The position numbers were made by a program, and so were the translations under genes. A stretch of 64,000 nucleotides of DNA from Candidatus Aenigmatarchaeota archaeon (lineage in GTDB: Archaea; EX4484-52). Shown one piece after another: positions 1 to 64,000 of the stretch. Each line of letters opens with the position of its first letter. Positions within the stretch are counted from its first letter, which is position 1. Below the pieces are notes generated by a model, which ran no database searches, was not told the origin of the DNA, and was given only the letters and a program-made list of their open reading frames with translations. The DNA lies in contig JAGLPV010000001.1 of the NCBI GenBank assembly GCA_023137195.1, positions 106,242 through 170,241 of the forward strand. Direction: 5' to 3'.

Positions 1-800
1 ATGTCTTTTGCTTTTTCATCCCAGAGCATTTTAAAAAATAATTTTGTCTGTTCAATAAATTCGGGATTACGTGATACGAAAACCTGATCATTTTTCCCCT
101 CTCTGCCGTTAGGAGGGAGCAGATATATAGTAGTTTTTGTTTCTGTCATACATCTTCTTACTGTTTTGCAGTATTTTTCATCAATATGTTTTACTTTAAA
201 TCCAACTTCAACCATTTTTTTTGCAAATTTAAGGTTCTGGTTCGTGATAGGCACCATAAATTTAATATCCACCCCTTGTTTTATTTTGAGTTTTCCAAGA
301 ATAAAGAAGCGGTAATCGTATTTTGGTATCAAAATACTTGTTTCATTGCCCATATTGTAAATATAATTTTTGGCTTTGAAAAATTGATTATAATATAAAT
401 CCCTGACTTTTTTAGTCCCGACAACATCATAACCTAATCTCTCAAATACGGGCGATTGGAGACATGCGCAGAGTTTTCTTTCAATTTCTTTTCCATTCTC
501 TTTCAAATAATCCATTTTGTTTTTCTTGATTATGGAAAACATTGATTCAGGCTCGCACACAAGAAATTCCATAGTCTTGCCTTCTTCAATAGACCTTACG
601 AATCCCTTTTCTATCATATCTGAGAGTATCTTATATGCACGCTCTTTTTTCAGTTTGAGATACTCATCATCAATCAATTCATTGACTGTTTTTTGCCCGT
701 GTTGTGAAAGATGGCATATAATCAGGAATTCCTGCTCTGACAAGCCATAGAATACATTTAGCGCCTCTTTTTCGCCTTTGGTTAAGATGATTTCTTTCAT
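1..800 (-). CDS. TrmB-family transcriptional regulator, paralog of 1910-2725 (last ~5 codons and the stop lie beyond the window edge)
   Basis: Absent from the ORF track because no stop is in the window. Reverse-strand ATG at 798-800. Hand translation starts MKEIILTKGEKEALNVFYGLSEQE and at nt 59-3 reads FIEQTKLFFKMLWDEKAKD. This is colinear with the 271-aa ORF at 1910-2725 (MKEIGLSDNEREALKVLYDLTEQE ... FIEQTKEYYEMLWNIKAKE). N-terminal winged-HTH pattern typical of TrmB. Confidence 0.75.
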   Translation of the reverse strand, partial: MKEIILTKGEKEALNVFYGLSEQEFLIICHLSQHGQKTVNELIDDEYLKLKKERAYKILSDMIEKGFVRSIEEGKTMEFLVCEPESMFSIIKKNKMDYLKENGKEIERKLCACLQSPVFERLGYDVVGTKKVRDLYYNQFFKAKNYIYNMGNETSILIPKYDYRFFILGKLKIKQGVDIKFMVPITNQNLKFAKKMVEVGFKVKHIDEKYCKTVRRCMTETKTTIYLLPPNGREGKNDQVFVSRNPEFIEQTKLFFKMLWDEKAKD

Positions 801-839
801 ATCATTATTTAAACAATTACATCCAATACTAATTTTTAT

Positions 840-942
840 TATAGCAAAACACATAAATAATACAATATCTGTATTTAAATAGCATTTATGTATTTTGCCA
901 GTATCGCGCCACATACTTGCATTACTTTTGTGCCGCAATATA
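840..942 (+). repeat. Dispersed two-hairpin intergenic element, copy 1
   Basis: TATAGCAAAACACATAAATAAT..ATAGCATTTATGTATTTTGCCAGTATCGCGCCACATACTTGCATTACTTTTGTGCCGCAATATA. Hairpin 1 pairs 844-858 with 884-898 (15 bp, single C.A mismatch at 850/892). Hairpin 2 pairs 902-913 with 929-940 around the loop TACTTGCATTACTTT. Related copies are at 3089, 40187, 42692 (inverted) and 60919. Confidence 0.85.
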
Positions 943-986
943 GCTATTTCATGATTGAATTAATACACCGGCATTAATGACCAAGG

Positions 987-1841
987 TTACTTAATTTTTT
1001 CATATATCTGGATTGCCGTGTTGTCGTCGTTAAGCATTTCTGTACTTTTAAACCCGTATTTTTCAGCGGTTTTTATCATTTTTTCAGGATTTGTTTTCTT
1101 AGAATGAAATACCAACACATCGCCAGACCAAGCTTCAATCTGTGATTCTTTTTTATTTATTTTCCAGGTGAGCCCTTTGGTTTCGTCGAGATTTGTTGAT
1201 TTTTTAATAAAGTCATTAAACATTTTGTTGTTTTTATACTGCCTGAATATTTTTTCGATAAAAGTATCTGTCTGAAAACCAATCAATAATATATCTTTTT
1301 TATTGCTTGTCTTTGAGAAGATGCGGAATATCTCACTACATTTGAAATTTCCGATGGTATTTCCTAGTACAATATGCGCTTTTCTGCCATTGAAGATATC
1401 AAAATCTGATTTTTGAAGTTCCTGAAACAGACCCTTTATCCCGACAAAATTAATATTATACTTATTGTCCTCATAGCAGATATTGTTGAGAGATTGGATG
1501 AAACCAGTTATGAAATCTTCCTGAACATCAATTCCGATTATGTTTATCTCTTTATTTTTCAGGATTATTGAATTAACCATTCTTATTTCTGTATCTCCGG
1601 TTCCAAGACCATAAAATATCAATGTAGACGGTAATTTTTTAATTAAATTATTGTGCTTCTCCAACAAAATAAGTTCAGAATATACTGTGATGTATGGATT
1701 TGAAAATGCAGTTAATCTATACCATAAATCAGGTCGATTGAACCATTGCTCGCTTTCAATATATTTATCTTCAATATTTTCTTTTAATTTTTTAGATAAA
1801 CGAGAAGTGTTTATTTTTCTTATGATTTTTTTATTTAGCAT
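987..1841 (-). CDS. SAM-dependent methyltransferase, EgtD-like (Methyltransf_33-type pattern)
   Basis: 284-aa ORF. Contains YGLGTGDTEI (SAM-binding loop), IGIDVQEDF, and the LGNTIGNF motif characteristic of EgtD/histidine-N-methyltransferase-type enzymes. Confidence 0.5.
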   Translation of the reverse strand: MLNKKIIRKINTSRLSKKLKENIEDKYIESEQWFNRPDLWYRLTAFSNPYITVYSELILLEKHNNLIKKLPSTLIFYGLGTGDTEIRMVNSIILKNKEINIIGIDVQEDFITGFIQSLNNICYEDNKYNINFVGIKGLFQELQKSDFDIFNGRKAHIVLGNTIGNFKCSEIFRIFSKTSNKKDILLIGFQTDTFIEKIFRQYKNNKMFNDFIKKSTNLDETKGLTWKINKKESQIEAWSGDVLVFHSKKTNPEKMIKTAEKYGFKSTEMLNDDNTAIQIYEKIK

Positions 1842-1909
1842 AATTATTTTCTAAATAACAAAAAAAGCTTAAAAATGTATTTTTTTTATTGTGATTTTAT
1901 TGTAAATTC

Positions 1910-2725
1910 TTACAACTTTAGGCTGTTTATCTCTTTTGCCTTTATATTCCATAACATTTCGTAATATTCCTTGGTTTGTTCAATAAATTCTCTATTGTAT
2001 GATATAAAAACCTGATCCTGTTTTCCTTTTCGACCTTCAGGAGGAAATAAAAATATCATAGTTCCATTTTCAGTAATGCATCTTCGAACTGTCGTACAAT
2101 ATTTTTCATCAATGTGCTTTACTTTAAATCCCGCCTTAATCATTTTTTTTGCAAAATCGATATTTTCTCCGGTGATTGTTTCCATGAACCTTACATCAAC
2201 GCCCTGCTTTATTTTTAGTTTGCCGAGATTAAAAAAGCGACTGTCTTCTCTTATTACTAAAATGCCTGTTTTATCACTTAAATCATAAATGTATTTTTTG
2301 GCATCAATCCAGCCTCGGTAAAATATATTTCGTACTCTTGCCCTTCCGACAATATCATAGCCCAATTTACTGAATACTGGGGATTGGACATAACCAGATA
2401 ATTTTTCTTCAATTGATTTTCCTGTTTCATTTAAATCTTCTTTTTTATTTTCTCTTAACATAGAAAACATTATTTTCGGGTCGCATACAATAAATTCTTT
2501 TGTTTTTTCTTCACTAATAGACCTTATAAAACCCTTTTCAGTTAAATCTGCCAGTATCTTATATATGCGCTCTTTTTGAATCCCGAGTTCATCATTGATT
2601 AATTCGTTGATTGTCTTTACTCCGTACTTAGAAAGATAGCAGATAATAAAGAATTCCTGCTCTGTTAAGTCATATAATACTTTTAGAGCCTCTCTTTCAT
2701 TGTCACTCAATCCAATTTCTTTCAT
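1910..2725 (-). CDS. TrmB-family transcriptional regulator
   Basis: 271-aa ORF. N-terminal wHTH (FFIICYLSKYGVKTINELINDELGIQKERIYKILADLTEKGFIRS) plus a C-terminal domain colinear with the partial paralog at 1-800. Confidence 0.7.
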   Translation of the reverse strand: MKEIGLSDNEREALKVLYDLTEQEFFIICYLSKYGVKTINELINDELGIQKERIYKILADLTEKGFIRSISEEKTKEFIVCDPKIMFSMLRENKKEDLNETGKSIEEKLSGYVQSPVFSKLGYDIVGRARVRNIFYRGWIDAKKYIYDLSDKTGILVIREDSRFFNLGKLKIKQGVDVRFMETITGENIDFAKKMIKAGFKVKHIDEKYCTTVRRCITENGTMIFLFPPEGRKGKQDQVFISYNREFIEQTKEYYEMLWNIKAKEINSLKL

Positions 2726-2937
2726 ATCTTTTTATTTTATTTATTTTTAAAAAATAATATGTTTTTTGTAAATTAATTTATTGAAAAAAAAATAAGTTCA
2801 TGTTAATCAAAAACCATTATTTTATCCCACAATAATATTTTTAATATGATATTAGAAAAAAAGCAAAGCTTTATATACTTCAAAGGTATGTGATTGTAAC
2901 AGAAGATAAGTGATGTAAAATTAATAGGGTGGTATGA

Positions 2938-3087
2938 ATGAATACAGATATTTTAGTAAGAATGAAGCAGGAAATGTTTGAACGGGGGAATATAAAAGAA
3001 GTAAACCGGATAAACAAGATGATAAATTTACGTGCTAGGCAACAAAGAGCAATGAATAAGCTTAACAAGCCAGTATTAACTATTTAG
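2938..3087 (+). CDS. Possible small basic protein (49 aa), hypothetical
   Basis: Below the ORF-track size cutoff. Hand translation gives MNTDILVRMKQEMFERGNIKEVNRINKMINLRARQQRAMNKLNKPVLTI. A GGGTGG Shine-Dalgarno-like motif lies a few nt upstream. It is the only plus-strand ORF in an otherwise empty 478-nt gap. Confidence 0.25.
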   Translation: MNTDILVRMKQEMFERGNIKEVNRINKMINLRARQQRAMNKLNKPVLTI

Positions 3088-3088
3088 C

Positions 3089-3201
3089 TATAGCAAAAAA
3101 CATAAATAATGCAATTGATACTCTAATAATATTCGGGAGATACTTATGTCTTTTGCTAGTATCTCACCCCACATACTTGTATTACTTTTGTGTTGTGAGA
3201 T
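3089..3201 (+). repeat. Dispersed two-hairpin intergenic element, copy 2
   Basis: TATAGCAAAAAACATAAATAATGCAA..TACTTATGTCTTTTGCTAGTATCTCACCCCACATACTTGTATTACTTTTGTGTTGTGAGAT. Hairpin 1 pairs 3091-3105 with 3144-3158 (one A.C mismatch at 3099/3150). Hairpin 2 pairs 3161-3173 with 3189-3201; its stem ATCTCAC/GTGAGAT replaces the ATCGCG/CGCGAT of other copies while the loop is conserved. Ends 3 nt from the radB stop. Confidence 0.85.
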
Positions 3202-3203
3202 GA

Positions 3204-3878
3204 TTAAAAAAAACCGAATTTTTTAGCGCTAAACAAGCCTTTTTCTTTTATTTCAAAATTTACTTTTTTTCCTTCGGGCATGAACCTGTGCTTTGTTAAT
3301 GTTGCGCACCGGGCATTGTCGCCGGTTTTTTCGAGTTTTATTATTGTTTTTGAAAAGTATTTTGGGATGTCCCTGCCTACGAGTTCCACGTCGCCTGTGT
3401 CGAAGTCGGCATAGACCTGGTTTGTGACAAATACAGGGATTTTCCTGCTTTCTGCGAGCCCGGAGAGGATGTAAAACTGCTTTGTGAGCTTGTAGTTTGC
3501 ATCAGCTATGTTGTCGTGCAGTATTAGTCGGTAAAGTGATACGATGGAGTCTACTATGACTAGACCTATGTTTTCATCTGTGTCTTTTTCTACTAACTGG
3601 GTTGTTTTTAGTTGTTCATCAAAGGTTTTTGGCTTGTATATGTGAACTTTGTTCAAATCCTCTTTTTTATGCATCTGGATAAATCTTTCCGGCGTAAAGC
3701 CGTTTTCCGTATCTACATATATTACTTTTTTACTGTTTCTTATGCAGTTTGTGCATAACTGCATAGCCATGTTTGATTTTCCACTGCCTGCTTCACCATA
3801 ACAATTTGTGATGATTCCTTCTTCCAGTTTGCCGCCTATTACTTTGTCTAATTCTTCAATGTTGAAGGAAATTGCCAT
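3204..3878 (-). CDS. radB: DNA repair and recombination protein RadB (RecA/RadA paralog)
   Basis: Walker A GEAGSGKS, VIYVDTENGFTPERF, Walker B LVIVDS, and C-terminal HRFMPEGKKVNFEIKEKGL are all colinear with euryarchaeal RadB. I place the start at the ATG at 3876-3878 (MAISFNIEELDKVIGGK), which matches RadB N-termini. The ORF-track GTG at 4049 would add 57 unmatched residues. Confidence 0.8.
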   Translation of the reverse strand: MAISFNIEELDKVIGGKLEEGIITNCYGEAGSGKSNMAMQLCTNCIRNSKKVIYVDTENGFTPERFIQMHKKEDLNKVHIYKPKTFDEQLKTTQLVEKDTDENIGLVIVDSIVSLYRLILHDNIADANYKLTKQFYILSGLAESRKIPVFVTNQVYADFDTGDVELVGRDIPKYFSKTIIKLEKTGDNARCATLTKHRFMPEGKKVNFEIKEKGLFSAKKFGFF

Positions 3879-3951
3879 ATTATTATAGTGGTAGTAGAAT
3901 TTTTTAAATATCATCTGCCATGAGCTATTTTTATCCACAAGATGCGGGAAT

Positions 3952-4083
3952 GCGGGAAAATTTCTATAATTTTCCGCATATTGGTCAAAGACCAATAACT
4001 CAAAGATTTTCTGCATATTCAACTTTGTTGAATAACGCACGGAACCCACAGGAAAGTGATTCTTTTTCTTCTACGTTCCTGTG
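3952..4083. other. Cluster of four inverted repeats/hairpins in the kaiC-like/radB spacer
   Basis: GCGGGAAAATT-TCTAT-AATTTTCCGC (3952-3977, 10 bp with one bulged G). TTGGTC-AAA-GACCAA (3981-3995). ATTCAAC-TTT-GTTGAAT (4017-4033). CACAGGAA-N21-TTCCTGTG (4047-4083). Also a direct ATGCGGGA x2 at 3942-3957. Confidence 0.6.
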
Positions 4084-4095
4084 TCTTCCATGCAT

Positions 4096-4869
4096 TCAAG
4101 TCATCTTATACTCCCCTTCAAGCTGCATATCCGGGTAAACAACAAATCCTTTCTTATCCACAATCTTCGCCTCGACAATCCTCCGGTCTATGTCCTCGCC
4201 CCGCATCTTCAAAACCTCAATTCCACGAGCCCTGGTACCATTAGAATACACGATATTATACAAAACAATAATCCCGTCCGATAAAAAACTTACAGCTCCA
4301 CCAGTATCAGATATATTCAGACCGATATGCGCAGGATTGCATGTTTCCCTTATCAAAAAGGAAGTGGTATTGTTCTTCTCTAAATTCCTAAACAACTGCT
4401 CCATGTAGACCCTGAACCTTGCCTCTTCCCCGCTGAAGGCAGAGGCGATTGAACTTAAGGAGTCGATGCATACTATATCCGGGTCAAAGCCTTTTGGAAT
4501 CAACACAGGCTGGATATCAATCAACAGCTCTCTTTTTGCCTCTGACAATAATGCTTCTACGCTCCTTGCTACGTCAAGAGCGTTGAATCTTCTCAACATC
4601 AATGTCCCTTTTCTTTCATAGACTTCCGGGGTCCAGCCGAATGCTTTCATATGACTTCTTAGCCGGTCTTCACGCTCTTCAAAACTCATGTACAATACTT
4701 TCTTTCCTTTTTTGCACAGGTTGTTTGCCAGGTGGAGGCAAAACAATGTTTTGCCTGAGCCGGGTCCTCCTTCTACTAAAATAGAATTTCCTTCAGGAAC
4801 TCCTTCCTGAAATAGTTCGTCAAATCCTCTTATGTCTGTCTTAAACTTGCCTTTGGTTTCTTTTTCCAT
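4096..4869 (-). CDS. KaiC-like single-domain RecA-superfamily ATPase (COG0467/RAD55-type)
   Basis: 257 aa. GFDELFQEGVPEGNSILVEGGPGSGKTLFCLHLA (Walker A), VLYMSFEE, Walker B IVCIDSL, and the C-terminal motif LKMRG. The ATG at 4867-4869 is 5 nt downstream of the giant-gene stop (4875-4877), with AGGTGA immediately upstream. Confidence 0.8.
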   Translation of the reverse strand: MEKETKGKFKTDIRGFDELFQEGVPEGNSILVEGGPGSGKTLFCLHLANNLCKKGKKVLYMSFEEREDRLRSHMKAFGWTPEVYERKGTLMLRRFNALDVARSVEALLSEAKRELLIDIQPVLIPKGFDPDIVCIDSLSSIASAFSGEEARFRVYMEQLFRNLEKNNTTSFLIRETCNPAHIGLNISDTGGAVSFLSDGIIVLYNIVYSNGTRARGIEVLKMRGEDIDRRIVEAKIVDKKGFVVYPDMQLEGEYKMT

Positions 4870-4874
4870 CTAAT

Positions 4875-7800
4875 TCACCTTTTACTTTTCATTGCTAACT
4901 CTTCGTTGAGCAGGGGGATTTGTCGTTTGATGTCTCTCATTATCTCCCCGTATTTTTTTATCCTGACGTGGTATGTGGTCTCGTTTAGTTTTTTTTCCTC
5001 GAAATATTCTCTTTGTGTTTCTGCTACCAGTTTCCTGACTGAACTCCATCTTGTGTTCAGGTTTTTTATTTTTTTTCTTATTATCCAGCATTCTATTCTT
5101 GTGCGTCCTAAGGCTGCGATTGTGGAAAGTAGGACGATTATGAAAATGATTTTGTTCCGGTTCTGCTTCAGGAAAGTGATTATGTTTCTTGAGGTTGCGT
5201 CGTAGAATGCTTTTACTTTTGTCTCTATTGCCTGCATTTCTGAGATTTTTTCGTAGGTCTTGTCTATTTGTTTGAGGCATTCCTCGTATCGCTCTGCCTC
5301 AAACTCGGTTTTGGAGGTGTTGTATACTTCCCAGACAGGGGTCTTGTTTATGTCCTCTGTCTGGATTATTGTGGATTCTAAGGCGTTTAGTTCGTCCAAT
5401 GCCCTGAAAGCTTTTTTCTTTAGGTCGTGGAGTTCATTGATTTTTTCATGGATTAGTGAATAGTCCGGGCTGCCGCCGGACTCTTCCAGGGCTAATTGAG
5501 CTTCGTATATTTGTTTGGCAAGAAAGAGAGTGTCGTTGTATCTTGTTGCAGGGAGGTTCTTGTTCAGGAGTTCATTCATGTCTTCTCCTGCCTGGAGAAG
5601 ATTGTTGTTTGTGTTGAAAGCGTCATCGGAGATACAGAATCCTGCCTGGGGCAGGAGTAAGAGAATAAATAATACGGCTGTTAACCTGGATTTCTTTTCG
5701 GCTCTTCTTGCCTTTAGAGAGGCAATCCTCTCTTCTACTTCCACCAGCCGCTCTGAATAGCTTTTCATCCTGTTTTCGTATATCCTTGTTTCCAGCTTGC
5801 CTGAGTTTAGGTAGAGTCTCTGGGACTCTTTTATTATGTTCAGGATCTTTTCTCTTTCTTCTGTTAGCCTGTCGTCTTCTTTCCTGAAGAATTTGAAGAG
5901 GTTTGCCTGAATAGTTTCGTATTTTATGCTTTCCTGGATTGCTTTGCTCATGCGCTTTTCGTACTGCATGAGGGTTTGCATGTATTCCCTCATGCTTAGT
6001 TTGCCTTCTATGAAGCATTCTCTTTGTGCTTCTTTGATTAGGCTTAGCAGGACGGATTCTTCTTTTTTCAGGTTTTTTAGTTTCCTGGTTATGAGGTCTA
6101 GTTTCAGTGCGAGGAAGCTGAAGAAGGATAATATTGTTATTAATATTGTTGCAATTATTATTTTGCCCCAGTTGTTTTTTGCAAATGCTACTATGTTGAA
6201 TATGCCGACTGTTTCTAATGCGTAGGTTACTTTTGCATCTTCTGCCCTCTTTAGGGCAGAGACAAAGTCGCCCCTGTCTAATGCTGCCTGGCTTAGGAGC
6301 AGTAGTCTTTTTGTCTTTGAGACGTCAATTCCGTCGTGTTCTGCCTGTGTTATTTTTTGGCGTATTTCATTTAAGAGTTCCAGGCAGTCAAATGCCTGCT
6401 GTTTGGTTTGCTGCATCTGTGCGTGTAGGTCTCTTGCTATCTCGTAGTCTTTTGTTTTTAAGGTGTTGTTTGCTGTGTTTAGGGATTCTCTGAGGTCTTT
6501 TGTGTTCAGGTTCTTCTGCTCTATCTCCCTGATGATTGCTTCTATCTTTTCAATGTAGTCTATTGCTTCCTGCCTGGAGATTTCCAGGATTATTAGCTTG
6601 ATTGTCCTTGTCTCTTTCATGTCTGTGGTAGGAGTGGTGTTGATTATTCCTTCAATTGTGAATATTAGCTTGTATTCTCCTCTTGTGAAATATTCCGGGG
6701 CTTCCAGGAATATTGTAAAGTTTTGGCTGTTGTTTTGGGGGATTAGGTCTGTGCGGGTCGGGTGGATTCTTAAGTATTTTGATAAAAATCCCTTGATGGA
6801 GATTGTGGTGTTTATTAATGCTCCTTCGAATGGGTTTTCTACTTCCAGGTTGAATTGCTGCTGGCGTCCTCTTAATAGTTCGTAGGTTGCATCGGTTTGG
6901 AATAGTTTTTGTCTTTGCTTTTCTGTTGCTGTTATTATTACGGAGAAGGGTGAGCCACCTCCACTACTGCTTCCGCCGGAACTACTGCCTGTGTAATGCT
7001 CTTCTATTATTGTTGTCGGTGCTCCGTCAACAGGGATGCAGATTTCCTTTATGTTCTGGGTCTGGAGGCAGTTGGAGCAGTTGGTGTAGAGATAGAAGCA
7101 ATAGCTTCCTGTCGCTACACCTGAGCCTACATATATTGTGAAAACCTGGGTCTTGTAATTTATGCCTGATGTGCAGCTGAAAAGTGATTCTGTGTTTTCT
7201 TCCGGGGTTGCTGAAACTCCTGATGGGAGGTTCATGAGGAAGATGGATAGATTTACTGCGTCCTCGTTTCCTATGTTTGTTATGCCGGTTGTTATCTGCT
7301 GGGAGTTTCCGGCATCGGTTGTTGCTATGCTTGATATTCCTGTGAATTCAAAGTATGGACCGGCAGGGATTATCTTGATGGAGGGGGTCAGGGTTGTGCT
7401 GTAGACGTAGTCTTCGTTGTTCTCTGTGCAGCTTAGGCAGCTGCAGTCTACAGGGATGGATATGCTTACGCTGTAGTCTGGTAAGTCTCCCGGGATTAGG
7501 GGGGTTATGTTTATCTGTCTTGTTTTTGTTGTTGGAGGGGATTCTAATATTATGTTTGATGTGTTGTAGTTAAAGAGCATGTCCTTGGATGAGGTAATGT
7601 ATGTTGAATTCGGGAGGGCGCAGGTGTAGTTGAAGTCGCCGGTGTTGTTGAATGTTATTGTTCCCAGGGTTGCGTTCTCGTTGATTATTGCGGTTTCCGG
7701 GGTGTTGGTTATGGAGATGTTTATTGTGTAGTCGTTCCATATTTGTAGGATATTATTTTGTGATTGGATTGTGTTGTTGTAGGTGTCGTTGGTCCATATG

Positions 7801-10800
7801 TAGTAGGTGTAGTTTCCCTTGGACTGGTTGGTTAGGGTTGTGTTGTACAGGGTTGTGCCCTGCATTGGTGTTGATGTCCAGTTGGTTGTGTTGTATGTGT
7901 CGTTTCTTTGGTAGTATAGTAAGACTGTGTGGATTGCTAAGTTGTCTGTTATGTTTGTGTGGATTGTTATGTTCATGTTTGGGTCTATGCCTGCTATAGT
8001 TAGCGGGGTGGTGGTTATTGAGTTTATTGTCGGTTTTCTGGTGTCGTTGGAGGTTATGTTTATTATTGCCTGGTTGGCGTTATGTAGCCAGTCGTAGGCT
8101 GTCAGGTTGAAGAGTATTAGTCCGGCGGGGAGGTTGGTGTAGTTGAATTGTGTGGTGTTGCCTGTGAAGGTTATGTTTGTTGTTTGGGTTTGTAGTACTG
8201 AGAATGTTGTGTTTAGGGTTGCGTTTGATAAGCCGTTGATTGACCAGTTTAGGGAATTATCTGTCCATTGTAATGTGCAGGAGATGTTGTCTGCCTGTGA
8301 TGCGGATATGGTTGAGTTTGTTGCATTTAGTATTATGGTTGTATTGGATGTGTTGTTGTGAGTGATGTTGCAGGTTGCGTTTATTAGTTGAGGCGGGGTT
8401 GAGTCTGTTGTCAGTGTTCTTGTTGTTGATGTGTTTGTGTCGTAGGTGTCTGTCACTGAGACATTCCAGTGGTGGATTCCGTCGGGGAGTAGGAGTGAGT
8501 GGGTTGTGTTTGTTGTTAGAGTGGTGTTGTGGATTGTTAGGTTGAATGTCTTGTTGTCGTTGTCGGGGTCGCTGCTGGTCCAGGAGAATTGTATTGTTTC
8601 GTTTGAGGAGTTTGTGTTGTTTGGTGGAGAGGTTAATGTTATTGTCGGGATTTGGTTTGGGACTGTTGTTTGTATTGTTGTGTTTGTGCAGTTGGAGCCT
8701 CCCGAGATGTTGCCGTCGCAGATGTTAATAGTTATGTTTATGTTCTGGTTCGGGGTCAGCCAGCCCCCGCTGATGTTGGCTGAGCAATAGGCTTGGGTGT
8801 TTGTTCCGTATGGGATGTTTAAGGTTCCTGTTAGGTTTGACTGGTTGAGTTGGTTGCTGTAGTGGACTGTGCAGTTTATTAGGTCTGTGTCTGTGTCGTG
8901 GTCTGTGGCTATGGTTGAGGTCATTATTCTATGTTCTGGGTTGTTTTGGATTTGCGGTGTGGTTAGAGATGGAGGGTAGTTGATGATTGTTGTGTTTTGC
9001 GTGCAGACCTGATCGGAGACCAGGTTGTACTGGTCTTTTATGTTTAGGCAGAAACTCCAGTTCTGGGCTTTTGTTGTGTACTGGTATTCTAAAGAGGCGT
9101 TGGTTAGGTTTGTTTGGGAGAGGATTCTGGTGTCGTTTAGGATGTCGTTTAAGTACCATTTTATTGTTGAGGAGATTATGTCGTCTCCTTCGGGTTCGTT
9201 GTAATTCCACAGGGCGGTTAGGTCCAGTGCTGTTGTTGTTGAGGGTAAGGTGGTGTTTGTTATGTTTGGTTTTTCATTTGGTATGGTTGGGTAAATAGTT
9301 CCGGTGTTGGTTGTTGCACCCATGTTGTCTTCGAAGACAAAATATATTGATACAGAACTGCCTACGGAGTAGTGGGATGTGTTGATTTCTTTTGAGCAGT
9401 TTACTGTTTGGTTGGATTGTGTTAATAGTTCTGTGGTGTTGCTGCCGTAGTGGATTTGGCAGCTGGTTATCTGGCCGTCAGGGTCTGTTGCGTTGGCGCT
9501 TGCTGTGAAGGCGTGTCTGTTTGGAGTGTTTTGGTATAGTGGTCCGTTTGTTGTTGGGTTTTGGTTGCCGCTTACGAAAGAGCCGCTTGAGGTTGTGGTT
9601 TGGTAGGGGTCTGCTGTTGTTAAAGTCCAGTCGTAGGAGGTGTTGGCATATACTGTGAAGTTTACTTTCCACGCGGTTGATTTTGTTGCGTTCTGGTTGG
9701 TCATTATGTCGATTTGCTGGGTGTAGGTTAGGGTTGTGTTTAGGATTGTTGTGTTTGCTGCTGTGGTATAGGTTATGTTTGTTGTGTTGGTTAGGTAGGA
9801 CTGGGGGGTGGGTATGGTTGTAGGGATGGTTTGGTTTGTGAATTGTAAGGTAGTTAGGGGGTTGTTGTTTATTTTTACTGTTGTTGATTGGTTTGAGTAG
9901 TAGAGGATTTTGGTATTGTTTAAGGTTATTGTGCCGTTTTCTAATGTGCAGGTTATGTTGTTGGTGGATTGTAAAGGGTGTGTGTAGTTGTAGGTTGTGT
10001 TCTGGGGGGTTGGGATTAGGTCTATCTGGTTGTTGTTTAGGTATATTCTTAGGTTTGTTGCGTTTACTGCATTTGCGAAGGTTATGTTTATTGTTGCGTT
10101 GTTTAGCGGGTTCGGGGTGGTTAGTTGATGGGTTGCGTTTGTTGTGTTGGTTATGGTGTGTTGGGTTGAGTTTATTGTCTGTGTTTTTTGGTTTAGGTAG
10201 TAGATTGTTAGGTTTGCCTGTCCTGTGGATTTTGGGTATAATGTTTGTAGTTCGTGTGTTTTGGTGGTGTTGTCTGTGTTTATAGTTGTTGTGTTTTGGG
10301 TTGTTTTTGTTCCGTTTTCTATGTATACTGTGAAATTTGCGTATATTATGTTGTCGTTTTCGTTGTCTGTTATGTTGGCAGTTAGGTTTATGTTGTCTGT
10401 TGGGGTTGCGGGTTCTGTGCTGACTTCAACTATGGTTGGGTTTGAGTTCATCCTGAACCATAGGTTTGATTCATTGAAGGCGGAGCATATCCACGGGTCG
10501 CAGGCTTTTAGCTGGAAGGTGTAGTTTTTGCCGTCTTCTAAGGCCACGCGGTGGCCTAAGGTCATTTGTCCTTCGTTGTTGAAGTTGGTTGTTGTTATGT
10601 TGTTGTCGTATTGGTATGATGCGCCCTCTTCTTTTACCCATGCTTCTATTCTTAGGGTGTCGTTCTCGTCGTCTGATGGGTTGGTCCAGTTTATTTTTGG
10701 ATTTGGAGTGATTACATGTAGTGTGTCGTTGAAAGCGTCGTTTATTATTAGGTTTAGGTTGGATGGTGTGGATGGTATCTTGTTTGGGATTTGCTGGCTT

Positions 10801-13800
10801 ATCTGAGAGGAGTTGGATTTGTCGAAAGTGTCGTCTGCTTCGACTATAATGTCTATCCAGTCTCCGACGTTGAAGTTTGAGCAGGTTGTTGTGTTGACTT
10901 CTAAGCTGGATGTGCCGGAGCTTATTATTGAGGAGGGGATCATATTTACAGAGCATGATGAGCCGCTTGTTGTGTCGGTTAGGTATGCTTTGCAACTGAA
11001 TGTGTCTGAGTCAGGGTCGTTTGCAGAGGCGGTGAGGTTGAAGGCATGTTTGTTGTTGATTGTGTTAGCTCCAGTGCTGCTGAATGTTACTGCGTGGTTT
11101 GGAAGGGTGTTGTTTATGTGGGTTGTGATGTTGGTTGTGTCGGAGGTGTCTTTGAATTCTATGTATGTTTCTATGTTGTTTTTGATGTCGTTGTCGAGGT
11201 ATCCTGTTGAATCTGAGATTGTGCTTGTGCAGTTGCAGGAACTGCTGTCACAGGCTAAGGTTCCTGTGAAATAATGCCATCCTGCGCTTGGGTCTGTAGG
11301 GTTGTAATAGTAAATTCTGCATGAAGAAATATCAGATGCTCCGTCAGGGTCAGTGGCATTGCCGATAAGAGTAAAGCAATGTCCGTTGGAACAGTTTGTG
11401 ACTGTAAAGGAATAGATTGCAGGGGCATAATTTGGCAGGTAATATTCCTGTGTATTTGAACTTCTTTCTTTGGTGTAAGTATCTGTAAAGGAAATACTGA
11501 AATTTGCTGTTGTTCCTAAAATTATGTCAGATTCATTAATCAATAAAGTGCATTTTGTGGGAGTAGATGTATTGTTCAGAATTCCGTATTTATTACTCCA
11601 CTGGCAGTCGGAACAGTGGACATAGCAGTTCGTAAATTTGCCCGAACCGCCCGTGTGGGTTGCATTTGCAGAGATGTTGAACTTGTGTCCTGTGATGTCT
11701 TCAAAGTTCAAATCTGTAATGAGGATAGTGTTTGTATGGACTGTTCTTTCTGTATCTGAGCTCCAGTTCATGGTGTCATTTGCCCATAAATTGAATTTGT
11801 GGGTGTGGTTTGAAACAGAGAGGTTGTTGTAGTATCCCCAACTTGATGAAGTGTATTTTTTTAGTTCGGATTGGTAATGCATTTTTATTTCGTCTGCTGT
11901 TAGGGAATGATTGTAGATTTTTACTTCGTCTATTGTTCCGTTGAAATTTTTAATATTTGTACTCCATCTGCCGAGGTATAGTGTTCCATCATTTTCGTTT
12001 ATTGTTCCTGTTGTGTCTTCACAGATTACTTCATCACTATTTTTGTATGCACATTTACTGGAGCCGTTGTAAGTAAATGCCAGATGAATCCATTCATCTA
12101 TTGATAAAACATTATTGACATTAAGGGTATCATCTGAAAGACCGTAAGTTCTCCAGAAAATATGACCTGTCGTACTCCATCCATATTCTATATAATAACT
12201 GCCCACCTTATTTAAGATTAATTTAGAATCTCCCGATAAATCTAAATTATTTGGTTTGATCCACAACAAAATAGTTTGTTCCTGTAAATCCAGACTATCC
12301 TCTGTCCCACAATCAACATAATCATCCACTCCATCAAATTTCAGACCAGTGCCGAACTTTCCATCAATATATTTTGCCCTGATTCTGCTTATGCTCCCTA
12401 ATACATCGGTCAAATTGTAAGTTTGAGTTGTTGTAATTCCTCCTGCCTGAGGAGTTCCTGCATTGGCGTTGTTGTAATAGATGTAATAGTTTGAGTCTGA
12501 ATTTCCGCTGTTAATCTGGGCTTCTGCGTTGAACCATACAATAGTTTCTGAAGAGTTGAAAGAAGTTGTATTTGTTCTGTTAATTTCACTTACTCCGTGG
12601 ACAATTCTTAAATCAGTTCCGTTTGTTAATAGTTTTCCGGCAGAGACTAAAGAGGCGGTGTTTATTGTTATGTTTATTGGCTCGCCTATTGATAGGGCTG
12701 ATGCATTGTTGTTTGTTATGGTGAGTTTCTTCCTGTATTTGTAGTCTTCATTCCACCAGTTAGAGCCGGTTACGATTGTTCCGTCATTTGCGTATTTGGA
12801 GATGTCTACCGCCTTTGTGCTGTTTTCTCCTATTGCTGAATTGTTGTTGAAGTTTAATGCCAGGACCAAAGAATTGTCGTGTAGAGTTGAATTTATCCAT
12901 GTTGTCCCATTGTGCCAGTTGAATTTTAATGTGTCTAAATGGTACTCGTCTATCGTTAGATTTAGTTCTGTGTAGTTTTGCGTTCGGTATGTGTTGTTAG
13001 CTGGGGTTGGGTCTTTCCATGAATAAGATGGTGGTGTTGCATCTATTGTCAGGGTTCTTGTTTGGGTTTGGTTTATATTTCCTGCCTTATCCTGGGCATA
13101 AGCAGTGTAAGTATATTCTCCGTCGGATAAACCTGTGAAGTTGTGGTATAGTCTGTGTAGTCCTGCGTCGTATGTGGCGTTTATTTCTTCTATCGAGATG
13201 GCACGGTTGTAGAGTTTTACATCATCGATTGTGCCGTTGAAAGCACCGTAAACATCAAATCCCTGTGATGCACTTATATCTGCGGGAGCGCCACTTGTAG
13301 AAGCTCTTAATATACCATCAACATACAATCTCTGATATGTCATTGTCTTGACATAAGTTATATGATGGAATTGATTTACGTTTAGAGAACCTGTGCACCA
13401 TGCATGGTTACCCGAACTTGCTGAACGGAACCGGATTCCATTATTACAATATCTATCTCTATAACATGCACGCATATGTCCGCTGGAATAGGAATTAAAT
13501 ACCAACACACATGAAACAATATCGCCTGATGCAGGGTATTGTGGTATTGCTTCATGTTTCTTGTACCAAAAGGAATAGGTGAAATCATTCGAAAGGTCAA
13601 GGAAATTAGCTGTATTCATTGAATCATCTGTCCCGTCAAATGCAAGAGCATTTCCGAATTTACTATTTGAAGTCAAACCAGAACAATCACCAGTGCAGTT
13701 GTCTATTCCTGTATTCATATTTGCTGTCGTAGCGTTGTTTCCATGACTTGAAAAGTCCTGTACTATTGTACCTAAATCTTCGTCCATTCTCAACCAGGCA

Positions 13801-16800
13801 ACCAAAGAATTGTTCCAGTCAATTAAAGTTGTTGTGTCGCTTGAATCAGTTATTGTTGTATTTACATAACTATAATCCCTGGTAACTATAGCCTCGTTAC
13901 TATCTGTCTGATTAACGAACTCTATATGAGGAGGAGTTGTGTCTATGTTAATAGTTCTTGTTGCTGAATTGATATTGCTTGCTGAATCCTGGGTGTATGT
14001 GGTGTATGTGTATGTTCCGTCGTTTAGGTTTGTGAAGTTGCGGTATAATCTGTGGAGTCCTGCGTTGTAGGAGGCGTTTATTTCTTCTGGTGATAAAATC
14101 CGGTTCCATATTTTTATTTCATCAATTGTACCATTGAAATAATATACCCATTTACCGACTTCTAAATCAGCACTTATATGATTATGTGTTATATTCGAGT
14201 ACCATTGATTGTTACAAGCATCATCCTCTCCATCAATATAAAGACATAATCTCTCATTTGGTTTGTCAACAACACCAACAACATGGTGCCATTCACCAAA
14301 ACTTATTAATCTTGACCTGTATGAATATCCAAAAGTACTATTGTCCGCGACGGTTAAATGAATATCATTTGCGGACCAACCTCTTGTAACAAGACCATAT
14401 TGCGTTGAACCCCAACTACCTCCTGTTCTTGCTACAATTCCCGAACTTTCAACATTACTTTCCCTGTAAATCCATGCTTCTATTGTAAGTTCATTTACTA
14501 TGTCTAAATTATCGCCCATGTTGACATAATCATTGTTTCCGTCAAACATTAGTCCTTTTCCGAATCTTGATGAAGATGTCCAGCCGGAACTTCCGTTGTT
14601 AATTCCAGAACTCATGTTTGTTAAAGTTCCGTTGTTGTTATATGTAGAACTGTCTTCAGTAGTTAGTCCGGTTCCTTCATTAAATCTCCACCAGCCGACC
14701 AATGAATTATTCCAGTCGATAAAGGCAGTGATATTATTTGTGTCTGTTGTTGTTGTGTTAATATAAGTATAATTCCTGCTAACATAAGCATTGTCTGTGT
14801 CTGTTGGATTAACGTATGTGATAGTAGGATTTATTGTATCTATAGTTACTGTTCTGGTGGCTGAAATAATATTCCCTACTGAATCCTGCGAATATGTAGT
14901 GTAAGTATAAGTTCCTTCTAATAAATTTGTAAAGTTGTGATAGAGTCGGTATAATCCTGTGTTGTAGGATGCATTGATTTCTTCCGGACCCAATACGCGA
15001 TTGTGTATTTTTACTTCATCTATTGTCCCGTTGAAAAAAGAAGTAATTCCGCTTACATCGTGATATCCGGCACCCATTATTATTTTACCATTGGTGGCTT
15101 GAGGATTTGGCTGATTGTCGTCCTGGACAACCAAACTCCCATTCAAATAAAACATTACGGTTTCACCATTTCTTATTATAGTAATATAGTACCATTCATC
15201 TGTGTTAATGCCTCTGCTACCAACAAGCCCCTCGTTGCTACAACCGGATTCGGATACAGAAACGGATGCACCGTCAGTATATATTCTGGGGTTATAGAAA
15301 CAATCTCCGGCATTGCCTCTGCGAAAAACTTCATCACTGCCGGTTGTGTTATCTACTTTAAACCAGAAGGAAATTGTATATATTGTATCTTCAGAACTAA
15401 CAGAACTACAATCAACATAATCATTTGCTCCGTCAAATATGATTGCGTTGCTAAACTTGCCTACTGTTGTCCTGCCGCTTGTGCCGTTGTCTATTCCTGT
15501 ATTCATATCAGTCATCGTCCCGTTGTTGCCATTGCCTGAAAAGTCTTCTACATTAGTGCCATTATTTTCATTCATTCTCCACCATGCAACCAATGAGTTG
15601 TTCCAGTCTATGAAGGATGTTATATTGTTTGTATCTGTTATTGTTGCATTAATGTATGTGTAATTTCTGCTGATGTAAATATTGTCTGCATCGGTTGGGG
15701 CAGTATATTCTATTGACGGGTTTGTTGTATCTATTGTTATTGTTCTTGTCTGGGTCTGGTTTATATTTCCTGCCATGTCCTGTGTGTATGCTGTGTATGT
15801 GTAGATGCCATCGTTTAGATTTGTGAAATTATGGTATAGTCTGTATGACCCTGTGTTGAAATCTGCTCTTACATCTACTGAGTTCAAAGCCATTTTCCAT
15901 ATCTTGATTTCATCTATTGTGCCGTTGAAATAATCCATTGATGCGCTCCACCCGAGAATGAAACTGTCGTATGTCAGGTTTTCTTTTGGAGTTATCCACT
16001 GCCAGCCGGCTTCATTTCCATTTACATAAAAATACATCTTTGTTGTGTTGTATACTGCCGCGAGATGAACAAATTCATCACTTGTCTGCGGTTTTGTTAT
16101 AATCCTGTCTATTGATGGAGTTATATATCTCAAGTGGTATTCGGAGTTTCTCAGGGCAAGATATGTATAAACCGGGCTGGTTGCTTCGCGGCTGGAATAT
16201 ATTGATTTTTGTTCACTAAATACATCTGATGTCCATAAAGGGTGTTTTATCCACAGAGATACTGTGTATCCTGTGGTCACAAAATTTGTAAATATATCTG
16301 ACCTGTTGAGTTTATCATTCCCGTCAAAACTTCTGGCTCCACCGAACTTTCCTGCGTTGGTGTATGTTGAACCGCTGTTGTCCGGGTTGTTGCTATATGT
16401 AGAATGGTCGGATAAATCAGAGCTGTTGTCGAACCGCCACCAGATGATTAAGGAATTGTTCCAGTCTATGAATGAGGATATATTATTTGTGTCTGTTGTT
16501 GTTGCGTTTATGTATGTGTAGTCTCTGCTTACGTAAGCGTTGTTTGTGTCGGTTGGATTGATGTAGGAGATAGTTGGATTTATTGTGTCTATTGTTATTG
16601 TTCTTGTTTGGGTTTGGTTTATGTTTCCGGCTGAGTCCTGGGCGTAAGTGGTGTATGTGTGGGTTCCGTCGTTTAGGTCTGTGAAGTTGTGGTAAAGGCG
16701 GTTGAGTCCTGCGTTGTAGGAGGCGTTGATTTCTTCCTCAGATAATGCCCTGTTGTAGATACGGACTTCGTCTATTGTACCATTCCACAGTCTATAATCA

Positions 16801-19800
16801 GATAAATAATATATTCCTCTCCCGATACGCATTGCTTCGCCCACATGATTATACATTGATGTTGTAGCTATAACAACATCGCCCTTATTACCATCAACAT
16901 ACACTATAATATGTGTTCCGTTCCACACACCAACTAAGTGATACCAAGTGTTTAATGATGGAGAGAGTTGAGTATATTTTGCTATACGCCAATTGCTATC
17001 TCCATCTTTTGTTTGTAGTTTAAACCAATCATTACCTACATCATATCTTAATTCAATGCTTCTGCCTCCATCTGCTTTACAAACAACACACTGGTCATCA
17101 CCTTTACTTATCATATATGCCCATGCTTCTATTGTAAAACTATTAAATGTGCTTAATTCTAAGTTGTCTATTGGCAAACCAACATAATCATTCACGCCGT
17201 CAAACTGCAAGGCGTTGCCGTATTTTCCGGATGATGTCCGACCGCTTGTTCCATTATTTATGCCGGTATTCATGCCTGCTAATGTGCCAATATTGCTATG
17301 TCCTGAAAAGTCTTCTGCTGTTGTGTCGCTTTCTTCATTCATTCTCCACCAGCCGACTAAGGAGTTGTTCCAGTCTATGAAAGCAGTTATGTTGTTTGTG
17401 TCGCTTGTTGTTGTGTTTATATAAGTATAATTCCTGCTGACGTAAACATTGTCTGTATCTGTCGGGTCGACGTATTTTATTGATGGATTTGTTGTGTCGA
17501 TTGTCAGTGTTCTTGTTGTTGAGTTTATATTTCCTGCTGAGTCTTGTGCGTATGCTGTGTAAGAATAAGTTCCATCTGTAAGAGAGGTGAAGTTGTGGTA
17601 GAGTCTGTATAAACCTGCATTGTAGGATGCGTTGATTTCTTCAGGGCTTAGGGCGCGGTTGTAGATTCGGAATTCATCTATTGAGCCATTGAATGGGACT
17701 GCTGATGTTGGTCTTGCACCAATATCCCAATTTAAAGAATAATTTATTAGACTCCAATCTCCCGTTGTTCCGCTTCCATTGACATAAGTATCATCATATA
17801 TAAAATAGACATCTGGATTCCTTAAAACCACACCTACAAAATGCCATTCATTTGCTGGTATGTTCGCTGCATAACTAGACATCATGCCTCCTTTCAGCCA
17901 TAAATCATTTGTATTCTCTACTTGGAATTCGATACCTCTGGAAGGCGTCGATATAAAGTTAGATATGATAGATCCCTCTGACGATGTTTTGAACGTTTCA
18001 GGTGTTTTTATCCAAGCCGTAATTGTTAGATTTGAACCATAAAAATTGGCTGTATTTAATGGTAAGTTCATATAATCATTATCGCCGTCAAACTCTAAAG
18101 CCGAGCCGAATTTACCTGATTCGTAAACAGGGCAATTGGTGCAGGTTCCGTTGTTGCCGTAACTGCTGTAATCTTTGAAGAATGTTGTATTTTCTCCGGG
18201 TTCCTGGTTGAATCTCCACCAGCCTACTAAGGAATTGTTCCAGTCCATGAAGGCAGTTATGTTGTTTGTGTCTGAGGTTGTTGTGTTTATGTAAGCGTAG
18301 TTGTCTGAAATGTATTTGTTGTTGCTTGGAGTAGGTGAGGTAAAACTTAGTTGCGGTGGTGTGGTGTCGAGAGTGCCGTTGCTTACGAATATGTCCCAAT
18401 TTTGGCTTGCTGTTGGTCCGCCTTCCTGATTTGGCAGACTGTCGAAATAGTCTTTTTTTAGGTTGTATTGGTTTGATATTTCTGTTGCATTTAATGCCCT
18501 GTTCCAGATTTTTACCTCGTCGATTGTGCCGTTGAAATATCTATTATCTGATGAATACCATCTTCCAATTCTAACTATATCAACTAAATTAACTAATGAA
18601 CCCGTCGCACTTTGCGATTTCTCCAAAATACCATTTACATAAAGAATATGTTTCGAGCCGTTATAAGTTGTTACTAAATGATACCACTCCTTAACTAAAG
18701 GCGTTGTTGGATTGTTGTCCATTTTATTTGCTTGAGATGTATTTCTTACAGAACATGCAAAACAATCATTTCCAATATCATACCATAACATAAACTTTCC
18801 GCTACTACCCGAATCGGTAATTACCACCATATCTTGACTTTTTTTATCTAAATTTACCCATGCACTGAACGTAATATCCTCTGTTACATCCAAACTCGCA
18901 TCATTCCCACAATCAACATAATCATCAACACCGTCAAAGTCCAGAGCATTCCCAAACTTGCTCGAAATTGTCCAGTCTGGCGGGTAGCCGTACAAAGTTC
19001 CTGTATTGCCCTTACCACTGCTGTCTGTTGCTAGGTCTGATGTTCCTCTTTCATCAAATTTCGTGTGCAAGACCAGTCCTTCACTGCTTATATTGGTTTC
19101 GAGTCCTGCCAAGCCGCGTTGGTAGTCCCAAGATATTTCGGTTGCGTTTAGGGTTCGGTTGTAAAGCATAATGTCATCAGCCATTCCTTTTGTGTATCTA
19201 TTATAATGATTCATTATAACAATCGGGTCAGTATTAACGCCATTATTAGTATCATTTATGCTTATTGCTGTTGCATCAGAAGAACCATCTGTATATAGAT
19301 ATAATTTATCCTCTGTCGCATTTTTAACAACAGCTATATGATGCCAGGTATCATCACAAACTACAGAAGTAGATTCTATGCTGTTGGATACTGTTGAATT
19401 ATAAGAAAGACCAAATGAATGATGTCCATTATCTCTAACATTCCAAAGGTAAGAAGGGTATAATATGCTTGTATCGTGATAACCTTTTGTAATCAATCCA
19501 TCGTTTGTATTAGTATCTGGTATTTTAATCCACATCATGAAAGTAAACGAAATACCTGTAGGAAATTCCAAATTACTATTATCTATTATACTAACATAAT
19601 CATTCGTTCCGTCAAAGTTCAAAGCACCGCCAATCTGTCCGGTAGTCCATTTGGTTTGTCCGCCTGTAGATGGGTTTAAAGTTCCGTCATTGTTATTCAA
19701 AGAATAGTTTGCACGGTCTTTTGCTGTTGCGCCTTGATTTTCGTTGAAATTTAAGCATAATACCTGTCCTGTGATGTTGCCGGATTCACAGGTGTCAACC

Positions 19801-21896
19801 AAGACAGAATAGTCGCTTGTGTCTTTTAATGTGTAATTGTCGGTGTTTCCTGTATAATAATCATACCATATGTTCTGGATGTTGCCTGGATTCCAGCCTA
19901 AGTATTCTGTTAGGTTGAAACTCAATAAATCGTATTGGCTCATGGTATATGTGTTGCTTATTCTGATTCTGGTCAGGTTCTGCTCGTTCAAATATTTGTT
20001 TGTTATGCTGATGGTTTCATGTCCGAACCAGTTTGTATCTGTAGTGTTGAAGGTTATGTTTTTGTATTTGGTTAATCCGTTCGAGTAGTGGTCTGTTATT
20101 TCTGTAGGAGTTAATACCCTGTTCCAGACTGAAACGGAGTCTATTGTGCCGTTGAACTCTCTACCGCCGCTTGGGTCTGCACCAATAGCGATACCTGTTC
20201 CTGTTGTTGCAGGTTGTGTCGTCCCTGTTGCAAGAACTGTGTCTACGTACAGTGCGACAGCAGAAGTATTCCATGTCATTACTACATTATGCCATGACGT
20301 AGTATCTGTAAACGTTTCACTTTTTCTAGTATAAGAACCATCATATACTCCTGCTCTTATTGAGTCATATGCTACTTGAAGTAACATTCTATCATATGTC
20401 TTCTTTGTTGAAGAAAAAAGTGTTCCTTCATATCCTGAGGTTCTATCTGCTTTTAACCATACAGAAACAGTCCATGACGTTGTGTTTGATAATTCGCTTG
20501 ATAAACTTGATGAATTAGTTCCGCAATCAACATAATCCCCGCTACCATCAAAATAAAGACTATGACCAGTATTATTGGGTGTATCAGAACTCCATTTTGT
20601 ATTTATGAGCGTCCCGTTATTACTCTTACCTGACTCATCATACAAAGTCGTGCCTGTGGCATAGTCCATACTATATGAAGCTACCAAACCATTGTTGTTT
20701 CTCACTCCTTTTGTGGTTACATAAGTAGGTGTGAATTGTATCTCGGTATCGACCTCCGGCACATTCACGATTAAACTATTATTTGTGTGGCTGACTGTAT
20801 CGTAAGTTATTGCCGAGCCGCTGATGTCTGTGTAGTTTGTGACGTAATTGCTTGCTGTTGTATTGTATAATGCTGAGACTTCATCTGAACTTAAAGCACG
20901 GTTGTAAATTCTAACATCGTCTATTGTGCCGTTGAAAGAATATACACTTTCGCCAAAATAGATATTATTAGAATATGTTATGGTATTGCCAACCCATGAA
21001 TCATCAATATTTTTTGAAACCGAACCAGTAATATTTATGCCATTCATAAATAGGTTCATTTGTTGGTTAGGTATATCAATCCTTAATACATAATGATACC
21101 AACGGTCGTCTGTATAACTAAGTGTAGTTTCATATTGTTTTGTGCCAGACACACGTACTTGTGTAGTTATCGTACTTTCTCCTGTATTAAAGTATGCTCT
21201 TATTTGGTGGTCTGTAGAACCAGTGTAGGTGTTCTCAAAAATTTCATGTCTTCCTGTATCGTTAGTCTTAAACCAGAAAGATATAGTTATTTCCGATTCG
21301 CCAGACTGTTTCCAATTCGTATCAACATAATCATCCAAACCATCAAAATAGACTCCATTGCTCAAATTTCCGTTAGTAGTCCACCCGGAACAATTCCCTG
21401 TGCAGTTATCAGTTCCAATATTCATATTAGTCAAAGCGCCATGATTATTATTTCCTGAATAATCCCATGCTTTGGCATCAGTTGTCTTGTTCCCTTTATC
21501 AAAACTCCACCAACCGACAAGTCCGGAAGTCAAATCATAAGAGGAATTTGTAGCACCTAGGAACAGCTTCCCTTCTGACACATCCAGGGAAGCCGTATAC
21601 ATCGTATCATTAGAAGTGGAATTCTGCACAACTTTTAAATCCGTGCTTAATGCAGCATCAATCCATGTTGTGGAAACAGATAAAGAAGCAGAGAATAATA
21701 CAAATAAAATGAATAATGAAAAGAAGAAAAATGCGTTCAATAAAAATTTTTGCAATTGATTTTTTAAAAAGGATGTTGCAACAAAATTTTTTAATGTTGT
21801 GTCTAAACTTATACGCAAAATGCAGTTTACACACAATGTTGAAAACCTGTTTTTCGAGTAAAACGGGCTGTTTTTGAGTGCTTTTTCAAGTGTCAT
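4875..21896 (-). CDS. Giant secreted/membrane-anchored surface protein (5,673 aa): 11 LamG-type lectin domains, DUF2341-like module, Ig-like modules, N/T-rich region, coiled-coil C-terminus with 3 TM segments
   Basis: A single stop-free 17-kb frame in AT-rich DNA. N-terminal hydrophobic segment FFFFSLFILFVLFSASLSVS. Eleven FDGxxDY(V) LamG cores with the ending FNGTIDEVRIYNRALS (first at ~21321-21350, last at ~12310-12340). WNEDYKYRKKLTITN ... YYIYYNN DUF2341-like module at ~12400-12760. Modules with the motif DPDG..SC..Y. Thr/Asn/Gln/Pro-rich stretch at ~7400-10500. TM segments at ~6085-6200, ~5625-5690 and ~5100-5155. The exact start is uncertain: a TTG near 21740, just before the hydrophobic segment, is an alternative. 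Confidence 0.9.
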   Translation of the reverse strand: MTLEKALKNSPFYSKNRFSTLCVNCILRISLDTTLKNFVATSFLKNQLQKFLLNAFFFFSLFILFVLFSASLSVSTTWIDAALSTDLKVVQNSTSNDTMYTASLDVSEGKLFLGATNSSYDLTSGLVGWWSFDKGNKTTDAKAWDYSGNNNHGALTNMNIGTDNCTGNCSGWTTNGNLSNGVYFDGLDDYVDTNWKQSGESEITISFWFKTNDTGRHEIFENTYTGSTDHQIRAYFNTGESTITTQVRVSGTKQYETTLSYTDDRWYHYVLRIDIPNQQMNLFMNGINITGSVSKNIDDSWVGNTITYSNNIYFGESVYSFNGTIDDVRIYNRALSSDEVSALYNTTASNYVTNYTDISGSAITYDTVSHTNNSLIVNVPEVDTEIQFTPTYVTTKGVRNNNGLVASYSMDYATGTTLYDESGKSNNGTLINTKWSSDTPNNTGHSLYFDGSGDYVDCGTNSSSLSSELSNTTSWTVSVWLKADRTSGYEGTLFSSTKKTYDRMLLQVAYDSIRAGVYDGSYTRKSETFTDTTSWHNVVMTWNTSAVALYVDTVLATGTTQPATTGTGIAIGADPSGGREFNGTIDSVSVWNRVLTPTEITDHYSNGLTKYKNITFNTTDTNWFGHETISITNKYLNEQNLTRIRISNTYTMSQYDLLSFNLTEYLGWNPGNIQNIWYDYYTGNTDNYTLKDTSDYSVLVDTCESGNITGQVLCLNFNENQGATAKDRANYSLNNNDGTLNPSTGGQTKWTTGQIGGALNFDGTNDYVSIIDNSNLEFPTGISFTFMMWIKIPDTNTNDGLITKGYHDTSILYPSYLWNVRDNGHHSFGLSYNSTVSNSIESTSVVCDDTWHHIAVVKNATEDKLYLYTDGSSDATAISINDTNNGVNTDPIVIMNHYNRYTKGMADDIMLYNRTLNATEISWDYQRGLAGLETNISSEGLVLHTKFDERGTSDLATDSSGKGNTGTLYGYPPDWTISSKFGNALDFDGVDDYVDCGNDASLDVTEDITFSAWVNLDKKSQDMVVITDSGSSGKFMLWYDIGNDCFACSVRNTSQANKMDNNPTTPLVKEWYHLVTTYNGSKHILYVNGILEKSQSATGSLVNLVDIVRIGRWYSSDNRYFNGTIDEVKIWNRALNATEISNQYNLKKDYFDSLPNQEGGPTASQNWDIFVSNGTLDTTPPQLSFTSPTPSNNKYISDNYAYINTTTSDTNNITAFMDWNNSLVGWWRFNQEPGENTTFFKDYSSYGNNGTCTNCPVYESGKFGSALEFDGDNDYMNLPLNTANFYGSNLTITAWIKTPETFKTSSEGSIISNFISTPSRGIEFQVENTNDLWLKGGMMSSYAANIPANEWHFVGVVLRNPDVYFIYDDTYVNGSGTTGDWSLINYSLNWDIGARPTSAVPFNGSIDEFRIYNRALSPEEINASYNAGLYRLYHNFTSLTDGTYSYTAYAQDSAGNINSTTRTLTIDTTNPSIKYVDPTDTDNVYVSRNYTYINTTTSDTNNITAFIDWNNSLVGWWRMNEESDTTAEDFSGHSNIGTLAGMNTGINNGTSGRTSSGKYGNALQFDGVNDYVGLPIDNLELSTFNSFTIEAWAYMISKGDDQCVVCKADGGRSIELRYDVGNDWFKLQTKDGDSNWRIAKYTQLSPSLNTWYHLVGVWNGTHIIVYVDGNKGDVVIATTSMYNHVGEAMRIGRGIYYLSDYRLWNGTIDEVRIYNRALSEEEINASYNAGLNRLYHNFTDLNDGTHTYTTYAQDSAGNINQTQTRTITIDTINPTISYINPTDTNNAYVSRDYTYINATTTDTNNISSFIDWNNSLIIWWRFDNSSDLSDHSTYSNNPDNSGSTYTNAGKFGGARSFDGNDKLNRSDIFTNFVTTGYTVSLWIKHPLWTSDVFSEQKSIYSSREATSPVYTYLALRNSEYHLRYITPSIDRIITKPQTSDEFVHLAAVYNTTKMYFYVNGNEAGWQWITPKENLTYDSFILGWSASMDYFNGTIDEIKIWKMALNSVDVRADFNTGSYRLYHNFTNLNDGIYTYTAYTQDMAGNINQTQTRTITIDTTNPSIEYTAPTDADNIYISRNYTYINATITDTNNITSFIDWNNSLVAWWRMNENNGTNVEDFSGNGNNGTMTDMNTGIDNGTSGRTTVGKFSNAIIFDGANDYVDCSSVSSEDTIYTISFWFKVDNTTGSDEVFRRGNAGDCFYNPRIYTDGASVSVSESGCSNEGLVGSRGINTDEWYYITIIRNGETVMFYLNGSLVVQDDNQPNPQATNGKIIMGAGYHDVSGITSFFNGTIDEVKIHNRVLGPEEINASYNTGLYRLYHNFTNLLEGTYTYTTYSQDSVGNIISATRTVTIDTINPTITYVNPTDTDNAYVSRNYTYINTTTTDTNNITAFIDWNNSLVGWWRFNEGTGLTTEDSSTYNNNGTLTNMSSGINNGSSGWTSSSRFGKGLMFDGNNDYVNMGDNLDIVNELTIEAWIYRESNVESSGIVARTGGSWGSTQYGLVTRGWSANDIHLTVADNSTFGYSYRSRLISFGEWHHVVGVVDKPNERLCLYIDGEDDACNNQWYSNITHNHISADLEVGKWVYYFNGTIDEIKIWNRILSPEEINASYNAGLHRLYRNFTNLNDGTYTYTTYTQDSASNINSATRTINIDTTPPHIEFVNQTDSNEAIVTRDYSYVNTTITDSSDTTTLIDWNNSLVAWLRMDEDLGTIVQDFSSHGNNATTANMNTGIDNCTGDCSGLTSNSKFGNALAFDGTDDSMNTANFLDLSNDFTYSFWYKKHEAIPQYPASGDIVSCVLVFNSYSSGHMRACYRDRYCNNGIRFRSASSGNHAWCTGSLNVNQFHHITYVKTMTYQRLYVDGILRASTSGAPADISASQGFDVYGAFNGTIDDVKLYNRAISIEEINATYDAGLHRLYHNFTGLSDGEYTYTAYAQDKAGNINQTQTRTLTIDATPPSYSWKDPTPANNTYRTQNYTELNLTIDEYHLDTLKFNWHNGTTWINSTLHDNSLVLALNFNNNSAIGENSTKAVDISKYANDGTIVTGSNWWNEDYKYRKKLTITNNNASALSIGEPINITINTASLVSAGKLLTNGTDLRIVHGVSEINRTNTTSFNSSETIVWFNAEAQINSGNSDSNYYIYYNNANAGTPQAGGITTTQTYNLTDVLGSISRIRAKYIDGKFGTGLKFDGVDDYVDCGTEDSLDLQEQTILLWIKPNNLDLSGDSKLILNKVGSYYIEYGWSTTGHIFWRTYGLSDDTLNVNNVLSIDEWIHLAFTYNGSSKCAYKNSDEVICEDTTGTINENDGTLYLGRWSTNIKNFNGTIDEVKIYNHSLTADEIKMHYQSELKKYTSSSWGYYNNLSVSNHTHKFNLWANDTMNWSSDTERTVHTNTILITDLNFEDITGHKFNISANATHTGGSGKFTNCYVHCSDCQWSNKYGILNNTSTPTKCTLLINESDIILGTTANFSISFTDTYTKERSSNTQEYYLPNYAPAIYSFTVTNCSNGHCFTLIGNATDPDGASDISSCRIYYYNPTDPSAGWHYFTGTLACDSSSCNCTSTISDSTGYLDNDIKNNIETYIEFKDTSDTTNITTHINNTLPNHAVTFSSTGANTINNKHAFNLTASANDPDSDTFSCKAYLTDTTSGSSCSVNMIPSSIISSGTSSLEVNTTTCSNFNVGDWIDIIVEADDTFDKSNSSQISQQIPNKIPSTPSNLNLIINDAFNDTLHVITPNPKINWTNPSDDENDTLRIEAWVKEEGASYQYDNNITTTNFNNEGQMTLGHRVALEDGKNYTFQLKACDPWICSAFNESNLWFRMNSNPTIVEVSTEPATPTDNINLTANITDNENDNIIYANFTVYIENGTKTTQNTTTINTDNTTKTHELQTLYPKSTGQANLTIYYLNQKTQTINSTQHTITNTTNATHQLTTPNPLNNATINITFANAVNATNLRIYLNNNQIDLIPTPQNTTYNYTHPLQSTNNITCTLENGTITLNNTKILYYSNQSTTVKINNNPLTTLQFTNQTIPTTIPTPQSYLTNTTNITYTTAANTTILNTTLTYTQQIDIMTNQNATKSTAWKVNFTVYANTSYDWTLTTADPYQTTTSSGSFVSGNQNPTTNGPLYQNTPNRHAFTASANATDPDGQITSCQIHYGSNTTELLTQSNQTVNCSKEINTSHYSVGSSVSIYFVFEDNMGATTNTGTIYPTIPNEKPNITNTTLPSTTTALDLTALWNYNEPEGDDIISSTIKWYLNDILNDTRILSQTNLTNASLEYQYTTKAQNWSFCLNIKDQYNLVSDQVCTQNTTIINYPPSLTTPQIQNNPEHRIMTSTIATDHDTDTDLINCTVHYSNQLNQSNLTGTLNIPYGTNTQAYCSANISGGWLTPNQNINITINICDGNISGGSNCTNTTIQTTVPNQIPTITLTSPPNNTNSSNETIQFSWTSSDPDNDNKTFNLTIHNTTLTTNTTHSLLLPDGIHHWNVSVTDTYDTNTSTTRTLTTDSTPPQLINATCNITHNNTSNTTIILNATNSTISASQADNISCTLQWTDNSLNWSINGLSNATLNTTFSVLQTQTTNITFTGNTTQFNYTNLPAGLILFNLTAYDWLHNANQAIINITSNDTRKPTINSITTTPLTIAGIDPNMNITIHTNITDNLAIHTVLLYYQRNDTYNTTNWTSTPMQGTTLYNTTLTNQSKGNYTYYIWTNDTYNNTIQSQNNILQIWNDYTINISITNTPETAIINENATLGTITFNNTGDFNYTCALPNSTYITSSKDMLFNYNTSNIILESPPTTKTRQINITPLIPGDLPDYSVSISIPVDCSCLSCTENNEDYVYSTTLTPSIKIIPAGPYFEFTGISSIATTDAGNSQQITTGITNIGNEDAVNLSIFLMNLPSGVSATPEENTESLFSCTSGINYKTQVFTIYVGSGVATGSYCFYLYTNCSNCLQTQNIKEICIPVDGAPTTIIEEHYTGSSSGGSSSGGGSPFSVIITATEKQRQKLFQTDATYELLRGRQQQFNLEVENPFEGALINTTISIKGFLSKYLRIHPTRTDLIPQNNSQNFTIFLEAPEYFTRGEYKLIFTIEGIINTTPTTDMKETRTIKLIILEISRQEAIDYIEKIEAIIREIEQKNLNTKDLRESLNTANNTLKTKDYEIARDLHAQMQQTKQQAFDCLELLNEIRQKITQAEHDGIDVSKTKRLLLLSQAALDRGDFVSALKRAEDAKVTYALETVGIFNIVAFAKNNWGKIIIATILITILSFFSFLALKLDLITRKLKNLKKEESVLLSLIKEAQRECFIEGKLSMREYMQTLMQYEKRMSKAIQESIKYETIQANLFKFFRKEDDRLTEEREKILNIIKESQRLYLNSGKLETRIYENRMKSYSERLVEVEERIASLKARRAEKKSRLTAVLFILLLLPQAGFCISDDAFNTNNNLLQAGEDMNELLNKNLPATRYNDTLFLAKQIYEAQLALEESGGSPDYSLIHEKINELHDLKKKAFRALDELNALESTIIQTEDINKTPVWEVYNTSKTEFEAERYEECLKQIDKTYEKISEMQAIETKVKAFYDATSRNIITFLKQNRNKIIFIIVLLSTIAALGRTRIECWIIRKKIKNLNTRWSSVRKLVAETQREYFEEKKLNETTYHVRIKKYGEIMRDIKRQIPLLNEELAMKSKR
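13020..18370 (-). repeat. Intragenic tandem array: six ~850-910-bp units (LamG + beta-sandwich modules) inside the giant gene
   Basis: The coding motif (F/L)IDWNNSL(V/I)(G/A/I)W(W/L)R recurs at ~13800, 14700, 15600, 16450, 17360 and 18230. Each unit ends ...EEINASYNAGLxRLYHNFTxLxDGTYTYT(A/T)YxQDSAGNINxTxRTxTIDTxxP. The antisense shadow ORFs at 14533, 15439, 16264 and 17215 share ELFQSMK..ILFVSVVV. Confidence 0.85.
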
Positions 21897-22029
21897 ATTA
21901 ATTGTATAATTATACTAATAAATAGTCATTAACCTATATAAATTTTTAGATTTTTGTGCTACAGGAGACCCCTTTTATCGTAATCAAAAAGAGATTGAAC
22001 CTGTTTTATTGTTGTGCAAGAAAAAAATC

Positions 22030-23127
22030 TCAAAATGTCCCTTTTATATACTCTACAACATTCCTGAAAAATTCATCAACTTTGTCGTCCGGAACATATC
22101 CTCCCGCAGCAGGAATGTGACCGCCACCGGACGAGTTATCTATATTTTTTGTTGCGGATTTTACCATATCGTTCATTGAGATTTTAAAGGTCTGGTTTCT
22201 TGCACTGAAACCGCCTTTTTTTTCAATCACTACTGTTGATTCAGGAAAGTATTCAGAAGAAAGTTTGTTTGACAGGATGGACTTTATACTGTATCTGGAC
22301 TTTATTCGGTAAAAAACAAGTTTTACTTCTCCCTTATCACTTTTTAGAAAATAAGCCCGGTGTTCCATTTCAAGAATCAGCCTTTCGAGTTCTTTCTGGA
22401 TGACAAAATAATATTTTGAGATATCCTTGTTTTCTACAAGCAGTTTATTTATTTTTCTCTCAATATCCTCTTCTTCCAGTATATTTACAATTGTGTTGTA
22501 ATTTCCTTTGGCTGAGAGATAAGAGGAAATTATGTGGTCTATTTTTGTTATTTTTTCTTTAGACTCTTTTGCCAGGAATTTTTTTTCACTCCAGAAGTCA
22601 TAGCCCATGTCACCACTTATGCCGATTGAAGAGACATACTTCAGTTCGTTGATGAATTTCCTGTCATTTATCATGAAATTTGCAAGGTCAAAGCACATCT
22701 TGGATGCGGGATTTTTGGAAGGCTGAATACCTGGTGCGAAATCCTGTGCTTTGATGAACGTGGTTTTAGCTGAACTCAAATCTGCTTTTTTTATATGGTG
22801 GTCTATTATCAAAATGTCTGCAAATTTCTCTATTTTTTTTATTTTTTCAGGGTCTTCGTCCACTGCCATATCCACAGTTATGAATTTGTTTATCTTGTTT
22901 TTTTTCAATAGCTTTATTGTGGATGTAGTGACCGCTATTTTGCCTTGTTTTTGGGTAAAGATAAAGGCATCTTTGCCGAGCAAATATTTCAGGGTCTTTT
23001 TTACAATAGTGCATGAGCAGACCCCATCGCAGTCGGTGTGATACATAATTGCGACATTGTCTGTTTTTTGGATTTGTAAAACATAAGACCTGAACAATTC
23101 AAAATATTTTTTAAGGATACCAAACAC
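22030..23127 (-). CDS. DHH/DHHA1-family phosphoesterase (RecJ/NrnA-like)
   Basis: 365 aa. Motifs MYHTDCDGVCS (DHH motif I/II region), VDMAVDED, IIDHH (the DHH triad) and the C-terminal GGGHIPAAGG (DHHA1 GGGH). Overlaps the upstream ORF by 17 nt. Confidence 0.75.
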   Translation of the reverse strand: MFGILKKYFELFRSYVLQIQKTDNVAIMYHTDCDGVCSCTIVKKTLKYLLGKDAFIFTQKQGKIAVTTSTIKLLKKNKINKFITVDMAVDEDPEKIKKIEKFADILIIDHHIKKADLSSAKTTFIKAQDFAPGIQPSKNPASKMCFDLANFMINDRKFINELKYVSSIGISGDMGYDFWSEKKFLAKESKEKITKIDHIISSYLSAKGNYNTIVNILEEEDIERKINKLLVENKDISKYYFVIQKELERLILEMEHRAYFLKSDKGEVKLVFYRIKSRYSIKSILSNKLSSEYFPESTVVIEKKGGFSARNQTFKISMNDMVKSATKNIDNSSGGGHIPAAGGYVPDDKVDEFFRNVVEYIKGTF

Positions 23128-25168
23128 CCGTTTTAATTGTATATGGGATGAATATATCTCCCTTTGAAAAAAATAAATCTTCTATAAATATTGAATTTCT
23201 TCTTGACGGCATCGGTAGGATAATGTGGTGTTTTTTATTTGAAAAAGCCGCGAGTGTTGATCTGAGCACTGACCACCCGTCGGATGAATTTTGCGGGTCA
23301 ACCATCCACAAAGTGATGCCTTTTTTATCAACATCGTTTATTATGGCGGCAGGAACATGCCATCTTTCGATTAATGTCAGGTTGAATACCCCTGATGGTT
23401 TCAGTATTTTTATTTTATAGTATTCGCTGTCTATTCTCAAGACATCGTTTCCCTCAAAGACATTGAATGGACCTTCAAAACTGTCGTTGAAATAGGAATT
23501 GTTCGTATGATCAATATAAAGCGTATCCATCTGCGAATAGGCATTAGGACAATCTGCAACTGCAACCCCCACTCTACTGTCTATTGGATCAGAAGGGTCA
23601 AGAGAGATATTAGTTATTGTTGCAGTATATCCTGTGGCATTTCCGGGGCAAAAAATACCTTTGGCTCTTGCCTGGTCTTCATCCAAGTCAAGAAATCCTG
23701 TTGTGTTTGTGATGTTTTTACCTATATCATAAGTAGTTATATTATATGTCCTGTTTTGTTTCAGGAGCACAAAACTCTCGTCGTCCCGGAAGATATCTTG
23801 TGTTGGTCTGGCATATACGAAAGGCATCTGGGTGTCTTTGTCAGGGAACCTGAATTTTTCAAAGGCATTCTTCAGTTTAATGAAGATTCCTTCAGGGTGT
23901 ATCGACTCGATAGTGTAATTGTACGGACCGATTGCAATTTCTTCTCCAACATTGTGACTTATATTTCCGGGCTTCCCTGTAAAATTTGTTTGATTGCTAA
24001 AATAGGCATGAGAATAGGTTCCTCCATTCTTTACTAAAATAATATTCCATAGCGTGTTATTTACACCGATTTTGGTTACAAATGCCGTTCTTCCATCAAT
24101 GCTGTCATTGAGTTCTTCATCTTCTTCTTCGGCAATGAAGTCTAAGTCCGGAGTGTATCTCTTTGTTTTCAGGGTGAGTTCGTTGTCCATCAAATAATTG
24201 CCTATATCTGCGTTCATGGATTCTGTATTTATGGTGATGTTTTTATCATTGCCAAGTCGATTATATCCTGGTTGCAGGTTGAAAAGTTCTGTTTGCACAT
24301 CATCGCAGGAAAGCGAAGAATCGGTTATTTCAACAAGGGCTTTTTCATCATCTATAAAATTTATGAGTTTTTCTTTATAGGCATTAAGATTCCTGTAATT
24401 GTAGAAAAACAAGATATCGTTTTTGCTCAAAGAGTCATAGTCCTCTTCCATAGAAGCAGGTCTTATGGTGAATTCGATTTCCCTGTCATTCAGGCAGGAA
24501 TAGGATTCATTGAATAAGTGCGTACTTAATTTATCTGTCAGTTTTATTGCGTCTTCTGCTTCAAACAGTAGAACTTCTTTTGAAGCATCATTTATTGAAA
24601 AACCATAATAATCATCAGAGATATTAACAATCGTCCTTTCTAAAAAAGGACCTTCTCCAAGAACCCTTTCAAACTCCCAGTCGCTGCCGTCATTGACAAA
24701 CAATGCGTTTGTTTCGTTGGAGCTTAGGTTTGCAATTGCGATGTTTTTCCCACTAAAAAGGATGCCGTGACAGACAGCGCCGTCTATTGCCGGTACGAAG
24801 GTGCATGGCGGGTTTGCTGTTATGAGTCGTTGAAAATTTGTTGAGACAACACCAATTTTTAGTTCTTTTCTCGGCAGTCCGTCGGTTGCAAGGCTAAATC
24901 CCCTGTTGATGCCTATGAAATATTTAAATATCGAGTTCAATTGCTCCTCCTGTGCTGTTTCAATAAAATAAGTTATGTTTGTATATTTCATTGAAGACAA
25001 AAAGCTGTATGATTCTGTTTTCAGTTTATTTTCAGTAATCATTTCTTTTTGAACCAGTGGCTGTTCATAAGAGCTAAAAGCAAAAAAGAAATATCCTGAA
25101 ATAATAAATGCTGCAAAAATGCTTTCAAATAGATGTAATATTGCTTTTCTTTTTTTCATTATCATCAT
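23111..25168 (-). CDS. Hypothetical large extracytoplasmic protein with an N-terminal TM anchor
   Basis: 685-aa ORF. N-terminus MMIMKKRKAILHLFESIFAAFIISGYFFFAF (basic then hydrophobic). Many NxS/T sequons. I recognise no family motif. Confidence 0.6.
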   Translation of the reverse strand: MMIMKKRKAILHLFESIFAAFIISGYFFFAFSSYEQPLVQKEMITENKLKTESYSFLSSMKYTNITYFIETAQEEQLNSIFKYFIGINRGFSLATDGLPRKELKIGVVSTNFQRLITANPPCTFVPAIDGAVCHGILFSGKNIAIANLSSNETNALFVNDGSDWEFERVLGEGPFLERTIVNISDDYYGFSINDASKEVLLFEAEDAIKLTDKLSTHLFNESYSCLNDREIEFTIRPASMEEDYDSLSKNDILFFYNYRNLNAYKEKLINFIDDEKALVEITDSSLSCDDVQTELFNLQPGYNRLGNDKNITINTESMNADIGNYLMDNELTLKTKRYTPDLDFIAEEEDEELNDSIDGRTAFVTKIGVNNTLWNIILVKNGGTYSHAYFSNQTNFTGKPGNISHNVGEEIAIGPYNYTIESIHPEGIFIKLKNAFEKFRFPDKDTQMPFVYARPTQDIFRDDESFVLLKQNRTYNITTYDIGKNITNTTGFLDLDEDQARAKGIFCPGNATGYTATITNISLDPSDPIDSRVGVAVADCPNAYSQMDTLYIDHTNNSYFNDSFEGPFNVFEGNDVLRIDSEYYKIKILKPSGVFNLTLIERWHVPAAIINDVDKKGITLWMVDPQNSSDGWSVLRSTLAAFSNKKHHIILPMPSRRNSIFIEDLFFSKGDIFIPYTIKTGVWYP

Positions 25169-25225
25169 AATAAAATATACATATTAATTATATAATACTT
25201 GGGTTACAACATTGAAAATATGAGG

Positions 25226-26209
25226 TTATTGTATTTTCTTGAAATTACTGAATGAAACAATCTCTATCGCGTTCCATATTTCCTTCTCAGTCATCCGGTC
25301 TTTATTTCCCAGGATAATCTGGGCGATAAGGATTTGCTTTATGGTATCTATGATATTTACAGATACATTGAAATAATATTTGTCCTCGTTTTCTTTCATC
25401 TCAGATACAAAGGATTTTATTGTTTCAATGTGCTTTTTATTGTTGAACAGGTTTTTCAAATCAATCTGGTTTTTATTGTTTTTTGCAAATTCTAAAAATT
25501 TGAAATCCTCTTTATTTTCCTTGCTTTTTTCATTTTCTAAAAACATCTGGGCAATTTTTTCGAAATCCTCTTTTTTGTATTTTTCAAGCACAAAGACAAT
25601 GTCAAAATAATCATCCAATCCTGAGTTTGCATATTTTGTCAACTCTTTTGAAAGCCCTTGTTTTAACAGGCTCATAAAAACCATTGGTTTGTCTTCTCTT
25701 TCCTTGAGTTCTTCCTCGATTGATTTATTCCATTTATCTATTATACTGATGTTTAAGGATGAGATAATGTTGTGAAAATTGTTGTAAACATCCTTGTCCT
25801 GACATAAGAGAGCAATTGAATAATCCGGGTTAAAATATGCAAGAAGTAGTGCTTTTTTTATTTCGCTAAATCCATAGATGTTGTCAAAGATTTTCAGGAA
25901 AGTTTCCTGCCTGTCGTCGATTTTAGTTAATATCTGCTTTTGTGCATTGGTCTTTATGCTGTTGTTTATATTTTCAATAAATGCTTCTTCTTCGATGATT
26001 TCTTTTAATTCAAAATAAATGTACTTTGTGTTTTGGAAAATGCTGTATCTTGTTGTTTTTTCTTCTATTGTTATTTTGTTCTGCTTTGCCAGAAGTTTTA
26101 ATTTGCCTGTTTCTGCTTCGTTAATATATAATAAAGAGTTGTGGGCAAAAAGAAATTTTTGCTGGGCGTTGAGCGGTTTTAGATTATACAAAAATGATGG
26201 TATTTTCAT
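25226..26209 (-). CDS. Degenerate MCM-family-like protein lacking Walker A/B (hypothetical)
   Basis: 327 aa. NIYGFSEIKKALLLAYF resembles the MCM pre-Walker-A motif IYGhExIKkAlLLqLFGG. The P-loop position reads SIALLCQDKDVYNN. GLDDYFDIVFVLEKYKKEDFEKIAQMFL resembles MCM LLSRFDLIFvLlDkpdee.D..lA.hil. C-terminal RMTEKEIWNAIEIV resembles the MCM C-terminal helix. Confidence 0.4.
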   Translation of the reverse strand: MKIPSFLYNLKPLNAQQKFLFAHNSLLYINEAETGKLKLLAKQNKITIEEKTTRYSIFQNTKYIYFELKEIIEEEAFIENINNSIKTNAQKQILTKIDDRQETFLKIFDNIYGFSEIKKALLLAYFNPDYSIALLCQDKDVYNNFHNIISSLNISIIDKWNKSIEEELKEREDKPMVFMSLLKQGLSKELTKYANSGLDDYFDIVFVLEKYKKEDFEKIAQMFLENEKSKENKEDFKFLEFAKNNKNQIDLKNLFNNKKHIETIKSFVSEMKENEDKYYFNVSVNIIDTIKQILIAQIILGNKDRMTEKEIWNAIEIVSFSNFKKIQ

Positions 26210-26271
26210 ATATTATATTTTAGATTAAATTATAAATAGTTAACAGAGATTTTTTCAAATTGATGCAAAAA

Positions 26272-28308
26272 TTATTCGCCAAAATTAAAATTTTCTTTAA
26301 TGACTCCTTTAGCAAATAAATTTCCATTTTCATCTAATTTCATTATTCTTTCTCCTTTTTGATTTAAGAAATAAAGTGCATTTTCTTCTACTGCCTCGGT
26401 AATCACAAAATTATTCGCGAATACCAAATCACTGTAATAGACATTACCTTTTACCTCTAAATCTCCATCTATTATGGCATTTCCCTTAATATGCACTTTT
26501 TTGCTTGGATTTGTTGTACCAATACCAAGATTCCCCGATTGAGGTTGAATATAAAACAAGGTATTTGTATTTGATGATGTACTTTCCTCTGCACCCCAAA
26601 CTATAGTGGGTTCAGGCGAAGCGTATTTGCGGAAAGGATTTAGAGCATCTCCCCCAAAATAGTCTGCGGATTGACCGTAAGAATTAGCTCCCTGGCAAAG
26701 AGCATCTCCATTAGATTTTAAAATACAACTATGCCAGTATCCCGTAGCAACGCCAATAGCATCTCCTCTATTATAATTGTTTGATTGACCGTTACCATTA
26801 TGACCATAGCAAAATACATCTCCATTAGACCGAAGGATACAAGTATGTGTGGATCCTGCAGCAACGCCAATAGCATCACCATTAGTGTAATTGTTTGCTC
26901 TGCCAAACATATTATCCCCATAACACTCTACATTGCCGTTGGATTTTAAGATACATGTGTGATAATATCCCGCAGCGACACCTATTGCATCACCCTTAGT
27001 GTAATTGTTTGCCTTCCCACCGTCATTAGATCCCCAACAAATTACATTTCCATTGGATTTAAGAATACAATTATGATTACCATCGGCAGCAATACCAATC
27101 GCATCGCCATTGTTATAATCGTTTGATTGACCCCAAGTATTACCTCCGTTACAATCCACATTACCATTGGATTTAAGGATACATTTATGGTTAAATCCTG
27201 CCGCACCACCTATTGCATCTCCTCCATTGTAATCATTAGCCTCTCCTAAAGGAGAATTTTCTCCATAACAATCTACATTTCCATTAGATTTAATAACACA
27301 GGTATACACCTCTCCTGCAAAAACACCTATTGCATCTCCCCCATTGTAATCATTTGCTTGACCTGTAGGATTCCCTACAGCATCATGATTTTTCCCATAA
27401 CAATCTACATTTCCATTGGATTTTAAGATACAGGTATGACCATATCCTCCCGCCATACTTATTATTTCTCCTTCTTTTTCCTGTGCTTCAGAAATTTCGT
27501 AATCAAATACTCCTCCATAAATACCTAAATTAATGATATTGTCCCACTGCTTGCTGTTATCTAATAATGCTGGATTTCCATAATGCATATATATTGTTTT
27601 TATTCCTGCTGGAATTGAAGGAACTTTTACCCATAGTTTTGTATTCGCTGAATCACAACCACCTTCTAAAAAATAAGCTAAAGCATTTCCTTCTTCATCC
27701 CTAAATCTTATATCTCCACAATCCGCTCTCATTTTTCCGGCTGAGATTAAAATAGCAGTATCTTTTGTAAGATAGACCGAATAATCTTTCAAATCAGAAC
27801 CTGTATTGGTAATTGTTATTGGATTTCGGTAATTGCCATCCAGAGGAGCAGATAGTTCAAAAGGAACTGTATTTATATCTGAAGTTTTAACGTGAAGTTT
27901 TGCTGTGGGTGAATTTGTCCCAATGCCAACATTGTCTGTATTTGAATTATATATATCATTTCCGCTTGTAGCCCAGTTACTACTTCCACTGCCATCTGCA
28001 CAAATCCATTTGTCATTTGTATTGTTGTATTTTAAAATTTGGTTATTTAAACAGTAAGAACCAGATGGTTTTATGCCTTTTAATTCACCACCAAGATAAG
28101 CATCTCCGCTGACATTTAAGCTTTTATAGACATAAATCATGGTTTTAGTGACATTAAAATAATCCCATAAATCATCCCATACTCCTGCCGTCAGGCTTAT
28201 CTCATCCCATCCGAAGAATTGCAGGGGTGCCATCCTTCCTGCGTGAGCATTGATAGAAAGAAGAAGAATGCATAATGTTAATATCAAAATGATATTTTTC
28301 GTTTTCAT
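26272..28308 (-). CDS. Secreted DUF2341-domain protein with a seven-repeat RCC1-like beta-propeller
   Basis: 678 aa. Signal peptide MKTKNIILILTLCILLLSINAHA. DUF2341 pattern YRNPITITNTGSDLKDYSVYL...CGDIRFRDEEGNALAYFLE...KLWVKVPSIPAGIKTIYMHYGNPA. Seven repeats of H(T/K/N/S)C(I/V)(L/I)(K/R)SNG(N/D)VxCxGxNxxGQ(A/S)N(D/N)Y..GDAIG. Confidence 0.75.
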   Translation of the reverse strand: MKTKNIILILTLCILLLSINAHAGRMAPLQFFGWDEISLTAGVWDDLWDYFNVTKTMIYVYKSLNVSGDAYLGGELKGIKPSGSYCLNNQILKYNNTNDKWICADGSGSSNWATSGNDIYNSNTDNVGIGTNSPTAKLHVKTSDINTVPFELSAPLDGNYRNPITITNTGSDLKDYSVYLTKDTAILISAGKMRADCGDIRFRDEEGNALAYFLEGGCDSANTKLWVKVPSIPAGIKTIYMHYGNPALLDNSKQWDNIINLGIYGGVFDYEISEAQEKEGEIISMAGGYGHTCILKSNGNVDCYGKNHDAVGNPTGQANDYNGGDAIGVFAGEVYTCVIKSNGNVDCYGENSPLGEANDYNGGDAIGGAAGFNHKCILKSNGNVDCNGGNTWGQSNDYNNGDAIGIAADGNHNCILKSNGNVICWGSNDGGKANNYTKGDAIGVAAGYYHTCILKSNGNVECYGDNMFGRANNYTNGDAIGVAAGSTHTCILRSNGDVFCYGHNGNGQSNNYNRGDAIGVATGYWHSCILKSNGDALCQGANSYGQSADYFGGDALNPFRKYASPEPTIVWGAEESTSSNTNTLFYIQPQSGNLGIGTTNPSKKVHIKGNAIIDGDLEVKGNVYYSDLVFANNFVITEAVEENALYFLNQKGERIMKLDENGNLFAKGVIKENFNFGE
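26630..27465 (-). repeat. Intragenic tandem ~111-117-bp repeats encoding the RCC1-like blades
   Basis: Seven successive CILKSNGNV-type units are visible in the translation. The corresponding DNA repeats TTTTAA(G/A)ATACA..ATG.. on the plus strand from ~26700 to ~27450. Confidence 0.7.
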
Positions 28309-28436
28309 AGGATAATAGTTTTATGAAATATTTAAATGTTTGTGTAGTTTGACTATAGGAAATTTCAATCAAAAAACCAGAATACTCTTCTCCTGTTAAA
28401 AATCATCTTCATATAAATCAATCTATAAAAAATAAT

Positions 28437-28538
28437 ATGCTTGATTACGGAATAATGGGAAACTGCATAACCTGTGCATTGGTCAGGAAAAATGCATCTG
28501 TTGAGTGGATGTGTTTCCCAGAGAAAAGAGGGTTTTGA
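28437..28538 (+). pseudogene. Remnant of the N-terminus of a GH15 (glucoamylase/trehalase-type) glycoside hydrolase gene
   Basis: Hand translation gives MLDYGIMGNCITCALVRKNASVEWMCFPEKRGF then stop. It matches the conserved GH15 N-terminal signature DYGlIGNc.T.ALV...GSIdWlC.PrFDS, then terminates after 33 codons. No continuation in any frame. Confidence 0.5.
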
Positions 28539-28549
28539 AAGAAAGTTTG

Positions 28550-28990
28550 TTATTTGTTTTTATACATCCATTTCAAACAGAGGATGCCTGTTTTTTTAAA
28601 AATAAAAGGAATTAAATAATAGGCGCTTAATGGGGTCATAGACATGTCTATAAAAGTCAGGATAGCGTCATTGAACAAAGTAAGAAACTCTTCGCCTGAG
28701 GCAACCTGTATTCTTAAAAATAGCGTCATTATTTGAATGCTTAGCATAGACAGGGCAATAAGGAAGATATAGAAGTATTTTGCTGCGATATTTTTTGTTA
28801 ATTCTACAGGCATTATCCTTTTGTTTTCATAAGAATAAGAACAACTCAAAAAAACAGATCCTGTAGCATATCCGAAGATTGCGGAGATTGTATAGGTTAT
28901 TTCGATATTGTCAAAGAAGAAAACAAAAAAACAACTGCTCACAAGTAAAAATATTGCGTAATACCATGGTTCTTGAGCATCTAAACCCAT
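28550..28990 (-). CDS. Hypothetical multi-pass membrane protein
   Basis: 146-aa ORF with about four hydrophobic segments. No recognisable motif. Confidence 0.5.
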   Translation of the reverse strand: MGLDAQEPWYYAIFLLVSSCFFVFFFDNIEITYTISAIFGYATGSVFLSCSYSYENKRIMPVELTKNIAAKYFYIFLIALSMLSIQIMTLFLRIQVASGEEFLTLFNDAILTFIDMSMTPLSAYYLIPFIFKKTGILCLKWMYKNK

Positions 28991-29003
28991 ATTCCTTTTA
29001 TTA

Positions 29004-29543
29004 TCATTCTATTTCGGCGGCTATCATATTTGTAGAAGTAAGAGCTGAATCTTCTCTCCATCCTGTGGTGGGTTTCTCAATCAAGGCATACACTCCATCA
29101 CAAACAGTCTCTATTTTTATTTTTTTGAATTCATCAGGGTATGTTAGTCCTGAAACATTTATAATTATTTTTAGTCCGTTTCCTTTTGCAATACCGGTTT
29201 TATTTACATTAGAATCGGTTATTTTCCACATAATCGGTTCTGTAGTATTGTCCCATACACGATAATATTTGATAGAAATGTCCTCCTGCCCTGTGTTTTT
29301 TAACCTTGCTGAAAAAATAGTCGGATTGGTGAGGCTATCTACTTTTGTAAAATCATTGTCTATCTCCATATTGGATCTGAAACAATTTATCTTGTCCTGC
29401 GAATCATCTACGCTTTCTTTTTGATTTGCTGTTATGCTCTGGACCCAAGTAGTAAGAAGGGCCGCAATGGACATAGTAAACACGATTAAAATCACTGATG
29501 CGATTAGAGGAGATATCGCTTTCTTATGTATATGCAATTTCAT
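29004..29543 (-). CDS. Archaeal type IV pilin-like protein (class III signal peptide, Pilin_N/DUF1628-type)
   Basis: The N-terminus MKLHIHKKAISPLIASVILIVFTMSIAALL fits the archaeal prepilin signal (K/R)(G/A)-(I/L/F)SP(V/L)IA(T/S)V(L/I)LI. Confidence 0.7.
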   Translation of the reverse strand: MKLHIHKKAISPLIASVILIVFTMSIAALLTTWVQSITANQKESVDDSQDKINCFRSNMEIDNDFTKVDSLTNPTIFSARLKNTGQEDISIKYYRVWDNTTEPIMWKITDSNVNKTGIAKGNGLKIIINVSGLTYPDEFKKIKIETVCDGVYALIEKPTTGWREDSALTSTNMIAAEIE

Positions 29544-29606
29544 ATAGTTTAGTGAACCTAAAAATATATAAATATATGTATGGAATTTGTTGTTTTTTCA
29601 ATAAAG

Positions 29607-31574
29607 TTAGTTGTTTTGGAATATTTTTTTTAAGTCAGACAGAGTATTTATGTCATTTATCGATCTGTCCGGTCTGAGGCATATGAATCGTGGGAAACGG
29701 AGGGCAAAACCAGAGTTATAGTTTGTACTTTTCTGTATTTCTTCAAATGCGACCTCGACGACGATTTTTGGACTGACAAGGACGCTCCTGTTTGTTTGAG
29801 TCATTATGTCATCTTTAATCAAATCAGATATCTCCTTGAATGTGGTGCCCTGCTCTTCTTTTTCCTTTAATCCTGTCCCTAATTTTCCAACAACGAGGAA
29901 ATCTCCGGTCTGTTCGTTTCGGCATGCGAGCAAAAAGGAGCTTAAGTATCCTTTTCTTTTTCCTTCGCCGTATTCTGCACCCACAATCGCTAAATCAAGG
30001 GTGTCCAGTATGGGCTTTAGCTTCAGCATAGTCCCGACACGCGAGCCGGGAACATAGAGGGCGTTTTGGTTTTTTATCATGACCCCTTCCTGTTTGTCCT
30101 CCAGCGCCTTGTTGTAGAAGGATTTTGCCTCATCAACAGAGGAAGTTGTGATTTGGTTTGCAAGAACAATACATTTGTCGGGCGTTATTATTTTTTCAAT
30201 TATTTTTCTTCTTTGGCAAAATGGCGTGTTCAGGCATGATTTACCTTCAAAATAGGTTATATCAAATATATGCATGACAACGGGAATCTCTTTTACTAAT
30301 TTATCAATATCATATTTTCTTTTGATTCTCCTGGAGATGTATTGAAAAGGGATGTATTTTCCTGTATGCCTGTCAATACCAACTGTTTCGCCTTCAATGA
30401 CACAATTGTCACATTTTACATTTGTCATAATTGTTTCTGCCAGTTCAGGGAACTGTTTTGTTACATTTTCAAGCATTCTTGTGTATATCTGGATTTTATC
30501 GTCTTGTTTGTGTATCTGCATCCTGATGCCGTCGTATTTATATTCTATTGCCGCGGGAGTTCCAACTCCTTCGAGGGCATCTTCGAATGATTTTGCTTTT
30601 TGAGCAAGCATGACTTTTATCGGACAGAACAAGCGCATTTTGAGTTTGTCCAGACCAGGTTCCCCTTCTTTTTGCGATGTTTTTGCAATTAAGGCAAGAT
30701 TGTTTGTGACCTGGTAGGCATGATTTATTTTGTCTGAGACAGTTGATTTTAATTTATTGCCGAAATCCACGTCATCTACAAGGCATAGGTCTATATTGTT
30801 TGATTTAGAAAAAAAACCGCTTTTTTTGAGTGTTTTTTCAATAGTCTCTTTTGTTGTTGTTTTGATGTCGTTTGCATCTAAGAACAAATCAAACTGCTCT
30901 TTGTTCTTTTTTCCAAGGAACTCTGCTATCGACGGTTCAATTAAGATTTTTTTGTCTTTTTCATTCAGGATATCTTCGAAAACCTTTTTTTCATTTCTTT
31001 TTTGTGTCAGCAGGCTTTTCCAGTAAATGCGGCTGTAAAATGCAGACTGGATTGCTTCTTTTATGAGCCCCTCTGAGATTCCTATCCTTAACTGTCCGAT
31101 GACAGTTCGCATAAGGAATTTTGCCTCGGTTTTGTCAGCAGAGGATAAGAGTTCAGTGAGGAAATCTATTTTTTTGCCCTGGGCTTTTGTTCCATCAATA
31201 TCTGCAAATTTTTGCAGGGTAAAAAAAACTTTCCGGATTGTTATGGCAGATGTAAAAAGGGTTGTCTGCGTTCGCATATTGCATAAATTCATGGCAGTAG
31301 TGCCTAAATCTCCGCTTTTTGTCCAGTCATCAATAACTGTTTTTTTGCTTATGTTAAATGCCTTCGATATTGTCTGTGCAATAATATGCGATGAAATTCC
31401 CAGTTCTTTTTGCGTATCGACCGGGAAGACATTTGCAAGGCAAAGCATTACAATTGTTTCAATTTCTTCTTCATGCGATTTTGCGAGTAATTCAGACAAT
31501 ATCTTAATCTTGTAATTCTGCATGGAATTTTTCTCTATTTTTTCCAATGCGTTGCATAGTTCTGAATAAAGCAT
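29607..31574 (-). CDS. lig: ATP-dependent DNA ligase
   Basis: 655 aa. Adenylation motif I AAIEYKYDGIRMQIH (KxDG), EGETV, and LKLKP/KPILDTLDLAIVGAEYGEGKRKG (OB-fold region motifs). Confidence 0.9.
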   Translation of the reverse strand: MLYSELCNALEKIEKNSMQNYKIKILSELLAKSHEEEIETIVMLCLANVFPVDTQKELGISSHIIAQTISKAFNISKKTVIDDWTKSGDLGTTAMNLCNMRTQTTLFTSAITIRKVFFTLQKFADIDGTKAQGKKIDFLTELLSSADKTEAKFLMRTVIGQLRIGISEGLIKEAIQSAFYSRIYWKSLLTQKRNEKKVFEDILNEKDKKILIEPSIAEFLGKKNKEQFDLFLDANDIKTTTKETIEKTLKKSGFFSKSNNIDLCLVDDVDFGNKLKSTVSDKINHAYQVTNNLALIAKTSQKEGEPGLDKLKMRLFCPIKVMLAQKAKSFEDALEGVGTPAAIEYKYDGIRMQIHKQDDKIQIYTRMLENVTKQFPELAETIMTNVKCDNCVIEGETVGIDRHTGKYIPFQYISRRIKRKYDIDKLVKEIPVVMHIFDITYFEGKSCLNTPFCQRRKIIEKIITPDKCIVLANQITTSSVDEAKSFYNKALEDKQEGVMIKNQNALYVPGSRVGTMLKLKPILDTLDLAIVGAEYGEGKRKGYLSSFLLACRNEQTGDFLVVGKLGTGLKEKEEQGTTFKEISDLIKDDIMTQTNRSVLVSPKIVVEVAFEEIQKSTNYNSGFALRFPRFICLRPDRSINDINTLSDLKKIFQNN

Positions 31575-31639
31575 ATTTTATTTTATGCAACAAATATTTA
31601 TTAATGATTGCATGGTTTGATTCAAAAAAAGTTACCCGG

Positions 31640-31906
31640 TTATTTTGACAAATTATTATTGTAGTATTTCTTGAGTCTAACACAGGATGTGTGCCATCGG
31701 AATGCGAAGTATAATGCTTCCAGAAAAAAAACAGGGACTAATATCGCCAGCATATTCTGCATCCATCCCATAGATGGTGCCTGCATAGATACTGCCTGGG
31801 CTATTGAAAAAGTCAGCAAAAATCCAAGAACGGCAAACAAAACAGTTTTGTCATAGTCGTAAGATACTTTAAGTAAGTTCTCTTCGTTACTATTCTCCGT
31901 TACCAT
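31640..31906 (-). CDS. Small hypothetical membrane protein (2 TM)
   Basis: 88-aa ORF with two hydrophobic helices (VLFAVLGFLLTFSIAQAV, LAILVPVFFLEALYFAF). Confidence 0.45.
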   Translation of the reverse strand: MVTENSNEENLLKVSYDYDKTVLFAVLGFLLTFSIAQAVSMQAPSMGWMQNMLAILVPVFFLEALYFAFRWHTSCVRLKKYYNNNLSK

Positions 31907-31928
31907 TTGTATAATTAACAGATGAACT

Positions 31929-32585
31929 TTATAAAAATTTCGTTGGTGTTGTTTTATTCTTCATTCCTTCAATCCATATGTTTTTTGCCTTGCCGATGCC
32001 GTCTTCAAAAACGCGCTCTGTTTTCAGTCCGCACGATTCAACCAATTCTTCAAATTCCTTTGGTTCGAAAAGGTAATAATACCTGAAATGCTTTTTGTCC
32101 CATTTGCAGAAATAATTTTTTGGCGTGTCTTTTTCAAAAGCGTTTTTTGACCATGTTGATATTATGAATTTTCCTCCTTTTTTCAAAACTCTTTTCATTT
32201 CGTATAGCACTTGTTTTCTTTGTTTTTTCAGTTTAAAGTGGTGTATTCCTGCGATGCAGACGATGCAGTCAAAGCAATTGTCAATGAATGGTAGGTTTAG
32301 GGAATCGCATAAGACGGGAAAAGGGGCTTTTTCTTTATTTGTTTTCTTTTTGTTTATTAATTTTAGCATATTGACCGAGAAATCAGTGCTTATTATAGTG
32401 GTTTTGTAAAAGGAATGCCTGCCGCTTCCTGCAAACATGTCGAGCATAAGGACATTATTATTTCCAACGAAATTGTTTTTTTTTAAGAAATTATCTACCT
32501 GACTCCAGGTCTTCGGTCTTTTCGCATCAAAGTCATTTGCGATTAGGTCATAAGTTTTTTGCAGGTTTTTTTGAATTTTCTCCAT
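31929..32585 (-). CDS. Class I SAM-dependent methyltransferase (Methyltransf_11; Trm9-like pattern)
   Basis: 218 aa. YDLIANDFDAKRPKTW, motif I VLMLDMFAGSGRHS, LPFIDNCFDCIVCIAGIHHF, and VLKKGGKFIISTWS. Confidence 0.6.
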   Translation of the reverse strand: MEKIQKNLQKTYDLIANDFDAKRPKTWSQVDNFLKKNNFVGNNNVLMLDMFAGSGRHSFYKTTIISTDFSVNMLKLINKKKTNKEKAPFPVLCDSLNLPFIDNCFDCIVCIAGIHHFKLKKQRKQVLYEMKRVLKKGGKFIISTWSKNAFEKDTPKNYFCKWDKKHFRYYYLFEPKEFEELVESCGLKTERVFEDGIGKAKNIWIEGMKNKTTPTKFL

Positions 32586-32634
32586 ATGTCTTCTTTAGAA
32601 GAAAACTATAAAATAATTCAATTTAAATAACACT

Positions 32635-32955
32635 ATGGAATGGATATTGTTGGTCATTGCTTTTTTGCTGGCATTTGCACTTTACCTGTTGTTTTTTATA
32701 GACAGGAATATTGGGGATATGGGTGTTTCAATAAGCATTCTTGTTGCAGGGTTATGTATTATGGCAGGATATTGGCTTTTGAAAAGGGTTCAGTCTACAC
32801 ACAGCATATTCTGGGGGATATTATGCGTTTTGGCAGGATACTGGCTGGTATTTAAGTTTCCCTCATATGAAAAAATACAGATGACCGGTTATACATTAAC
32901 AGCGATGATTACAGGGCTTGTTTTGTTGATTTATGGGATTTTGTTGATTATTTGA
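32635..32955 (+). CDS. Small hypothetical membrane protein (3-4 TM)
   Basis: 106-aa ORF, almost entirely hydrophobic helices. The overlapping alternative frame at 32640-32855 looks non-coding (Cys/Arg-rich). Confidence 0.5.
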   Translation: MEWILLVIAFLLAFALYLLFFIDRNIGDMGVSISILVAGLCIMAGYWLLKRVQSTHSIFWGILCVLAGYWLVFKFPSYEKIQMTGYTLTAMITGLVLLIYGILLII

Positions 32956-33502
32956 GATATTCTATGAATTTTTCAAATGCTTTGGCTCTTGCAGAAATTA
33001 TGTGTTTTTTGCTGTTGTCTTCCCCCAGCGTTTTGGCATAGCCATAGGGTATTATTATTGGATCATATCCGAAACCAAGGGTTCCATGGATATTTTCAGA
33101 CAGGGTGCAGTTCATTTTTCCTTCAAAGATATGGCTTTTTGCGTTTTTATCCATATAGCAAATTGCTGTCTGCATATATGCTTTTCTGTTTGTTTTTTCT
33201 TCCATTAGTTTTAATATGCCTTTTAGGCCTATTTTTTCAAAAACAAATTTTGCGTTTGCGGAGGGGAAGCCGTTCAACGCTTCTATAAAAATACCACTGT
33301 CCTCGCAAAACAAGGGTATTTTGAATTTGGCGTAACTTTGCTTTGCTTTGTGCAATACGATTTTTTTTACGTTAGAGGACTGTATTTCTTCAATATCGTC
33401 TTTTATTTGCTCTATTTGGATATCTATGTTTTTGGCATCAAGTACTTTTTGTATTTCTTTGACTTTATTGTTGTTGCCTGTAACAAAAGATATTTTGCTC
33501 AT
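32948..33502 (-). CDS. Non-canonical purine NTP pyrophosphatase (Ham1/RdgB family, dITP/XTPase)
   Basis: 184 aa. ISFVTGNNNKVKEI at the N-terminus, EDSGIFIEALNGFPS, and GTLGFGYDPIIIP. Confidence 0.85.
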   Translation of the reverse strand: MSKISFVTGNNNKVKEIQKVLDAKNIDIQIEQIKDDIEEIQSSNVKKIVLHKAKQSYAKFKIPLFCEDSGIFIEALNGFPSANAKFVFEKIGLKGILKLMEEKTNRKAYMQTAICYMDKNAKSHIFEGKMNCTLSENIHGTLGFGYDPIIIPYGYAKTLGEDNSKKHIISARAKAFEKFIEYLK

Positions 33503-33698
33503 AGGGTGTTCACTTCATCATTTTTCAGTTCAAATGTTTTAATCATCGCAAAAGAATAATAAGAGCAAGAAATATAAATATTGCTATTGGATGACATAAT
33601 ATTTTTTGCCGGTATCTTATACCATACCTGAAAAAAGTCATGTGTTGTGGTAGAATACAAATCCTTATATTTATATATTTTATCTTGTCATTAATAAT

Positions 33699-36152
33699 AT
33701 GAGAATTGTAAGTCTGTTGGGTTTTATAATTTCATTGTCCTGTATTTGCAGTTTTTGTTTTGCAGATGTCTCTTATCCTCATGTTTTTCCAAGATTGGTG
33801 AGCAATGGAGAGGATGTGATGGCGCTTGTCTTTATACGGGTGGATAATGCTGCTACGCCGAGCTGTGACTTGTCCAAGACATATTCTTTTTCCTACGAAT
33901 ACAACTATTCTTACAGCCGTAAAACAGGGGTTTTGACCGAACGACCTTACATATATCCTAATCCAAATAACAAACTCAAATTATATAGTGCTAATTTTCC
34001 TGCATATAACAACAGCAACTTAAGTATATTGATTGAATGCGACGATGTGTCTGAGCCAGACACCCATCATACAGAAATAAAAACATACAAAGTTATGACA
34101 GGAGATTTACAGTTTCCTTATGCAGAAGATGAATTTGTTTTTAAGAACAAGCCAAATGAGACAATAATACTTTACCCGTATGAAATAATCGAAAAAAAAG
34201 GAAAGGAACTGTCTGAAGGAGAAATCCAAACATACGAGATAAATTACAGCCTGTATAACCTCTATACAGAAAATGTCATTGAAAGAAAAGCATTTCAAAA
34301 GCAGCTGGATTTATATTATCCATCGCAAAATAATCTGTTCACTTATGAGGCAAGATACCCCATAGGATATATTGTATTTGAAGGTGATAATGGCACAGTT
34401 TTAGGGGGGAAATATTTTCCTTATTATACAATTCCTTTTTCTTTTTCCCTGATTGAAACAGGAGGTGTATGGGTTAAAGGGCAGACAACTACATTGGGTA
34501 TAGATTACCAGATTCATTATGATTCTTTTCCAGACAGTGTTTCGGTTGAGATTACAAAGCCGGATAATAAAAAAGACATCTTTTCTCTTGAAAAATCCAG
34601 CAATTACCAGAAAAATTATTTATTGAACCAGACCGGGACATATGATATGACAGCAACGGCAGATTCAGATACAGGATATTCTAAGACATCTAATATACAG
34701 GTAAATGTGCAGGACTATAAAACAGTAGTGCTTAGCACAGACAAGGAAACATATTATCTCGATGAAACCATACATCTTAATGCCACACTTTTTGAAAAAA
34801 CAACACCGAAGCCAAGCTATGAAGCATTTCTGGAAATAAAGTCAGGCAATGATATTTATTACAATACTACAGATGCAAAAAAAACAAACAATATATGGCT
34901 ATTTTCCATACCGGTCTCTTTTGAACCAGGGCCTTTTCCGCTTCACGACCTATTTATCCATATGAAAGATGAGGATGGAGTACTTTGGACAGGAGAAAAA
35001 CAGATATTTCTCTATGACCAAGTTCCTGTGAATTTTACAATTTCGCCGGAGACCGTGAATGTGATTTTTAAGGGAGATAAAATTAAAAAAATCATTAATT
35101 TTACTAATACAGGTTCAACTAATATTTCTTCTATAATTATTAATACATCCGGCATCGAAGATTCTGTTTCATTTGATGCATCCTCTTTTAGTCTTGATGT
35201 TTTGCAATCAAAAAATATATCGGTATATATAAAACCAGAAAACCTGTCAAAAGAAAAAATTGAAGGAGATATTTTTTTTACTGCCGGAGATATCTCCAGG
35301 AAACTTGGCATTGAGATAGATATGGATGTCTCTTATTCTGCGGAGCTTGAGACAAACAAATACACTATTGAAGCGATTGTCGGGAAGGATACAACGATAT
35401 CGTTGAAACTAAAGAATACTGGAGTTCTTGAATTGGATGAAATAACTTTTTTGGTTTCAGGGCAATTGACAGGTCATTTGGTAAATTCCTCTGTTTCGGA
35501 TAGTATACTCCCTGGAATGGAAGAAACACTGTTTTTTGATTTTTCTAATTTTGACGAGGAAAAAACAATTTCCGGCAATATAGAAATTGATACCAATGGC
35601 GTAAAAAATACTGCGGAAATAACAATAACTGTGATTGGAGATATAGTCGATGACATAAATGAGATAAAAGGCAAGAAAGACAGACTGGTCGATAGGCTGG
35701 ATGGATTAAAATCAAGTGAAAAAGAAAACCTGATGGAAAAATTTAATGAATTGCAAGGAGATATAAGCGAGCTTAACAGTGATTACAGCAACGGCAAATA
35801 TCTGGATGCAAAGGGAAAAATTGCGCTTATCAATGATAAAATATATTACCTCGAAATGTCTATTTCCAATATAGAAAACTCAGAAGATTCTACTTCGGAT
35901 GATTCATATTGTGGTGATGGTATTTGCAATGCTGATGAAGATGAAGTTATCTGTGTCGAGGATTGTTCTTCCGGGAGTGATAGTAATGGAGAGGTTGACA
36001 AGCCATTACCTAAAAAGACAACCTGGATAATTGTTGTAGGAGTTCTTATTGCTGTTGTTGCAGTAGTAATTGTGGCAACATCGATTGTTCCTGAGGATTA
36101 CCAGGATGATGAAGAGGAAGGAGAAATAGATTACGATAAGCCAGATGAATGA
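33699..36152 (+). CDS. Secreted surface protein with beta-sandwich (CARDB/NEW3-like) repeats, a coiled coil, a Cys-rich motif, a C-terminal TM anchor and an acidic tail
   Basis: 817 aa. Signal peptide MRIVSLLGFIISLSCICSFCFA. INFTNTGSTNISSIIINTSG- and LKLKNTGVLELDEITF-type strands. CGDGICNADEDEVICVEDC. TM segment WIIVVGVLIAVVAVVIVATSIV followed by PEDYQDDEEEGEIDYDKPDE. Confidence 0.7.
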   Translation: MRIVSLLGFIISLSCICSFCFADVSYPHVFPRLVSNGEDVMALVFIRVDNAATPSCDLSKTYSFSYEYNYSYSRKTGVLTERPYIYPNPNNKLKLYSANFPAYNNSNLSILIECDDVSEPDTHHTEIKTYKVMTGDLQFPYAEDEFVFKNKPNETIILYPYEIIEKKGKELSEGEIQTYEINYSLYNLYTENVIERKAFQKQLDLYYPSQNNLFTYEARYPIGYIVFEGDNGTVLGGKYFPYYTIPFSFSLIETGGVWVKGQTTTLGIDYQIHYDSFPDSVSVEITKPDNKKDIFSLEKSSNYQKNYLLNQTGTYDMTATADSDTGYSKTSNIQVNVQDYKTVVLSTDKETYYLDETIHLNATLFEKTTPKPSYEAFLEIKSGNDIYYNTTDAKKTNNIWLFSIPVSFEPGPFPLHDLFIHMKDEDGVLWTGEKQIFLYDQVPVNFTISPETVNVIFKGDKIKKIINFTNTGSTNISSIIINTSGIEDSVSFDASSFSLDVLQSKNISVYIKPENLSKEKIEGDIFFTAGDISRKLGIEIDMDVSYSAELETNKYTIEAIVGKDTTISLKLKNTGVLELDEITFLVSGQLTGHLVNSSVSDSILPGMEETLFFDFSNFDEEKTISGNIEIDTNGVKNTAEITITVIGDIVDDINEIKGKKDRLVDRLDGLKSSEKENLMEKFNELQGDISELNSDYSNGKYLDAKGKIALINDKIYYLEMSISNIENSEDSTSDDSYCGDGICNADEDEVICVEDCSSGSDSNGEVDKPLPKKTTWIIVVGVLIAVVAVVIVATSIVPEDYQDDEEEGEIDYDKPDE

Positions 36153-36157
36153 TATAC

Positions 36158-36196
36158 AAAAACATAAATATTGGTTTAGAGGCATATATGTTTTTT
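36158..36196 (+). terminator. Hairpin plus T-run downstream of the 33699-36152 gene
   Basis: AAAAACATA (36158-36166) pairs with TATGTTTTT (36187-36195) around a 20-nt loop, and the 3' arm runs into TTTTTT. The stem sequence resembles hairpin 1 of the dispersed element. Confidence 0.35.
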
Positions 36197-36254
36197 AATG
36201 TTGTAGAAATTGTAATATGATTAATTTTGTGCTGAGATATAATATAAAATATAG

Positions 36255-36328
36255 TGGTGGGATTACGAGGACTTGAACCCCGACTAATAGGTCTGGAGCC
36301 TATTGTGCTACCATTACACCATAACCCC
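36255..36328 (-). tRNA. tRNA-Trp (anticodon CCA), 74 nt with encoded 3' CCA
   Basis: The reverse complement folds by hand: acceptor GGGGUUA/UAAUCCC, D arm GUGU-AAUGGUA-GCAC, anticodon arm AUAGG-CUCCAGA-CCUAU, T arm CGGGG-UUCAAGU-CCUCG, then discriminator A and CCA. Confidence 0.9.
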
Positions 36329-36460
36329 TTTATTTTGGTCATAGCCAACCTCTGTATTGGTGTATTAGATGGGTTGGATGCTTTGCTGAAGCTTTTTTGC
36401 AAAAAGAGACCGGGCGATTATCACACCCTTATTTTTGGTCATAGCCAATTTTGGTATTGG
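36325..36460 (-). repeat. Duplicated ~36-nt motif directly upstream of tRNA-Trp and again 100 nt further upstream
   Basis: CCCCTTTATTTTGGTCATAGCCAACCTCTGTATTGG (36325-36360) versus CCCTTATTTTTGGTCATAGCCAATTTTGGTATTGG (36426-36460). The first copy abuts the tRNA 5' end. Confidence 0.7.
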
Positions 36461-36612
36461 CATCATACGCAGGCAGGGCGTTCGCTTAATCTTTTTGCAT
36501 GAATGCAAATAAAGCATGTATTTTTACTTTATTACAACATTAAAAAAGTATGCACCATTTATGATTTTTTTTATTGAAAATGTTTGGTGACCATTACAAT
36601 ATTTCCTGATAA

Positions 36613-37218
36613 TTAATCAACCTCTTTTTCGGCGTTATTTGGAAGAGGTTTAGCATTTATTTTTATGTTATTTTCTATAATATCTCTATATTCTCTTACC
36701 TGCGTTTCGTTCTCAAGACCCATTACGAGTATGTCTTTTCGGTCGTCCCGCAATACACAATATGCGTTTTTCAGCCTTTCGGCAGAACGGTATATCATAA
36801 CGTCTAATTCTTTGTTGTATTGGCAGTTTTTTGGAGAATTAGCAATGTGGCGTAGGCTTTCTATTTTTTCTTTAAGTTCGTATCTTACGACACTTTCTCT
36901 CACTCTTGTTTTAGTTACTTTATAATCACATCCCATTTGTTTCATCCGACCCAGAACTTTATTTTTTATGCTTTCAATGTCTTCAAATCTTTTTATATTT
37001 GACAGGAGAATTTTTCCGTTTTTAAAAACAGTAGTATGGTAGTTGTTAGGTGGTTGTTTATCCCGGTTGCATACAATAATGAAATCCTTTAATTCCGGTT
37101 CAAACACCTTTTTTTCAAGATCAAAACTTATTTTTTGAAGAGGGATATTGTTGGTGTTCAATTCACATTCCACAGTGATGTCTTCGATAATTACATTAGT
37201 TACCTTTAGATTATCCAT
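36613..37218 (-). CDS. Divergent TATA-box-binding protein (TBP)-like protein
   Basis: 201 aa with two-fold internal symmetry. Half 1: VIIEDITVECEL...FEPELKDFIIV...VFKNGKILLSNIKRFEDIES...MKQMG, compared with TBP IENIVASvdL...Y.PEqFPGl....lLiFsSGKlV.TGAKS..d.e.a. Half 2: SPKNCQYNKELDVMIYR, compared with LPNCEYEPEQFPGVIYR. The start overlaps the pssA stop by 8 nt. Confidence 0.5.
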   Translation of the reverse strand: MDNLKVTNVIIEDITVECELNTNNIPLQKISFDLEKKVFEPELKDFIIVCNRDKQPPNNYHTTVFKNGKILLSNIKRFEDIESIKNKVLGRMKQMGCDYKVTKTRVRESVVRYELKEKIESLRHIANSPKNCQYNKELDVMIYRSAERLKNAYCVLRDDRKDILVMGLENETQVREYRDIIENNIKINAKPLPNNAEKEVD

Positions 37219-37912
37219 GTTCCTCGGGATTTTTTTCTATCTCCAGAATTGGTCCGAATATTATGTAAAATGCAGGAGGGATGATAATTAATTTTTCAAT
37301 ATCTACAACAGCCATGATTATACATGAAATTGCAAACAATAAAGTCAAATAAATTATTTTTTTCCTCTTTTCCCTTTTTATTTTTTTAAACGAGGGGTAT
37401 TTTATGTTGCATACCATCAGGAAAGCCAATGTTATTACAATGCATGCGATTATATTTGGGTTGAGCTGAATTTTTGAAATAGCAAGAGATGCCACAGCCA
37501 GACCGGATGCATCAATGGGAATGCCCAGAAAGTAGTTGCTTATGTTGATTACATTAAATCTTGCAAGGCGGCTCATACCGCCCAAAATCAATAAAAAAGA
37601 GATTAAAAGACCCGTCGTCCCGAACACATGCAATTCGGACAGGTATATTAATACTGCCGGGGCTACGCCGAAGGAAACCAAATCAGCAAAAGAGTCCAGT
37701 TCCTTTCCAAACTCGCTTGTTGCTTTAAAGAATCTTGCTATTCTCCCGTCAAAAACATCCAGCAGAATTGCAATGATTATTAAAACACCGGCAATGAAAA
37801 AATTACTGTTTATTGAGAAAAAAATAGATGCAAAACCACATAATGCGTTTGCGTAGGTAAAGGATGATGGGAATATATATACGGGGTTTATCGCAGGTTT
37901 TATTTTTTCCAT
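37211..37912 (-). CDS. pssA: CDP-alcohol phosphatidyltransferase, archaetidylserine synthase type
   Basis: 233 aa, multi-TM. Exact CDP-OH-P motif DGRIARFFKATSEFGKELDSFAD (DG-x2-AR-x8-G-x3-D-x3-D). Adjacent to psd. Confidence 0.8.
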   Translation of the reverse strand: MEKIKPAINPVYIFPSSFTYANALCGFASIFFSINSNFFIAGVLIIIAILLDVFDGRIARFFKATSEFGKELDSFADLVSFGVAPAVLIYLSELHVFGTTGLLISFLLILGGMSRLARFNVINISNYFLGIPIDASGLAVASLAISKIQLNPNIIACIVITLAFLMVCNIKYPSFKKIKREKRKKIIYLTLLFAISCIIMAVVDIEKLIIIPPAFYIIFGPILEIEKNPEEHG

Positions 37913-37943
37913 ATCAATTCAAAGTGTTTATATTTATATATTT

Positions 37944-38852
37944 TTAGATACTTTTCCCTAAAAATTCCCCGAGTTTTACTTCTGTTTCATAACCTTCGGC
38001 GGTATTTTTCAGTAAATCCTTAGCTATTTTGATTTTGTTTTTCTGGAAGAAAAGCAATACTGCTGAACCGCCAAACTGGAAATAGCCCTTTTCATTACCT
38101 TTGGTCATATTCTTTGTTTTATCAAAAGTCTGGACAATAGATCCAATACAACTTGCGCCTATTTCCACACAAATAACAGGTCCAAAATTTTTAGAGTTGA
38201 ATAAAGTCAAATTTTTCTTGTTTTTGATATAAAGTTTTTTTGTTCTTTCCAGGGAAAGGGGAGCCACAGAATGCAATTTTCCTCTTAGTCTCTTTGTTTT
38301 GATTACATTTCCATCATCAATAAAATGAAACCTGTGGTAATCGTGAGATGTCAATCTAAATATGCAATAACTTCCTCCCTCGTAGTTCCGGGTAGGAACA
38401 AATCCTTTTAGCAGTTTATCCAGGCTGAATGTTTCCTCTTTTATTTGAAAAACATAATTTGCATCTGTATTTTCAAATGCCCTGACCTTGCTGTCTACAG
38501 GACATATTCCTCCTGTGGTTTTTTTATCCAGTGGTCTTGTTCCCGGCTTTAATTTTCGTATAAAAAAATCATTAAATGTATTGAATTCATCAATTTGTTT
38601 TTCAAATTCATTTACATCAATGTTGTGTTTGTCTATAAATTTAGGAATGATTTTCTTTGAAAGTTTGCTTTTATAATAACCTGCTAATATCTTACTAAAG
38701 ACAGGATACTGAAAAATATATTTTCTCATAATATTTCCGTATCGTCCATAAAAAAAGCTCAATAGGGGTTCAACTAAGACCGGTTCGTAGTATATGTCGT
38801 CGCTGTTTCTTTTGACATAAGGTACTTTTATGTCTTTAAGTTTTGTTTTCAT
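37944..38852 (-). CDS. psd: Phosphatidyl(archaetidyl)serine decarboxylase proenzyme
   Basis: 302 aa. FRLTSHDYHRFHF (PSD L.P.DYHR.H motif) and FQFGGSAVLLF at the position of the GS(T/S) self-cleavage site. Confidence 0.8.
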   Translation of the reverse strand: MKTKLKDIKVPYVKRNSDDIYYEPVLVEPLLSFFYGRYGNIMRKYIFQYPVFSKILAGYYKSKLSKKIIPKFIDKHNIDVNEFEKQIDEFNTFNDFFIRKLKPGTRPLDKKTTGGICPVDSKVRAFENTDANYVFQIKEETFSLDKLLKGFVPTRNYEGGSYCIFRLTSHDYHRFHFIDDGNVIKTKRLRGKLHSVAPLSLERTKKLYIKNKKNLTLFNSKNFGPVICVEIGASCIGSIVQTFDKTKNMTKGNEKGYFQFGGSAVLLFFQKNKIKIAKDLLKNTAEGYETEVKLGEFLGKSI

Positions 38853-38944
38853 ACTTAACTAAAAATACATGGAATGTATTTAAATTTGTTGTGTGAATCT
38901 GTAAATTTGTTCTATTACTGGAATAATCGTTGCTTTTGCATAAG

Positions 38945-39328
38945 TTATTTCTTCTTTTTCAGCATTTTTCTTCCCAATGACAAGAATGGCTTTATCAGGC
39001 AATAAACTACAAATAACGTGCATCCGAGGATGATGAATTGTATTATCCTGTCAAGGGAGACAAAATAATCCGGTTGGATGTAATGCAGTATAACAGGAAA
39101 TAGAGCAGAAACAAATGCTACGGCTATTAGTTTTTTTGCAAAAGCAATTGCCTTTAGCACTAAGTATATGAAGAGTATGAAGAGCAAAAGAACGAATATA
39201 TTATTTGAAAGGAAAGAAAAATCCAGGTTCTGGAAAATTCCGGAAATAAAGGTTTGGTTTGTTGTTGCGTTCAATAACGTAGTTGTGTTGGTTTCATTCA
39301 TCAAGAAAGTTGCATTTTCTATAGCCAT
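38945..39328 (-). CDS. Hypothetical membrane protein
   Basis: 127-aa ORF. Sequon-rich N-terminus (NATFLMNETNTTTLLNATTNQT) followed by three hydrophobic helices. Confidence 0.5.
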   Translation of the reverse strand: MAIENATFLMNETNTTTLLNATTNQTFISGIFQNLDFSFLSNNIFVLLLFILFIYLVLKAIAFAKKLIAVAFVSALFPVILHYIQPDYFVSLDRIIQFIILGCTLFVVYCLIKPFLSLGRKMLKKKK

Positions 39329-39368
39329 ACATATATTCCCTTGAGGAAAAGTATATAAACATTATTAA

Positions 39369-39575
39369 TTGTATAATGGTATGAAACAGAAAATATATGA
39401 AGGTGTTTTGCTGACAATATTGGTCATGGTACTTATAATGAACTTTTTATTGTATGCTAAATCAACATATATGGTATCTCCCGGAGACACTTTGAATTTT
39501 TCTTTACTATTCCTGATATTTGCGGCATTGATAGTTCAGACTATAGTATTGCTCAGGATTGCAAACAAGAAATAA
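39369..39575 (+). CDS. Small hypothetical membrane protein
   Basis: 68-aa ORF with two hydrophobic helices. Confidence 0.35.
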   Translation: MYNGMKQKIYEGVLLTILVMVLIMNFLLYAKSTYMVSPGDTLNFSLLFLIFAALIVQTIVLLRIANKK

Positions 39576-39593
39576 TAAGATTTAGTTGATGTA

Positions 39594-40061
39594 TTACTTT
39601 ACAAGGATGTTTTCTTCTTTTATTGTGTTTAATATAAGAATTGTTTCTGTCTTTTCAATAAAATCATAGATCTGGATTTTTTTGAGGAAATTGTCCATTG
39701 ACTTCCTGTTCCTGAATTTTGCGATGATGATTGCATCAAAATTTCCAGTAACATCGTATATTGCAGATACATTCGGTTCTTTGGCAATCTTTTTTTCTAC
39801 TTCAAACAGCATTCCCTTGGAGATGCACAGTTTTATTATCACTTCTATATCATAGCCTAGTTTTGAGTAATCCAGGTGTACTGTGTGGTTTTTTATTATT
39901 TTTTCATTTTCTAGTTTTTTTATCCTGTTTAGTATTGTTACTGTTGAGAGTCCTGTTTTTTTGGCAATCCTGCGGCAGGACAATCCTGCATTTTTGAGGA
40001 GGATGTTTAGTATTTTCCTGTCTGTTTTGTCTATTGTCTTGTCCTTTTCCATATCAAACAA
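39594..40061 (-). CDS. Lrp/AsnC-family transcriptional regulator
   Basis: 155 aa. DKTDRKILNILLKNAGLSCRRIAKKTGLSTVTILNRIKKLENEKIIK (HTH_AsnC) plus a C-terminal RAM-like domain. Divergent from glnA. Confidence 0.85.
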   Translation of the reverse strand: MFDMEKDKTIDKTDRKILNILLKNAGLSCRRIAKKTGLSTVTILNRIKKLENEKIIKNHTVHLDYSKLGYDIEVIIKLCISKGMLFEVEKKIAKEPNVSAIYDVTGNFDAIIIAKFRNRKSMDNFLKKIQIYDFIEKTETILILNTIKEENILVK

Positions 40062-40186
40062 ATATTAACTTTTATTGTGGTTTATTATATGGGTAGTTTA
40101 CAAATGTTTAAGTATGTATGTTTTTTATTTTCAAATGTTTAGTAAATTAGCATGTATATTAATATACTATAAACTCCTTAGTATTA

Positions 40187-40419
40187 TATAGCAAAACACA
40201 TAAATATAGCAGAACACATAAATAATGCAAAAAAATATAACGTGATATAATACAAAGATATAATATCTGTATTTAGATAGCATTTATGTATTTTGCCAGT
40301 ATCGCGCCACACACTTGCATTTTGTTCTTGTTGCACAAATGTGATGAGACAAGAACAAAATCTTAGAAGTAGTATGGATTGTAAGGAAACTTCCATGATT
40401 ACTTTTGTGCCGCGATATA
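40187..40419 (+). repeat. Dispersed two-hairpin element, copy 3 (expanded: duplicated 5' arm and a 77-nt insertion in the hairpin-2 loop)
   Basis: TATAGCAAAACACATAAATATAGCAGAACACATAAATAATGCAA ... ATAGCATTTATGTATTTTGCCAGTATCGCGCCACACACTTGCAT[40321-40397 insertion]ATTACTTTTGTGCCGCGATATA. The insertion contains a perfect 12-bp stem, TTTTGTTCTTGT (40320-40331) with ACAAGAACAAAA (40349-40360). The element ends 20 nt before the glnA ATG. Confidence 0.85.
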
Positions 40420-40438
40420 AGAAAAAAAAGTGAATAAA

Positions 40439-41758
40439 ATGGAAGACAAAATCTTTGAAAAAATAGAAAAAGACAATGTGAAATTTATACAACTGCAATT
40501 TAGTGATATTTTGGGTATTGCCAAGAGTTTGACTATCCCGGTTCGGTATCTGTCGGATGCATTAAATGACGGGACGTGGTTTGACGGATCTTCAATCGAG
40601 GGATTTACACGGATATGCGAGAGTGACATGTATCTTGTGCCGGATATTGATACGTATTCCGTTATCCCCTGGCTGAACTCTGAGGATGGGAATACTGCCA
40701 GATTTATCTGTAATATTTATACGCCAGATGGAATACTGTTCAAGGGGGATCCGAGATGTATTCTTAAGAGAGTTATTGCGGAGGCGAAAAAAATAGGGTT
40801 TGTCTACAATACAGGACCGGAACTGGAGTTTTTTTTATTCAAGAAAGAAAATGGCATCAGGGCATTGCCTCATGACAAAGGGGGGTATTTTGACCTGACA
40901 ACAGACCAGGCATACAATGTCCGTAGAGATATGACAGTTGCGCTTGAGAAATTTGGGATAGATATTGAAACATCTCATCACGAGGTTGCGCTGGGACAGC
41001 ATGAGATTTCATTTAAGTACAGCGATGCGCTAAAGACAGCAGATAATGCAGTCACTTTCAAAACTGTTCTCAAGGCGATAGCCCAGCAAAATGATTTGTA
41101 TGCCACCTTTATGCCAAAGCCGATTGCCGGGATTAACGGGTCGGGAATGCATGTTCACCAGAGCCTGTTTGACATAAAAACAGGGAAAAATGCATTTTAT
41201 GATGAAGGAGATAAATACCACTTGTCTAAAACTGCATATAATTTTATTGCAGGACAACTAGCTCATATCAAGGCAATGTCGGCAATACTTTCGCCTACTA
41301 TAAATTCTTATAAACGACTGGTTCCGGGATATGAGGCTCCAGTCTACATCTGCTGGGGAAGAATAAACCGGTCTGCGCTTGTCAGGATACCAAGGTATGC
41401 TAAAGGAAAGTATAATTCTACACGGGCTGAACTAAGATGTCCTGACCCAAGTAGCAATATTTACCTGACATTTGCAGTGATGCTTGCGGCTGGTCTTGAT
41501 GGTATTAAAAGAAATCTTGCTGCACCAAAGCCTGTTGAAGAGAATTTATATAAGTTAACTGATGCAGAGTTGAAAATAGATACTCTTCCCAAATCACTGG
41601 AAGAGGCATTGGGTGAATTGAAAAAAGACAAACTGATACAGGATGCTCTGGGAAAACACACTTATGAAAAGTTTCTGGAGGCAAAGACAGAAGAGTGTGA
41701 TGAATACAACCTTCAGGTCAGCAAGTGGGAACTAGACCGGTACCTAGAGGTTTATTAA
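40439..41758 (+). CDS. glnA: Glutamine synthetase type I
   Basis: Colinear GS-I motifs: FDGSSIEGF, NTGPELEFFLF, HHEVALGQHEISF, GSGMHVHQSLF and NSYKRLVPGYEAP. ATG at 40439 preferred over the track's GTG at 40430. Confidence 0.95.
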   Translation: MEDKIFEKIEKDNVKFIQLQFSDILGIAKSLTIPVRYLSDALNDGTWFDGSSIEGFTRICESDMYLVPDIDTYSVIPWLNSEDGNTARFICNIYTPDGILFKGDPRCILKRVIAEAKKIGFVYNTGPELEFFLFKKENGIRALPHDKGGYFDLTTDQAYNVRRDMTVALEKFGIDIETSHHEVALGQHEISFKYSDALKTADNAVTFKTVLKAIAQQNDLYATFMPKPIAGINGSGMHVHQSLFDIKTGKNAFYDEGDKYHLSKTAYNFIAGQLAHIKAMSAILSPTINSYKRLVPGYEAPVYICWGRINRSALVRIPRYAKGKYNSTRAELRCPDPSSNIYLTFAVMLAAGLDGIKRNLAAPKPVEENLYKLTDAELKIDTLPKSLEEALGELKKDKLIQDALGKHTYEKFLEAKTEECDEYNLQVSKWELDRYLEVY

Positions 41759-41763
41759 GTCGG

Positions 41764-42657
41764 TTACTTTTTCTTTTTTAATTTTTTTGGCTTAGGTATA
41801 TTTTTCTTGTAAACAATTGTGCGGTAAGGATATGGTATTTCTACTCCTTCTTTACAAAATCGTTTTTTTATTGACTCAAGTAATTCATAGCCTATTCGCG
41901 TGGCTGTAGGTTGGTCTGGTGTCCAGAACAATGCTCTTAGGGATACGCCGTTGTCTTTGAGTCTTCTCATGCGAACTACAGGAAGCTTTGTTGTATTGAT
42001 ATCTTTTGAGTCTTCTATTTTCAGGACAGCGGGATGTTTTTTTATTTCTTCCAGGATTATTTTACGTGAAAGGTCAATGTCTGAGTCATAGCTGATAGAA
42101 ATATCGATATATTTCAGGATTTTTTCATCTTCTATACTGAAATTTACAATGGGATCTTTGCTGATGATGTGATTTGGGATTATTATCCTCTTGTTTTCCC
42201 ATGTCCTTATGACTGTATGGCGAAATGTTATGTCTTCGACTATTCCCTGTTCTCCTGAAATTTTCAGCCTGTCCCCCAGACGAAATGGCTGGAATATGGC
42301 AAGACTGATGCCTGCTATGATGTTTGAGAGTGCGTCCTGTGCTGCAAGACCAATGACAAGACCCATTACACCAACACCTGCAAAGAGACCGACTGAAAGA
42401 GCACGTAGTTCCGGGATAACATAAAATACTGTGCCAAGACCAAGTAGGTATATCATTGCTATTGTTACCTTTCTTGCCATTACATGCCTGGTGATGTCTC
42501 TTTTCCTGTGTAATTTTGATGTCTTTTCAATGCGAAAGAAAGCACGCTTCACTATTTTGGCGATAATGGGGGTTATTATGACAATGAAAAGTACGAGCCA
42601 CATCTGTTGATTAAATAAATTTAATATATTGAAAATTCCCTGTATATTCAAATCCAT
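41764..42657 (-). CDS. mscS: Small-conductance mechanosensitive channel (MscS family)
   Basis: 297 aa. Three N-terminal TM segments, then LSNIIAGISLAIFQPFRLGDRLKISGEQGIVEDITFRHTVIRTWENKRIIIPN (MscS beta-domain signature). Confidence 0.85.
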   Translation of the reverse strand: MDLNIQGIFNILNLFNQQMWLVLFIVIITPIIAKIVKRAFFRIEKTSKLHRKRDITRHVMARKVTIAMIYLLGLGTVFYVIPELRALSVGLFAGVGVMGLVIGLAAQDALSNIIAGISLAIFQPFRLGDRLKISGEQGIVEDITFRHTVIRTWENKRIIIPNHIISKDPIVNFSIEDEKILKYIDISISYDSDIDLSRKIILEEIKKHPAVLKIEDSKDINTTKLPVVRMRRLKDNGVSLRALFWTPDQPTATRIGYELLESIKKRFCKEGVEIPYPYRTIVYKKNIPKPKKLKKKK

Positions 42658-42691
42658 GTTTTTATAACAACTACAAGATTAAAAATATTAC

Positions 42692-42740
42692 TATATTGCG
42701 GCACAAAAACAATGCAAGTAAATTTATGTATTATGCTATA
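42692..42740 (-). repeat. Dispersed element, copy 4 (inverted orientation, internally deleted)
   Basis: The reverse complement reads ATATAGCATAATACATAAATTTACTTGCATTGTTTTTGTGCCGCAATATA. The 5' arm of hairpin 1 is joined directly to the loop and 3' arm of hairpin 2. It sits between the ABC permease stop (42743) and the mscS start (42657). Confidence 0.7.
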
Positions 42741-42742
42741 TT

Positions 42743-43996
42743 TCATTCATGCCTCAAAGCATCAACAGGTTTTAGTTTAGAAGCTTGGTATGCCGGAATT
42801 ACCCCGGAAAGCGTGCCGATAATGACGGATATTGAAAGCGAAAGCACGACACTATTCATCGTAACAATTGTTGATGAACCCAGTTTGCCGGTTACGCCAC
42901 TTGCACCACCCATAAGCATCGGCAGCAGACCAGACAACAAGTAACCAAAAATTACACCTATCGCACCTCCAATAAGAGCTATTAAAACAGAGTTTAGCAA
43001 AAATATCATCATGATATCTTTGTTTCTTGCACCGACTGCTTTCATAATGCCAATCTCCTTTGTTTTTTCAAGAACAGAAGTAAACATTGTATTTGCGATT
43101 CCGACCGCTCCGACAAGGAGCGCGACTGCGGCGATAGCTGCCAAAAACATCGTCATAGAACCCATCATTTCCGCCACTCTTTCTGCTGTTTCTTTAGAAC
43201 TATAGATGGAAAAATCCTTGTTTTTTTCTGTCACATGGCGTACATTCATTAATTTTCTTTCAATGTTTTCTATGGCGAGATCAAGTTCCTCTTCATTCTT
43301 TATTTTTATCTCAAAAGAATCATATATTCCAATTTCCTTATCATCCAATACATGATATGCTGACTGCAAAGGCATGAATACATCACTTCCTTCATTATCG
43401 AGGATGCCGACCACTCTAAATGCCATATTATTTATTGTAATCATCTGATTGATGCCGATTGGCTTATCAAAATAATCTCTTGATAGTCTGCCTCCGATGA
43501 CAACTACATTGGCGTCTGAGGGTCCCAGCATTCTTCCATCTTCGATTTTATTGAGTGTAATTTGCGACCAGACTTTTGGATCAACGCCGGTCACAGATAC
43601 AGAACCTTTTTTCGCAAGAAAATACACATCTGCATTGGCTCGAATAATAGGATTGATAAGTTTTATGTCCGGTATTCCTTTTAATGCCTGAAGATCTATC
43701 CGGTCGAGCACTATTTCTTCAGCAGTGGCGATTGTACCACTAGAAGGGAGTTTCCCTCCACCCATTCCATGACCGCTAAATCTCGCTGCTTTGGAGACTC
43801 CCGGACTAATAGTCAGTATGTCTCCCCCCAAGTCACCTAATTGAGAACTAACACTTTGCTGCATTCCTTCGCCCATAGACAGGATGGCAATTACTGAAGC
43901 CACTCCAATGACAATTCCGAGTATAGTCAGCCAGCTTCTTAACTTACTGTGCCGAACCATATTCAGCGCGTGCCCAAAAGATTTAATCAGTTTCAT
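42743..43996 (-). CDS. ABC transporter permease (MacB-like: MacB_PCD + FtsX domains)
   Basis: 417 aa. N-terminal TM, a large periplasmic-type domain, then a C-terminal FtsX-like 3-TM bundle (EIGIMKAVGARNKDIMMIFLLNSVLIALIGG...IPAYQASKLKPVDALR). Confidence 0.85.
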   Translation of the reverse strand: MKLIKSFGHALNMVRHSKLRSWLTILGIVIGVASVIAILSMGEGMQQSVSSQLGDLGGDILTISPGVSKAARFSGHGMGGGKLPSSGTIATAEEIVLDRIDLQALKGIPDIKLINPIIRANADVYFLAKKGSVSVTGVDPKVWSQITLNKIEDGRMLGPSDANVVVIGGRLSRDYFDKPIGINQMITINNMAFRVVGILDNEGSDVFMPLQSAYHVLDDKEIGIYDSFEIKIKNEEELDLAIENIERKLMNVRHVTEKNKDFSIYSSKETAERVAEMMGSMTMFLAAIAAVALLVGAVGIANTMFTSVLEKTKEIGIMKAVGARNKDIMMIFLLNSVLIALIGGAIGVIFGYLLSGLLPMLMGGASGVTGKLGSSTIVTMNSVVLSLSISVIIGTLSGVIPAYQASKLKPVDALRHE

Positions 43997-44033
43997 TTAT
44001 TTTTCATCTCCAGATATTGGTTGCATAAGTCTA

Positions 44034-45422
44034 TTATTTTTTGTTTTTCCCAAAGACACCATACGCCATTTTTTTATAGGTGTAGTTCGGGTCGTTTAGT
44101 CGTTCTTTCCTGTATTTTTTATGCACGAAAACAAGAATCAGAAGTACAATAAACCCTATGCCGATGTATTTTGTTGTTGATGTTTCATCTTTTGTTGTAA
44201 CTCCTCTTTGTCCTGTCTTCCCTGCTGCAAATGAAACCTGTCCGTCTTCTCCAAACACTGGCGCAATAGAAGATGAGTCTATGTTTATTTCTTTAGTGAT
44301 TGTATGTCTCTCTCCTCTCGTATCAGTGTAGCTTATCTTGATATTCAGTGGGGTTGAGTCCACAGGAGATGGTCTGGCTTGAGGAGAATCCTCTGTCTTT
44401 TGCACCTCTTCTTCAGATTCCTTCACAGCACTACCTGATTGTTGCAGACTAAAGCCCGCAACTGTGTAATCTCCTTTGTTTAGGTTGCCTATGATGACAG
44501 AATTAATCCCGCTGACTTTCCATCCTTTTTGATTAGGAATGCTTATTGTCACTGAGCTGGCAGAGACGCTCCCTACATTGGCGATAGAAAAAGAAGTTTC
44601 TCCCATTGAACTGCCGGAGAAAGTAATGTCAAAATCCGTCTCTCCTCCAACATATACTCCTGCGCTTGTAAGGATATTGGTTTCTTCCCCGCTGACAGAA
44701 TCATCATAAGTTAGGCTTAAGGTGAGTTTGTATAAATCAGGCTCTGCATTTGCGCTTGCAATTACATTATAAGAGAGTTCAGCACTTTCGTCGATATCTA
44801 GGTATTTAATATGTCTTGTGTCGTCAGAACCAACAGGAAGGATTACGTTGTCTTCATTTTCCCATGAAAATTTAAGATTCCTTAATGGAGCAGAACCGAC
44901 ATTGTTGATAGTGAATGTCATGGCAGTTTGTTTTCCCGGCAAAAGTTCAACCTTGTCAATATATATTATTTCCGCGCTTTCCTTGTTTTTGATGTCGATG
45001 CTTAGTATTACTTCTGTTTTTGCCAAATCTTTCTGACCTTCTTTATATTTCCACAGCTTTAATTCATAACTGCCTGCAATAGCATCTTTGTCTGTTTTTA
45101 TCTTGTATTTGACGATTTTAATATCATCGCCGTCCTGGTATCCTCTTATTGCACCGATATTTCGTACAGATGTTTCGCCTAATGCTAATTCGAAAGGATA
45201 TTGCGGCACAAGTTCCAATACAATATTTTCAGCAATCGTTCCTCCTTTATTTTCAATGCCTATTCTTACTTCCGCTATATTCCCTGCTATTGCCGGGTCC
45301 GGATCCTGGTTCGTCAAAGATACAATTAAGGCTCCAATATCTGCCAAATCATCAGCTAATGCCGGTGTTGAGAGAGCCATCATTACAATCAGCATGATGC
45401 TGAAAATATATTTTGTTTTCAT
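44034..45422 (-). CDS. Secreted CARDB/COG1361-type surface protein with a C-terminal TM anchor (middle gene of the ABC operon)
   Basis: 462 aa. Signal peptide MKTKYIFSIMLIVMMALSTPALA. NQDPDPAIAGNIAEVRIGIENKGGTIAENIVLEL and FTINNVGSAPLRNLKFSW beta-sandwich patterns. TM segment YIGIGFIVLLILVFV near the C-terminus. Confidence 0.65.
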   Translation of the reverse strand: MKTKYIFSIMLIVMMALSTPALADDLADIGALIVSLTNQDPDPAIAGNIAEVRIGIENKGGTIAENIVLELVPQYPFELALGETSVRNIGAIRGYQDGDDIKIVKYKIKTDKDAIAGSYELKLWKYKEGQKDLAKTEVILSIDIKNKESAEIIYIDKVELLPGKQTAMTFTINNVGSAPLRNLKFSWENEDNVILPVGSDDTRHIKYLDIDESAELSYNVIASANAEPDLYKLTLSLTYDDSVSGEETNILTSAGVYVGGETDFDITFSGSSMGETSFSIANVGSVSASSVTISIPNQKGWKVSGINSVIIGNLNKGDYTVAGFSLQQSGSAVKESEEEVQKTEDSPQARPSPVDSTPLNIKISYTDTRGERHTITKEINIDSSSIAPVFGEDGQVSFAAGKTGQRGVTTKDETSTTKYIGIGFIVLLILVFVHKKYRKERLNDPNYTYKKMAYGVFGKNKK

Positions 45423-45434
45423 ATTAATACCTGT

Positions 45435-46133
45435 TTATTTTTGTTTATTGTTTTTCTCCATTCTAACGACTTTTCCATCTTTTAGTTCAATTATGTCATG
45501 GGCATATTCTGCCAGATGTAAATCATGAGTTACCATAATAACTGTTTTTCCTTCTTCCTTCCATATTTTTTCAAGCATATCCAAGACTTCTTTTCCTGTG
45601 ACACTGTCGAGTGCGCCGGTTGGTTCATCTGCAAGGATGATTTCCGGGTCGGCTACGAGACATCTTGCGATTGCTACTCTTTGCTGTTGTCCGCCCGAGA
45701 GTTGGGATGGGAGATGGTGGATTTTGTCTTTTAGTCCTACGAGAGCCAATACATTTTTTGCTCTTTTTTCTGCTATTGTCTCGTCCTCTTCCTGCAATTC
45801 AAGCGGCAAAATTACATTTTCATACGCAGTCATGTGCGGTATGAGATTGTATTGCTGAAATATAAATCCAATTGTCTTTCCTCTTAGGGTTGATAAATCT
45901 GATTCGCTCAAGTTCGCAATATCCTGTGATTTTAATGAAATATTTCCCTTTGATGGGGTGTCCAGGCACCCTACAAGATTCATCATGGTGCTTTTGCCTG
46001 AGCCGGATGCACCTATTATTGCAACGAAGTCGCCTTTTTTTATATCAACAGTGATTCCCCTGAGGGCAGGCACTTCTACTTCGCCCATCTGGTAAATTTT
46101 CCAGACATCCCTGAAAGATATTATTGAGTCCAT
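45435..46133 (-). CDS. ABC transporter ATP-binding protein (MacB/LolD-type)
   Basis: 232 aa. Walker [11 protein letters not shown]-loop, signature [15 protein letters not shown], Walker [12 protein letters not shown], and H-loop VTHD. Confidence 0.95.
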
Positions 46134-46146
46134 AGGTATATATGTA

Positions 46147-46175
46147 TGAAACCGTATTTATAAGTTTAGTGAAAC
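46147..46175 (-). promoter_or_regulatory. 29-nt GAAAC-TATA-GAAAC promoter/operator motif, copy A (upstream of the ABC operon)
   Basis: Plus strand TGAAACCGTATTTATAAGTTTAGTGAAAC. On the gene (minus) strand it reads GTTTCACTAAACTTATAAATACGGTTTCA, ending 13 nt before the ATG at 46133. 21 of 29 positions are invariant among copies A, B and C. Confidence 0.6.
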
Positions 46176-46192
46176 TCAACCAGTAGCATTTA

Positions 46193-46480
46193 TTATTCAC
46201 CCACCTTCTTCGCATTATTTTTCCTGCCAGACAGCATAGTTTTTGTTACTGCTTTAATCCAGTTCCAGTGCAGAGCTAAATGAATTAATACAAGCAATCC
46301 CATAATAAGACCGCTCCAATCGTGCAGTAGTGTAATGTTTTTTACATGCAATACTTTGTATGCTGAAGTACCTATGATTTTTATCAGACCAGGCCACTTA
46401 ATCAATCCTGTAATGAAACAAATGAAAAAAGATATTGCCAATCCTATATCTATAAAATAATTTACTTTTGTTCTATTCAT
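46193..46480 (-). CDS. DUF4405-like small membrane protein
   Basis: 95 aa. NYFIDIGLAISFFICFITGLIKWP ... LHDWSGLIMGLLVLIHLALHWNW, the typical DUF4405 pattern. Confidence 0.55.
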   Translation of the reverse strand: MNRTKVNYFIDIGLAISFFICFITGLIKWPGLIKIIGTSAYKVLHVKNITLLHDWSGLIMGLLVLIHLALHWNWIKAVTKTMLSGRKNNAKKVGE

Positions 46481-46481
46481 T

Positions 46482-46820
46482 TCAAACGCCTCCCAATTCA
46501 GGTTCCTTCTTTATTTCTTCTGCAATGTCTTTTATTATAGCAGGCGAAAATTTATATTCTTCTCTCATTTTCTCCAATGTTGTTTCTGTTGTATAATTGC
46601 CTTTGAATTCAAATTCTTCCACAATTCCATCGAGGAGTTTTTGTGAGTCTATTTCCCACAAATCTGCGACCTGCTGTACTGTCAGTTGTTTCATTGCACT
46701 TCCTTCTATTTCTACTGAGTGGTCGTGCAGTTCGTCGTCTGAATGTTCGTGGTCTGAGTTGGATGTGCATCCGCTAATGGCTGTTAAAAGTATCAGACAT
46801 ATTAATATTATTTTTTTCAT
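46482..46820 (-). CDS. Lipoprotein with a His/Asp-rich N-terminal region, hypothetical
   Basis: 112 aa. Lipobox LLTAISGC, then TSNSDHEHSDDELHDHSVE. AGGAGG Shine-Dalgarno upstream of the ATG. A 1-nt gap to the downstream DUF4405 gene suggests an operon. Confidence 0.6.
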   Translation of the reverse strand: MKKIILICLILLTAISGCTSNSDHEHSDDELHDHSVEIEGSAMKQLTVQQVADLWEIDSQKLLDGIVEEFEFKGNYTTETTLEKMREEYKFSPAIIKDIAEEIKKEPELGGV

Positions 46821-46869
46821 TTTATTCCTCCTATTATATTCTTCTTCTTTCCTTCAAATTATATATGTT

Positions 46870-46898
46870 GGAAACCATATATAAATGTTTACTGAAAC
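46870..46898 (-). promoter_or_regulatory. 29-nt GAAAC-TATA-GAAAC motif, copy B (upstream of the lipoprotein/DUF4405 operon)
   Basis: Plus strand GGAAACCATATATAAATGTTTACTGAAAC. On the gene strand it reads GTTTCAGTAAACATTTATATATGGTTTCC, about 50 nt upstream of the ATG at 46820. Confidence 0.6.
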
Positions 46899-46924
46899 TG
46901 TTAAAAAAATAAAAAAAGAAGGCT

Positions 46925-47413
46925 TTACTGCCCTCCTATTCTTTTCATAGCTCCGTGGTTGTTGTCTGTATCTCCGGAAAATTTGTGCTGCATTTTTTGT
47001 CCTTTGTTTTGTCCATCTCCATTCTTATAACCTGTTCCATCTGCCGGTCCATTGCCATTGTTTAGACCAAGTTCTGTTCTTAATTGCGCTGCTGTTTCAT
47101 GGTCTCCGTTTTCTCCTGCTTCGTGCGCTTGGACAAAGGTTTCAAAGTTCTCTGCTGTCACAACATCAACAACTCTTGGGCGCCTGTCGTTCTGGGTCAT
47201 TAATGAATACCATGCATCATAGTCATTATATTCAAATGCCAGTTCCATCTCATCGTGCCTTTCATCGCTGCAATTAGGTCCTTCTGTGGTGTAGTCTCCT
47301 CTATATGCACTTGCTATGCTTACGGATAAAATCAGTCCGATAATAGCAAACATCGACAAAGCCATTATTGTGTTTTTATTTTTCATATATTTCATCTCCA
47401 TGGTTTTCACCAT
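46925..47413 (-). CDS. Secreted hypothetical protein
   Basis: Signal peptide MKNKNTIMALSMFAIIGLILSVSIASA. ERHDEMELAFEYNDYDAWYSLM ... ENFETFVQAHE pattern and a Gly/Asn-rich tail. I trimmed the start to the ATG at 47411-47413 because the track start (47458) would lie inside motif copy C. The ATGs at 47401 and 47392 are alternatives. Confidence 0.55.
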   Translation of the reverse strand: MVKTMEMKYMKNKNTIMALSMFAIIGLILSVSIASAYRGDYTTEGPNCSDERHDEMELAFEYNDYDAWYSLMTQNDRRPRVVDVVTAENFETFVQAHEAGENGDHETAAQLRTELGLNNGNGPADGTGYKNGDGQNKGQKMQHKFSGDTDNNHGAMKRIGGQ

Positions 47414-47426
47414 AGTTCTATAGAAC

Positions 47427-47455
47427 TGAAACCGTATATATATGTTCGCTGAAAC
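47427..47455 (-). promoter_or_regulatory. 29-nt GAAAC-TATA-GAAAC motif, copy C (divergent intergenic region)
   Basis: Plus strand TGAAACCGTATATATATGTTCGCTGAAAC. On the minus strand it reads GTTTCAGCGAACATATATATACGGTTTCA, about 14 nt upstream of the ATG at 47413. Confidence 0.6.
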
Positions 47456-47499
47456 CATTGGAAAAAGTTTCCGGAAGTTGAAACCATTGGAAAAGGTTT
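47451..47499 (+). promoter_or_regulatory. Two 20-nt direct repeats preceding the TATA-like box of the HTH regulator gene
   Basis: GAAACCATTGGAAAAAGTTT (47451-47470) and GAAACCATTGGAAAAGGTTT (47480-47499), 19/20 identical. The second runs into TTTATAAATTTT about 20 nt before the ATG at 47519. The first overlaps the 3' GAAAC of motif C. Confidence 0.55.
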
Positions 47500-47518
47500 A
47501 TAAATTTTGGCTTCTAAT

Positions 47519-48085
47519 ATGTCTATGAACAAGAAAATTAAAAATATAATGATGCTGGTTTCAATAGCGGCAATGATAGGGTTGGTAATTATTATTTTTT
47601 CCAGTCTTATGGATGTGTACAAAACATCATCGGAGAATAATAGAAATTCACCTATGATTCCAAGATATATATTGTGGACTTCTATGACACTTATGATTCT
47701 TGTGATTGTTCCTATTTCTTATTTTCTGATATCCAAAAGGCTGGATGAAAAACTCGAAAAGAATATGGAAGTGATTTCGAAACTACTTGGTGGAGGGAAT
47801 ACGCCTCTAAAAACAGAGCCGGGTAATGTGGATAATGTGGCGGATAAGAATATTATTTTGAAGTTTCTGAGTCCTAATGAAAGGACGATAATTAGAAAAT
47901 TGATTGAGAAGGAAGGTACTATACTTCAGTCAGAGATAACAAGGATTGAATGGATGGGTAAATTGAAGACTCACCGGGCTGTTGAGGAACTTAAGCGGAA
48001 AGGGATAATCAAGACAGAGAAATACGGGAAGACTAATCGGATTATTTTAGAGAAGGATGTTGCTGATGTTTTGATGGAGAAATAA
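47519..48085 (+). CDS. Membrane-associated winged-HTH regulator (COG2512-like)
   Basis: Two N-terminal TM helices, then LSPNERTIIRKLIEKEGTILQSEITRIEWMGKLKTHRAVEELKRKGIIKTEKYGKTNRIIL (MarR/wHTH-like). ATG at 47519 preferred over the track's TTG at 47507. Confidence 0.65.
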   Translation: MSMNKKIKNIMMLVSIAAMIGLVIIIFSSLMDVYKTSSENNRNSPMIPRYILWTSMTLMILVIVPISYFLISKRLDEKLEKNMEVISKLLGGGNTPLKTEPGNVDNVADKNIILKFLSPNERTIIRKLIEKEGTILQSEITRIEWMGKLKTHRAVEELKRKGIIKTEKYGKTNRIILEKDVADVLMEK

Positions 48086-48340
48086 TCAATACTCTTTGTA
48101 AACATTCTTTCGGTGTCCTATCTTTATTACCATAATCAAGAGAGTTCCGTTATCAATATCCATAAGAATCCTGTAATTTCCGACACGTAATTTGTATGCA
48201 GATTCTCCAACAAGCTTTTTTACATGGGCTTCCGGTCTTATCCTGATTCGTTCCAGTACTGCAATAATTCTTTTCTGGATATTTTTTTCTAATTTCTTAA
48301 GCTGATTTTTTGCTTTTTTTGAAAAAATAATATCGTACAT
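48086..48340 (-). CDS. relE: Type II toxin, RelE/ParE family
   Basis: 84 aa. MYDIIFSKKAKNQLKKLEKNIQKRIIAVLERIR ... YKLRVGNYRILMDIDNGTLLIMVIKIGHRKNVY is the canonical RelE/StbE pattern. Confidence 0.85.
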   Translation of the reverse strand: MYDIIFSKKAKNQLKKLEKNIQKRIIAVLERIRIRPEAHVKKLVGESAYKLRVGNYRILMDIDNGTLLIMVIKIGHRKNVYKEY

Positions 48341-48346
48341 AGGAGG

Positions 48347-48565
48347 TTATAAGTTCAGTTCTTTCTTGACATGATCTAGTGTATAGAAATTTCCCTGTTT
48401 TATTTCATCACGGGATTCTTCAAGCTCTTTTTTTGTCTGTTCGTCCAGTTCTCTTCCATCCTCTATCAAATCCCAAATTACCTCTTCGTATGTTTCTTTC
48501 TTAGAAAATTTTCTTTCAGTCAATGTTTGCTGTAATTCCCTACTCATCTGAACTGTAGTTGCCAT
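48347..48565 (-). CDS. Cognate antitoxin of the RelE-like toxin
   Basis: 72-aa acidic ORF 6 nt upstream of relE on the same strand. The position and size are typical. The family is not recognised from the sequence alone. Confidence 0.6.
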   Translation of the reverse strand: MATTVQMSRELQQTLTERKFSKKETYEEVIWDLIEDGRELDEQTKKELEESRDEIKQGNFYTLDHVKKELNL

Positions 48566-48629
48566 AGTGAACTATAGTAGTATATATTTAAAAATATTTC
48601 GGTGACAATAATTTCCAAACTATCTTTTC

Positions 48630-49847
48630 CTACGCGGTCTTTTTGCCTATAATTGTTCTGATAACATTCCCTTCAAATTCAACTCCTTCAAAACAACTCC
48701 ATTCACATTTACTCTTTACATTCTCTTTTGAAAATGTAAATTTTTTGTTTGGGTCTAAAATAGTGAAAGCACCAACATATCCTTCTGCTATTTTGCCGAA
48801 TTTTAAATCGTTGTATTGGTTTACAAACAAGCCTCCATTGTATGAGCATATTTTTGAAATTGTTGCAGGAGATACTCCTTTTTCTTTCATTAGCCAGAGA
48901 GCAAATGCGCTGTAGGCATCTATGTGAGAGACTCCGCTCATGCCGTTTTGTTTTTCTTCCAGTGTGTGGGGAGCATGGTCTGTTCCAATGAAGTCGACAT
49001 AGCCATTCTTGATTGATTCAATTAAAAATTCGCAATCCTCTTTTTTTCTTATCGGGGGGTTCATCTGGAGGAATTTCCTGTTGGTTTCATTTAGGTTGTC
49101 TTCGCTGAAAAATAGGTGATGTGGTGTTGCTTCGCAGAGGACATTTAATCCTTTTTTCTTTGCATTAATTATCCGTTCCATTCCTTTTTTTGTTGAGACA
49201 TGGCATATCTTGCCTGCTAATTGGTATTTTTCAATTAATTTTAGGGCAAATTCAATTGCTTTTATTTCTGTTTCTTCCGGTCTTTTTTCTTCGTGAGTGG
49301 GCTGGTCTTTGTTTTGTTCTAAAAGGACAGGGTCTTCGCAGTGGAAACTTATGTTTTTGCCTGTGTATTTGGAGATTATTTTTTCGAGCTCTTCGTTTGT
49401 GCTGAAAAATAAGTCACCTACGGATGGTCCCATGAAGACTTTGTATGGGACATTTAAATCAATCGGGCTTGTGTCTGGTCCGATTCCTGCGTAAAGGGTT
49501 ACAGGGATTTTTGCTTTTTTTGTGAGTTCTTTTTTTGTTAAGTATGATTCTTTGGTGATTGGTGCTGTTGGGTTGTTTGGCATGTCGCAGATATGGACTA
49601 CTCCGCCGTTTATTGCCGCTTCGGATGCGGTTAGGTAATCTTCTTTGTAATTCTGCTTTCCGCTTGCATCTTCCCTGCAATGTACATGCACATCTACGAA
49701 GCCGGGGAAGATTAAGATGTCGTCGTCGTATTTTAATTCCGGTTCGCCCAAGTCCTGACCGATTTTTTCTATAATGCCCTGCTCGTTTATTTTTACCTGC
49801 CCGACAAAGTCGTTGTCGAAGTTTATGAAATGTCCTTGTATTATCAT
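48630..49847 (-). CDS. pyrC: Dihydroorotase (amidohydrolase superfamily)
   Basis: 405 aa. PGFVDVHVHCRE (HxH metal site), FHCED, and GTDHAPH. Length and motif order fit PyrC. Confidence 0.8.
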   Translation of the reverse strand: MIIQGHFINFDNDFVGQVKINEQGIIEKIGQDLGEPELKYDDDILIFPGFVDVHVHCREDASGKQNYKEDYLTASEAAINGGVVHICDMPNNPTAPITKESYLTKKELTKKAKIPVTLYAGIGPDTSPIDLNVPYKVFMGPSVGDLFFSTNEELEKIISKYTGKNISFHCEDPVLLEQNKDQPTHEEKRPEETEIKAIEFALKLIEKYQLAGKICHVSTKKGMERIINAKKKGLNVLCEATPHHLFFSEDNLNETNRKFLQMNPPIRKKEDCEFLIESIKNGYVDFIGTDHAPHTLEEKQNGMSGVSHIDAYSAFALWLMKEKGVSPATISKICSYNGGLFVNQYNDLKFGKIAEGYVGAFTILDPNKKFTFSKENVKSKCEWSCFEGVEFEGNVIRTIIGKKTA

Positions 49848-49887
49848 AGTTATCCCTCAAGTATATTGATTTTATTTTTATATACTT

Positions 49888-49903
49888 TATCAGTATACTG
49901 ATA
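49888..49903. promoter_or_regulatory. Perfect 16-bp palindrome upstream of pyrC
   Basis: TATCAGTATACTGATA equals its own reverse complement. It lies 41-56 nt upstream of the pyrC ATG (49847), just distal to a TATA-like AAGTATATAAAAAT on the gene strand. Confidence 0.45.
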
Positions 49904-49943
49904 TAATATGCTTAAAATTGTATCATTGTGTTGAGGTAGTTGA

Positions 49944-50141
49944 TTAAAATTTCTTCTCAAAGATTATGTCTATGTAACTTGCCACTCCGTATCCTTTTAT
50001 TGGCGGGGCGAAAAGCTGAACCAGACGCCATCCGTCTTTTCCTCTTTCTTTGATAATTTCCCTGTAGTCCTCTTTTGGTTTGGTATTTATGAGTCCTGTT
50101 ATTTCGACTCTTATGGTTTCGTATTCGTACATGTTAATCAC
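49944..50141 (-). CDS. DUF4177-like small protein
   Basis: 65 aa. MYEYETIRVE...YREIIKERGKDGWRLVQLFAPP pattern. Confidence 0.5.
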   Translation of the reverse strand: MINMYEYETIRVEITGLINTKPKEDYREIIKERGKDGWRLVQLFAPPIKGYGVASYIDIIFEKKF

Positions 50142-50308
50142 CTGATATGATATGGGATTGAGGTATTAAAGGTTTTGCTGTTTTAAACAACTATATTCAA
50201 ACAATCCGTTTGACAAATATCCAAGAGTAATTGCCCTGTGGTGGAAATTACAAGATAAAAAGAAAAGTTTTTAAAAATCAGAAAGTTAAAATATAGAGGC
50301 GAAATAAA

Positions 50309-50518
50309 ATGAAATTAAAGATGGAAGAGAGAAAAGAGCTTGTTGAAGAATTAACGCCTTTAATTGAGAAGAAAATAGAAGGACATATCCGAATTACGAT
50401 GACAAATATGATGAAAAAATACAAGGATTCAGATTCACAATCTGAAATGAAATTGTCTGAACAATCATTTAAAAAATTGTGGGAAAATGAGCAGGATGAT
50501 ATCTGGGATACCTATTAA
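50309..50518 (+). CDS. Putative antitoxin of the MazF/PemK-like toxin
   Basis: 69-aa ORF overlapping the downstream toxin ORF by 32 nt. Acidic C-terminus KKLWENEQDDIWDTY. Confidence 0.5.
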   Translation: MKLKMEERKELVEELTPLIEKKIEGHIRITMTNMMKKYKDSDSQSEMKLSEQSFKKLWENEQDDIWDTY

Positions 50519-50762
50519 ACAAAAAGATATTTTGCTGGTAAAATTTCCTTTTACTGATTTTAAAACATTTAAGCAAAGACCTGTTTTGGTTTTATCGAAT
50601 AATACATTCAATCAGAAAACAGAAGATTTGGTCGTATGCGCAATTACAAGTAATCTGGTGCATAAAGAATATGGCGTTTTGATTGCAAACGATGATTTGG
50701 AAGAAGGATATCTGAAAACAAATAGTTTGATTAAATTCAACTTTAACACTTCCAAAAATTAG
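50487..50762 (+). CDS. mazF: MazF/PemK-family toxin, possibly truncated at the C-terminus
   Basis: IKQKDILLVKFPFTDFKTFKQRPVLVLSNNTFNQKTEDLVVCAITSN matches the PemK pattern (GDI..v.FPf.d....KrRPalVlS.......d.iv..ITs). The ORF stops at a TAG after ...SLIKFNFNTSKN, where family members usually continue for about 20 more residues. Confidence 0.6.
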   Translation: MSRMISGIPIKQKDILLVKFPFTDFKTFKQRPVLVLSNNTFNQKTEDLVVCAITSNLVHKEYGVLIANDDLEEGYLKTNSLIKFNFNTSKN

Positions 50763-51049
50763 AATTTTAAGATTTGCCACTCTTTTATGCGTTAAACCTT
50801 GATTTTTGAAAATATAATTTCTTTTTTTGCGTCTACCTGTGCGTCTACATTTTTTTCAAATTTCGCCCCATTTTATAGCCCTATTGCCTTTTTTTAAATT
50901 AAGTGTCAAAGTCGAGTTTAATATATGAATGCCTGAGAAGTTTTTGTATAATCTTCAAATCACTTCCATTTTAAGTAGATGAGTCGCAAACTACCTATTT
51001 AGGTGTGTGGTTCGAGTATCAATATGAAGTTAAAATAGTATTGTGTGTA

Positions 51050-51637
51050 TCAAAAAAGAGTATGTTCTCTTCTTTCAATTCCCATCAACAAAATTCCAGT
51101 AGCAATCAATAATCTTCTGTCTATCTGTGGTTCTTGAGATATTCTCATTATATATTCAAGTATAAACTTGAATTGTTGTTCTATCTCTGCAATTTGCCTG
51201 TTGTTGCTCTTTATAATGTAGTTTTGTGGAACTAAATTGGTAAACCTGCTTAAAATAGCACCTCGTGTGCTTTTTTCTGTCAATATACCTATTTCATGTC
51301 CGCTATTTGAAAGAAAAGTCCATTCATCTTTGAAAATAGATTTTATTCCTTTTCTTCTTATTGCACCAACTGGTTCGCCAGTGGTTGCATCTTTTACATT
51401 GTAGGTTGCACCTATATCAAAAATCTGAGGGGTTTTGATTATCAAAAGCTCCTGTCTCTGGCTTTCATCTGAATATACTCTAAAATCCTCTTTCAACTTA
51501 AATGCTTTTTGTTTAGAGAAAAAAACAAGGTTTCCTATTTCATCATAAACGCGAAACTCTCCTCCAAACAATTTGAAAAATTTTCTTCTAAATAAATATT
51601 TATTGTGGGTAAATGCTGAGTTGAGTTCTGTTACCAT
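51050..51637 (-). CDS. LURP-one-related/scramblase-like (Tubby C-terminal-like fold, DUF567-type) protein
   Basis: 195 aa. YLFRRKFFKLFGGEFRVYDEIGNLVFFSKQKAFKLKEDFRVYSDES...LLIIK fits the LOR-family pattern. This is a weak call made by eye. Confidence 0.4.
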   Translation of the reverse strand: MVTELNSAFTHNKYLFRRKFFKLFGGEFRVYDEIGNLVFFSKQKAFKLKEDFRVYSDESQRQELLIIKTPQIFDIGATYNVKDATTGEPVGAIRRKGIKSIFKDEWTFLSNSGHEIGILTEKSTRGAILSRFTNLVPQNYIIKSNNRQIAEIEQQFKFILEYIMRISQEPQIDRRLLIATGILLMGIERREHTLF

Positions 51638-51732
51638 TATATTCTATAAAGAACAGGTTTATATATATTAGATATGTTGTGATATAATACCTTATGCACA
51701 CATAATCCTCTCACTCCCCTCAGAACAATCAA

Positions 51733-51843
51733 TCATTTAAATCCCAAATGGTAATTCCATAACCCGCGTGCAATCATCATAACAGTATCATTGAATTTGT
51801 CCTTTTTATTGCGAAAAACATCCGTCGTTATTCTTAACTGTTT
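51733..51843 (-). pseudogene. Possible C-terminal remnant of an IS5-like (DDE) transposase
   Basis: The minus-strand frame reads ...KIKQLRITTDVFRNKKDKFNDTVMMIARGLWNYHLGFK then stop. It resembles the IS5-family C-terminal consensus lK.fRRIaTRYeK....F.a.v.lAc.liWl. In-frame stops lie just upstream, so only ~45 codons survive. Confidence 0.3.
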
Positions 51844-51910
51844 AATTTTTGTTTTTCTAAAAAAGATTATCAACAAGATGTATTTTTAAACGATTCCTCA
51901 AATAATTCTT

Positions 51911-53107
51911 ATGAATAAACCACAACTACTCCTCCCAGCAAAGTCCTTTCCGTCCCTAAAATGCGCCCTGAAATATGCAGACTGTATTTACTTCGGAACA
52001 ACAGACATCACAATGCGAAAGCGGACAGGATTCAAAAGAGGAGAGATAAAAAAAGTCGTAGAAATGTGCCATGAAAAAGGTAAAAAAGCATATCTGACTC
52101 TAAACACAGTAGTCTACAACAACGACATAAAAAAAGTCGAGAAAATAATCGACATCGCAAAAGAGGCAAAAGTTGATGCATTAATTGTCTGGGATCCCGC
52201 GGCAATAGAGATTGCAAAAAACAAAAACATGGAAATCCATATTTCCACACAGGCAAATATTTCAAACTACCAATCATGTAATTTCTACCAAAAACTGGGC
52301 GCAAAAAGAGTTGTATTATCAAGAGAATTAAGCTTAAAGGAGATAAAAAAAATAAAAAAAAATACATCTGTTGAAATTGAGGCGTTTGTTCACGGCGCAA
52401 TGTGCATATCGATTTCAGGTAGGTGCCATTTGTCCACTTACCTGACGGGAAAAAGCGCAAACTGTGGCGAGTGCGTTCAGCCATGCAGGAGAGAATATTT
52501 CCTGACCAATGAAAAAGGAGAGAAAATACAATGCGACGGGAAATATCTATTGAGCGCAAAAGACCTGTGTATGATAGAGTATGTGCCTGAATTAATCAAG
52601 GCAGGAATTGATGCCTTTAAAGTAGAGGGACGATTGAGAGATGCAAGATATGTGTCTGTTGTAGGGAGATGCTATCGCGAAGCAATTGATTCTTATTTTG
52701 ACAAAACATTCACAAAGCAAAAGGCAAAAGAATGGAAAAAGCAACTCGAAGAGGTCTACAACCGTGGGTTTTCCACAGGGTTTTATTTTGGTTTCCCGGG
52801 AAAAGAAGATTTAACCCTGCATAAAGCAGACAATGTATCAAAGAAGAAAAGAACATTCTGCGGTTATGTATCCAACTATTTTAAGAAAGCAAAGGCAATG
52901 GAAGTTCGTCTTACAGATAACCCTTTGAAAGTTGGAGATGAAATGATTGTCGAGGGCAATACGACCTACATCGAGGGGAAAATAGAGTCAATTACACTGG
53001 AAGAAAAATTTGTGGATAAAGGAGAAAAGACACAGATTGTCGGGATAGGAGTAAATGAAAAGGCAAGGAAAAACGATAAAGTATATATTATCAAATATGC
53101 CAAATAA
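51911..53107 (+). CDS. Peptidase U32 family protein
   Basis: 398 aa. PQLLLPAKSFPSLKCALKYADCIYFG, GKKAYLTLN, and the Cys-rich segment CISISGRCHLSTYLTGKSANCGECVQPCRREY typical of U32 proteins. Confidence 0.8.
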   Translation: MNKPQLLLPAKSFPSLKCALKYADCIYFGTTDITMRKRTGFKRGEIKKVVEMCHEKGKKAYLTLNTVVYNNDIKKVEKIIDIAKEAKVDALIVWDPAAIEIAKNKNMEIHISTQANISNYQSCNFYQKLGAKRVVLSRELSLKEIKKIKKNTSVEIEAFVHGAMCISISGRCHLSTYLTGKSANCGECVQPCRREYFLTNEKGEKIQCDGKYLLSAKDLCMIEYVPELIKAGIDAFKVEGRLRDARYVSVVGRCYREAIDSYFDKTFTKQKAKEWKKQLEEVYNRGFSTGFYFGFPGKEDLTLHKADNVSKKKRTFCGYVSNYFKKAKAMEVRLTDNPLKVGDEMIVEGNTTYIEGKIESITLEEKFVDKGEKTQIVGIGVNEKARKNDKVYIIKYAK

Positions 53108-53110
53108 TTT

Positions 53111-53764
53111 ATGAACAAAAAAGAGGATTTAATCAAGTACTGGATTGATGAAAACATAGTTTCTGATAAAAGAATAATTGATGCATTTCAAAAAATAAAC
53201 CGGGAAAATTTCGTGCCTGAAGAATATAAAAATCTGGCATATAATGATTATCCCTTGTCGATAGGGGAAGAGCAGACCATTTCTCAGCCGACCACTGTTG
53301 CAATAATGACCTCTCTTCTTGAACCAAAAGAAGACCAGAAAATACTTGAAATAGGGACAGGTTCCGGGTATCAGGTGGCAATTCTTGGCAAAATTGTCGG
53401 CAAAGGAGGAAAAATAACCAGCGTTGAGATTATACCAAAACTTGCAGAATTCGCAAAAAAGAATCTCAAAAAAGAAAACATAACAAATGTTGAAATAATC
53501 AATGCCGACGGTTCGTCCGGATACAAAAAAGGAGCTCCTTACGACAGAATCTTAGTAACTGCCGGAACTCCAAAAATTACAGAAACATTGATATCCCAGC
53601 TAAATGACAATGGCATAATTGTAGCTCCCGTGGGTTTTGATATTTATTCTCTTACCATGACAAAGATAATAAAAAAAGGAAAAAAACGGGTAAAAGAAGA
53701 GCATGGAATTTTCTCTTTTGTGCCTCTAATTGGGAAAGAGGGGTTTGATTCCAGATGGAAATGA
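53111..53764 (+). CDS. pcm: Protein-L-isoaspartate O-methyltransferase
   Basis: 217 aa. QTISQPTTVAIMTSLLEPKEDQKILEIGTGSGYQVAIL and YDRILVTAG, the canonical PIMT motifs. Confidence 0.9.
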   Translation: MNKKEDLIKYWIDENIVSDKRIIDAFQKINRENFVPEEYKNLAYNDYPLSIGEEQTISQPTTVAIMTSLLEPKEDQKILEIGTGSGYQVAILGKIVGKGGKITSVEIIPKLAEFAKKNLKKENITNVEIINADGSSGYKKGAPYDRILVTAGTPKITETLISQLNDNGIIVAPVGFDIYSLTMTKIIKKGKKRVKEEHGIFSFVPLIGKEGFDSRWK

Positions 53765-53909
53765 AAACTAAACAATAAACAAGCGAAATGTTTATAATAT
53801 TGTGCCTGATTTTACACCTGTTACAGGAAATAAATAATAATTATTTTAGTACAAATATATGAAATAAGGAGGAAGAAAGAGCACGACTTTTTCTTAAAAC
53901 GACGATAAT

Positions 53910-55133
53910 ATGAACGAATTTAAAAAATTGGGCATTATAGAGCCCTTGTTAAAAGTAATAGAAGAGGAACATTTTAAAGAGCCTACAGAAATACAGGCAA
54001 AATCAATACCTGTAGTAATAGAGGGAAAAGACGTTTTGGCTGGATCTGCAACAGGTTCAGGAAAGACGCTTGCATTTGCATCAGGCATTTTGCAGTCCAT
54101 AGAAAAAAGAAAGGGAATACAGGCGATAATTTTGACGCCGACAAGAGAGTTGGCAGAGCAGGTAGGAAATTCTTTTAAGAAATTTGCAAAATATGTCCCT
54201 GTTAAGACAGTGATTGTTTATGGTGGGGTTTCCATCGGTCCGCAAATTGAAAAGATAAAAAGCGCGGATATTGTTGTAGGAACTCCAGGGAGAGTGTTGG
54301 ATCATCTTAGCAGAAACACTCTTCGATTGGATAAGGTAAAAACCCTTGTCCTTGATGAAGCAGACAGGATGCTTGACATGGGATTCAGGGATGATGTTGA
54401 AAAAATAATGAAGCAATGCCCAAAATTCAAGCAGACGCTGTTGTTTTCGGCAACAATTACACGGGAATTATCCGAACTTTCTAAAAAGTACATGAAAAAT
54501 CCTGTTAAGGTTTCTGCTGAATCATATGTTGATGCAAAAAAGCTGAAGCAGATATATTATGATGTCCAGGACAACATGAAATTTTCTATGCTGGTTCATT
54601 TGCTGAAGCACGAGCAGGCAGGACTTGCAATGGTATTTTGCAATACGCGAAAAAATGTGGATTTTGTCGCAGACAACCTGAAATCTTCAGGAGTGGATGC
54701 ACTTGCAATTCATGGTGGCTTTACACAGGACAAAAGAAGCAAGATAATGAAGCAGTTCGATTCGCAAAAGAGATTATATGTTCTTGTGTGCACCGATGTG
54801 GCAGCCCGTGGGCTTGATATCCAGGGGGTTTCGCATGTATACAATTATGATATTCCAAAAGACCCAAAAGAATACATTCATAGGATAGGAAGAACTGCAA
54901 GAGCAGGAAGCGAAGGAAAGGCAATAAATATTCTTGTGAACCGGGATTATAATAATTTCAGGAAAGTTATGAGAGAAAACGATGTTGATGTAGAAAAGGA
55001 AAAAACACCGTTTGTTGAAAGAGTGAAAATAAAACCGGCAAAACCTTCAAATGACTTTAGAAAGAAAAAAAGTGGTGGTTTTGGTGGTGGCAAGAGCAAA
55101 TATGGAGGAGGAAAAAGGAATTATCACAGATGA
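53910..55133 (+). CDS. DEAD-box ATP-dependent RNA helicase
   Basis: Q-motif region FKEPTEIQ, AGSATGSGKT, PTRELA, TPGR, DEAD, SAT, HRIGRTARAG, and a Gly/Lys-rich tail. Confidence 0.95.
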   Translation: MNEFKKLGIIEPLLKVIEEEHFKEPTEIQAKSIPVVIEGKDVLAGSATGSGKTLAFASGILQSIEKRKGIQAIILTPTRELAEQVGNSFKKFAKYVPVKTVIVYGGVSIGPQIEKIKSADIVVGTPGRVLDHLSRNTLRLDKVKTLVLDEADRMLDMGFRDDVEKIMKQCPKFKQTLLFSATITRELSELSKKYMKNPVKVSAESYVDAKKLKQIYYDVQDNMKFSMLVHLLKHEQAGLAMVFCNTRKNVDFVADNLKSSGVDALAIHGGFTQDKRSKIMKQFDSQKRLYVLVCTDVAARGLDIQGVSHVYNYDIPKDPKEYIHRIGRTARAGSEGKAINILVNRDYNNFRKVMRENDVDVEKEKTPFVERVKIKPAKPSNDFRKKKSGGFGGGKSKYGGGKRNYHR

Positions 55134-55173
55134 TTTCATTTAGATTTAAAATAATTTGCTTTCAATATATAAT

Positions 55174-55761
55174 ATGAAAACAATAGTTGTACTTTTGATA
55201 CTCTTGATTTTGACAGCAGGATGCACTTCTGCTAATGTTCAGGATGATGAGAATACTTCAAATGATGTAAAAAATGATGATATTATTATGGAAAACAGGA
55301 TTGCAGTAATACAGACAAATCACGGAACAATGGAATTAGAATTGTTTGAAAAGAAAGCGCCAATAACAACAAAAAATTTCATTGATTTGGTGAACAAGGG
55401 ATTTTATGATAACCTTATATTTCACAGGGTTATAAAAGATTTTATGATACAGGGCGGATGTCCTGATGGAACAGGAATGGGCGGTCCAGGATATGCAATA
55501 AAAGATGAGTTTCACCCTGAACTTAGGCACAGTAGTATAGGGATGTTGTCGATGGCTAATTCAGGACCCAATACAGGAGGAAGCCAGTTTTTTATCACAC
55601 TAATTCCTACTCCACATCTGGACAATCACCATACAGTTTTTGGAAAAATAATTAAAGGAGAAGATGTCCTGAAAGAAATTGGTAGTGTTCAGACAGGCGC
55701 AGAAGACAGACCGGTTGATCCTGTGACTATTGAAAAAATAACAATAAAAAACGCAGATTAA
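55174..55761 (+). CDS. Cyclophilin-type peptidyl-prolyl cis-trans isomerase, lipoprotein
   Basis: [17 protein letters not shown] lipobox. [31 protein letters not shown], and HTVFGK. ATG at 55174 preferred over the track's TTG at 55156. Confidence 0.9.
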
Positions 55762-55796
55762 TTTTTTGTTGCATTTTTTCGCTTGATTATATACTC

Positions 55797-55829
55797 AAAC
55801 ACAACTGTTTTTTCGAATCAGTTGTGTTT
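55797..55829 (+). terminator. Perfect 11-bp hairpin downstream of the cyclophilin gene
   Basis: AAACACAACTG (55797-55807), loop TTTTTTCGAAT, CAGTTGTGTTT (55819-55829), followed by T. It starts 36 nt after the stop. Confidence 0.4.
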
Positions 55830-55967
55830 TCCCAGTATTCACCCACATAAATTTATGGTTGAATATATCAAAATAAGAGTCATTGGATTACATCACTTGT
55901 TTTTGGGTTCTCGTGTTCTTTTATCAGAATAGAAAGGTTTTTAAAAAAATACTATTTCTGATACTCG

Positions 55968-57128
55968 GTGACAAATATAAGTGAAGCATTTATCGCAGAG
56001 ACCCTGATGCAGTTGGTCGTTATACTTGCATCTGCCAAGATAATGGGTCTGGTCTTTGAAAAGGTAGGACACCCGAAGGTTCTGGGGGAATTAGTGACAG
56101 GACTCATTATAGGACCAAGTGTTCTGGGGTTTGTTGATGTTCACAATGAGATAATACTTTTTATTGCTGAATTAGGCGTTATTGTACTTTTATTTGAAGT
56201 TGGTGTCGAGACAAAAGTCAGGGAACTGATGAATAGCGGGAGGAGTTCAATATTGGTTGCATTACTGGGCATATTTGTTCCATTGCTATTCGGGATGTTG
56301 TATATTCTTGCTTTTACAGGATACGGGATTATCGTGGCATTTTTCATTGGGGCTACACTGACAGCGACGAGCGTGGGCTTGACCATCAGTGTGCTGAGCG
56401 AGATTAAAAAAACGAAATCCAAGGAAGGCAAAATAATTCTTGGCGCCGCGGTCATTGATGATGTTATCGGTCTTCTACTTCTTTCCGTGCTTGCAGATAT
56501 TGTATCGACAGGTCAAATAATACCTCTAAATATTGTGAAAACTTTTTTGATGTCAGCAGCATTTCTTGGTCTGCTGGTTCTTGCAGGGAAGGTATTTGAA
56601 AAGAGAATCCTTTCTTTTGTAAATAAAATAAGGGTTGAGAGAACATTCATTGTGACTGCCTTTGTATTTGCTCTTCTGATGTCTTATATTTCTCTTTCAA
56701 TAGGGCTTGCAACTATTATCGGGGCTTTTGCTGCAGGTCTTATCCTGGAGAGAAAAGAGCATATGAAACTTATACACCACAGGGTTCATGTATTGACACA
56801 ACTTTTTTCGCCGGTTTTTTTTGTTATGGCAGGGGCAGTGGTGGATGTGCGTTCGCTTTTAAATATTGAGATTTTACCACTTGTGATTGTGCTTACGATG
56901 ATTGCTTTTTCAGGAAAGATGATATCCGGGCTGGGTGCATATAGAGATAAAGTATCTAAGACAGCAGTGGGTCTTGGCATGTTGCCAAGAGGAGAAGTTG
57001 GTCTTATATTTGCTAATTTTGGGTTGATAAGTAATATTGTAACCCAGGAGGTTTATTCCTCTTTGATTGCAGTAATTATGATAACAACGTTTATTGCTCC
57101 TCCTCTTTTGAAGAGAGCCATGAAATGA
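55968..57128 (+). CDS. Cation:proton antiporter (CPA2/Kef-type Na+/H+ exchanger family)
   Basis: 386 aa, about 11 TM. KVLGELVTGLIIGPSVLG, FEVGVE, and ATLTATSVGLT patterns. GTG start at 55968; the ATG 13 codons downstream is an alternative. Confidence 0.8.
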   Translation: MTNISEAFIAETLMQLVVILASAKIMGLVFEKVGHPKVLGELVTGLIIGPSVLGFVDVHNEIILFIAELGVIVLLFEVGVETKVRELMNSGRSSILVALLGIFVPLLFGMLYILAFTGYGIIVAFFIGATLTATSVGLTISVLSEIKKTKSKEGKIILGAAVIDDVIGLLLLSVLADIVSTGQIIPLNIVKTFLMSAAFLGLLVLAGKVFEKRILSFVNKIRVERTFIVTAFVFALLMSYISLSIGLATIIGAFAAGLILERKEHMKLIHHRVHVLTQLFSPVFFVMAGAVVDVRSLLNIEILPLVIVLTMIAFSGKMISGLGAYRDKVSKTAVGLGMLPRGEVGLIFANFGLISNIVTQEVYSSLIAVIMITTFIAPPLLKRAMK

Positions 57129-57141
57129 TTTTTCGCAAAAA

Positions 57142-57912
57142 TTACATGTCTATAAGTTCGCCGGTTTTCGTCCTTCTTTTAGAGCCGAAATGAGGTAGTT
57201 TTTTGACAATGTCATAACTAAATACAGGACCGTCGACACAAACCCTGTAGCCGGAAAAAGAGCATTCTCCACACAGTCCGACTGCGCATTTCATGTATCG
57301 TTCAATGGAAACATAAGTTTGTTTCGGGATATTGATTTTTTCGGCAACTGCTTTTATCATCATCTCGGGACCGCATATTGCGTAATTGTATTTGTCTGAA
57401 AATTCTTCATCTGTATCTGTGATCATGCCTTTTTTCCCGAAAGAGCCGTCTTCTGTGAATATGGTTAATTCAATGTTATTTTTTTCTGCCAGTTTGATAA
57501 AGTCATCCAGGAAGAGGATGTCTGTTTTGCTTCTGCATCCAAGATAAACTGTTTTTATTGTTGCTTTGTTTTTTTTGATAAAGAATTTTAACGGGGCGAT
57601 TCCGCATCCTCCACCGAAAACATAATATGGTTTGTCAAGGGCTTTGTATCCTTTTCCATATGGACCCCTGAGCCATATTTTGTCGCCTTCTTTTAGTTCA
57701 AATGCTTTTTTTGTGAAAGGACCTATTTTTTTTATTGTGATTTCATTCTGGGCGCTGAAAGAGATTGGCTTTTCATCAATTCCAGGGAGCCATACCATTG
57801 CAAACTGTCCGGGGTATGCCTCATCAAAAGAGTGGTCTAAAACAAAGGTTTTGTTGAATTCATTGTGTGTTATTATCTCTTTTATTTTTGTGCATTTGTA
57901 TTTGTCATCCAT
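57142..57912 (-). CDS. pyrK: Dihydroorotate dehydrogenase electron-transfer subunit
   Basis: 256 aa. FAD/NAD-binding fold (GQFAMVWLPGIDEKPIS, GGGCGIAPL) and the C-terminal 2Fe-2S cluster motif MKCAVGLCGECS...CVDGPVF. Overlaps pyrD by 8 nt. Confidence 0.85.
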   Translation of the reverse strand: MDDKYKCTKIKEIITHNEFNKTFVLDHSFDEAYPGQFAMVWLPGIDEKPISFSAQNEITIKKIGPFTKKAFELKEGDKIWLRGPYGKGYKALDKPYYVFGGGCGIAPLKFFIKKNKATIKTVYLGCRSKTDILFLDDFIKLAEKNNIELTIFTEDGSFGKKGMITDTDEEFSDKYNYAICGPEMMIKAVAEKINIPKQTYVSIERYMKCAVGLCGECSFSGYRVCVDGPVFSYDIVKKLPHFGSKRRTKTGELIDM

Positions 57913-58810
57913 CTAAACACCCCACTAGTTTGTCAAAACTTGTATTTTCTTCTTTTAGGTAGTTTTCTACACTTGTCCACATTTTATTTATATATTCTGT
58001 TATTTGCTCTGTGTCTTTGTGCATCAGAGCTGTTCCTACTCCAAAAATTGATGCTCCGGCAATTGCGTATTCTACAATGTCCTGCCATTTTGAAATTCCG
58101 CCGTAGGCAATGATTTTTACGTCTTTTTTTGATGCAATTTTATAGATGTCATTTACCATCTTCATTGTTTTTGGTTTTATTGCATCTCCGCTCATGCCCC
58201 CTGCAAAACCTGCAAGGATTGGTTTTTTTGAATAGATGTCTATTGCAAGTCCGGGACCTAATGTATTGCCACAGGCGACGTAGTCAACATGGTCAATTAT
58301 GGATTTTGTAATTGTGATGTAGTCCTCGTTAGGGGATAATTTTGCAATTATTGGTTTTTGGGTTGTGTTTCTTAAAGGGGTAATTATATCTTTTATTTTC
58401 TCTGTCATGGACTCCATCAGGCTTTTTTCTCCGACTTCCTTGTTTGGACAGCTTACATTTATTTCCCATGCTTCGACATATTTGTCGACTTTTTTTATTA
58501 TATTTTGATAATCTTCCGGCTTTGTTCCCCATACAGAGCCGATTATTGGTTTTTTTAATTTTGTGTTTTCAAACTCGTTTATCCAGGATTGTATTGAATG
58601 GGTGGGGAGGGCGAAGGCATTTAGCATGACATTTCCGTCATTGTAAATGGTTGGGTTTGGGTTGCCTTGTTTTTCAAAAGGACCGATTGATTTTGGAACC
58701 CATGCACCGAAATTTGCGCCTGTTTTTTCTAGTCTTTCGAATACGTCAAGGTAGGAGAGGATTCCGCAGGCATTTACTATTGGTGGGTTTAATGTTAAGT
58801 GTTTGTTCAT
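57905..58810 (-). CDS. pyrD: Dihydroorotate dehydrogenase catalytic subunit (class 1B)
   Basis: 301 aa. NPPIVNACG, EINVSCPN, IIAKLSPN, GGMSGDAIKP, and IAYGGI. Confidence 0.9.
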   Translation of the reverse strand: MNKHLTLNPPIVNACGILSYLDVFERLEKTGANFGAWVPKSIGPFEKQGNPNPTIYNDGNVMLNAFALPTHSIQSWINEFENTKLKKPIIGSVWGTKPEDYQNIIKKVDKYVEAWEINVSCPNKEVGEKSLMESMTEKIKDIITPLRNTTQKPIIAKLSPNEDYITITKSIIDHVDYVACGNTLGPGLAIDIYSKKPILAGFAGGMSGDAIKPKTMKMVNDIYKIASKKDVKIIAYGGISKWQDIVEYAIAGASIFGVGTALMHKDTEQITEYINKMWTSVENYLKEENTSFDKLVGCLDG

Positions 58811-58894
58811 AAAATGATTGAATAGTGAAATTTATAAAATAACATTCGGCAATAAAAATAGATTTAAAAAATAATTCAGCATCTATATATTTTA

Positions 58895-59614
58895 ATGGAA
58901 ACCTATAAACAAAATTTTGCAAAACTGCTTGCAGATACAGAAGCTTTATTTTTTGATGATAATCTGGTCTTGAAGGATGGAAGACCTACGCCGTATTTTG
59001 TGAATATGGGCAAATTCAAGAGCGGAAAACTAAACAATCAATTGTGTTCTTATTATGTGGAGATGCTTGTTGAAAAAGGCATTATCGACAATATAGATAT
59101 AGTTTTCGGACCTTCTTACAAGGGTAGTTCAATTGCCTGCGGGATGGTTAATGTCTTGTGGACAAAATACAATATTGATAAGCTATATGAATATGACCGG
59201 AAGGAGGCAAAAACCCATGGCGATGCTTCAGGCAAGAAAAAGATGTTTGTCAACAATACTTTTTTTGACAATTGCAGGGTTTATATTGTCGATGATGTTG
59301 CAACCTCAATGGCAACTAAAGTAGAATCAATAGAAAAAATTCAAAATGATGCAGAGGATAATAATATAAATATAATCGTTGCTGGCGTTGGGATTGGGAT
59401 AGATCGGGAACAGACAAATGTAGAAGGACAGAATGCGATTGCTAATTTTGTTGAAAAGACAAGCATTCCTGTGCATTCTGTGGCAGGGATAAATGAGGTT
59501 GTTCAATACCTGTATGAGGAGAAGATTCCTGTTTTGATTAAGGGAGAAAAACAGCCCATTGATGAAGAAGTAAAGAAGCGGTTTGATGATTACATTGAAA
59601 CGTATGGGGTTTAG
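58895..59614 (+). CDS. pyrE: Orotate phosphoribosyltransferase
   Basis: 239 aa. LVLKDGRPTPYFVNMGKF, GPSYKGSSIA, and the PRPP-binding loop VYIVDDVATSMATK. Followed 5 nt later by pyrF. Confidence 0.75.
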   Translation: METYKQNFAKLLADTEALFFDDNLVLKDGRPTPYFVNMGKFKSGKLNNQLCSYYVEMLVEKGIIDNIDIVFGPSYKGSSIACGMVNVLWTKYNIDKLYEYDRKEAKTHGDASGKKKMFVNNTFFDNCRVYIVDDVATSMATKVESIEKIQNDAEDNNINIIVAGVGIGIDREQTNVEGQNAIANFVEKTSIPVHSVAGINEVVQYLYEEKIPVLIKGEKQPIDEEVKKRFDDYIETYGV

Positions 59615-59619
59615 GGAAG

Positions 59620-60375
59620 ATGGAATTAAATCAAAAACAACAACAGGCACGCTCTAAATTGTGCCTTGCTTTAGACAACATAAAAACAATAAATGAATTA
59701 GAAGAAACAGTGAATGAATTAAGCCCTGCTGTTGGATTATTTAAGATTGGAAAAGAAACTTTTACTCGTCTTGGGTCGGAGGCTGTAAAATTGGTTCAAA
59801 GATGTGATGCAAATGTTTTTTTGGATTTAAAATATCATGATATTCCAAATACTGTTAAAGGTGCATCTTCTGCCGCAACTGAGATGGGCGTCTATATGTT
59901 TAATGTTCATTGTACGGGCGGTCTGGAGATGATGAAAGCGGCGGTTGCAGGGGCAAAAGAAGCGGCAGAGCGAAATAATATCAAAAAGCCAAAGATTATT
60001 GGCGTAACGCTTCTGACCAGTATAGATAATGTTATTTTGAATAAAGAACTGCTTGTCGGAAAAGAAGTAAATGAATATGTGCTTCATTTAGCGAAAATGG
60101 CGCAGGAAGCAGGGTTGGATGGAATAGTCTGCTCTGCTAATGATCTGGACTTTTTGAGAGCGCATTTTCCTGAAGAGTTTATGTTTGTAACTCCCGGAAT
60201 AAAGGGTGTTTCTACATCTGCCGGGGCTGACCAGAAAAGAGTATCTAGTCCATCTGGTGCAATAAATGCAGGCTCATCGATATTGGTTGTTGGGAGGGCA
60301 ATTACAAATGCTCCGGACAGGCTAAAGGCGGCATATGAAATAATAGAGGATATGGAAAAAGAGATTTTATCTTAA
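59620..60375 (+). CDS. pyrF: Orotidine 5'-phosphate decarboxylase
   Basis: 251 aa. LCLALD, FLDLKYHDIPNTV, GVTLLTS, and ILVVGRAI. Confidence 0.9.
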   Translation: MELNQKQQQARSKLCLALDNIKTINELEETVNELSPAVGLFKIGKETFTRLGSEAVKLVQRCDANVFLDLKYHDIPNTVKGASSAATEMGVYMFNVHCTGGLEMMKAAVAGAKEAAERNNIKKPKIIGVTLLTSIDNVILNKELLVGKEVNEYVLHLAKMAQEAGLDGIVCSANDLDFLRAHFPEEFMFVTPGIKGVSTSAGADQKRVSSPSGAINAGSSILVVGRAITNAPDRLKAAYEIIEDMEKEILS

Positions 60376-60415
60376 TGCCAAGGAGAATGTATTGTATTTT
60401 TCCTAACTCAATACT

Positions 60416-60799
60416 ATGGAAACAAAAAAATTCTTAAACAAAAAGAACATCATTGCGATTGTGGGTGCTTCTTCTAACCCGGAAAAATGGGGGTGGAAAA
60501 TATACAAATCTATAAAATCTTCCGGTTCCTGTGTTTATCCAATAAATCCAAAATATCCGGAAATAAACGGGGCTGTCTGCTATCCTGATTTAAAATCGTT
60601 GCCAAAAAACCCAGATATGGTCGTGACTGTTGTCCCGCCAAAAATTACAGAGATGGTTGTAGAGGAATGTAAACGCCTTAAAATAAATAAAGTCTGGATG
60701 CAGCCGGGCTCGGAATCAGGAAAAGCTATAGCTTTTTGTAAAAGTAATAATATTGAAGTAATTTACAATGCTTGTTTTATGGGATTGATGAGAAAATAG
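60416..60799 (+). CDS. CoA-binding domain protein (YccU/YneT-like)
   Basis: 127 aa. NIIAIVGASSNPEKWGWKIYKSI, VYPINPKYPEINGAVCYPDLKSLP, and DMVVTVVPPKIT. Confidence 0.8.
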   Translation: METKKFLNKKNIIAIVGASSNPEKWGWKIYKSIKSSGSCVYPINPKYPEINGAVCYPDLKSLPKNPDMVVTVVPPKITEMVVEECKRLKINKVWMQPGSESGKAIAFCKSNNIEVIYNACFMGLMRK

Positions 60800-60918
60800 T
60801 GATTAAGTAGATACTAAAAAATATATATTAAATTCACCATGCAATAATATTAAGATACTACATATTTGATTTTTTGGACAAAGTTTAAAATAATTGAGTT
60901 TTTCTTACTTCGTATGAT

Positions 60919-61028
60919 TATAGCAAAACATATAAATAATGCAAAAAATATAATATATTTAATAGCATTTATGTATTTTGCTAGTATATCGCGCCACATT
61001 ACCTGCATTCCTTTTGTGTCGCGATATA
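60919..61028 (+). repeat. Dispersed two-hairpin element, copy 5 (overlaps the 5' end of the HAD hydrolase ORF)
   Basis: TATAGCAAAACATATAAATAATGCAAAAAATATAATATATTTAATAGCATTTATGTATTTTGCTAGTATATCGCGCCACATTACCTGCATTCCTTTTGTGTCGCGATATA. Confidence 0.85.
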
Positions 61029-61465
61029 AAGGAATTATTTTTGATTTTAATAGAACTCTGTATAATCCTGAAACTAATAATTTAACCCCGGGAGTTATTG
61101 ATTTACTTGCTTCTTTGAAAAATTCCGGTTATAGGTTGTGCTTAATCAGTAAAGCTACAACTGAAAATAGGAGAGAAGAAATATCTGATTTGGGTTTAGA
61201 CCCTTATTTTGTTTATATTCAAGTTAATGAAGGAAATAAAAATGCATCTCACTTTAGAAACTGTATGGATATTTTAGAGTGCAATCCTGAAGATATTTTA
61301 GTAATAGGCGATAGAATTAAAGGAGAAATTTACCTCGCAAATCAACTTGGGATGAAAACAATTTGGTATAAATCAGGAAAATTTTCAACTGAGCTTCCCT
61401 CTAATGAAAAGGAAAAACCTAATCATACAATAACTATCCTTTCAGATGTATTGAAATACTTGTGA
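60971..61465 (+). CDS. HAD-superfamily hydrolase
   Basis: Motif I region GIIFDFNRTLY (D-x-N variant), LISKATT (motif II S/T), and VIGDRIKGEI (motif IV). The start is uncertain: the ATG at 60971 and the GTG at 61016 both lie inside the repeat element. The track start at 60866 adds a non-HAD hydrophobic leader. Confidence 0.65.
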   Translation: MYFASISRHITCIPFVSRYKGIIFDFNRTLYNPETNNLTPGVIDLLASLKNSGYRLCLISKATTENRREEISDLGLDPYFVYIQVNEGNKNASHFRNCMDILECNPEDILVIGDRIKGEIYLANQLGMKTIWYKSGKFSTELPSNEKEKPNHTITILSDVLKYL

Positions 61466-61623
61466 AATATAGGAAATAAAAAACTTAACGCTTCAACTAC
61501 GTTGCGCTTGAACTTCATTTGTTTAGGACAGATAAAGGGGCTTATTATCGTTGGTATTTTCCTAAATTCTCACTTCATTTGGAACTCTTTAATTGAGGAA
61601 ATTAAATTGGGATAACAGAAACA

Positions 61624-62583
61624 TTACTGTATAAAAGAATATATAATTTCCATGAGTTTTTTGGAATCATGAAGCATGGAGTCATTTTTAAGCAGTAAAT
61701 TTTTCCCAATGTATTTTTTCATGTTCGGTAATTTTTGGAAATTCACGACATCTATCAGTTCCGGGTATTTTTTTCGATACTCTTCTATTGTTTGTTTGCC
61801 AGGTATAAAATTATTGAAGATTACACTGTCCAGTTCACATCCAATGTATTTTTCTATTTTTTCGGCAAAATCACTGACATTGAACTCTTGAGTCTCCCCG
61901 GATTTCGTCATAATAGGGCAAATAAATATTTTTTTCGCTTTTGTTTTTTGCATGGCTTCTTTTATGCCTTCGGGCAAAAAGCACGGGATGATGCTTGAGT
62001 AAATGTCTCCCGGACCGAGAATAATCAAGTCTGCTTTTTCTATGGTCTGCAATACTTTCGAATATGCCTTTGCTTTGGGTTTTAAGTAAACGTCCCTGAT
62101 TTTTAGATTCGGGTTGTGATTTTTTGGAACATCGATTTCGTCTTCTCCTTTGATTTCATCCCCGTTTTCCAAGGTTGCGTAAATGTGGGTTTTATCTGTT
62201 GTTGCAGGTAGTACTGTGCCTTTGACTTCCAGAAATTCGCTGGTGTGATTAAGTGCTATTTGGAAATCTTTGCATATTACTTCGAGACCCGCGATAAAAA
62301 TGTTTCCAAAACTGTTTCCTTTGTGACCGCCTTCAAATTCCTCGTTGCCGAATCGGAAGTCGAATAGTTTCTTTTTCCATTCGGGTGCATTTGATAAAGC
62401 TAGTAGATGTCGTCTTATATCTCCGGGCGGCAGGACGTCCATTTCTTTTCTTAGCTTTCCTGTTGAACCGCCTGAATCTACCATAGAGGTTACTGTTGTT
62501 ATTTTGACAGGGTATTTTTTTAGCTCTTCCAAAACAACTTTTGGCATTGCATTTCCCCCGCCGAAACAAAGTATATTTTTCAT
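61624..62583 (-). CDS. YvcK/CofD-family protein (UPF0052, 2-phospho-L-lactate-transferase-like fold)
   Basis: MKNILCFGGGNAMPKVVLEELKKYPVKITTVTSMVDSGGSTGKLRKEMDVLPPGDIRRHLLALS and LIILGPGDIYSSIIP. Start moved to the ATG at 62581-62583; the track's extra 24 codons do not match the family. Confidence 0.75.
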   Translation of the reverse strand: MKNILCFGGGNAMPKVVLEELKKYPVKITTVTSMVDSGGSTGKLRKEMDVLPPGDIRRHLLALSNAPEWKKKLFDFRFGNEEFEGGHKGNSFGNIFIAGLEVICKDFQIALNHTSEFLEVKGTVLPATTDKTHIYATLENGDEIKGEDEIDVPKNHNPNLKIRDVYLKPKAKAYSKVLQTIEKADLIILGPGDIYSSIIPCFLPEGIKEAMQKTKAKKIFICPIMTKSGETQEFNVSDFAEKIEKYIGCELDSVIFNNFIPGKQTIEEYRKKYPELIDVVNFQKLPNMKKYIGKNLLLKNDSMLHDSKKLMEIIYSFIQ

Positions 62584-62708
62584 GAAATTAAATAATGAAT
62601 TATTTATAAAAAGATTAACATTTATTAAATTCTCCTTCATTATAGGCAAAAGCAAAAAAATCCTGTGGTGTGCGGGAGTTTAGAAGGAGTAGGAAGTAAA
62701 TATTTACA

Positions 62709-64000
62709 ATGGAGAAATACATAACTATCAAAGGGGCGCGGGAGCATAACCTGCAAAATGTCAATGCAAAAATTCCGAAGAACAAAATTACAGTGATTAC
62801 AGGGGTTTCCGGCTCAGGAAAGAGTACTCTTGCATTTAATACTCTTTATGCTGAAGGTCAGCGAAGGTATGTAAATTCTCTTTCAAGTTATGCAAGAATG
62901 TTCCTTGGTGTGATGAAAAAGCCGGATGTGGATTCTATTGTCGGGTTGTGTCCTGCAATTTCAATAGACCAGAAATCCATGAGTTCAAATCCCCGTTCAA
63001 CTGTTGGGACAACTACAGAGATATATGATTATTTGCGGTTGTTGTTTGCTCGGGTTGGTGTTGCGCATTGCCCGGAATGCGGGAGGAAAATACAGAAGCA
63101 GAGTACAGATTCTATTATTTCTAACCTGCTTTCCAGGGAAGATATTGAAAATAAACAACTGCTTGTGTTGTCTCCTATTGTCCGTAGCCAGAAGGGGGAA
63201 TTCCATGAGTTGTTTAAATCGTTATTTAGGCAGGGTTTTAGTCGGGTTATTGTGGATGAAAAAATGCATAAGACCAAGGAGAGTATTGATTTAGAAAAAA
63301 ATACAAAACACGATATTTCTATTGTGGTTGACAGGCTGGAAATTGATAAAGACAACAAGGATTTTTTATTTCGTTTGAAACAGGCAGTTGACAAGTCCTG
63401 CAACGAGGCAGAAGGGCTTGTGATTTTGAGGGTTCTGTCGGGGAGAGTCCATGAAGATTATGTTTACAGCAAGAGATATGCCTGCATTAAATGCAATGTG
63501 AATATCCCTGAATACAGTCCAAGGATGTTTTCGTTCAATAATCCTTTTGGTGCATGCCCGTCATGCCAAGGGTTGGGGGCTAAGATAGATTTTGATGAAG
63601 ACCTTGTGATACCTGACAGGAATTTGAGCATAATAGACGGGGCGATAGCTCCATGGTCATCGAAGTCCACGACAACTTACTATATACAGAAATTAAAGAG
63701 CGTGGGGGCTTATTTTGGATTTGATATTTTTACTCCGATTAAAAAAATTCCAAAAGATAAGATGGAAGTAATTCTTTATGGCTCGAAGGGGATTTCGATA
63801 AAGACGATTTACCAGCACCAGAAAAATCCAGGGTCATGGACGACATTCAGTGCGTATGAAGGGGTGATTCCAAATTTAAGGAGAATGCTGAAAGATACAA
63901 AAAGCGAGTATGTGAAAAATAAGCTGATGAAATTCATAAAGGAGAAGAAATGTCCTGAATGCGATGGGAAGCGCCTGAAAAAGGAAGTTTTGTGTGTGAA
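62709..64000 (+). CDS. uvrA: Excinuclease ABC subunit A (5' partial; continues beyond the window)
   Basis: Not in the ORF track (no stop in window). Hand translation gives MEKYITIKGAREHNLQNVNAKIPKNKITVITGVSGSGKSTLAFNTLYAEGQRRYVNSLSSYARMFLG...PAISIDQK, the canonical UvrA N-terminus. Zinc-finger cysteines (CPECG, CIKC, CPSCQG) follow. Confidence 0.95.
   Translation, partial: MEKYITIKGAREHNLQNVNAKIPKNKITVITGVSGSGKSTLAFNTLYAEGQRRYVNSLSSYARMFLGVMKKPDVDSIVGLCPAISIDQKSMSSNPRSTVGTTTEIYDYLRLLFARVGVAHCPECGRKIQKQSTDSIISNLLSREDIENKQLLVLSPIVRSQKGEFHELFKSLFRQGFSRVIVDEKMHKTKESIDLEKNTKHDISIVVDRLEIDKDNKDFLFRLKQAVDKSCNEAEGLVILRVLSGRVHEDYVYSKRYACIKCNVNIPEYSPRMFSFNNPFGACPSCQGLGAKIDFDEDLVIPDRNLSIIDGAIAPWSSKSTTTYYIQKLKSVGAYFGFDIFTPIKKIPKDKMEVILYGSKGISIKTIYQHQKNPGSWTTFSAYEGVIPNLRRMLKDTKSEYVKNKLMKFIKEKKCPECDGKRLKKEVLCV

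Follow-up and report, generated by a model that had tools for sequence, protein, structure and literature searches.

A candidate promoter-embedded operator that accompanies a family of transmembrane winged-helix regulators across archaea

ToxR, CadC and TcpP combine an N-terminal OmpR-type winged helix-turn-helix (wHTH) with one transmembrane (TM) helix and a sizeable periplasmic sensor, and act mostly as activators. BcrR of Enterococcus faecalis, an activator of bcrABD, carries an N-terminal XRE-type HTH together with four TM helices, and Bce systems work by two-component signalling. The enterobacterial ZraPSR and CpxP-CpxAR systems likewise use a histidine kinase and a response regulator, which act at sigma54 or sigma70 promoters. 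Archaeal core promoters are built differently, from a TATA box, an A/T-rich 8-mer lying about 22-27 nt 5' of the start, and a purine-rich BRE directly upstream of it. To our knowledge, operators have been defined for very few archaeal transcription factors, and we know of no archaeal membrane-bound regulators that have been studied other than ArnR and ArnR1. These two proteins of Sulfolobus acidocaldarius, with an N-terminal HTH and C-terminal TM helices, have archaellum and pilus genes as their targets (PMC6396743). The wider class of transmembrane transcription regulators (TTRs) is defined by the presence, in one polypeptide, of one or more predicted TM regions alongside a predicted DNA-binding domain, and averages about four members per archaeal genome (Demey et al. 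2023, PMC10269533).

Here we describe a locus within a 64-kb stretch of archaeal DNA (the window, meaning the whole stretch analysed) at which three copies of a 29-nt motif lie beside the gene for a candidate regulator of this kind. Its features, by position in the window, are as follows.

42743..43996, minus strand: MacB-type permease (MacB_PCD E=1.9e-34, FtsX E=1.2e-20)
44034..45422, minus strand: secreted surface protein, C-terminally anchored, with CARDB/NPCBM_assoc (NEW3) domains by Pfam
45435..46133, minus strand: ABC ATPase of MacB/LolD type, downstream of copy A (Pfam ABC_tran E=3e-34)
46147-46175, minus strand: motif copy A, GTTTCACTAAACTTATAAATACGGTTTCA; putative extra operator/promoter directly 5' of the ABC ATPase gene
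46193..46480, minus strand: DUF4405 small membrane protein, downstream of copy B (Pfam PF14358, E=3.1e-9)
46482..46820, minus strand: lipoprotein with a His/Asp-rich N-terminus (DHEHSDDELHDH), downstream of copy B
46870-46898, minus strand: motif copy B, GTTTCAGTAAACATTTATATATGGTTTCC; putative promoter of the lipoprotein-DUF4405 unit
46925..47413, minus strand: secreted helical-repeat protein of ~160 aa, first target gene of copy C
47415..47432, plus strand: degenerate palindrome I, GTTCTA-TAGAAC-TGAAAC, two mismatches to GTTTCA-N6-TGAAAC
47427-47455, minus strand: motif copy C, GTTTCAGCGAACATATATATACGGTTTCA; putative primary operator/promoter, driving the secreted ~160-aa protein
47467..47484, plus strand: palindrome II, GTTTCC-GGAAGT-TGAAAC, one mismatch to GTTTCA-N6-TGAAAC
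47497..47504, plus strand: predicted regulator TATA box, TTTATAAA, 20 nt 5' of the ATG at 47525
47525..48085, plus strand: regulator gene, 186 aa, divergent from the copy C gene; alternative ATG at 47519

An earlier note on this DNA had placed 29-nt copies at 46147, 46870 and 47427, and all three are present there on the minus strand; our independent recount also gave its figure of 21 invariant positions out of 29. The consensus is GTTTCA-N7-TATA-box-GGTTTCA. Its two boxes are real, but their spacing is not the 22 nt claimed: the GTTTC starts lie 23 nt apart, with 18 nt between the boxes. The value of 22 is obtained by counting from G1 to the first G of GGTTTC. A degenerate form of the pattern, with up to three mismatches allowed, matched copies A-C and no other site in the 64 kb, and gave no match in 100 shuffles; the exact pattern GTTTC-N18-GTTTC found the same three sites only. 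The bare GGTTTC hexamer was not enriched in the window (36 observed, 34 expected). One near-match, at 58898-58925, has a broken box and overlaps the start of a pyrE-like gene, and was judged to be chance for these reasons.

Compared with archaeal core promoter elements, the motif carries TTTATATA-type 8-mers at positions 14-21, with RAAC directly before them. Copy C is laid out as a half-site h3 (GTTTCA), a BRE-like GCGAAC, the TATA box TATATATA and a half-site h2 (GGTTTCA). Copy B consists of h3, BRE/TATA and GGTTTCC, lacking the second palindrome arm, and copies A and B both retain just two half-sites, one on each side of BRE/TATA. The start codons downstream of copies A and C (46133 and 47413) fall at motif position 43, 22 nt past the TATA box, an offset shared by 21 sites elsewhere; this position fits leaderless mRNAs from both copies. 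Copy B has a predicted 5' UTR of ~35 nt with a GGAGG Shine-Dalgarno sequence at 46829-46833. Copy A sits within a ~76-nt segment missing from the closest relative, locus L001, and is a lineage-specific addition. An identical copy B occupies the same place in L001.

Two 20-nt direct repeats that had been reported in front of the regulator gene (47451-47470 and 47480-47499) are real and identical at 19 of 20 positions. The inverted GTTTCC reported with them was found at 47467; paired with the TGAAAC at 47479, it makes up a palindrome of the form GTTTCC-N6-TGAAAC, our palindrome II. This element lies between the two divergent promoters, directly 5' of the regulator's BRE/TATA, and is presumed to be the regulator's autoregulatory site. 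Palindrome I lies between the copy C TATA box and the predicted transcription start, and in other loci the same position reads GGTTTCA-N6-TGAAA(C/T). A window-wide scan found palindromes at chance level except for these two sites adjoining the regulator. The full architecture comprises two GTTTCA-N6-TGAAAC palindromes and a lone half-site that brackets BRE/TATA. The palindrome would be the real operator unit, and the 29-mer a composite of a half-site, BRE/TATA and the first half of a palindrome. Copy C's position and layout recur in 20 of 25 loci chosen by their regulator and at 139 unique sites. Across these 139 sites, positions not selected for show GTTTC at -28, GAAAC at -15 and ATGAAA at +35 to +40, the first two being the commonest placements relative to the motif. 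Related loci also have a conserved CTTTATAAA 20-27 nt 5' of the regulator ATG, and the TATA-to-ATG distance in the window fits a leaderless regulator transcript.

The divergent gene had been described as encoding two TM helices and a winged HTH. This description stands: the protein has two hydrophobic helices (residues 3-33 and 47-~70) and a C-terminal winged helix, seen both in a DUF7343 match above cut-off and in an AlphaFold model. Pfam DUF7343 (PF24034) covers residues 119-177 with 31.6 bits against a gathering cut-off of 27.6 (E=1.5e-7), and precomputed annotation assigns PF24034 to nearly all regulator homologues. In 186-aa numbering, the first TM segment spans residues ~3-33 and is followed by a short outside loop, then by TM2 and a cytoplasmic helix (47-88), a linker modelled as disordered (89-104) and the predicted winged helix (105-184). 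The AlphaFold2 model shows the same TM hairpin, disordered linker and wHTH, with a pLDDT of 72. The extracytoplasmic loop has just ~13-25 residues, small for a ligand sensor. The predicted recognition helix contains M-G-K-L-K-T-H-R; within it, H150 and R151 are invariant across the regulator alignment, in which 90% or more of the sequences also keep K148 and V153.

The regulator is a 100% match to a protein from a Ca. Aenigmarchaeota MAG. Searches of PDB and NCBIfam gave no meaningful relative, only sub-threshold membrane-anchor families over the TM region; the best PDB sequence match is a MarR/EmrR protein at a marginal E=0.006 over 37 residues. Pfam searches gave no match to MarR at E<=0.01 and none to Trans_reg_C. 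Against PDB, Foldseek ranked ScoC, RdhR, AntR, CadC(pI258) and SqrR best, generic MarR/ArsR folds all at E>1e-3.

Co-occurrence of regulator and motif in other archaea holds in both directions. Selecting loci by their regulator gave 25 that could be assessed: the divergent promoter shows a TATA box enclosed by an exact GTTTC-N17/18-GTTTC in 20 of them and a variant of the motif in another 4. Lineages with the exact motif include Nanobdellati, Aenigmatarchaeota, Woesearchaeota, Nanohalarchaeota, Altiarchaeota, Bathyarchaeia, Thermoplasmatota, Methanosarcinales and Thermococci. Conversely, we searched metagenome contigs with the DNA pattern alone, which yielded at least 120 contigs and 112 assessable sites. 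Among the matches listed, a regulator homologue lies within ~1 kb of 98 of these 112 sites (divergent at no more than 300 nt in 88, within ~1 kb in 10 more), and the sequence available at the remaining 14 contains none. Regulators from different loci are ~40-55% identical and the operator is nearly invariant, which argues for selection rather than recent transfer.

These comparisons support the motif as the conserved operator of a DUF7343 transmembrane wHTH regulator family, and not a generic promoter, although the assignment of regulator to site is one by association. The earlier note had envisaged a compact local regulon in which a membrane-bound HTH regulator acts at a TATA-overlapping site; the pairing of such a regulator with such a site is borne out from both directions, but the system is family-wide across archaea, not local. 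The same note had weighed a generic promoter found upstream of unrelated genes. If the motif were merely the lineage's strong-promoter consensus, BRE/TATA plus flanking bases with no specific regulatory information, one would expect what is in fact seen at its centre, a canonical archaeal TATA box and a BRE-like purine-rich stretch, and the promoter positions of all three copies. The GTTTC boxes, however, are found at no other gene in the 64 kb and elsewhere precede a few recurrent target classes; they persist in phyla that differ in their general promoters, and extra TGAAAC palindromes lie outside any promoter core. The window scans and the motif-to-regulator linkage effectively refute this reading, to which we give almost no credence.

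A different factor, such as a soluble transcription factor encoded elsewhere, could instead bind the motif, with the membrane wHTH as a co-regulated target or as a non-transcriptional tether for DNA or a partner protein. The orphan sites among the matches listed would agree with this, as would the weak resemblance of the wHTH to known DNA-binding families in both the MarR and Foldseek comparisons. Tight divergent linkage is, however, what one usually sees with a cognate transcription factor that regulates itself, and among the matches listed such linkage extends across phyla. The conserved residues of the predicted recognition helix also speak against another factor, no second conserved transcription factor was found in the neighbourhoods, and the sixth base of the half-site changes together with a residue of the recognition helix. 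Lys-type helices (MxKLKxHR) pair with GAAAC(C) in 20 of 20 exact-motif loci, Arg-type helices with GAAAC(A), and Thr-type (L005/6, L151, L152, L154) and Pro-type (L020) helices, where Thr or Pro replaces a Lys, with GAAAT(C) half-sites; L155, also of Thr type, retains GAAAC at two sites. Since all Thr-type regulators belong to a single clade, this covariation amounts to ~2 independent events. We consider binding by another factor improbable, and favor the adjacent regulator.

Variable gene content downstream of the motif, and the position of copy A in an indel relative to L001, might suggest that the repeats are boundaries or recombination sites of mobile gene cassettes, or a transcribed RNA element. 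Against this, the motif is 5' of the predicted transcription start and has no associated recombinase. Rfam searches with the motif copies gave only matches below gathering scores, none of them above chance, and no RNA fold is common to the copies. Viral contigs contained no motif matches, which argues that the system is not virus-borne. CRISPR-like or cassette-boundary repeats were rejected on the ground that the motif occurs once in most genomes and its distance to a start codon is always fixed. We see scarcely any chance that a cassette or RNA element explains the motif.

The gene assignments made earlier downstream of copies A, B and C hold. The secreted protein behind copy C has a signal peptide, AIExNDYxAWK and ITEENFxxFVQ repeats and a Gly/Asn/Asp-rich tail; neither it nor its family has credible Pfam or PDB matches, and the protein itself does not match the LTxxQ/Metal_resist models (PF13801, PF07813) even at E<=1. 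NCBIfam matches for the copy B lipoprotein are to the lipoprotein signal peptide only, and homologues occur in L001 and L126. Its DUF4405 partner has cytochrome b561-like helices. With a MacB_PCD plus FtsX permease and a MacB/LolD-like ATPase, the copy A operon is of the MacB (type VII) ABC type; the best NCBIfam matches are MacB and LolD models for the ATPase and MacB for the permease, all below equivalog cut-offs.

Similar genes recur behind the motif elsewhere. Long motif-driven operons contain ABC and MacB genes in 30 of 55 cases, with a CARDB surface protein between ATPase and permease in 25 of the 55. First motif-driven genes include 63 that encode small secreted Cys/His/Asp/Gly-rich proteins, and homologues of the window's secreted protein are the first such gene at 15 unique sites. 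Metal_resist/LTxxQ matches occur in positional equivalents of that protein at L151, L152 and L154 (best E=9.8e-10). Since the window's own protein has no Pfam or PDB match, a CpxP/ZraP-like assignment is limited to these positional equivalents elsewhere. By eye, LTEEQ motifs are present in the first genes of L004 and L008. At L151 and L155, the genes called downstream include one whose ~640-aa product matches a Lon_C protease domain.

The MacB/CARDB operons and the secreted protein families together point to an envelope or metal stress function. A hint of metal in the earlier note gains indirect support from the many Cys/His/Met/Asp-rich or CpxP/ZraP-like targets elsewhere; the window's own secreted protein has no family match. 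On composition and on weak-to-moderate family matches in other loci, we infer a metal or envelope signal.

We conclude, with a probability of roughly 0.78, that the 29-nt motif is an operator-bearing core promoter that places a small regulon under the adjacent divergent TM regulator, most likely a repressor. The recognition unit would be the hexamer TGAAAC, with dimers probably on the GTTTCA-N6-TGAAAC palindromes; the lone half-site would abut the BRE on the other side, and the second palindrome would act from just 5' of the regulator's BRE/TATA. The membrane-tethered protein would then repress the target promoters and tune its own. Derepression would follow once a signal, probably one of envelope or metal stress, is sensed by the part of the protein in or beyond the membrane, whether directly, through the secreted CpxP/ZraP-like or metal-binding proteins under its control, or through the MacB-type transporter. 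The regulon would supply small secreted proteins of metal-binding or chaperone-like character, together with a MacB-type ABC exporter and the CARDB surface protein that partners it.

The same regulator and operator might also work by activation, the signal promoting binding and the bound protein recruiting TFB/TBP as Ptr2 or TFB-RF1 do. A position directly upstream of the BRE is classic for archaeal activators; h3 has this position at every site, as has palindrome II at the regulator's promoter, and the downstream palindrome arm, which would be the best placed to block RNAP, is missing from copies A and B. Weak BRE/TATA elements are usual at activated archaeal promoters, however, and the TATA boxes here are near-consensus (TTTATATA). 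The primary sites carry a full palindrome from the TATA box to the start site, a typical repressor position, and the presence of a half-site to either side of the TATA box points to occlusion. Repression is the likeliest mode because near-consensus TATA boxes occur with sites that flank or overlap the TBP/TFB/RNAP footprint; activation is unlikely, though a serious contender.

More tentatively, the repressor may form the core of a widespread one-component archaeal envelope/metal stress response, a counterpart of Cpx, Zra and Bce. A tethered protein with almost no extracellular domain would clamp the TATA box between half-sites while in the membrane, and would sense through its own secreted targets, as feedback, or through MacB flux. 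We regard this as possible, if rather doubtful. Regulated proteolysis at the linker modelled as disordered might, in addition, set the wHTH free.

TM regulators are a known class, and we found no description of this regulator family, its operator or its regulon in the literature. Our literature search returned no paper that mentions DUF7343, and a search on MacB, CARDB and archaea gave nothing relevant. SalXY-like ABC loci are mentioned in the Makarova 2014 'dark matter' paper, the regulator family is not, and the PSP paper does not cover the system. TGAAACGG also occurs in the GvpE UAS, which was set aside as the site of an unrelated activator from haloarchaea.

The comparisons yield one regulator family whose operator is near-invariant and easily recognised, whose regulon is defined and for which a geometry with respect to BRE/TATA is predicted, in lineages spanning DPANN, Bathyarchaeia, Thermoplasmatota and methanogen-related groups. 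With a regulator-operator pair in hand, control of an archaeal promoter by a membrane-sited transcription factor becomes directly testable. The pair also offers a regulatory handle on the ubiquitous, functionally unknown archaeal MacB-type ABC plus CARDB operons and on small secreted Cys/His/Asp-rich protein families, and the motif can serve as a genomic marker for annotating regulons in metagenomes.

Among known systems, MarR/ArsR repressors resemble the regulator in the fold of residues 105-184, in palindromic operators that overlap promoters and in autoregulation, which is predicted here; the regulator differs in lacking MarR dimerisation helices and a ligand pocket, in its membrane anchor and in having no significant sequence membership. 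As in ZraPSR and CpxP-CpxAR, several related loci have a regulator gene divergent from a motif-driven gene for a small secreted LTxxQ/Metal_resist protein, and the Lon_C protein in L151 and L155 recalls DegP of the Cpx regulon. Here, however, a single membrane-tethered protein would serve as both sensor and regulator, and the window's divergent secreted protein has no detectable LTxxQ/Metal_resist similarity. BcrR and Bce modules, though unrelated in sequence, offer another likeness, a membrane one-component regulator beside an ABC operon with a likely role in resistance or export, where sensing through the transporter is possible. With ToxR, CadC and TcpP the regulator shares a membrane-tethered winged helix and repeated sites adjoining or overlapping target promoters, its binding to them being predicted; unlike them, it has two TM helices, a C-terminal MarR/ArsR-like wHTH, a loop of only ~13-25 residues and an archaeal TBP/TFB promoter to act on. 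Its wHTH and two long hydrophobic helices place it within the TTR definition (PMC10269533), and like TTRs it is a one-component protein, DNA-binding domain plus TM helices, that presumably acts on DNA from the membrane. Architecture, as described, sets it apart from ArnR and ArnR1, whose domain order it reverses with an N-terminal TM hairpin and a C-terminal DUF7343 wHTH; its predicted operator of TGAAAC boxes bracketing BRE/TATA, and a regulon of MacB ABC, CARDB and secreted proteins, distinguish it further.

We read the region directly and found the three 29-nt motif copies of the earlier note at their positions and with their sequences, 21 of 29 positions being identical across the three and each copy lying upstream of the genes that had been assigned to it. 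The GTTTC boxes flanking the TATA box also held up, with one minor correction to their start-to-start distance, which is 23 nt and not 22 nt. The copies, the - strand genes that follow them and the divergent regulator gene are as follows.

46147-46175, - strand: copy A, upstream of genes for an ABC ATPase, a CARDB/NPCBM_assoc surface protein and a MacB_PCD+FtsX permease
46870-46898, - strand: copy B, upstream of genes for a His/Asp-rich lipoprotein and a DUF4405 membrane protein
47427-47455, - strand: copy C, upstream of a gene for a secreted protein of ~160 aa with no Pfam match
47525-48085, + strand: regulator, 186 aa, with a TM hairpin and a C-terminal DUF7343 winged helix

The same three sites were the only ones in the 64-kb window, both for a degenerate pattern allowing up to three mismatches, which gave no hit in 100 dinucleotide-preserving shuffles, and for exact GTTTC-N18-GTTTC. 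The GGTTTC hexamer alone was not enriched in the window, and a near-match at 58.9 kb was dismissed as chance. An RNA element was ruled out, as the copies match no Rfam family and share no RNA fold. Upstream of the regulator, the two 20-nt direct repeats noticed earlier are present and 19/20 identical, and the inverted GTTTCC pairs with one of them to form a GTTTCC-N6-TGAAAC palindrome. In the palindrome downstream of the TATA box, the second arm is degenerate in copy C (TAGAAC) and absent from copies A and B. The regulator ATG at 47525 lies 20 nt 3' of TTTATAAA. For copies A and C, the ATG falls at motif position 43, 22 nt 3' of the TATA 8-mer; because archaeal transcription normally starts ~22-27 nt after the TATA box, this geometry would fit leaderless mRNAs. 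Copy B has a predicted leader of ~35 nt, which contains GGAGG.

The divergent gene does encode membrane helices and a winged HTH, as had been suggested: Pfam DUF7343 scores above its cut-off, and an AlphaFold2 model (36-sequence alignment, pLDDT 72) agrees, predicting two long N-terminal helices (residues 3-33 and 47-88) that a disordered linker (89-104) joins to a winged helix (105-184). The winged HTH is only generically MarR/ArsR-like by sequence and fold, no NCBIfam model covers the protein, and we found no mention of DUF7343 in the literature searched. A hypothetical protein from a Candidatus Aenigmarchaeota MAG matches the regulator at 100% identity, which places the window in a DPANN archaeon. 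In an exhaustive profile search, the regulator family comprised 46 clusters (50% identity) when cut at E<=1e-30 and 295 when cut at E<=1e-10. Every named source of a homologue is a MAG, which is probably why the family is uncharacterised. In the alignment of the TM hairpin, P46, P63 and S65 are invariant and Y66 nearly so, and the loop outside the membrane is very short, which suggests sensing inside the membrane or via the secreted protein or the MacB transporter as a partner. The predicted linker could provide reach for the winged HTH, or could be a cleavage site.

In a close relative (locus L001), the regulator is 86% identical to that of the window and copies B and C are identical. Copy A is absent; in the alignment it sits in a ~76-nt segment missing from L001, where the DUF4405 gene directly abuts the ATPase gene. 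A profile scan with the regulator, taking one genome per species, gave 27 loci from Nanobdellati, Aenigmatarchaeota, Woesearchaeota, Nanohalarchaeota, Altiarchaeota, Bathyarchaeia, Thermoplasmatota, Methanosarcinales, Thermococci and Methanobacteriota MAGs. In the 260 nt 5' of each regulator a single layout is near-universal; on the regulator strand it reads TTTCAT-N5/6-TGAAACC, ATATATAAA-N7, TGAAACC, ~10 nt, GTTTCA-N6-TGAAAC(C), ~10-15 nt, CTTTATAAA, ~22-27 nt, ATG. At the divergent promoter, exact GTTTC-N17/18-GTTTC surrounds the TATA box in 20 of 25 assessable loci, with a GAAAT variant in 3 others and a single mismatch in 1. As the regulators are only ~40-55% identical across loci, we attribute this conservation of operator DNA to selection rather than to recent transfer.

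Starting from DNA alone, we scanned metagenomes for GGTTTCA-N8-WTWWATAY-GGTTTCA, which matched at least 120 contigs, freshwater-sediment and hydrothermal samples being among their sources, and ran the regulator HMM over the six-frame ORFs of the matching contigs. Among the matches listed, which comprise 122 sites, 88 had an opposite-strand regulator homologue within 300 nt (typically 56-122 nt), and a further 10 had one within ~1 kb, most of these belonging to a class in which a second motif drives a small gene convergent with the regulator. Another 10 listed sites were cut by a contig end, and 14 showed no regulator across the 700 nt or more of sequence that could be searched. With 98 of the 112 assessable sites among those listed lying near a regulator, the motif predicts the regulator, and this figure, together with the three sites only in the window scans, effectively refutes a generic promoter consensus, the outcome that the earlier note had set against its own reading. 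That reading, of a local regulon beside a membrane HTH regulator, is thus supported both from the listed motif sites and from the loci selected by regulator. No viral contig matched the DNA pattern, and a virus-borne motif was ruled out on that ground.

One regulator subclade (L046, L033, L050, L059, L113, L128, L144) carries a second motif copy, typically GGTTTCACCAGCAGTTTATATATGGTTTCA, 3' of the regulator gene. The gene that this copy drives is convergent and apparently leaderless; its product, ~75-82 aa long, has a signal peptide and two APNSGDG(I/V)PDGSGW repeats.

For promoter architecture we anchored the 139 unique sites listed on the motif and examined positions outside the search pattern. 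On the side of the regulator, GTTTC at -28 and GAAAC at -15 make up a palindrome, GTTTCA-N6-TGAAAC; ATGAAA stands at +35 to +40, and positions 14-15 are T-rich, completing the TTTATATA box. From these unselected positions, the 29-mer resolves into a lone half-site abutting the BRE, the BRE/TATA itself and the first arm of a downstream palindrome. First-ORF offsets are bimodal, at +14 to +16 after GGTTTC (21 sites) and at ~+38 to +50.

The half-site varies with the regulator. Beside GAAAC operators, every adjoining regulator has Lys at the first K of M-x-K-[LV]-[KR]-x-H-R, the predicted recognition helix, and in regulator-selected loci with GAAAT half-sites this residue is Thr (L005/L006) or Pro (L020). 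Contigs new to the analysis were fetched as additional non-Lys cases: among Thr-type loci, most half-sites of L151, L152 and L154 read GAAAT and those of L155 are mixed, and in Arg-type L156/L157 and L158 they are mainly GAAAC, with the next base A instead of C. Direct base readout by this residue would predict such covariation, which amounts to about two independent events because the Thr-type proteins form one clade.

We propose that the DUF7343 protein acts as a transmembrane one-component regulator that would recognise TGAAAC boxes and probably sit on GTTTCA-N6-TGAAAC as a dimer. Its primary operator would span the divergent promoter from TATA box to start site and flank the BRE, a second palindrome beside the regulator's own BRE/TATA would mediate autoregulation, and at secondary promoters (copies A and B) two half-sites would bracket the TATA box. 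We favor repression of the targets, since the TATA boxes are near-consensus and the predicted sites overlap the TBP/TFB/RNAP footprint. Activation is possible, as the half-site directly upstream of the BRE leaves room for it.

Genes downstream of the motif recur between loci. The co-occurrence with ABC genes raised in the earlier note extends to other archaea: we surveyed the 136 unique canonical sites listed, 55 of which have at least 3 kb downstream, and among these 55, 30 lead into operons with a MacB-type permease and an ABC ATPase, 25 of the 30 including a CARDB surface protein. The ATPase is itself the first gene at 23 listed sites. At 63 listed sites, the first gene encodes a small Sec-signal protein (~70-130 aa) of striking composition, such as FVDADGDGVCDN repeats followed by CPMH...GGCHGSEGCPMMKEGFKGGCH, His/Met-rich WHGFGMHGE...NCPMH, APNSGDGIPDGSGW repeats or GPGDGTGxKGNGPKDGTGYGPGNC. 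The window's own secreted protein, divergent from the regulator, has no detectable family; relatives with AIExNDYxAWK and ITEENFxxFVQ repeats are the first gene at 15 listed sites.

The commonest first gene among listed sites encodes a secreted family of ~105-130 aa (L010, L011, L014, L017, L023, L031, L032, L039 and many others), with 2-3 thrombospondin-type-3-like FVDA(D/N)(G/N)DG(V/I)CDN repeats and a C-terminal Cys/His/Met cluster, CPMH...GCHGSEGCP(R/M)MKEGFKGGCH. No Pfam model reaches its threshold on this family; TSP_3 scores 20.4 bits, where 25 would be needed.

An LTxxQ protein is the first gene in Thr/Arg-type loci and in L004/L008. In L151, L152 and L154 the product of the first gene hits Pfam Metal_resist (best E=9.8e-10) and also LTXXQ, the CpxP/Spy/ZraP family, and has conserved Cys. 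On the same strand and 3' of the Metal_resist-like first gene, L151 (1267-3192, - strand) and L155 (354-2264, - strand) carry a gene for a ~640-aa protein with a Lon_C protease domain hit, which could serve in quality control or in regulator processing; 3' of the first gene, L152 and L154 encode a membrane protein with a Yip1 domain. An ArsR-type regulator (HTH_5, E=3e-8; ELCAC motif; fam10) follows the first motif-driven gene in 4 loci and a SAM-dependent methyltransferase in 2, and in Arg-type L156 an ArsR-ArsP-thioredoxin-ArsP-ferredoxin cluster (3496-7130, - strand) directly adjoins the regulator/MacB module. Judged by protein composition and family names, the theme of the regulon is extracytoplasmic and probably concerns metal or envelope stress.

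Other features of the window were noted in addition to the module.

41764-42657, - strand: MscS-type mechanosensitive channel gene, 85 nt 3' of the MacB permease and on the same strand
48086-48340, - strand: ParE-family toxin (Pfam ParE_toxin, E=2.5e-11), convergent with the regulator and directly downstream
48347-48565, - strand: putative antitoxin, acidic, 72 aa, upstream of the ParE toxin and without a Pfam match
39594-40061, - strand: Lrp/AsnC-type regulator, divergent from glutamine synthetase
40430-41758, + strand: glutamine synthetase gene
4875-21896, - strand: giant single ORF for a surface protein of ~5,670 aa

The channel gene is doubtful as a regulon member, as its position is not conserved in related loci. 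At the ParE position, L001 instead encodes HsdM, the methylase of a type I restriction-modification system, alongside a KilA-N protein, so this flank is variable. Lrp/AsnC with glutamine synthetase is a classic nitrogen-regulation pair and is unrelated to the motif finding. The giant ORF contains at least 11 Laminin_G_3 (concanavalin-like lectin) modules as well as Big_13 Ig-like and sialidase-N/pentaxin-like ones, and at 6-12 kb its DNA is unusual (GC 0.42-0.45, GC skew up to +0.54, AT skew -0.47, + strand); the product may be a DPANN host-attachment protein.

The module generalises to a conserved, cross-phylum archaeal set of regulator, operator and regulon, which appears to be undescribed so far. 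The regulator, with its binding, sign and signal inferred, belongs to the known transmembrane one-component regulators; transmembrane transcription regulators form a widespread, recognised class, with ~4 in an archaeal genome on average (PMC10269533). ArnR/ArnR1 are the sole characterised archaeal examples; their domains are in the opposite order, and their targets are archaellum and pilus genes (PMC6396743). ToxR/CadC and BcrR share the principle but differ from the window regulator in topology and fold family. ZraPSR and CpxP-CpxAR share with the module the divergent logic of a sensor and a secreted LTxxQ protein, but are two-component systems.
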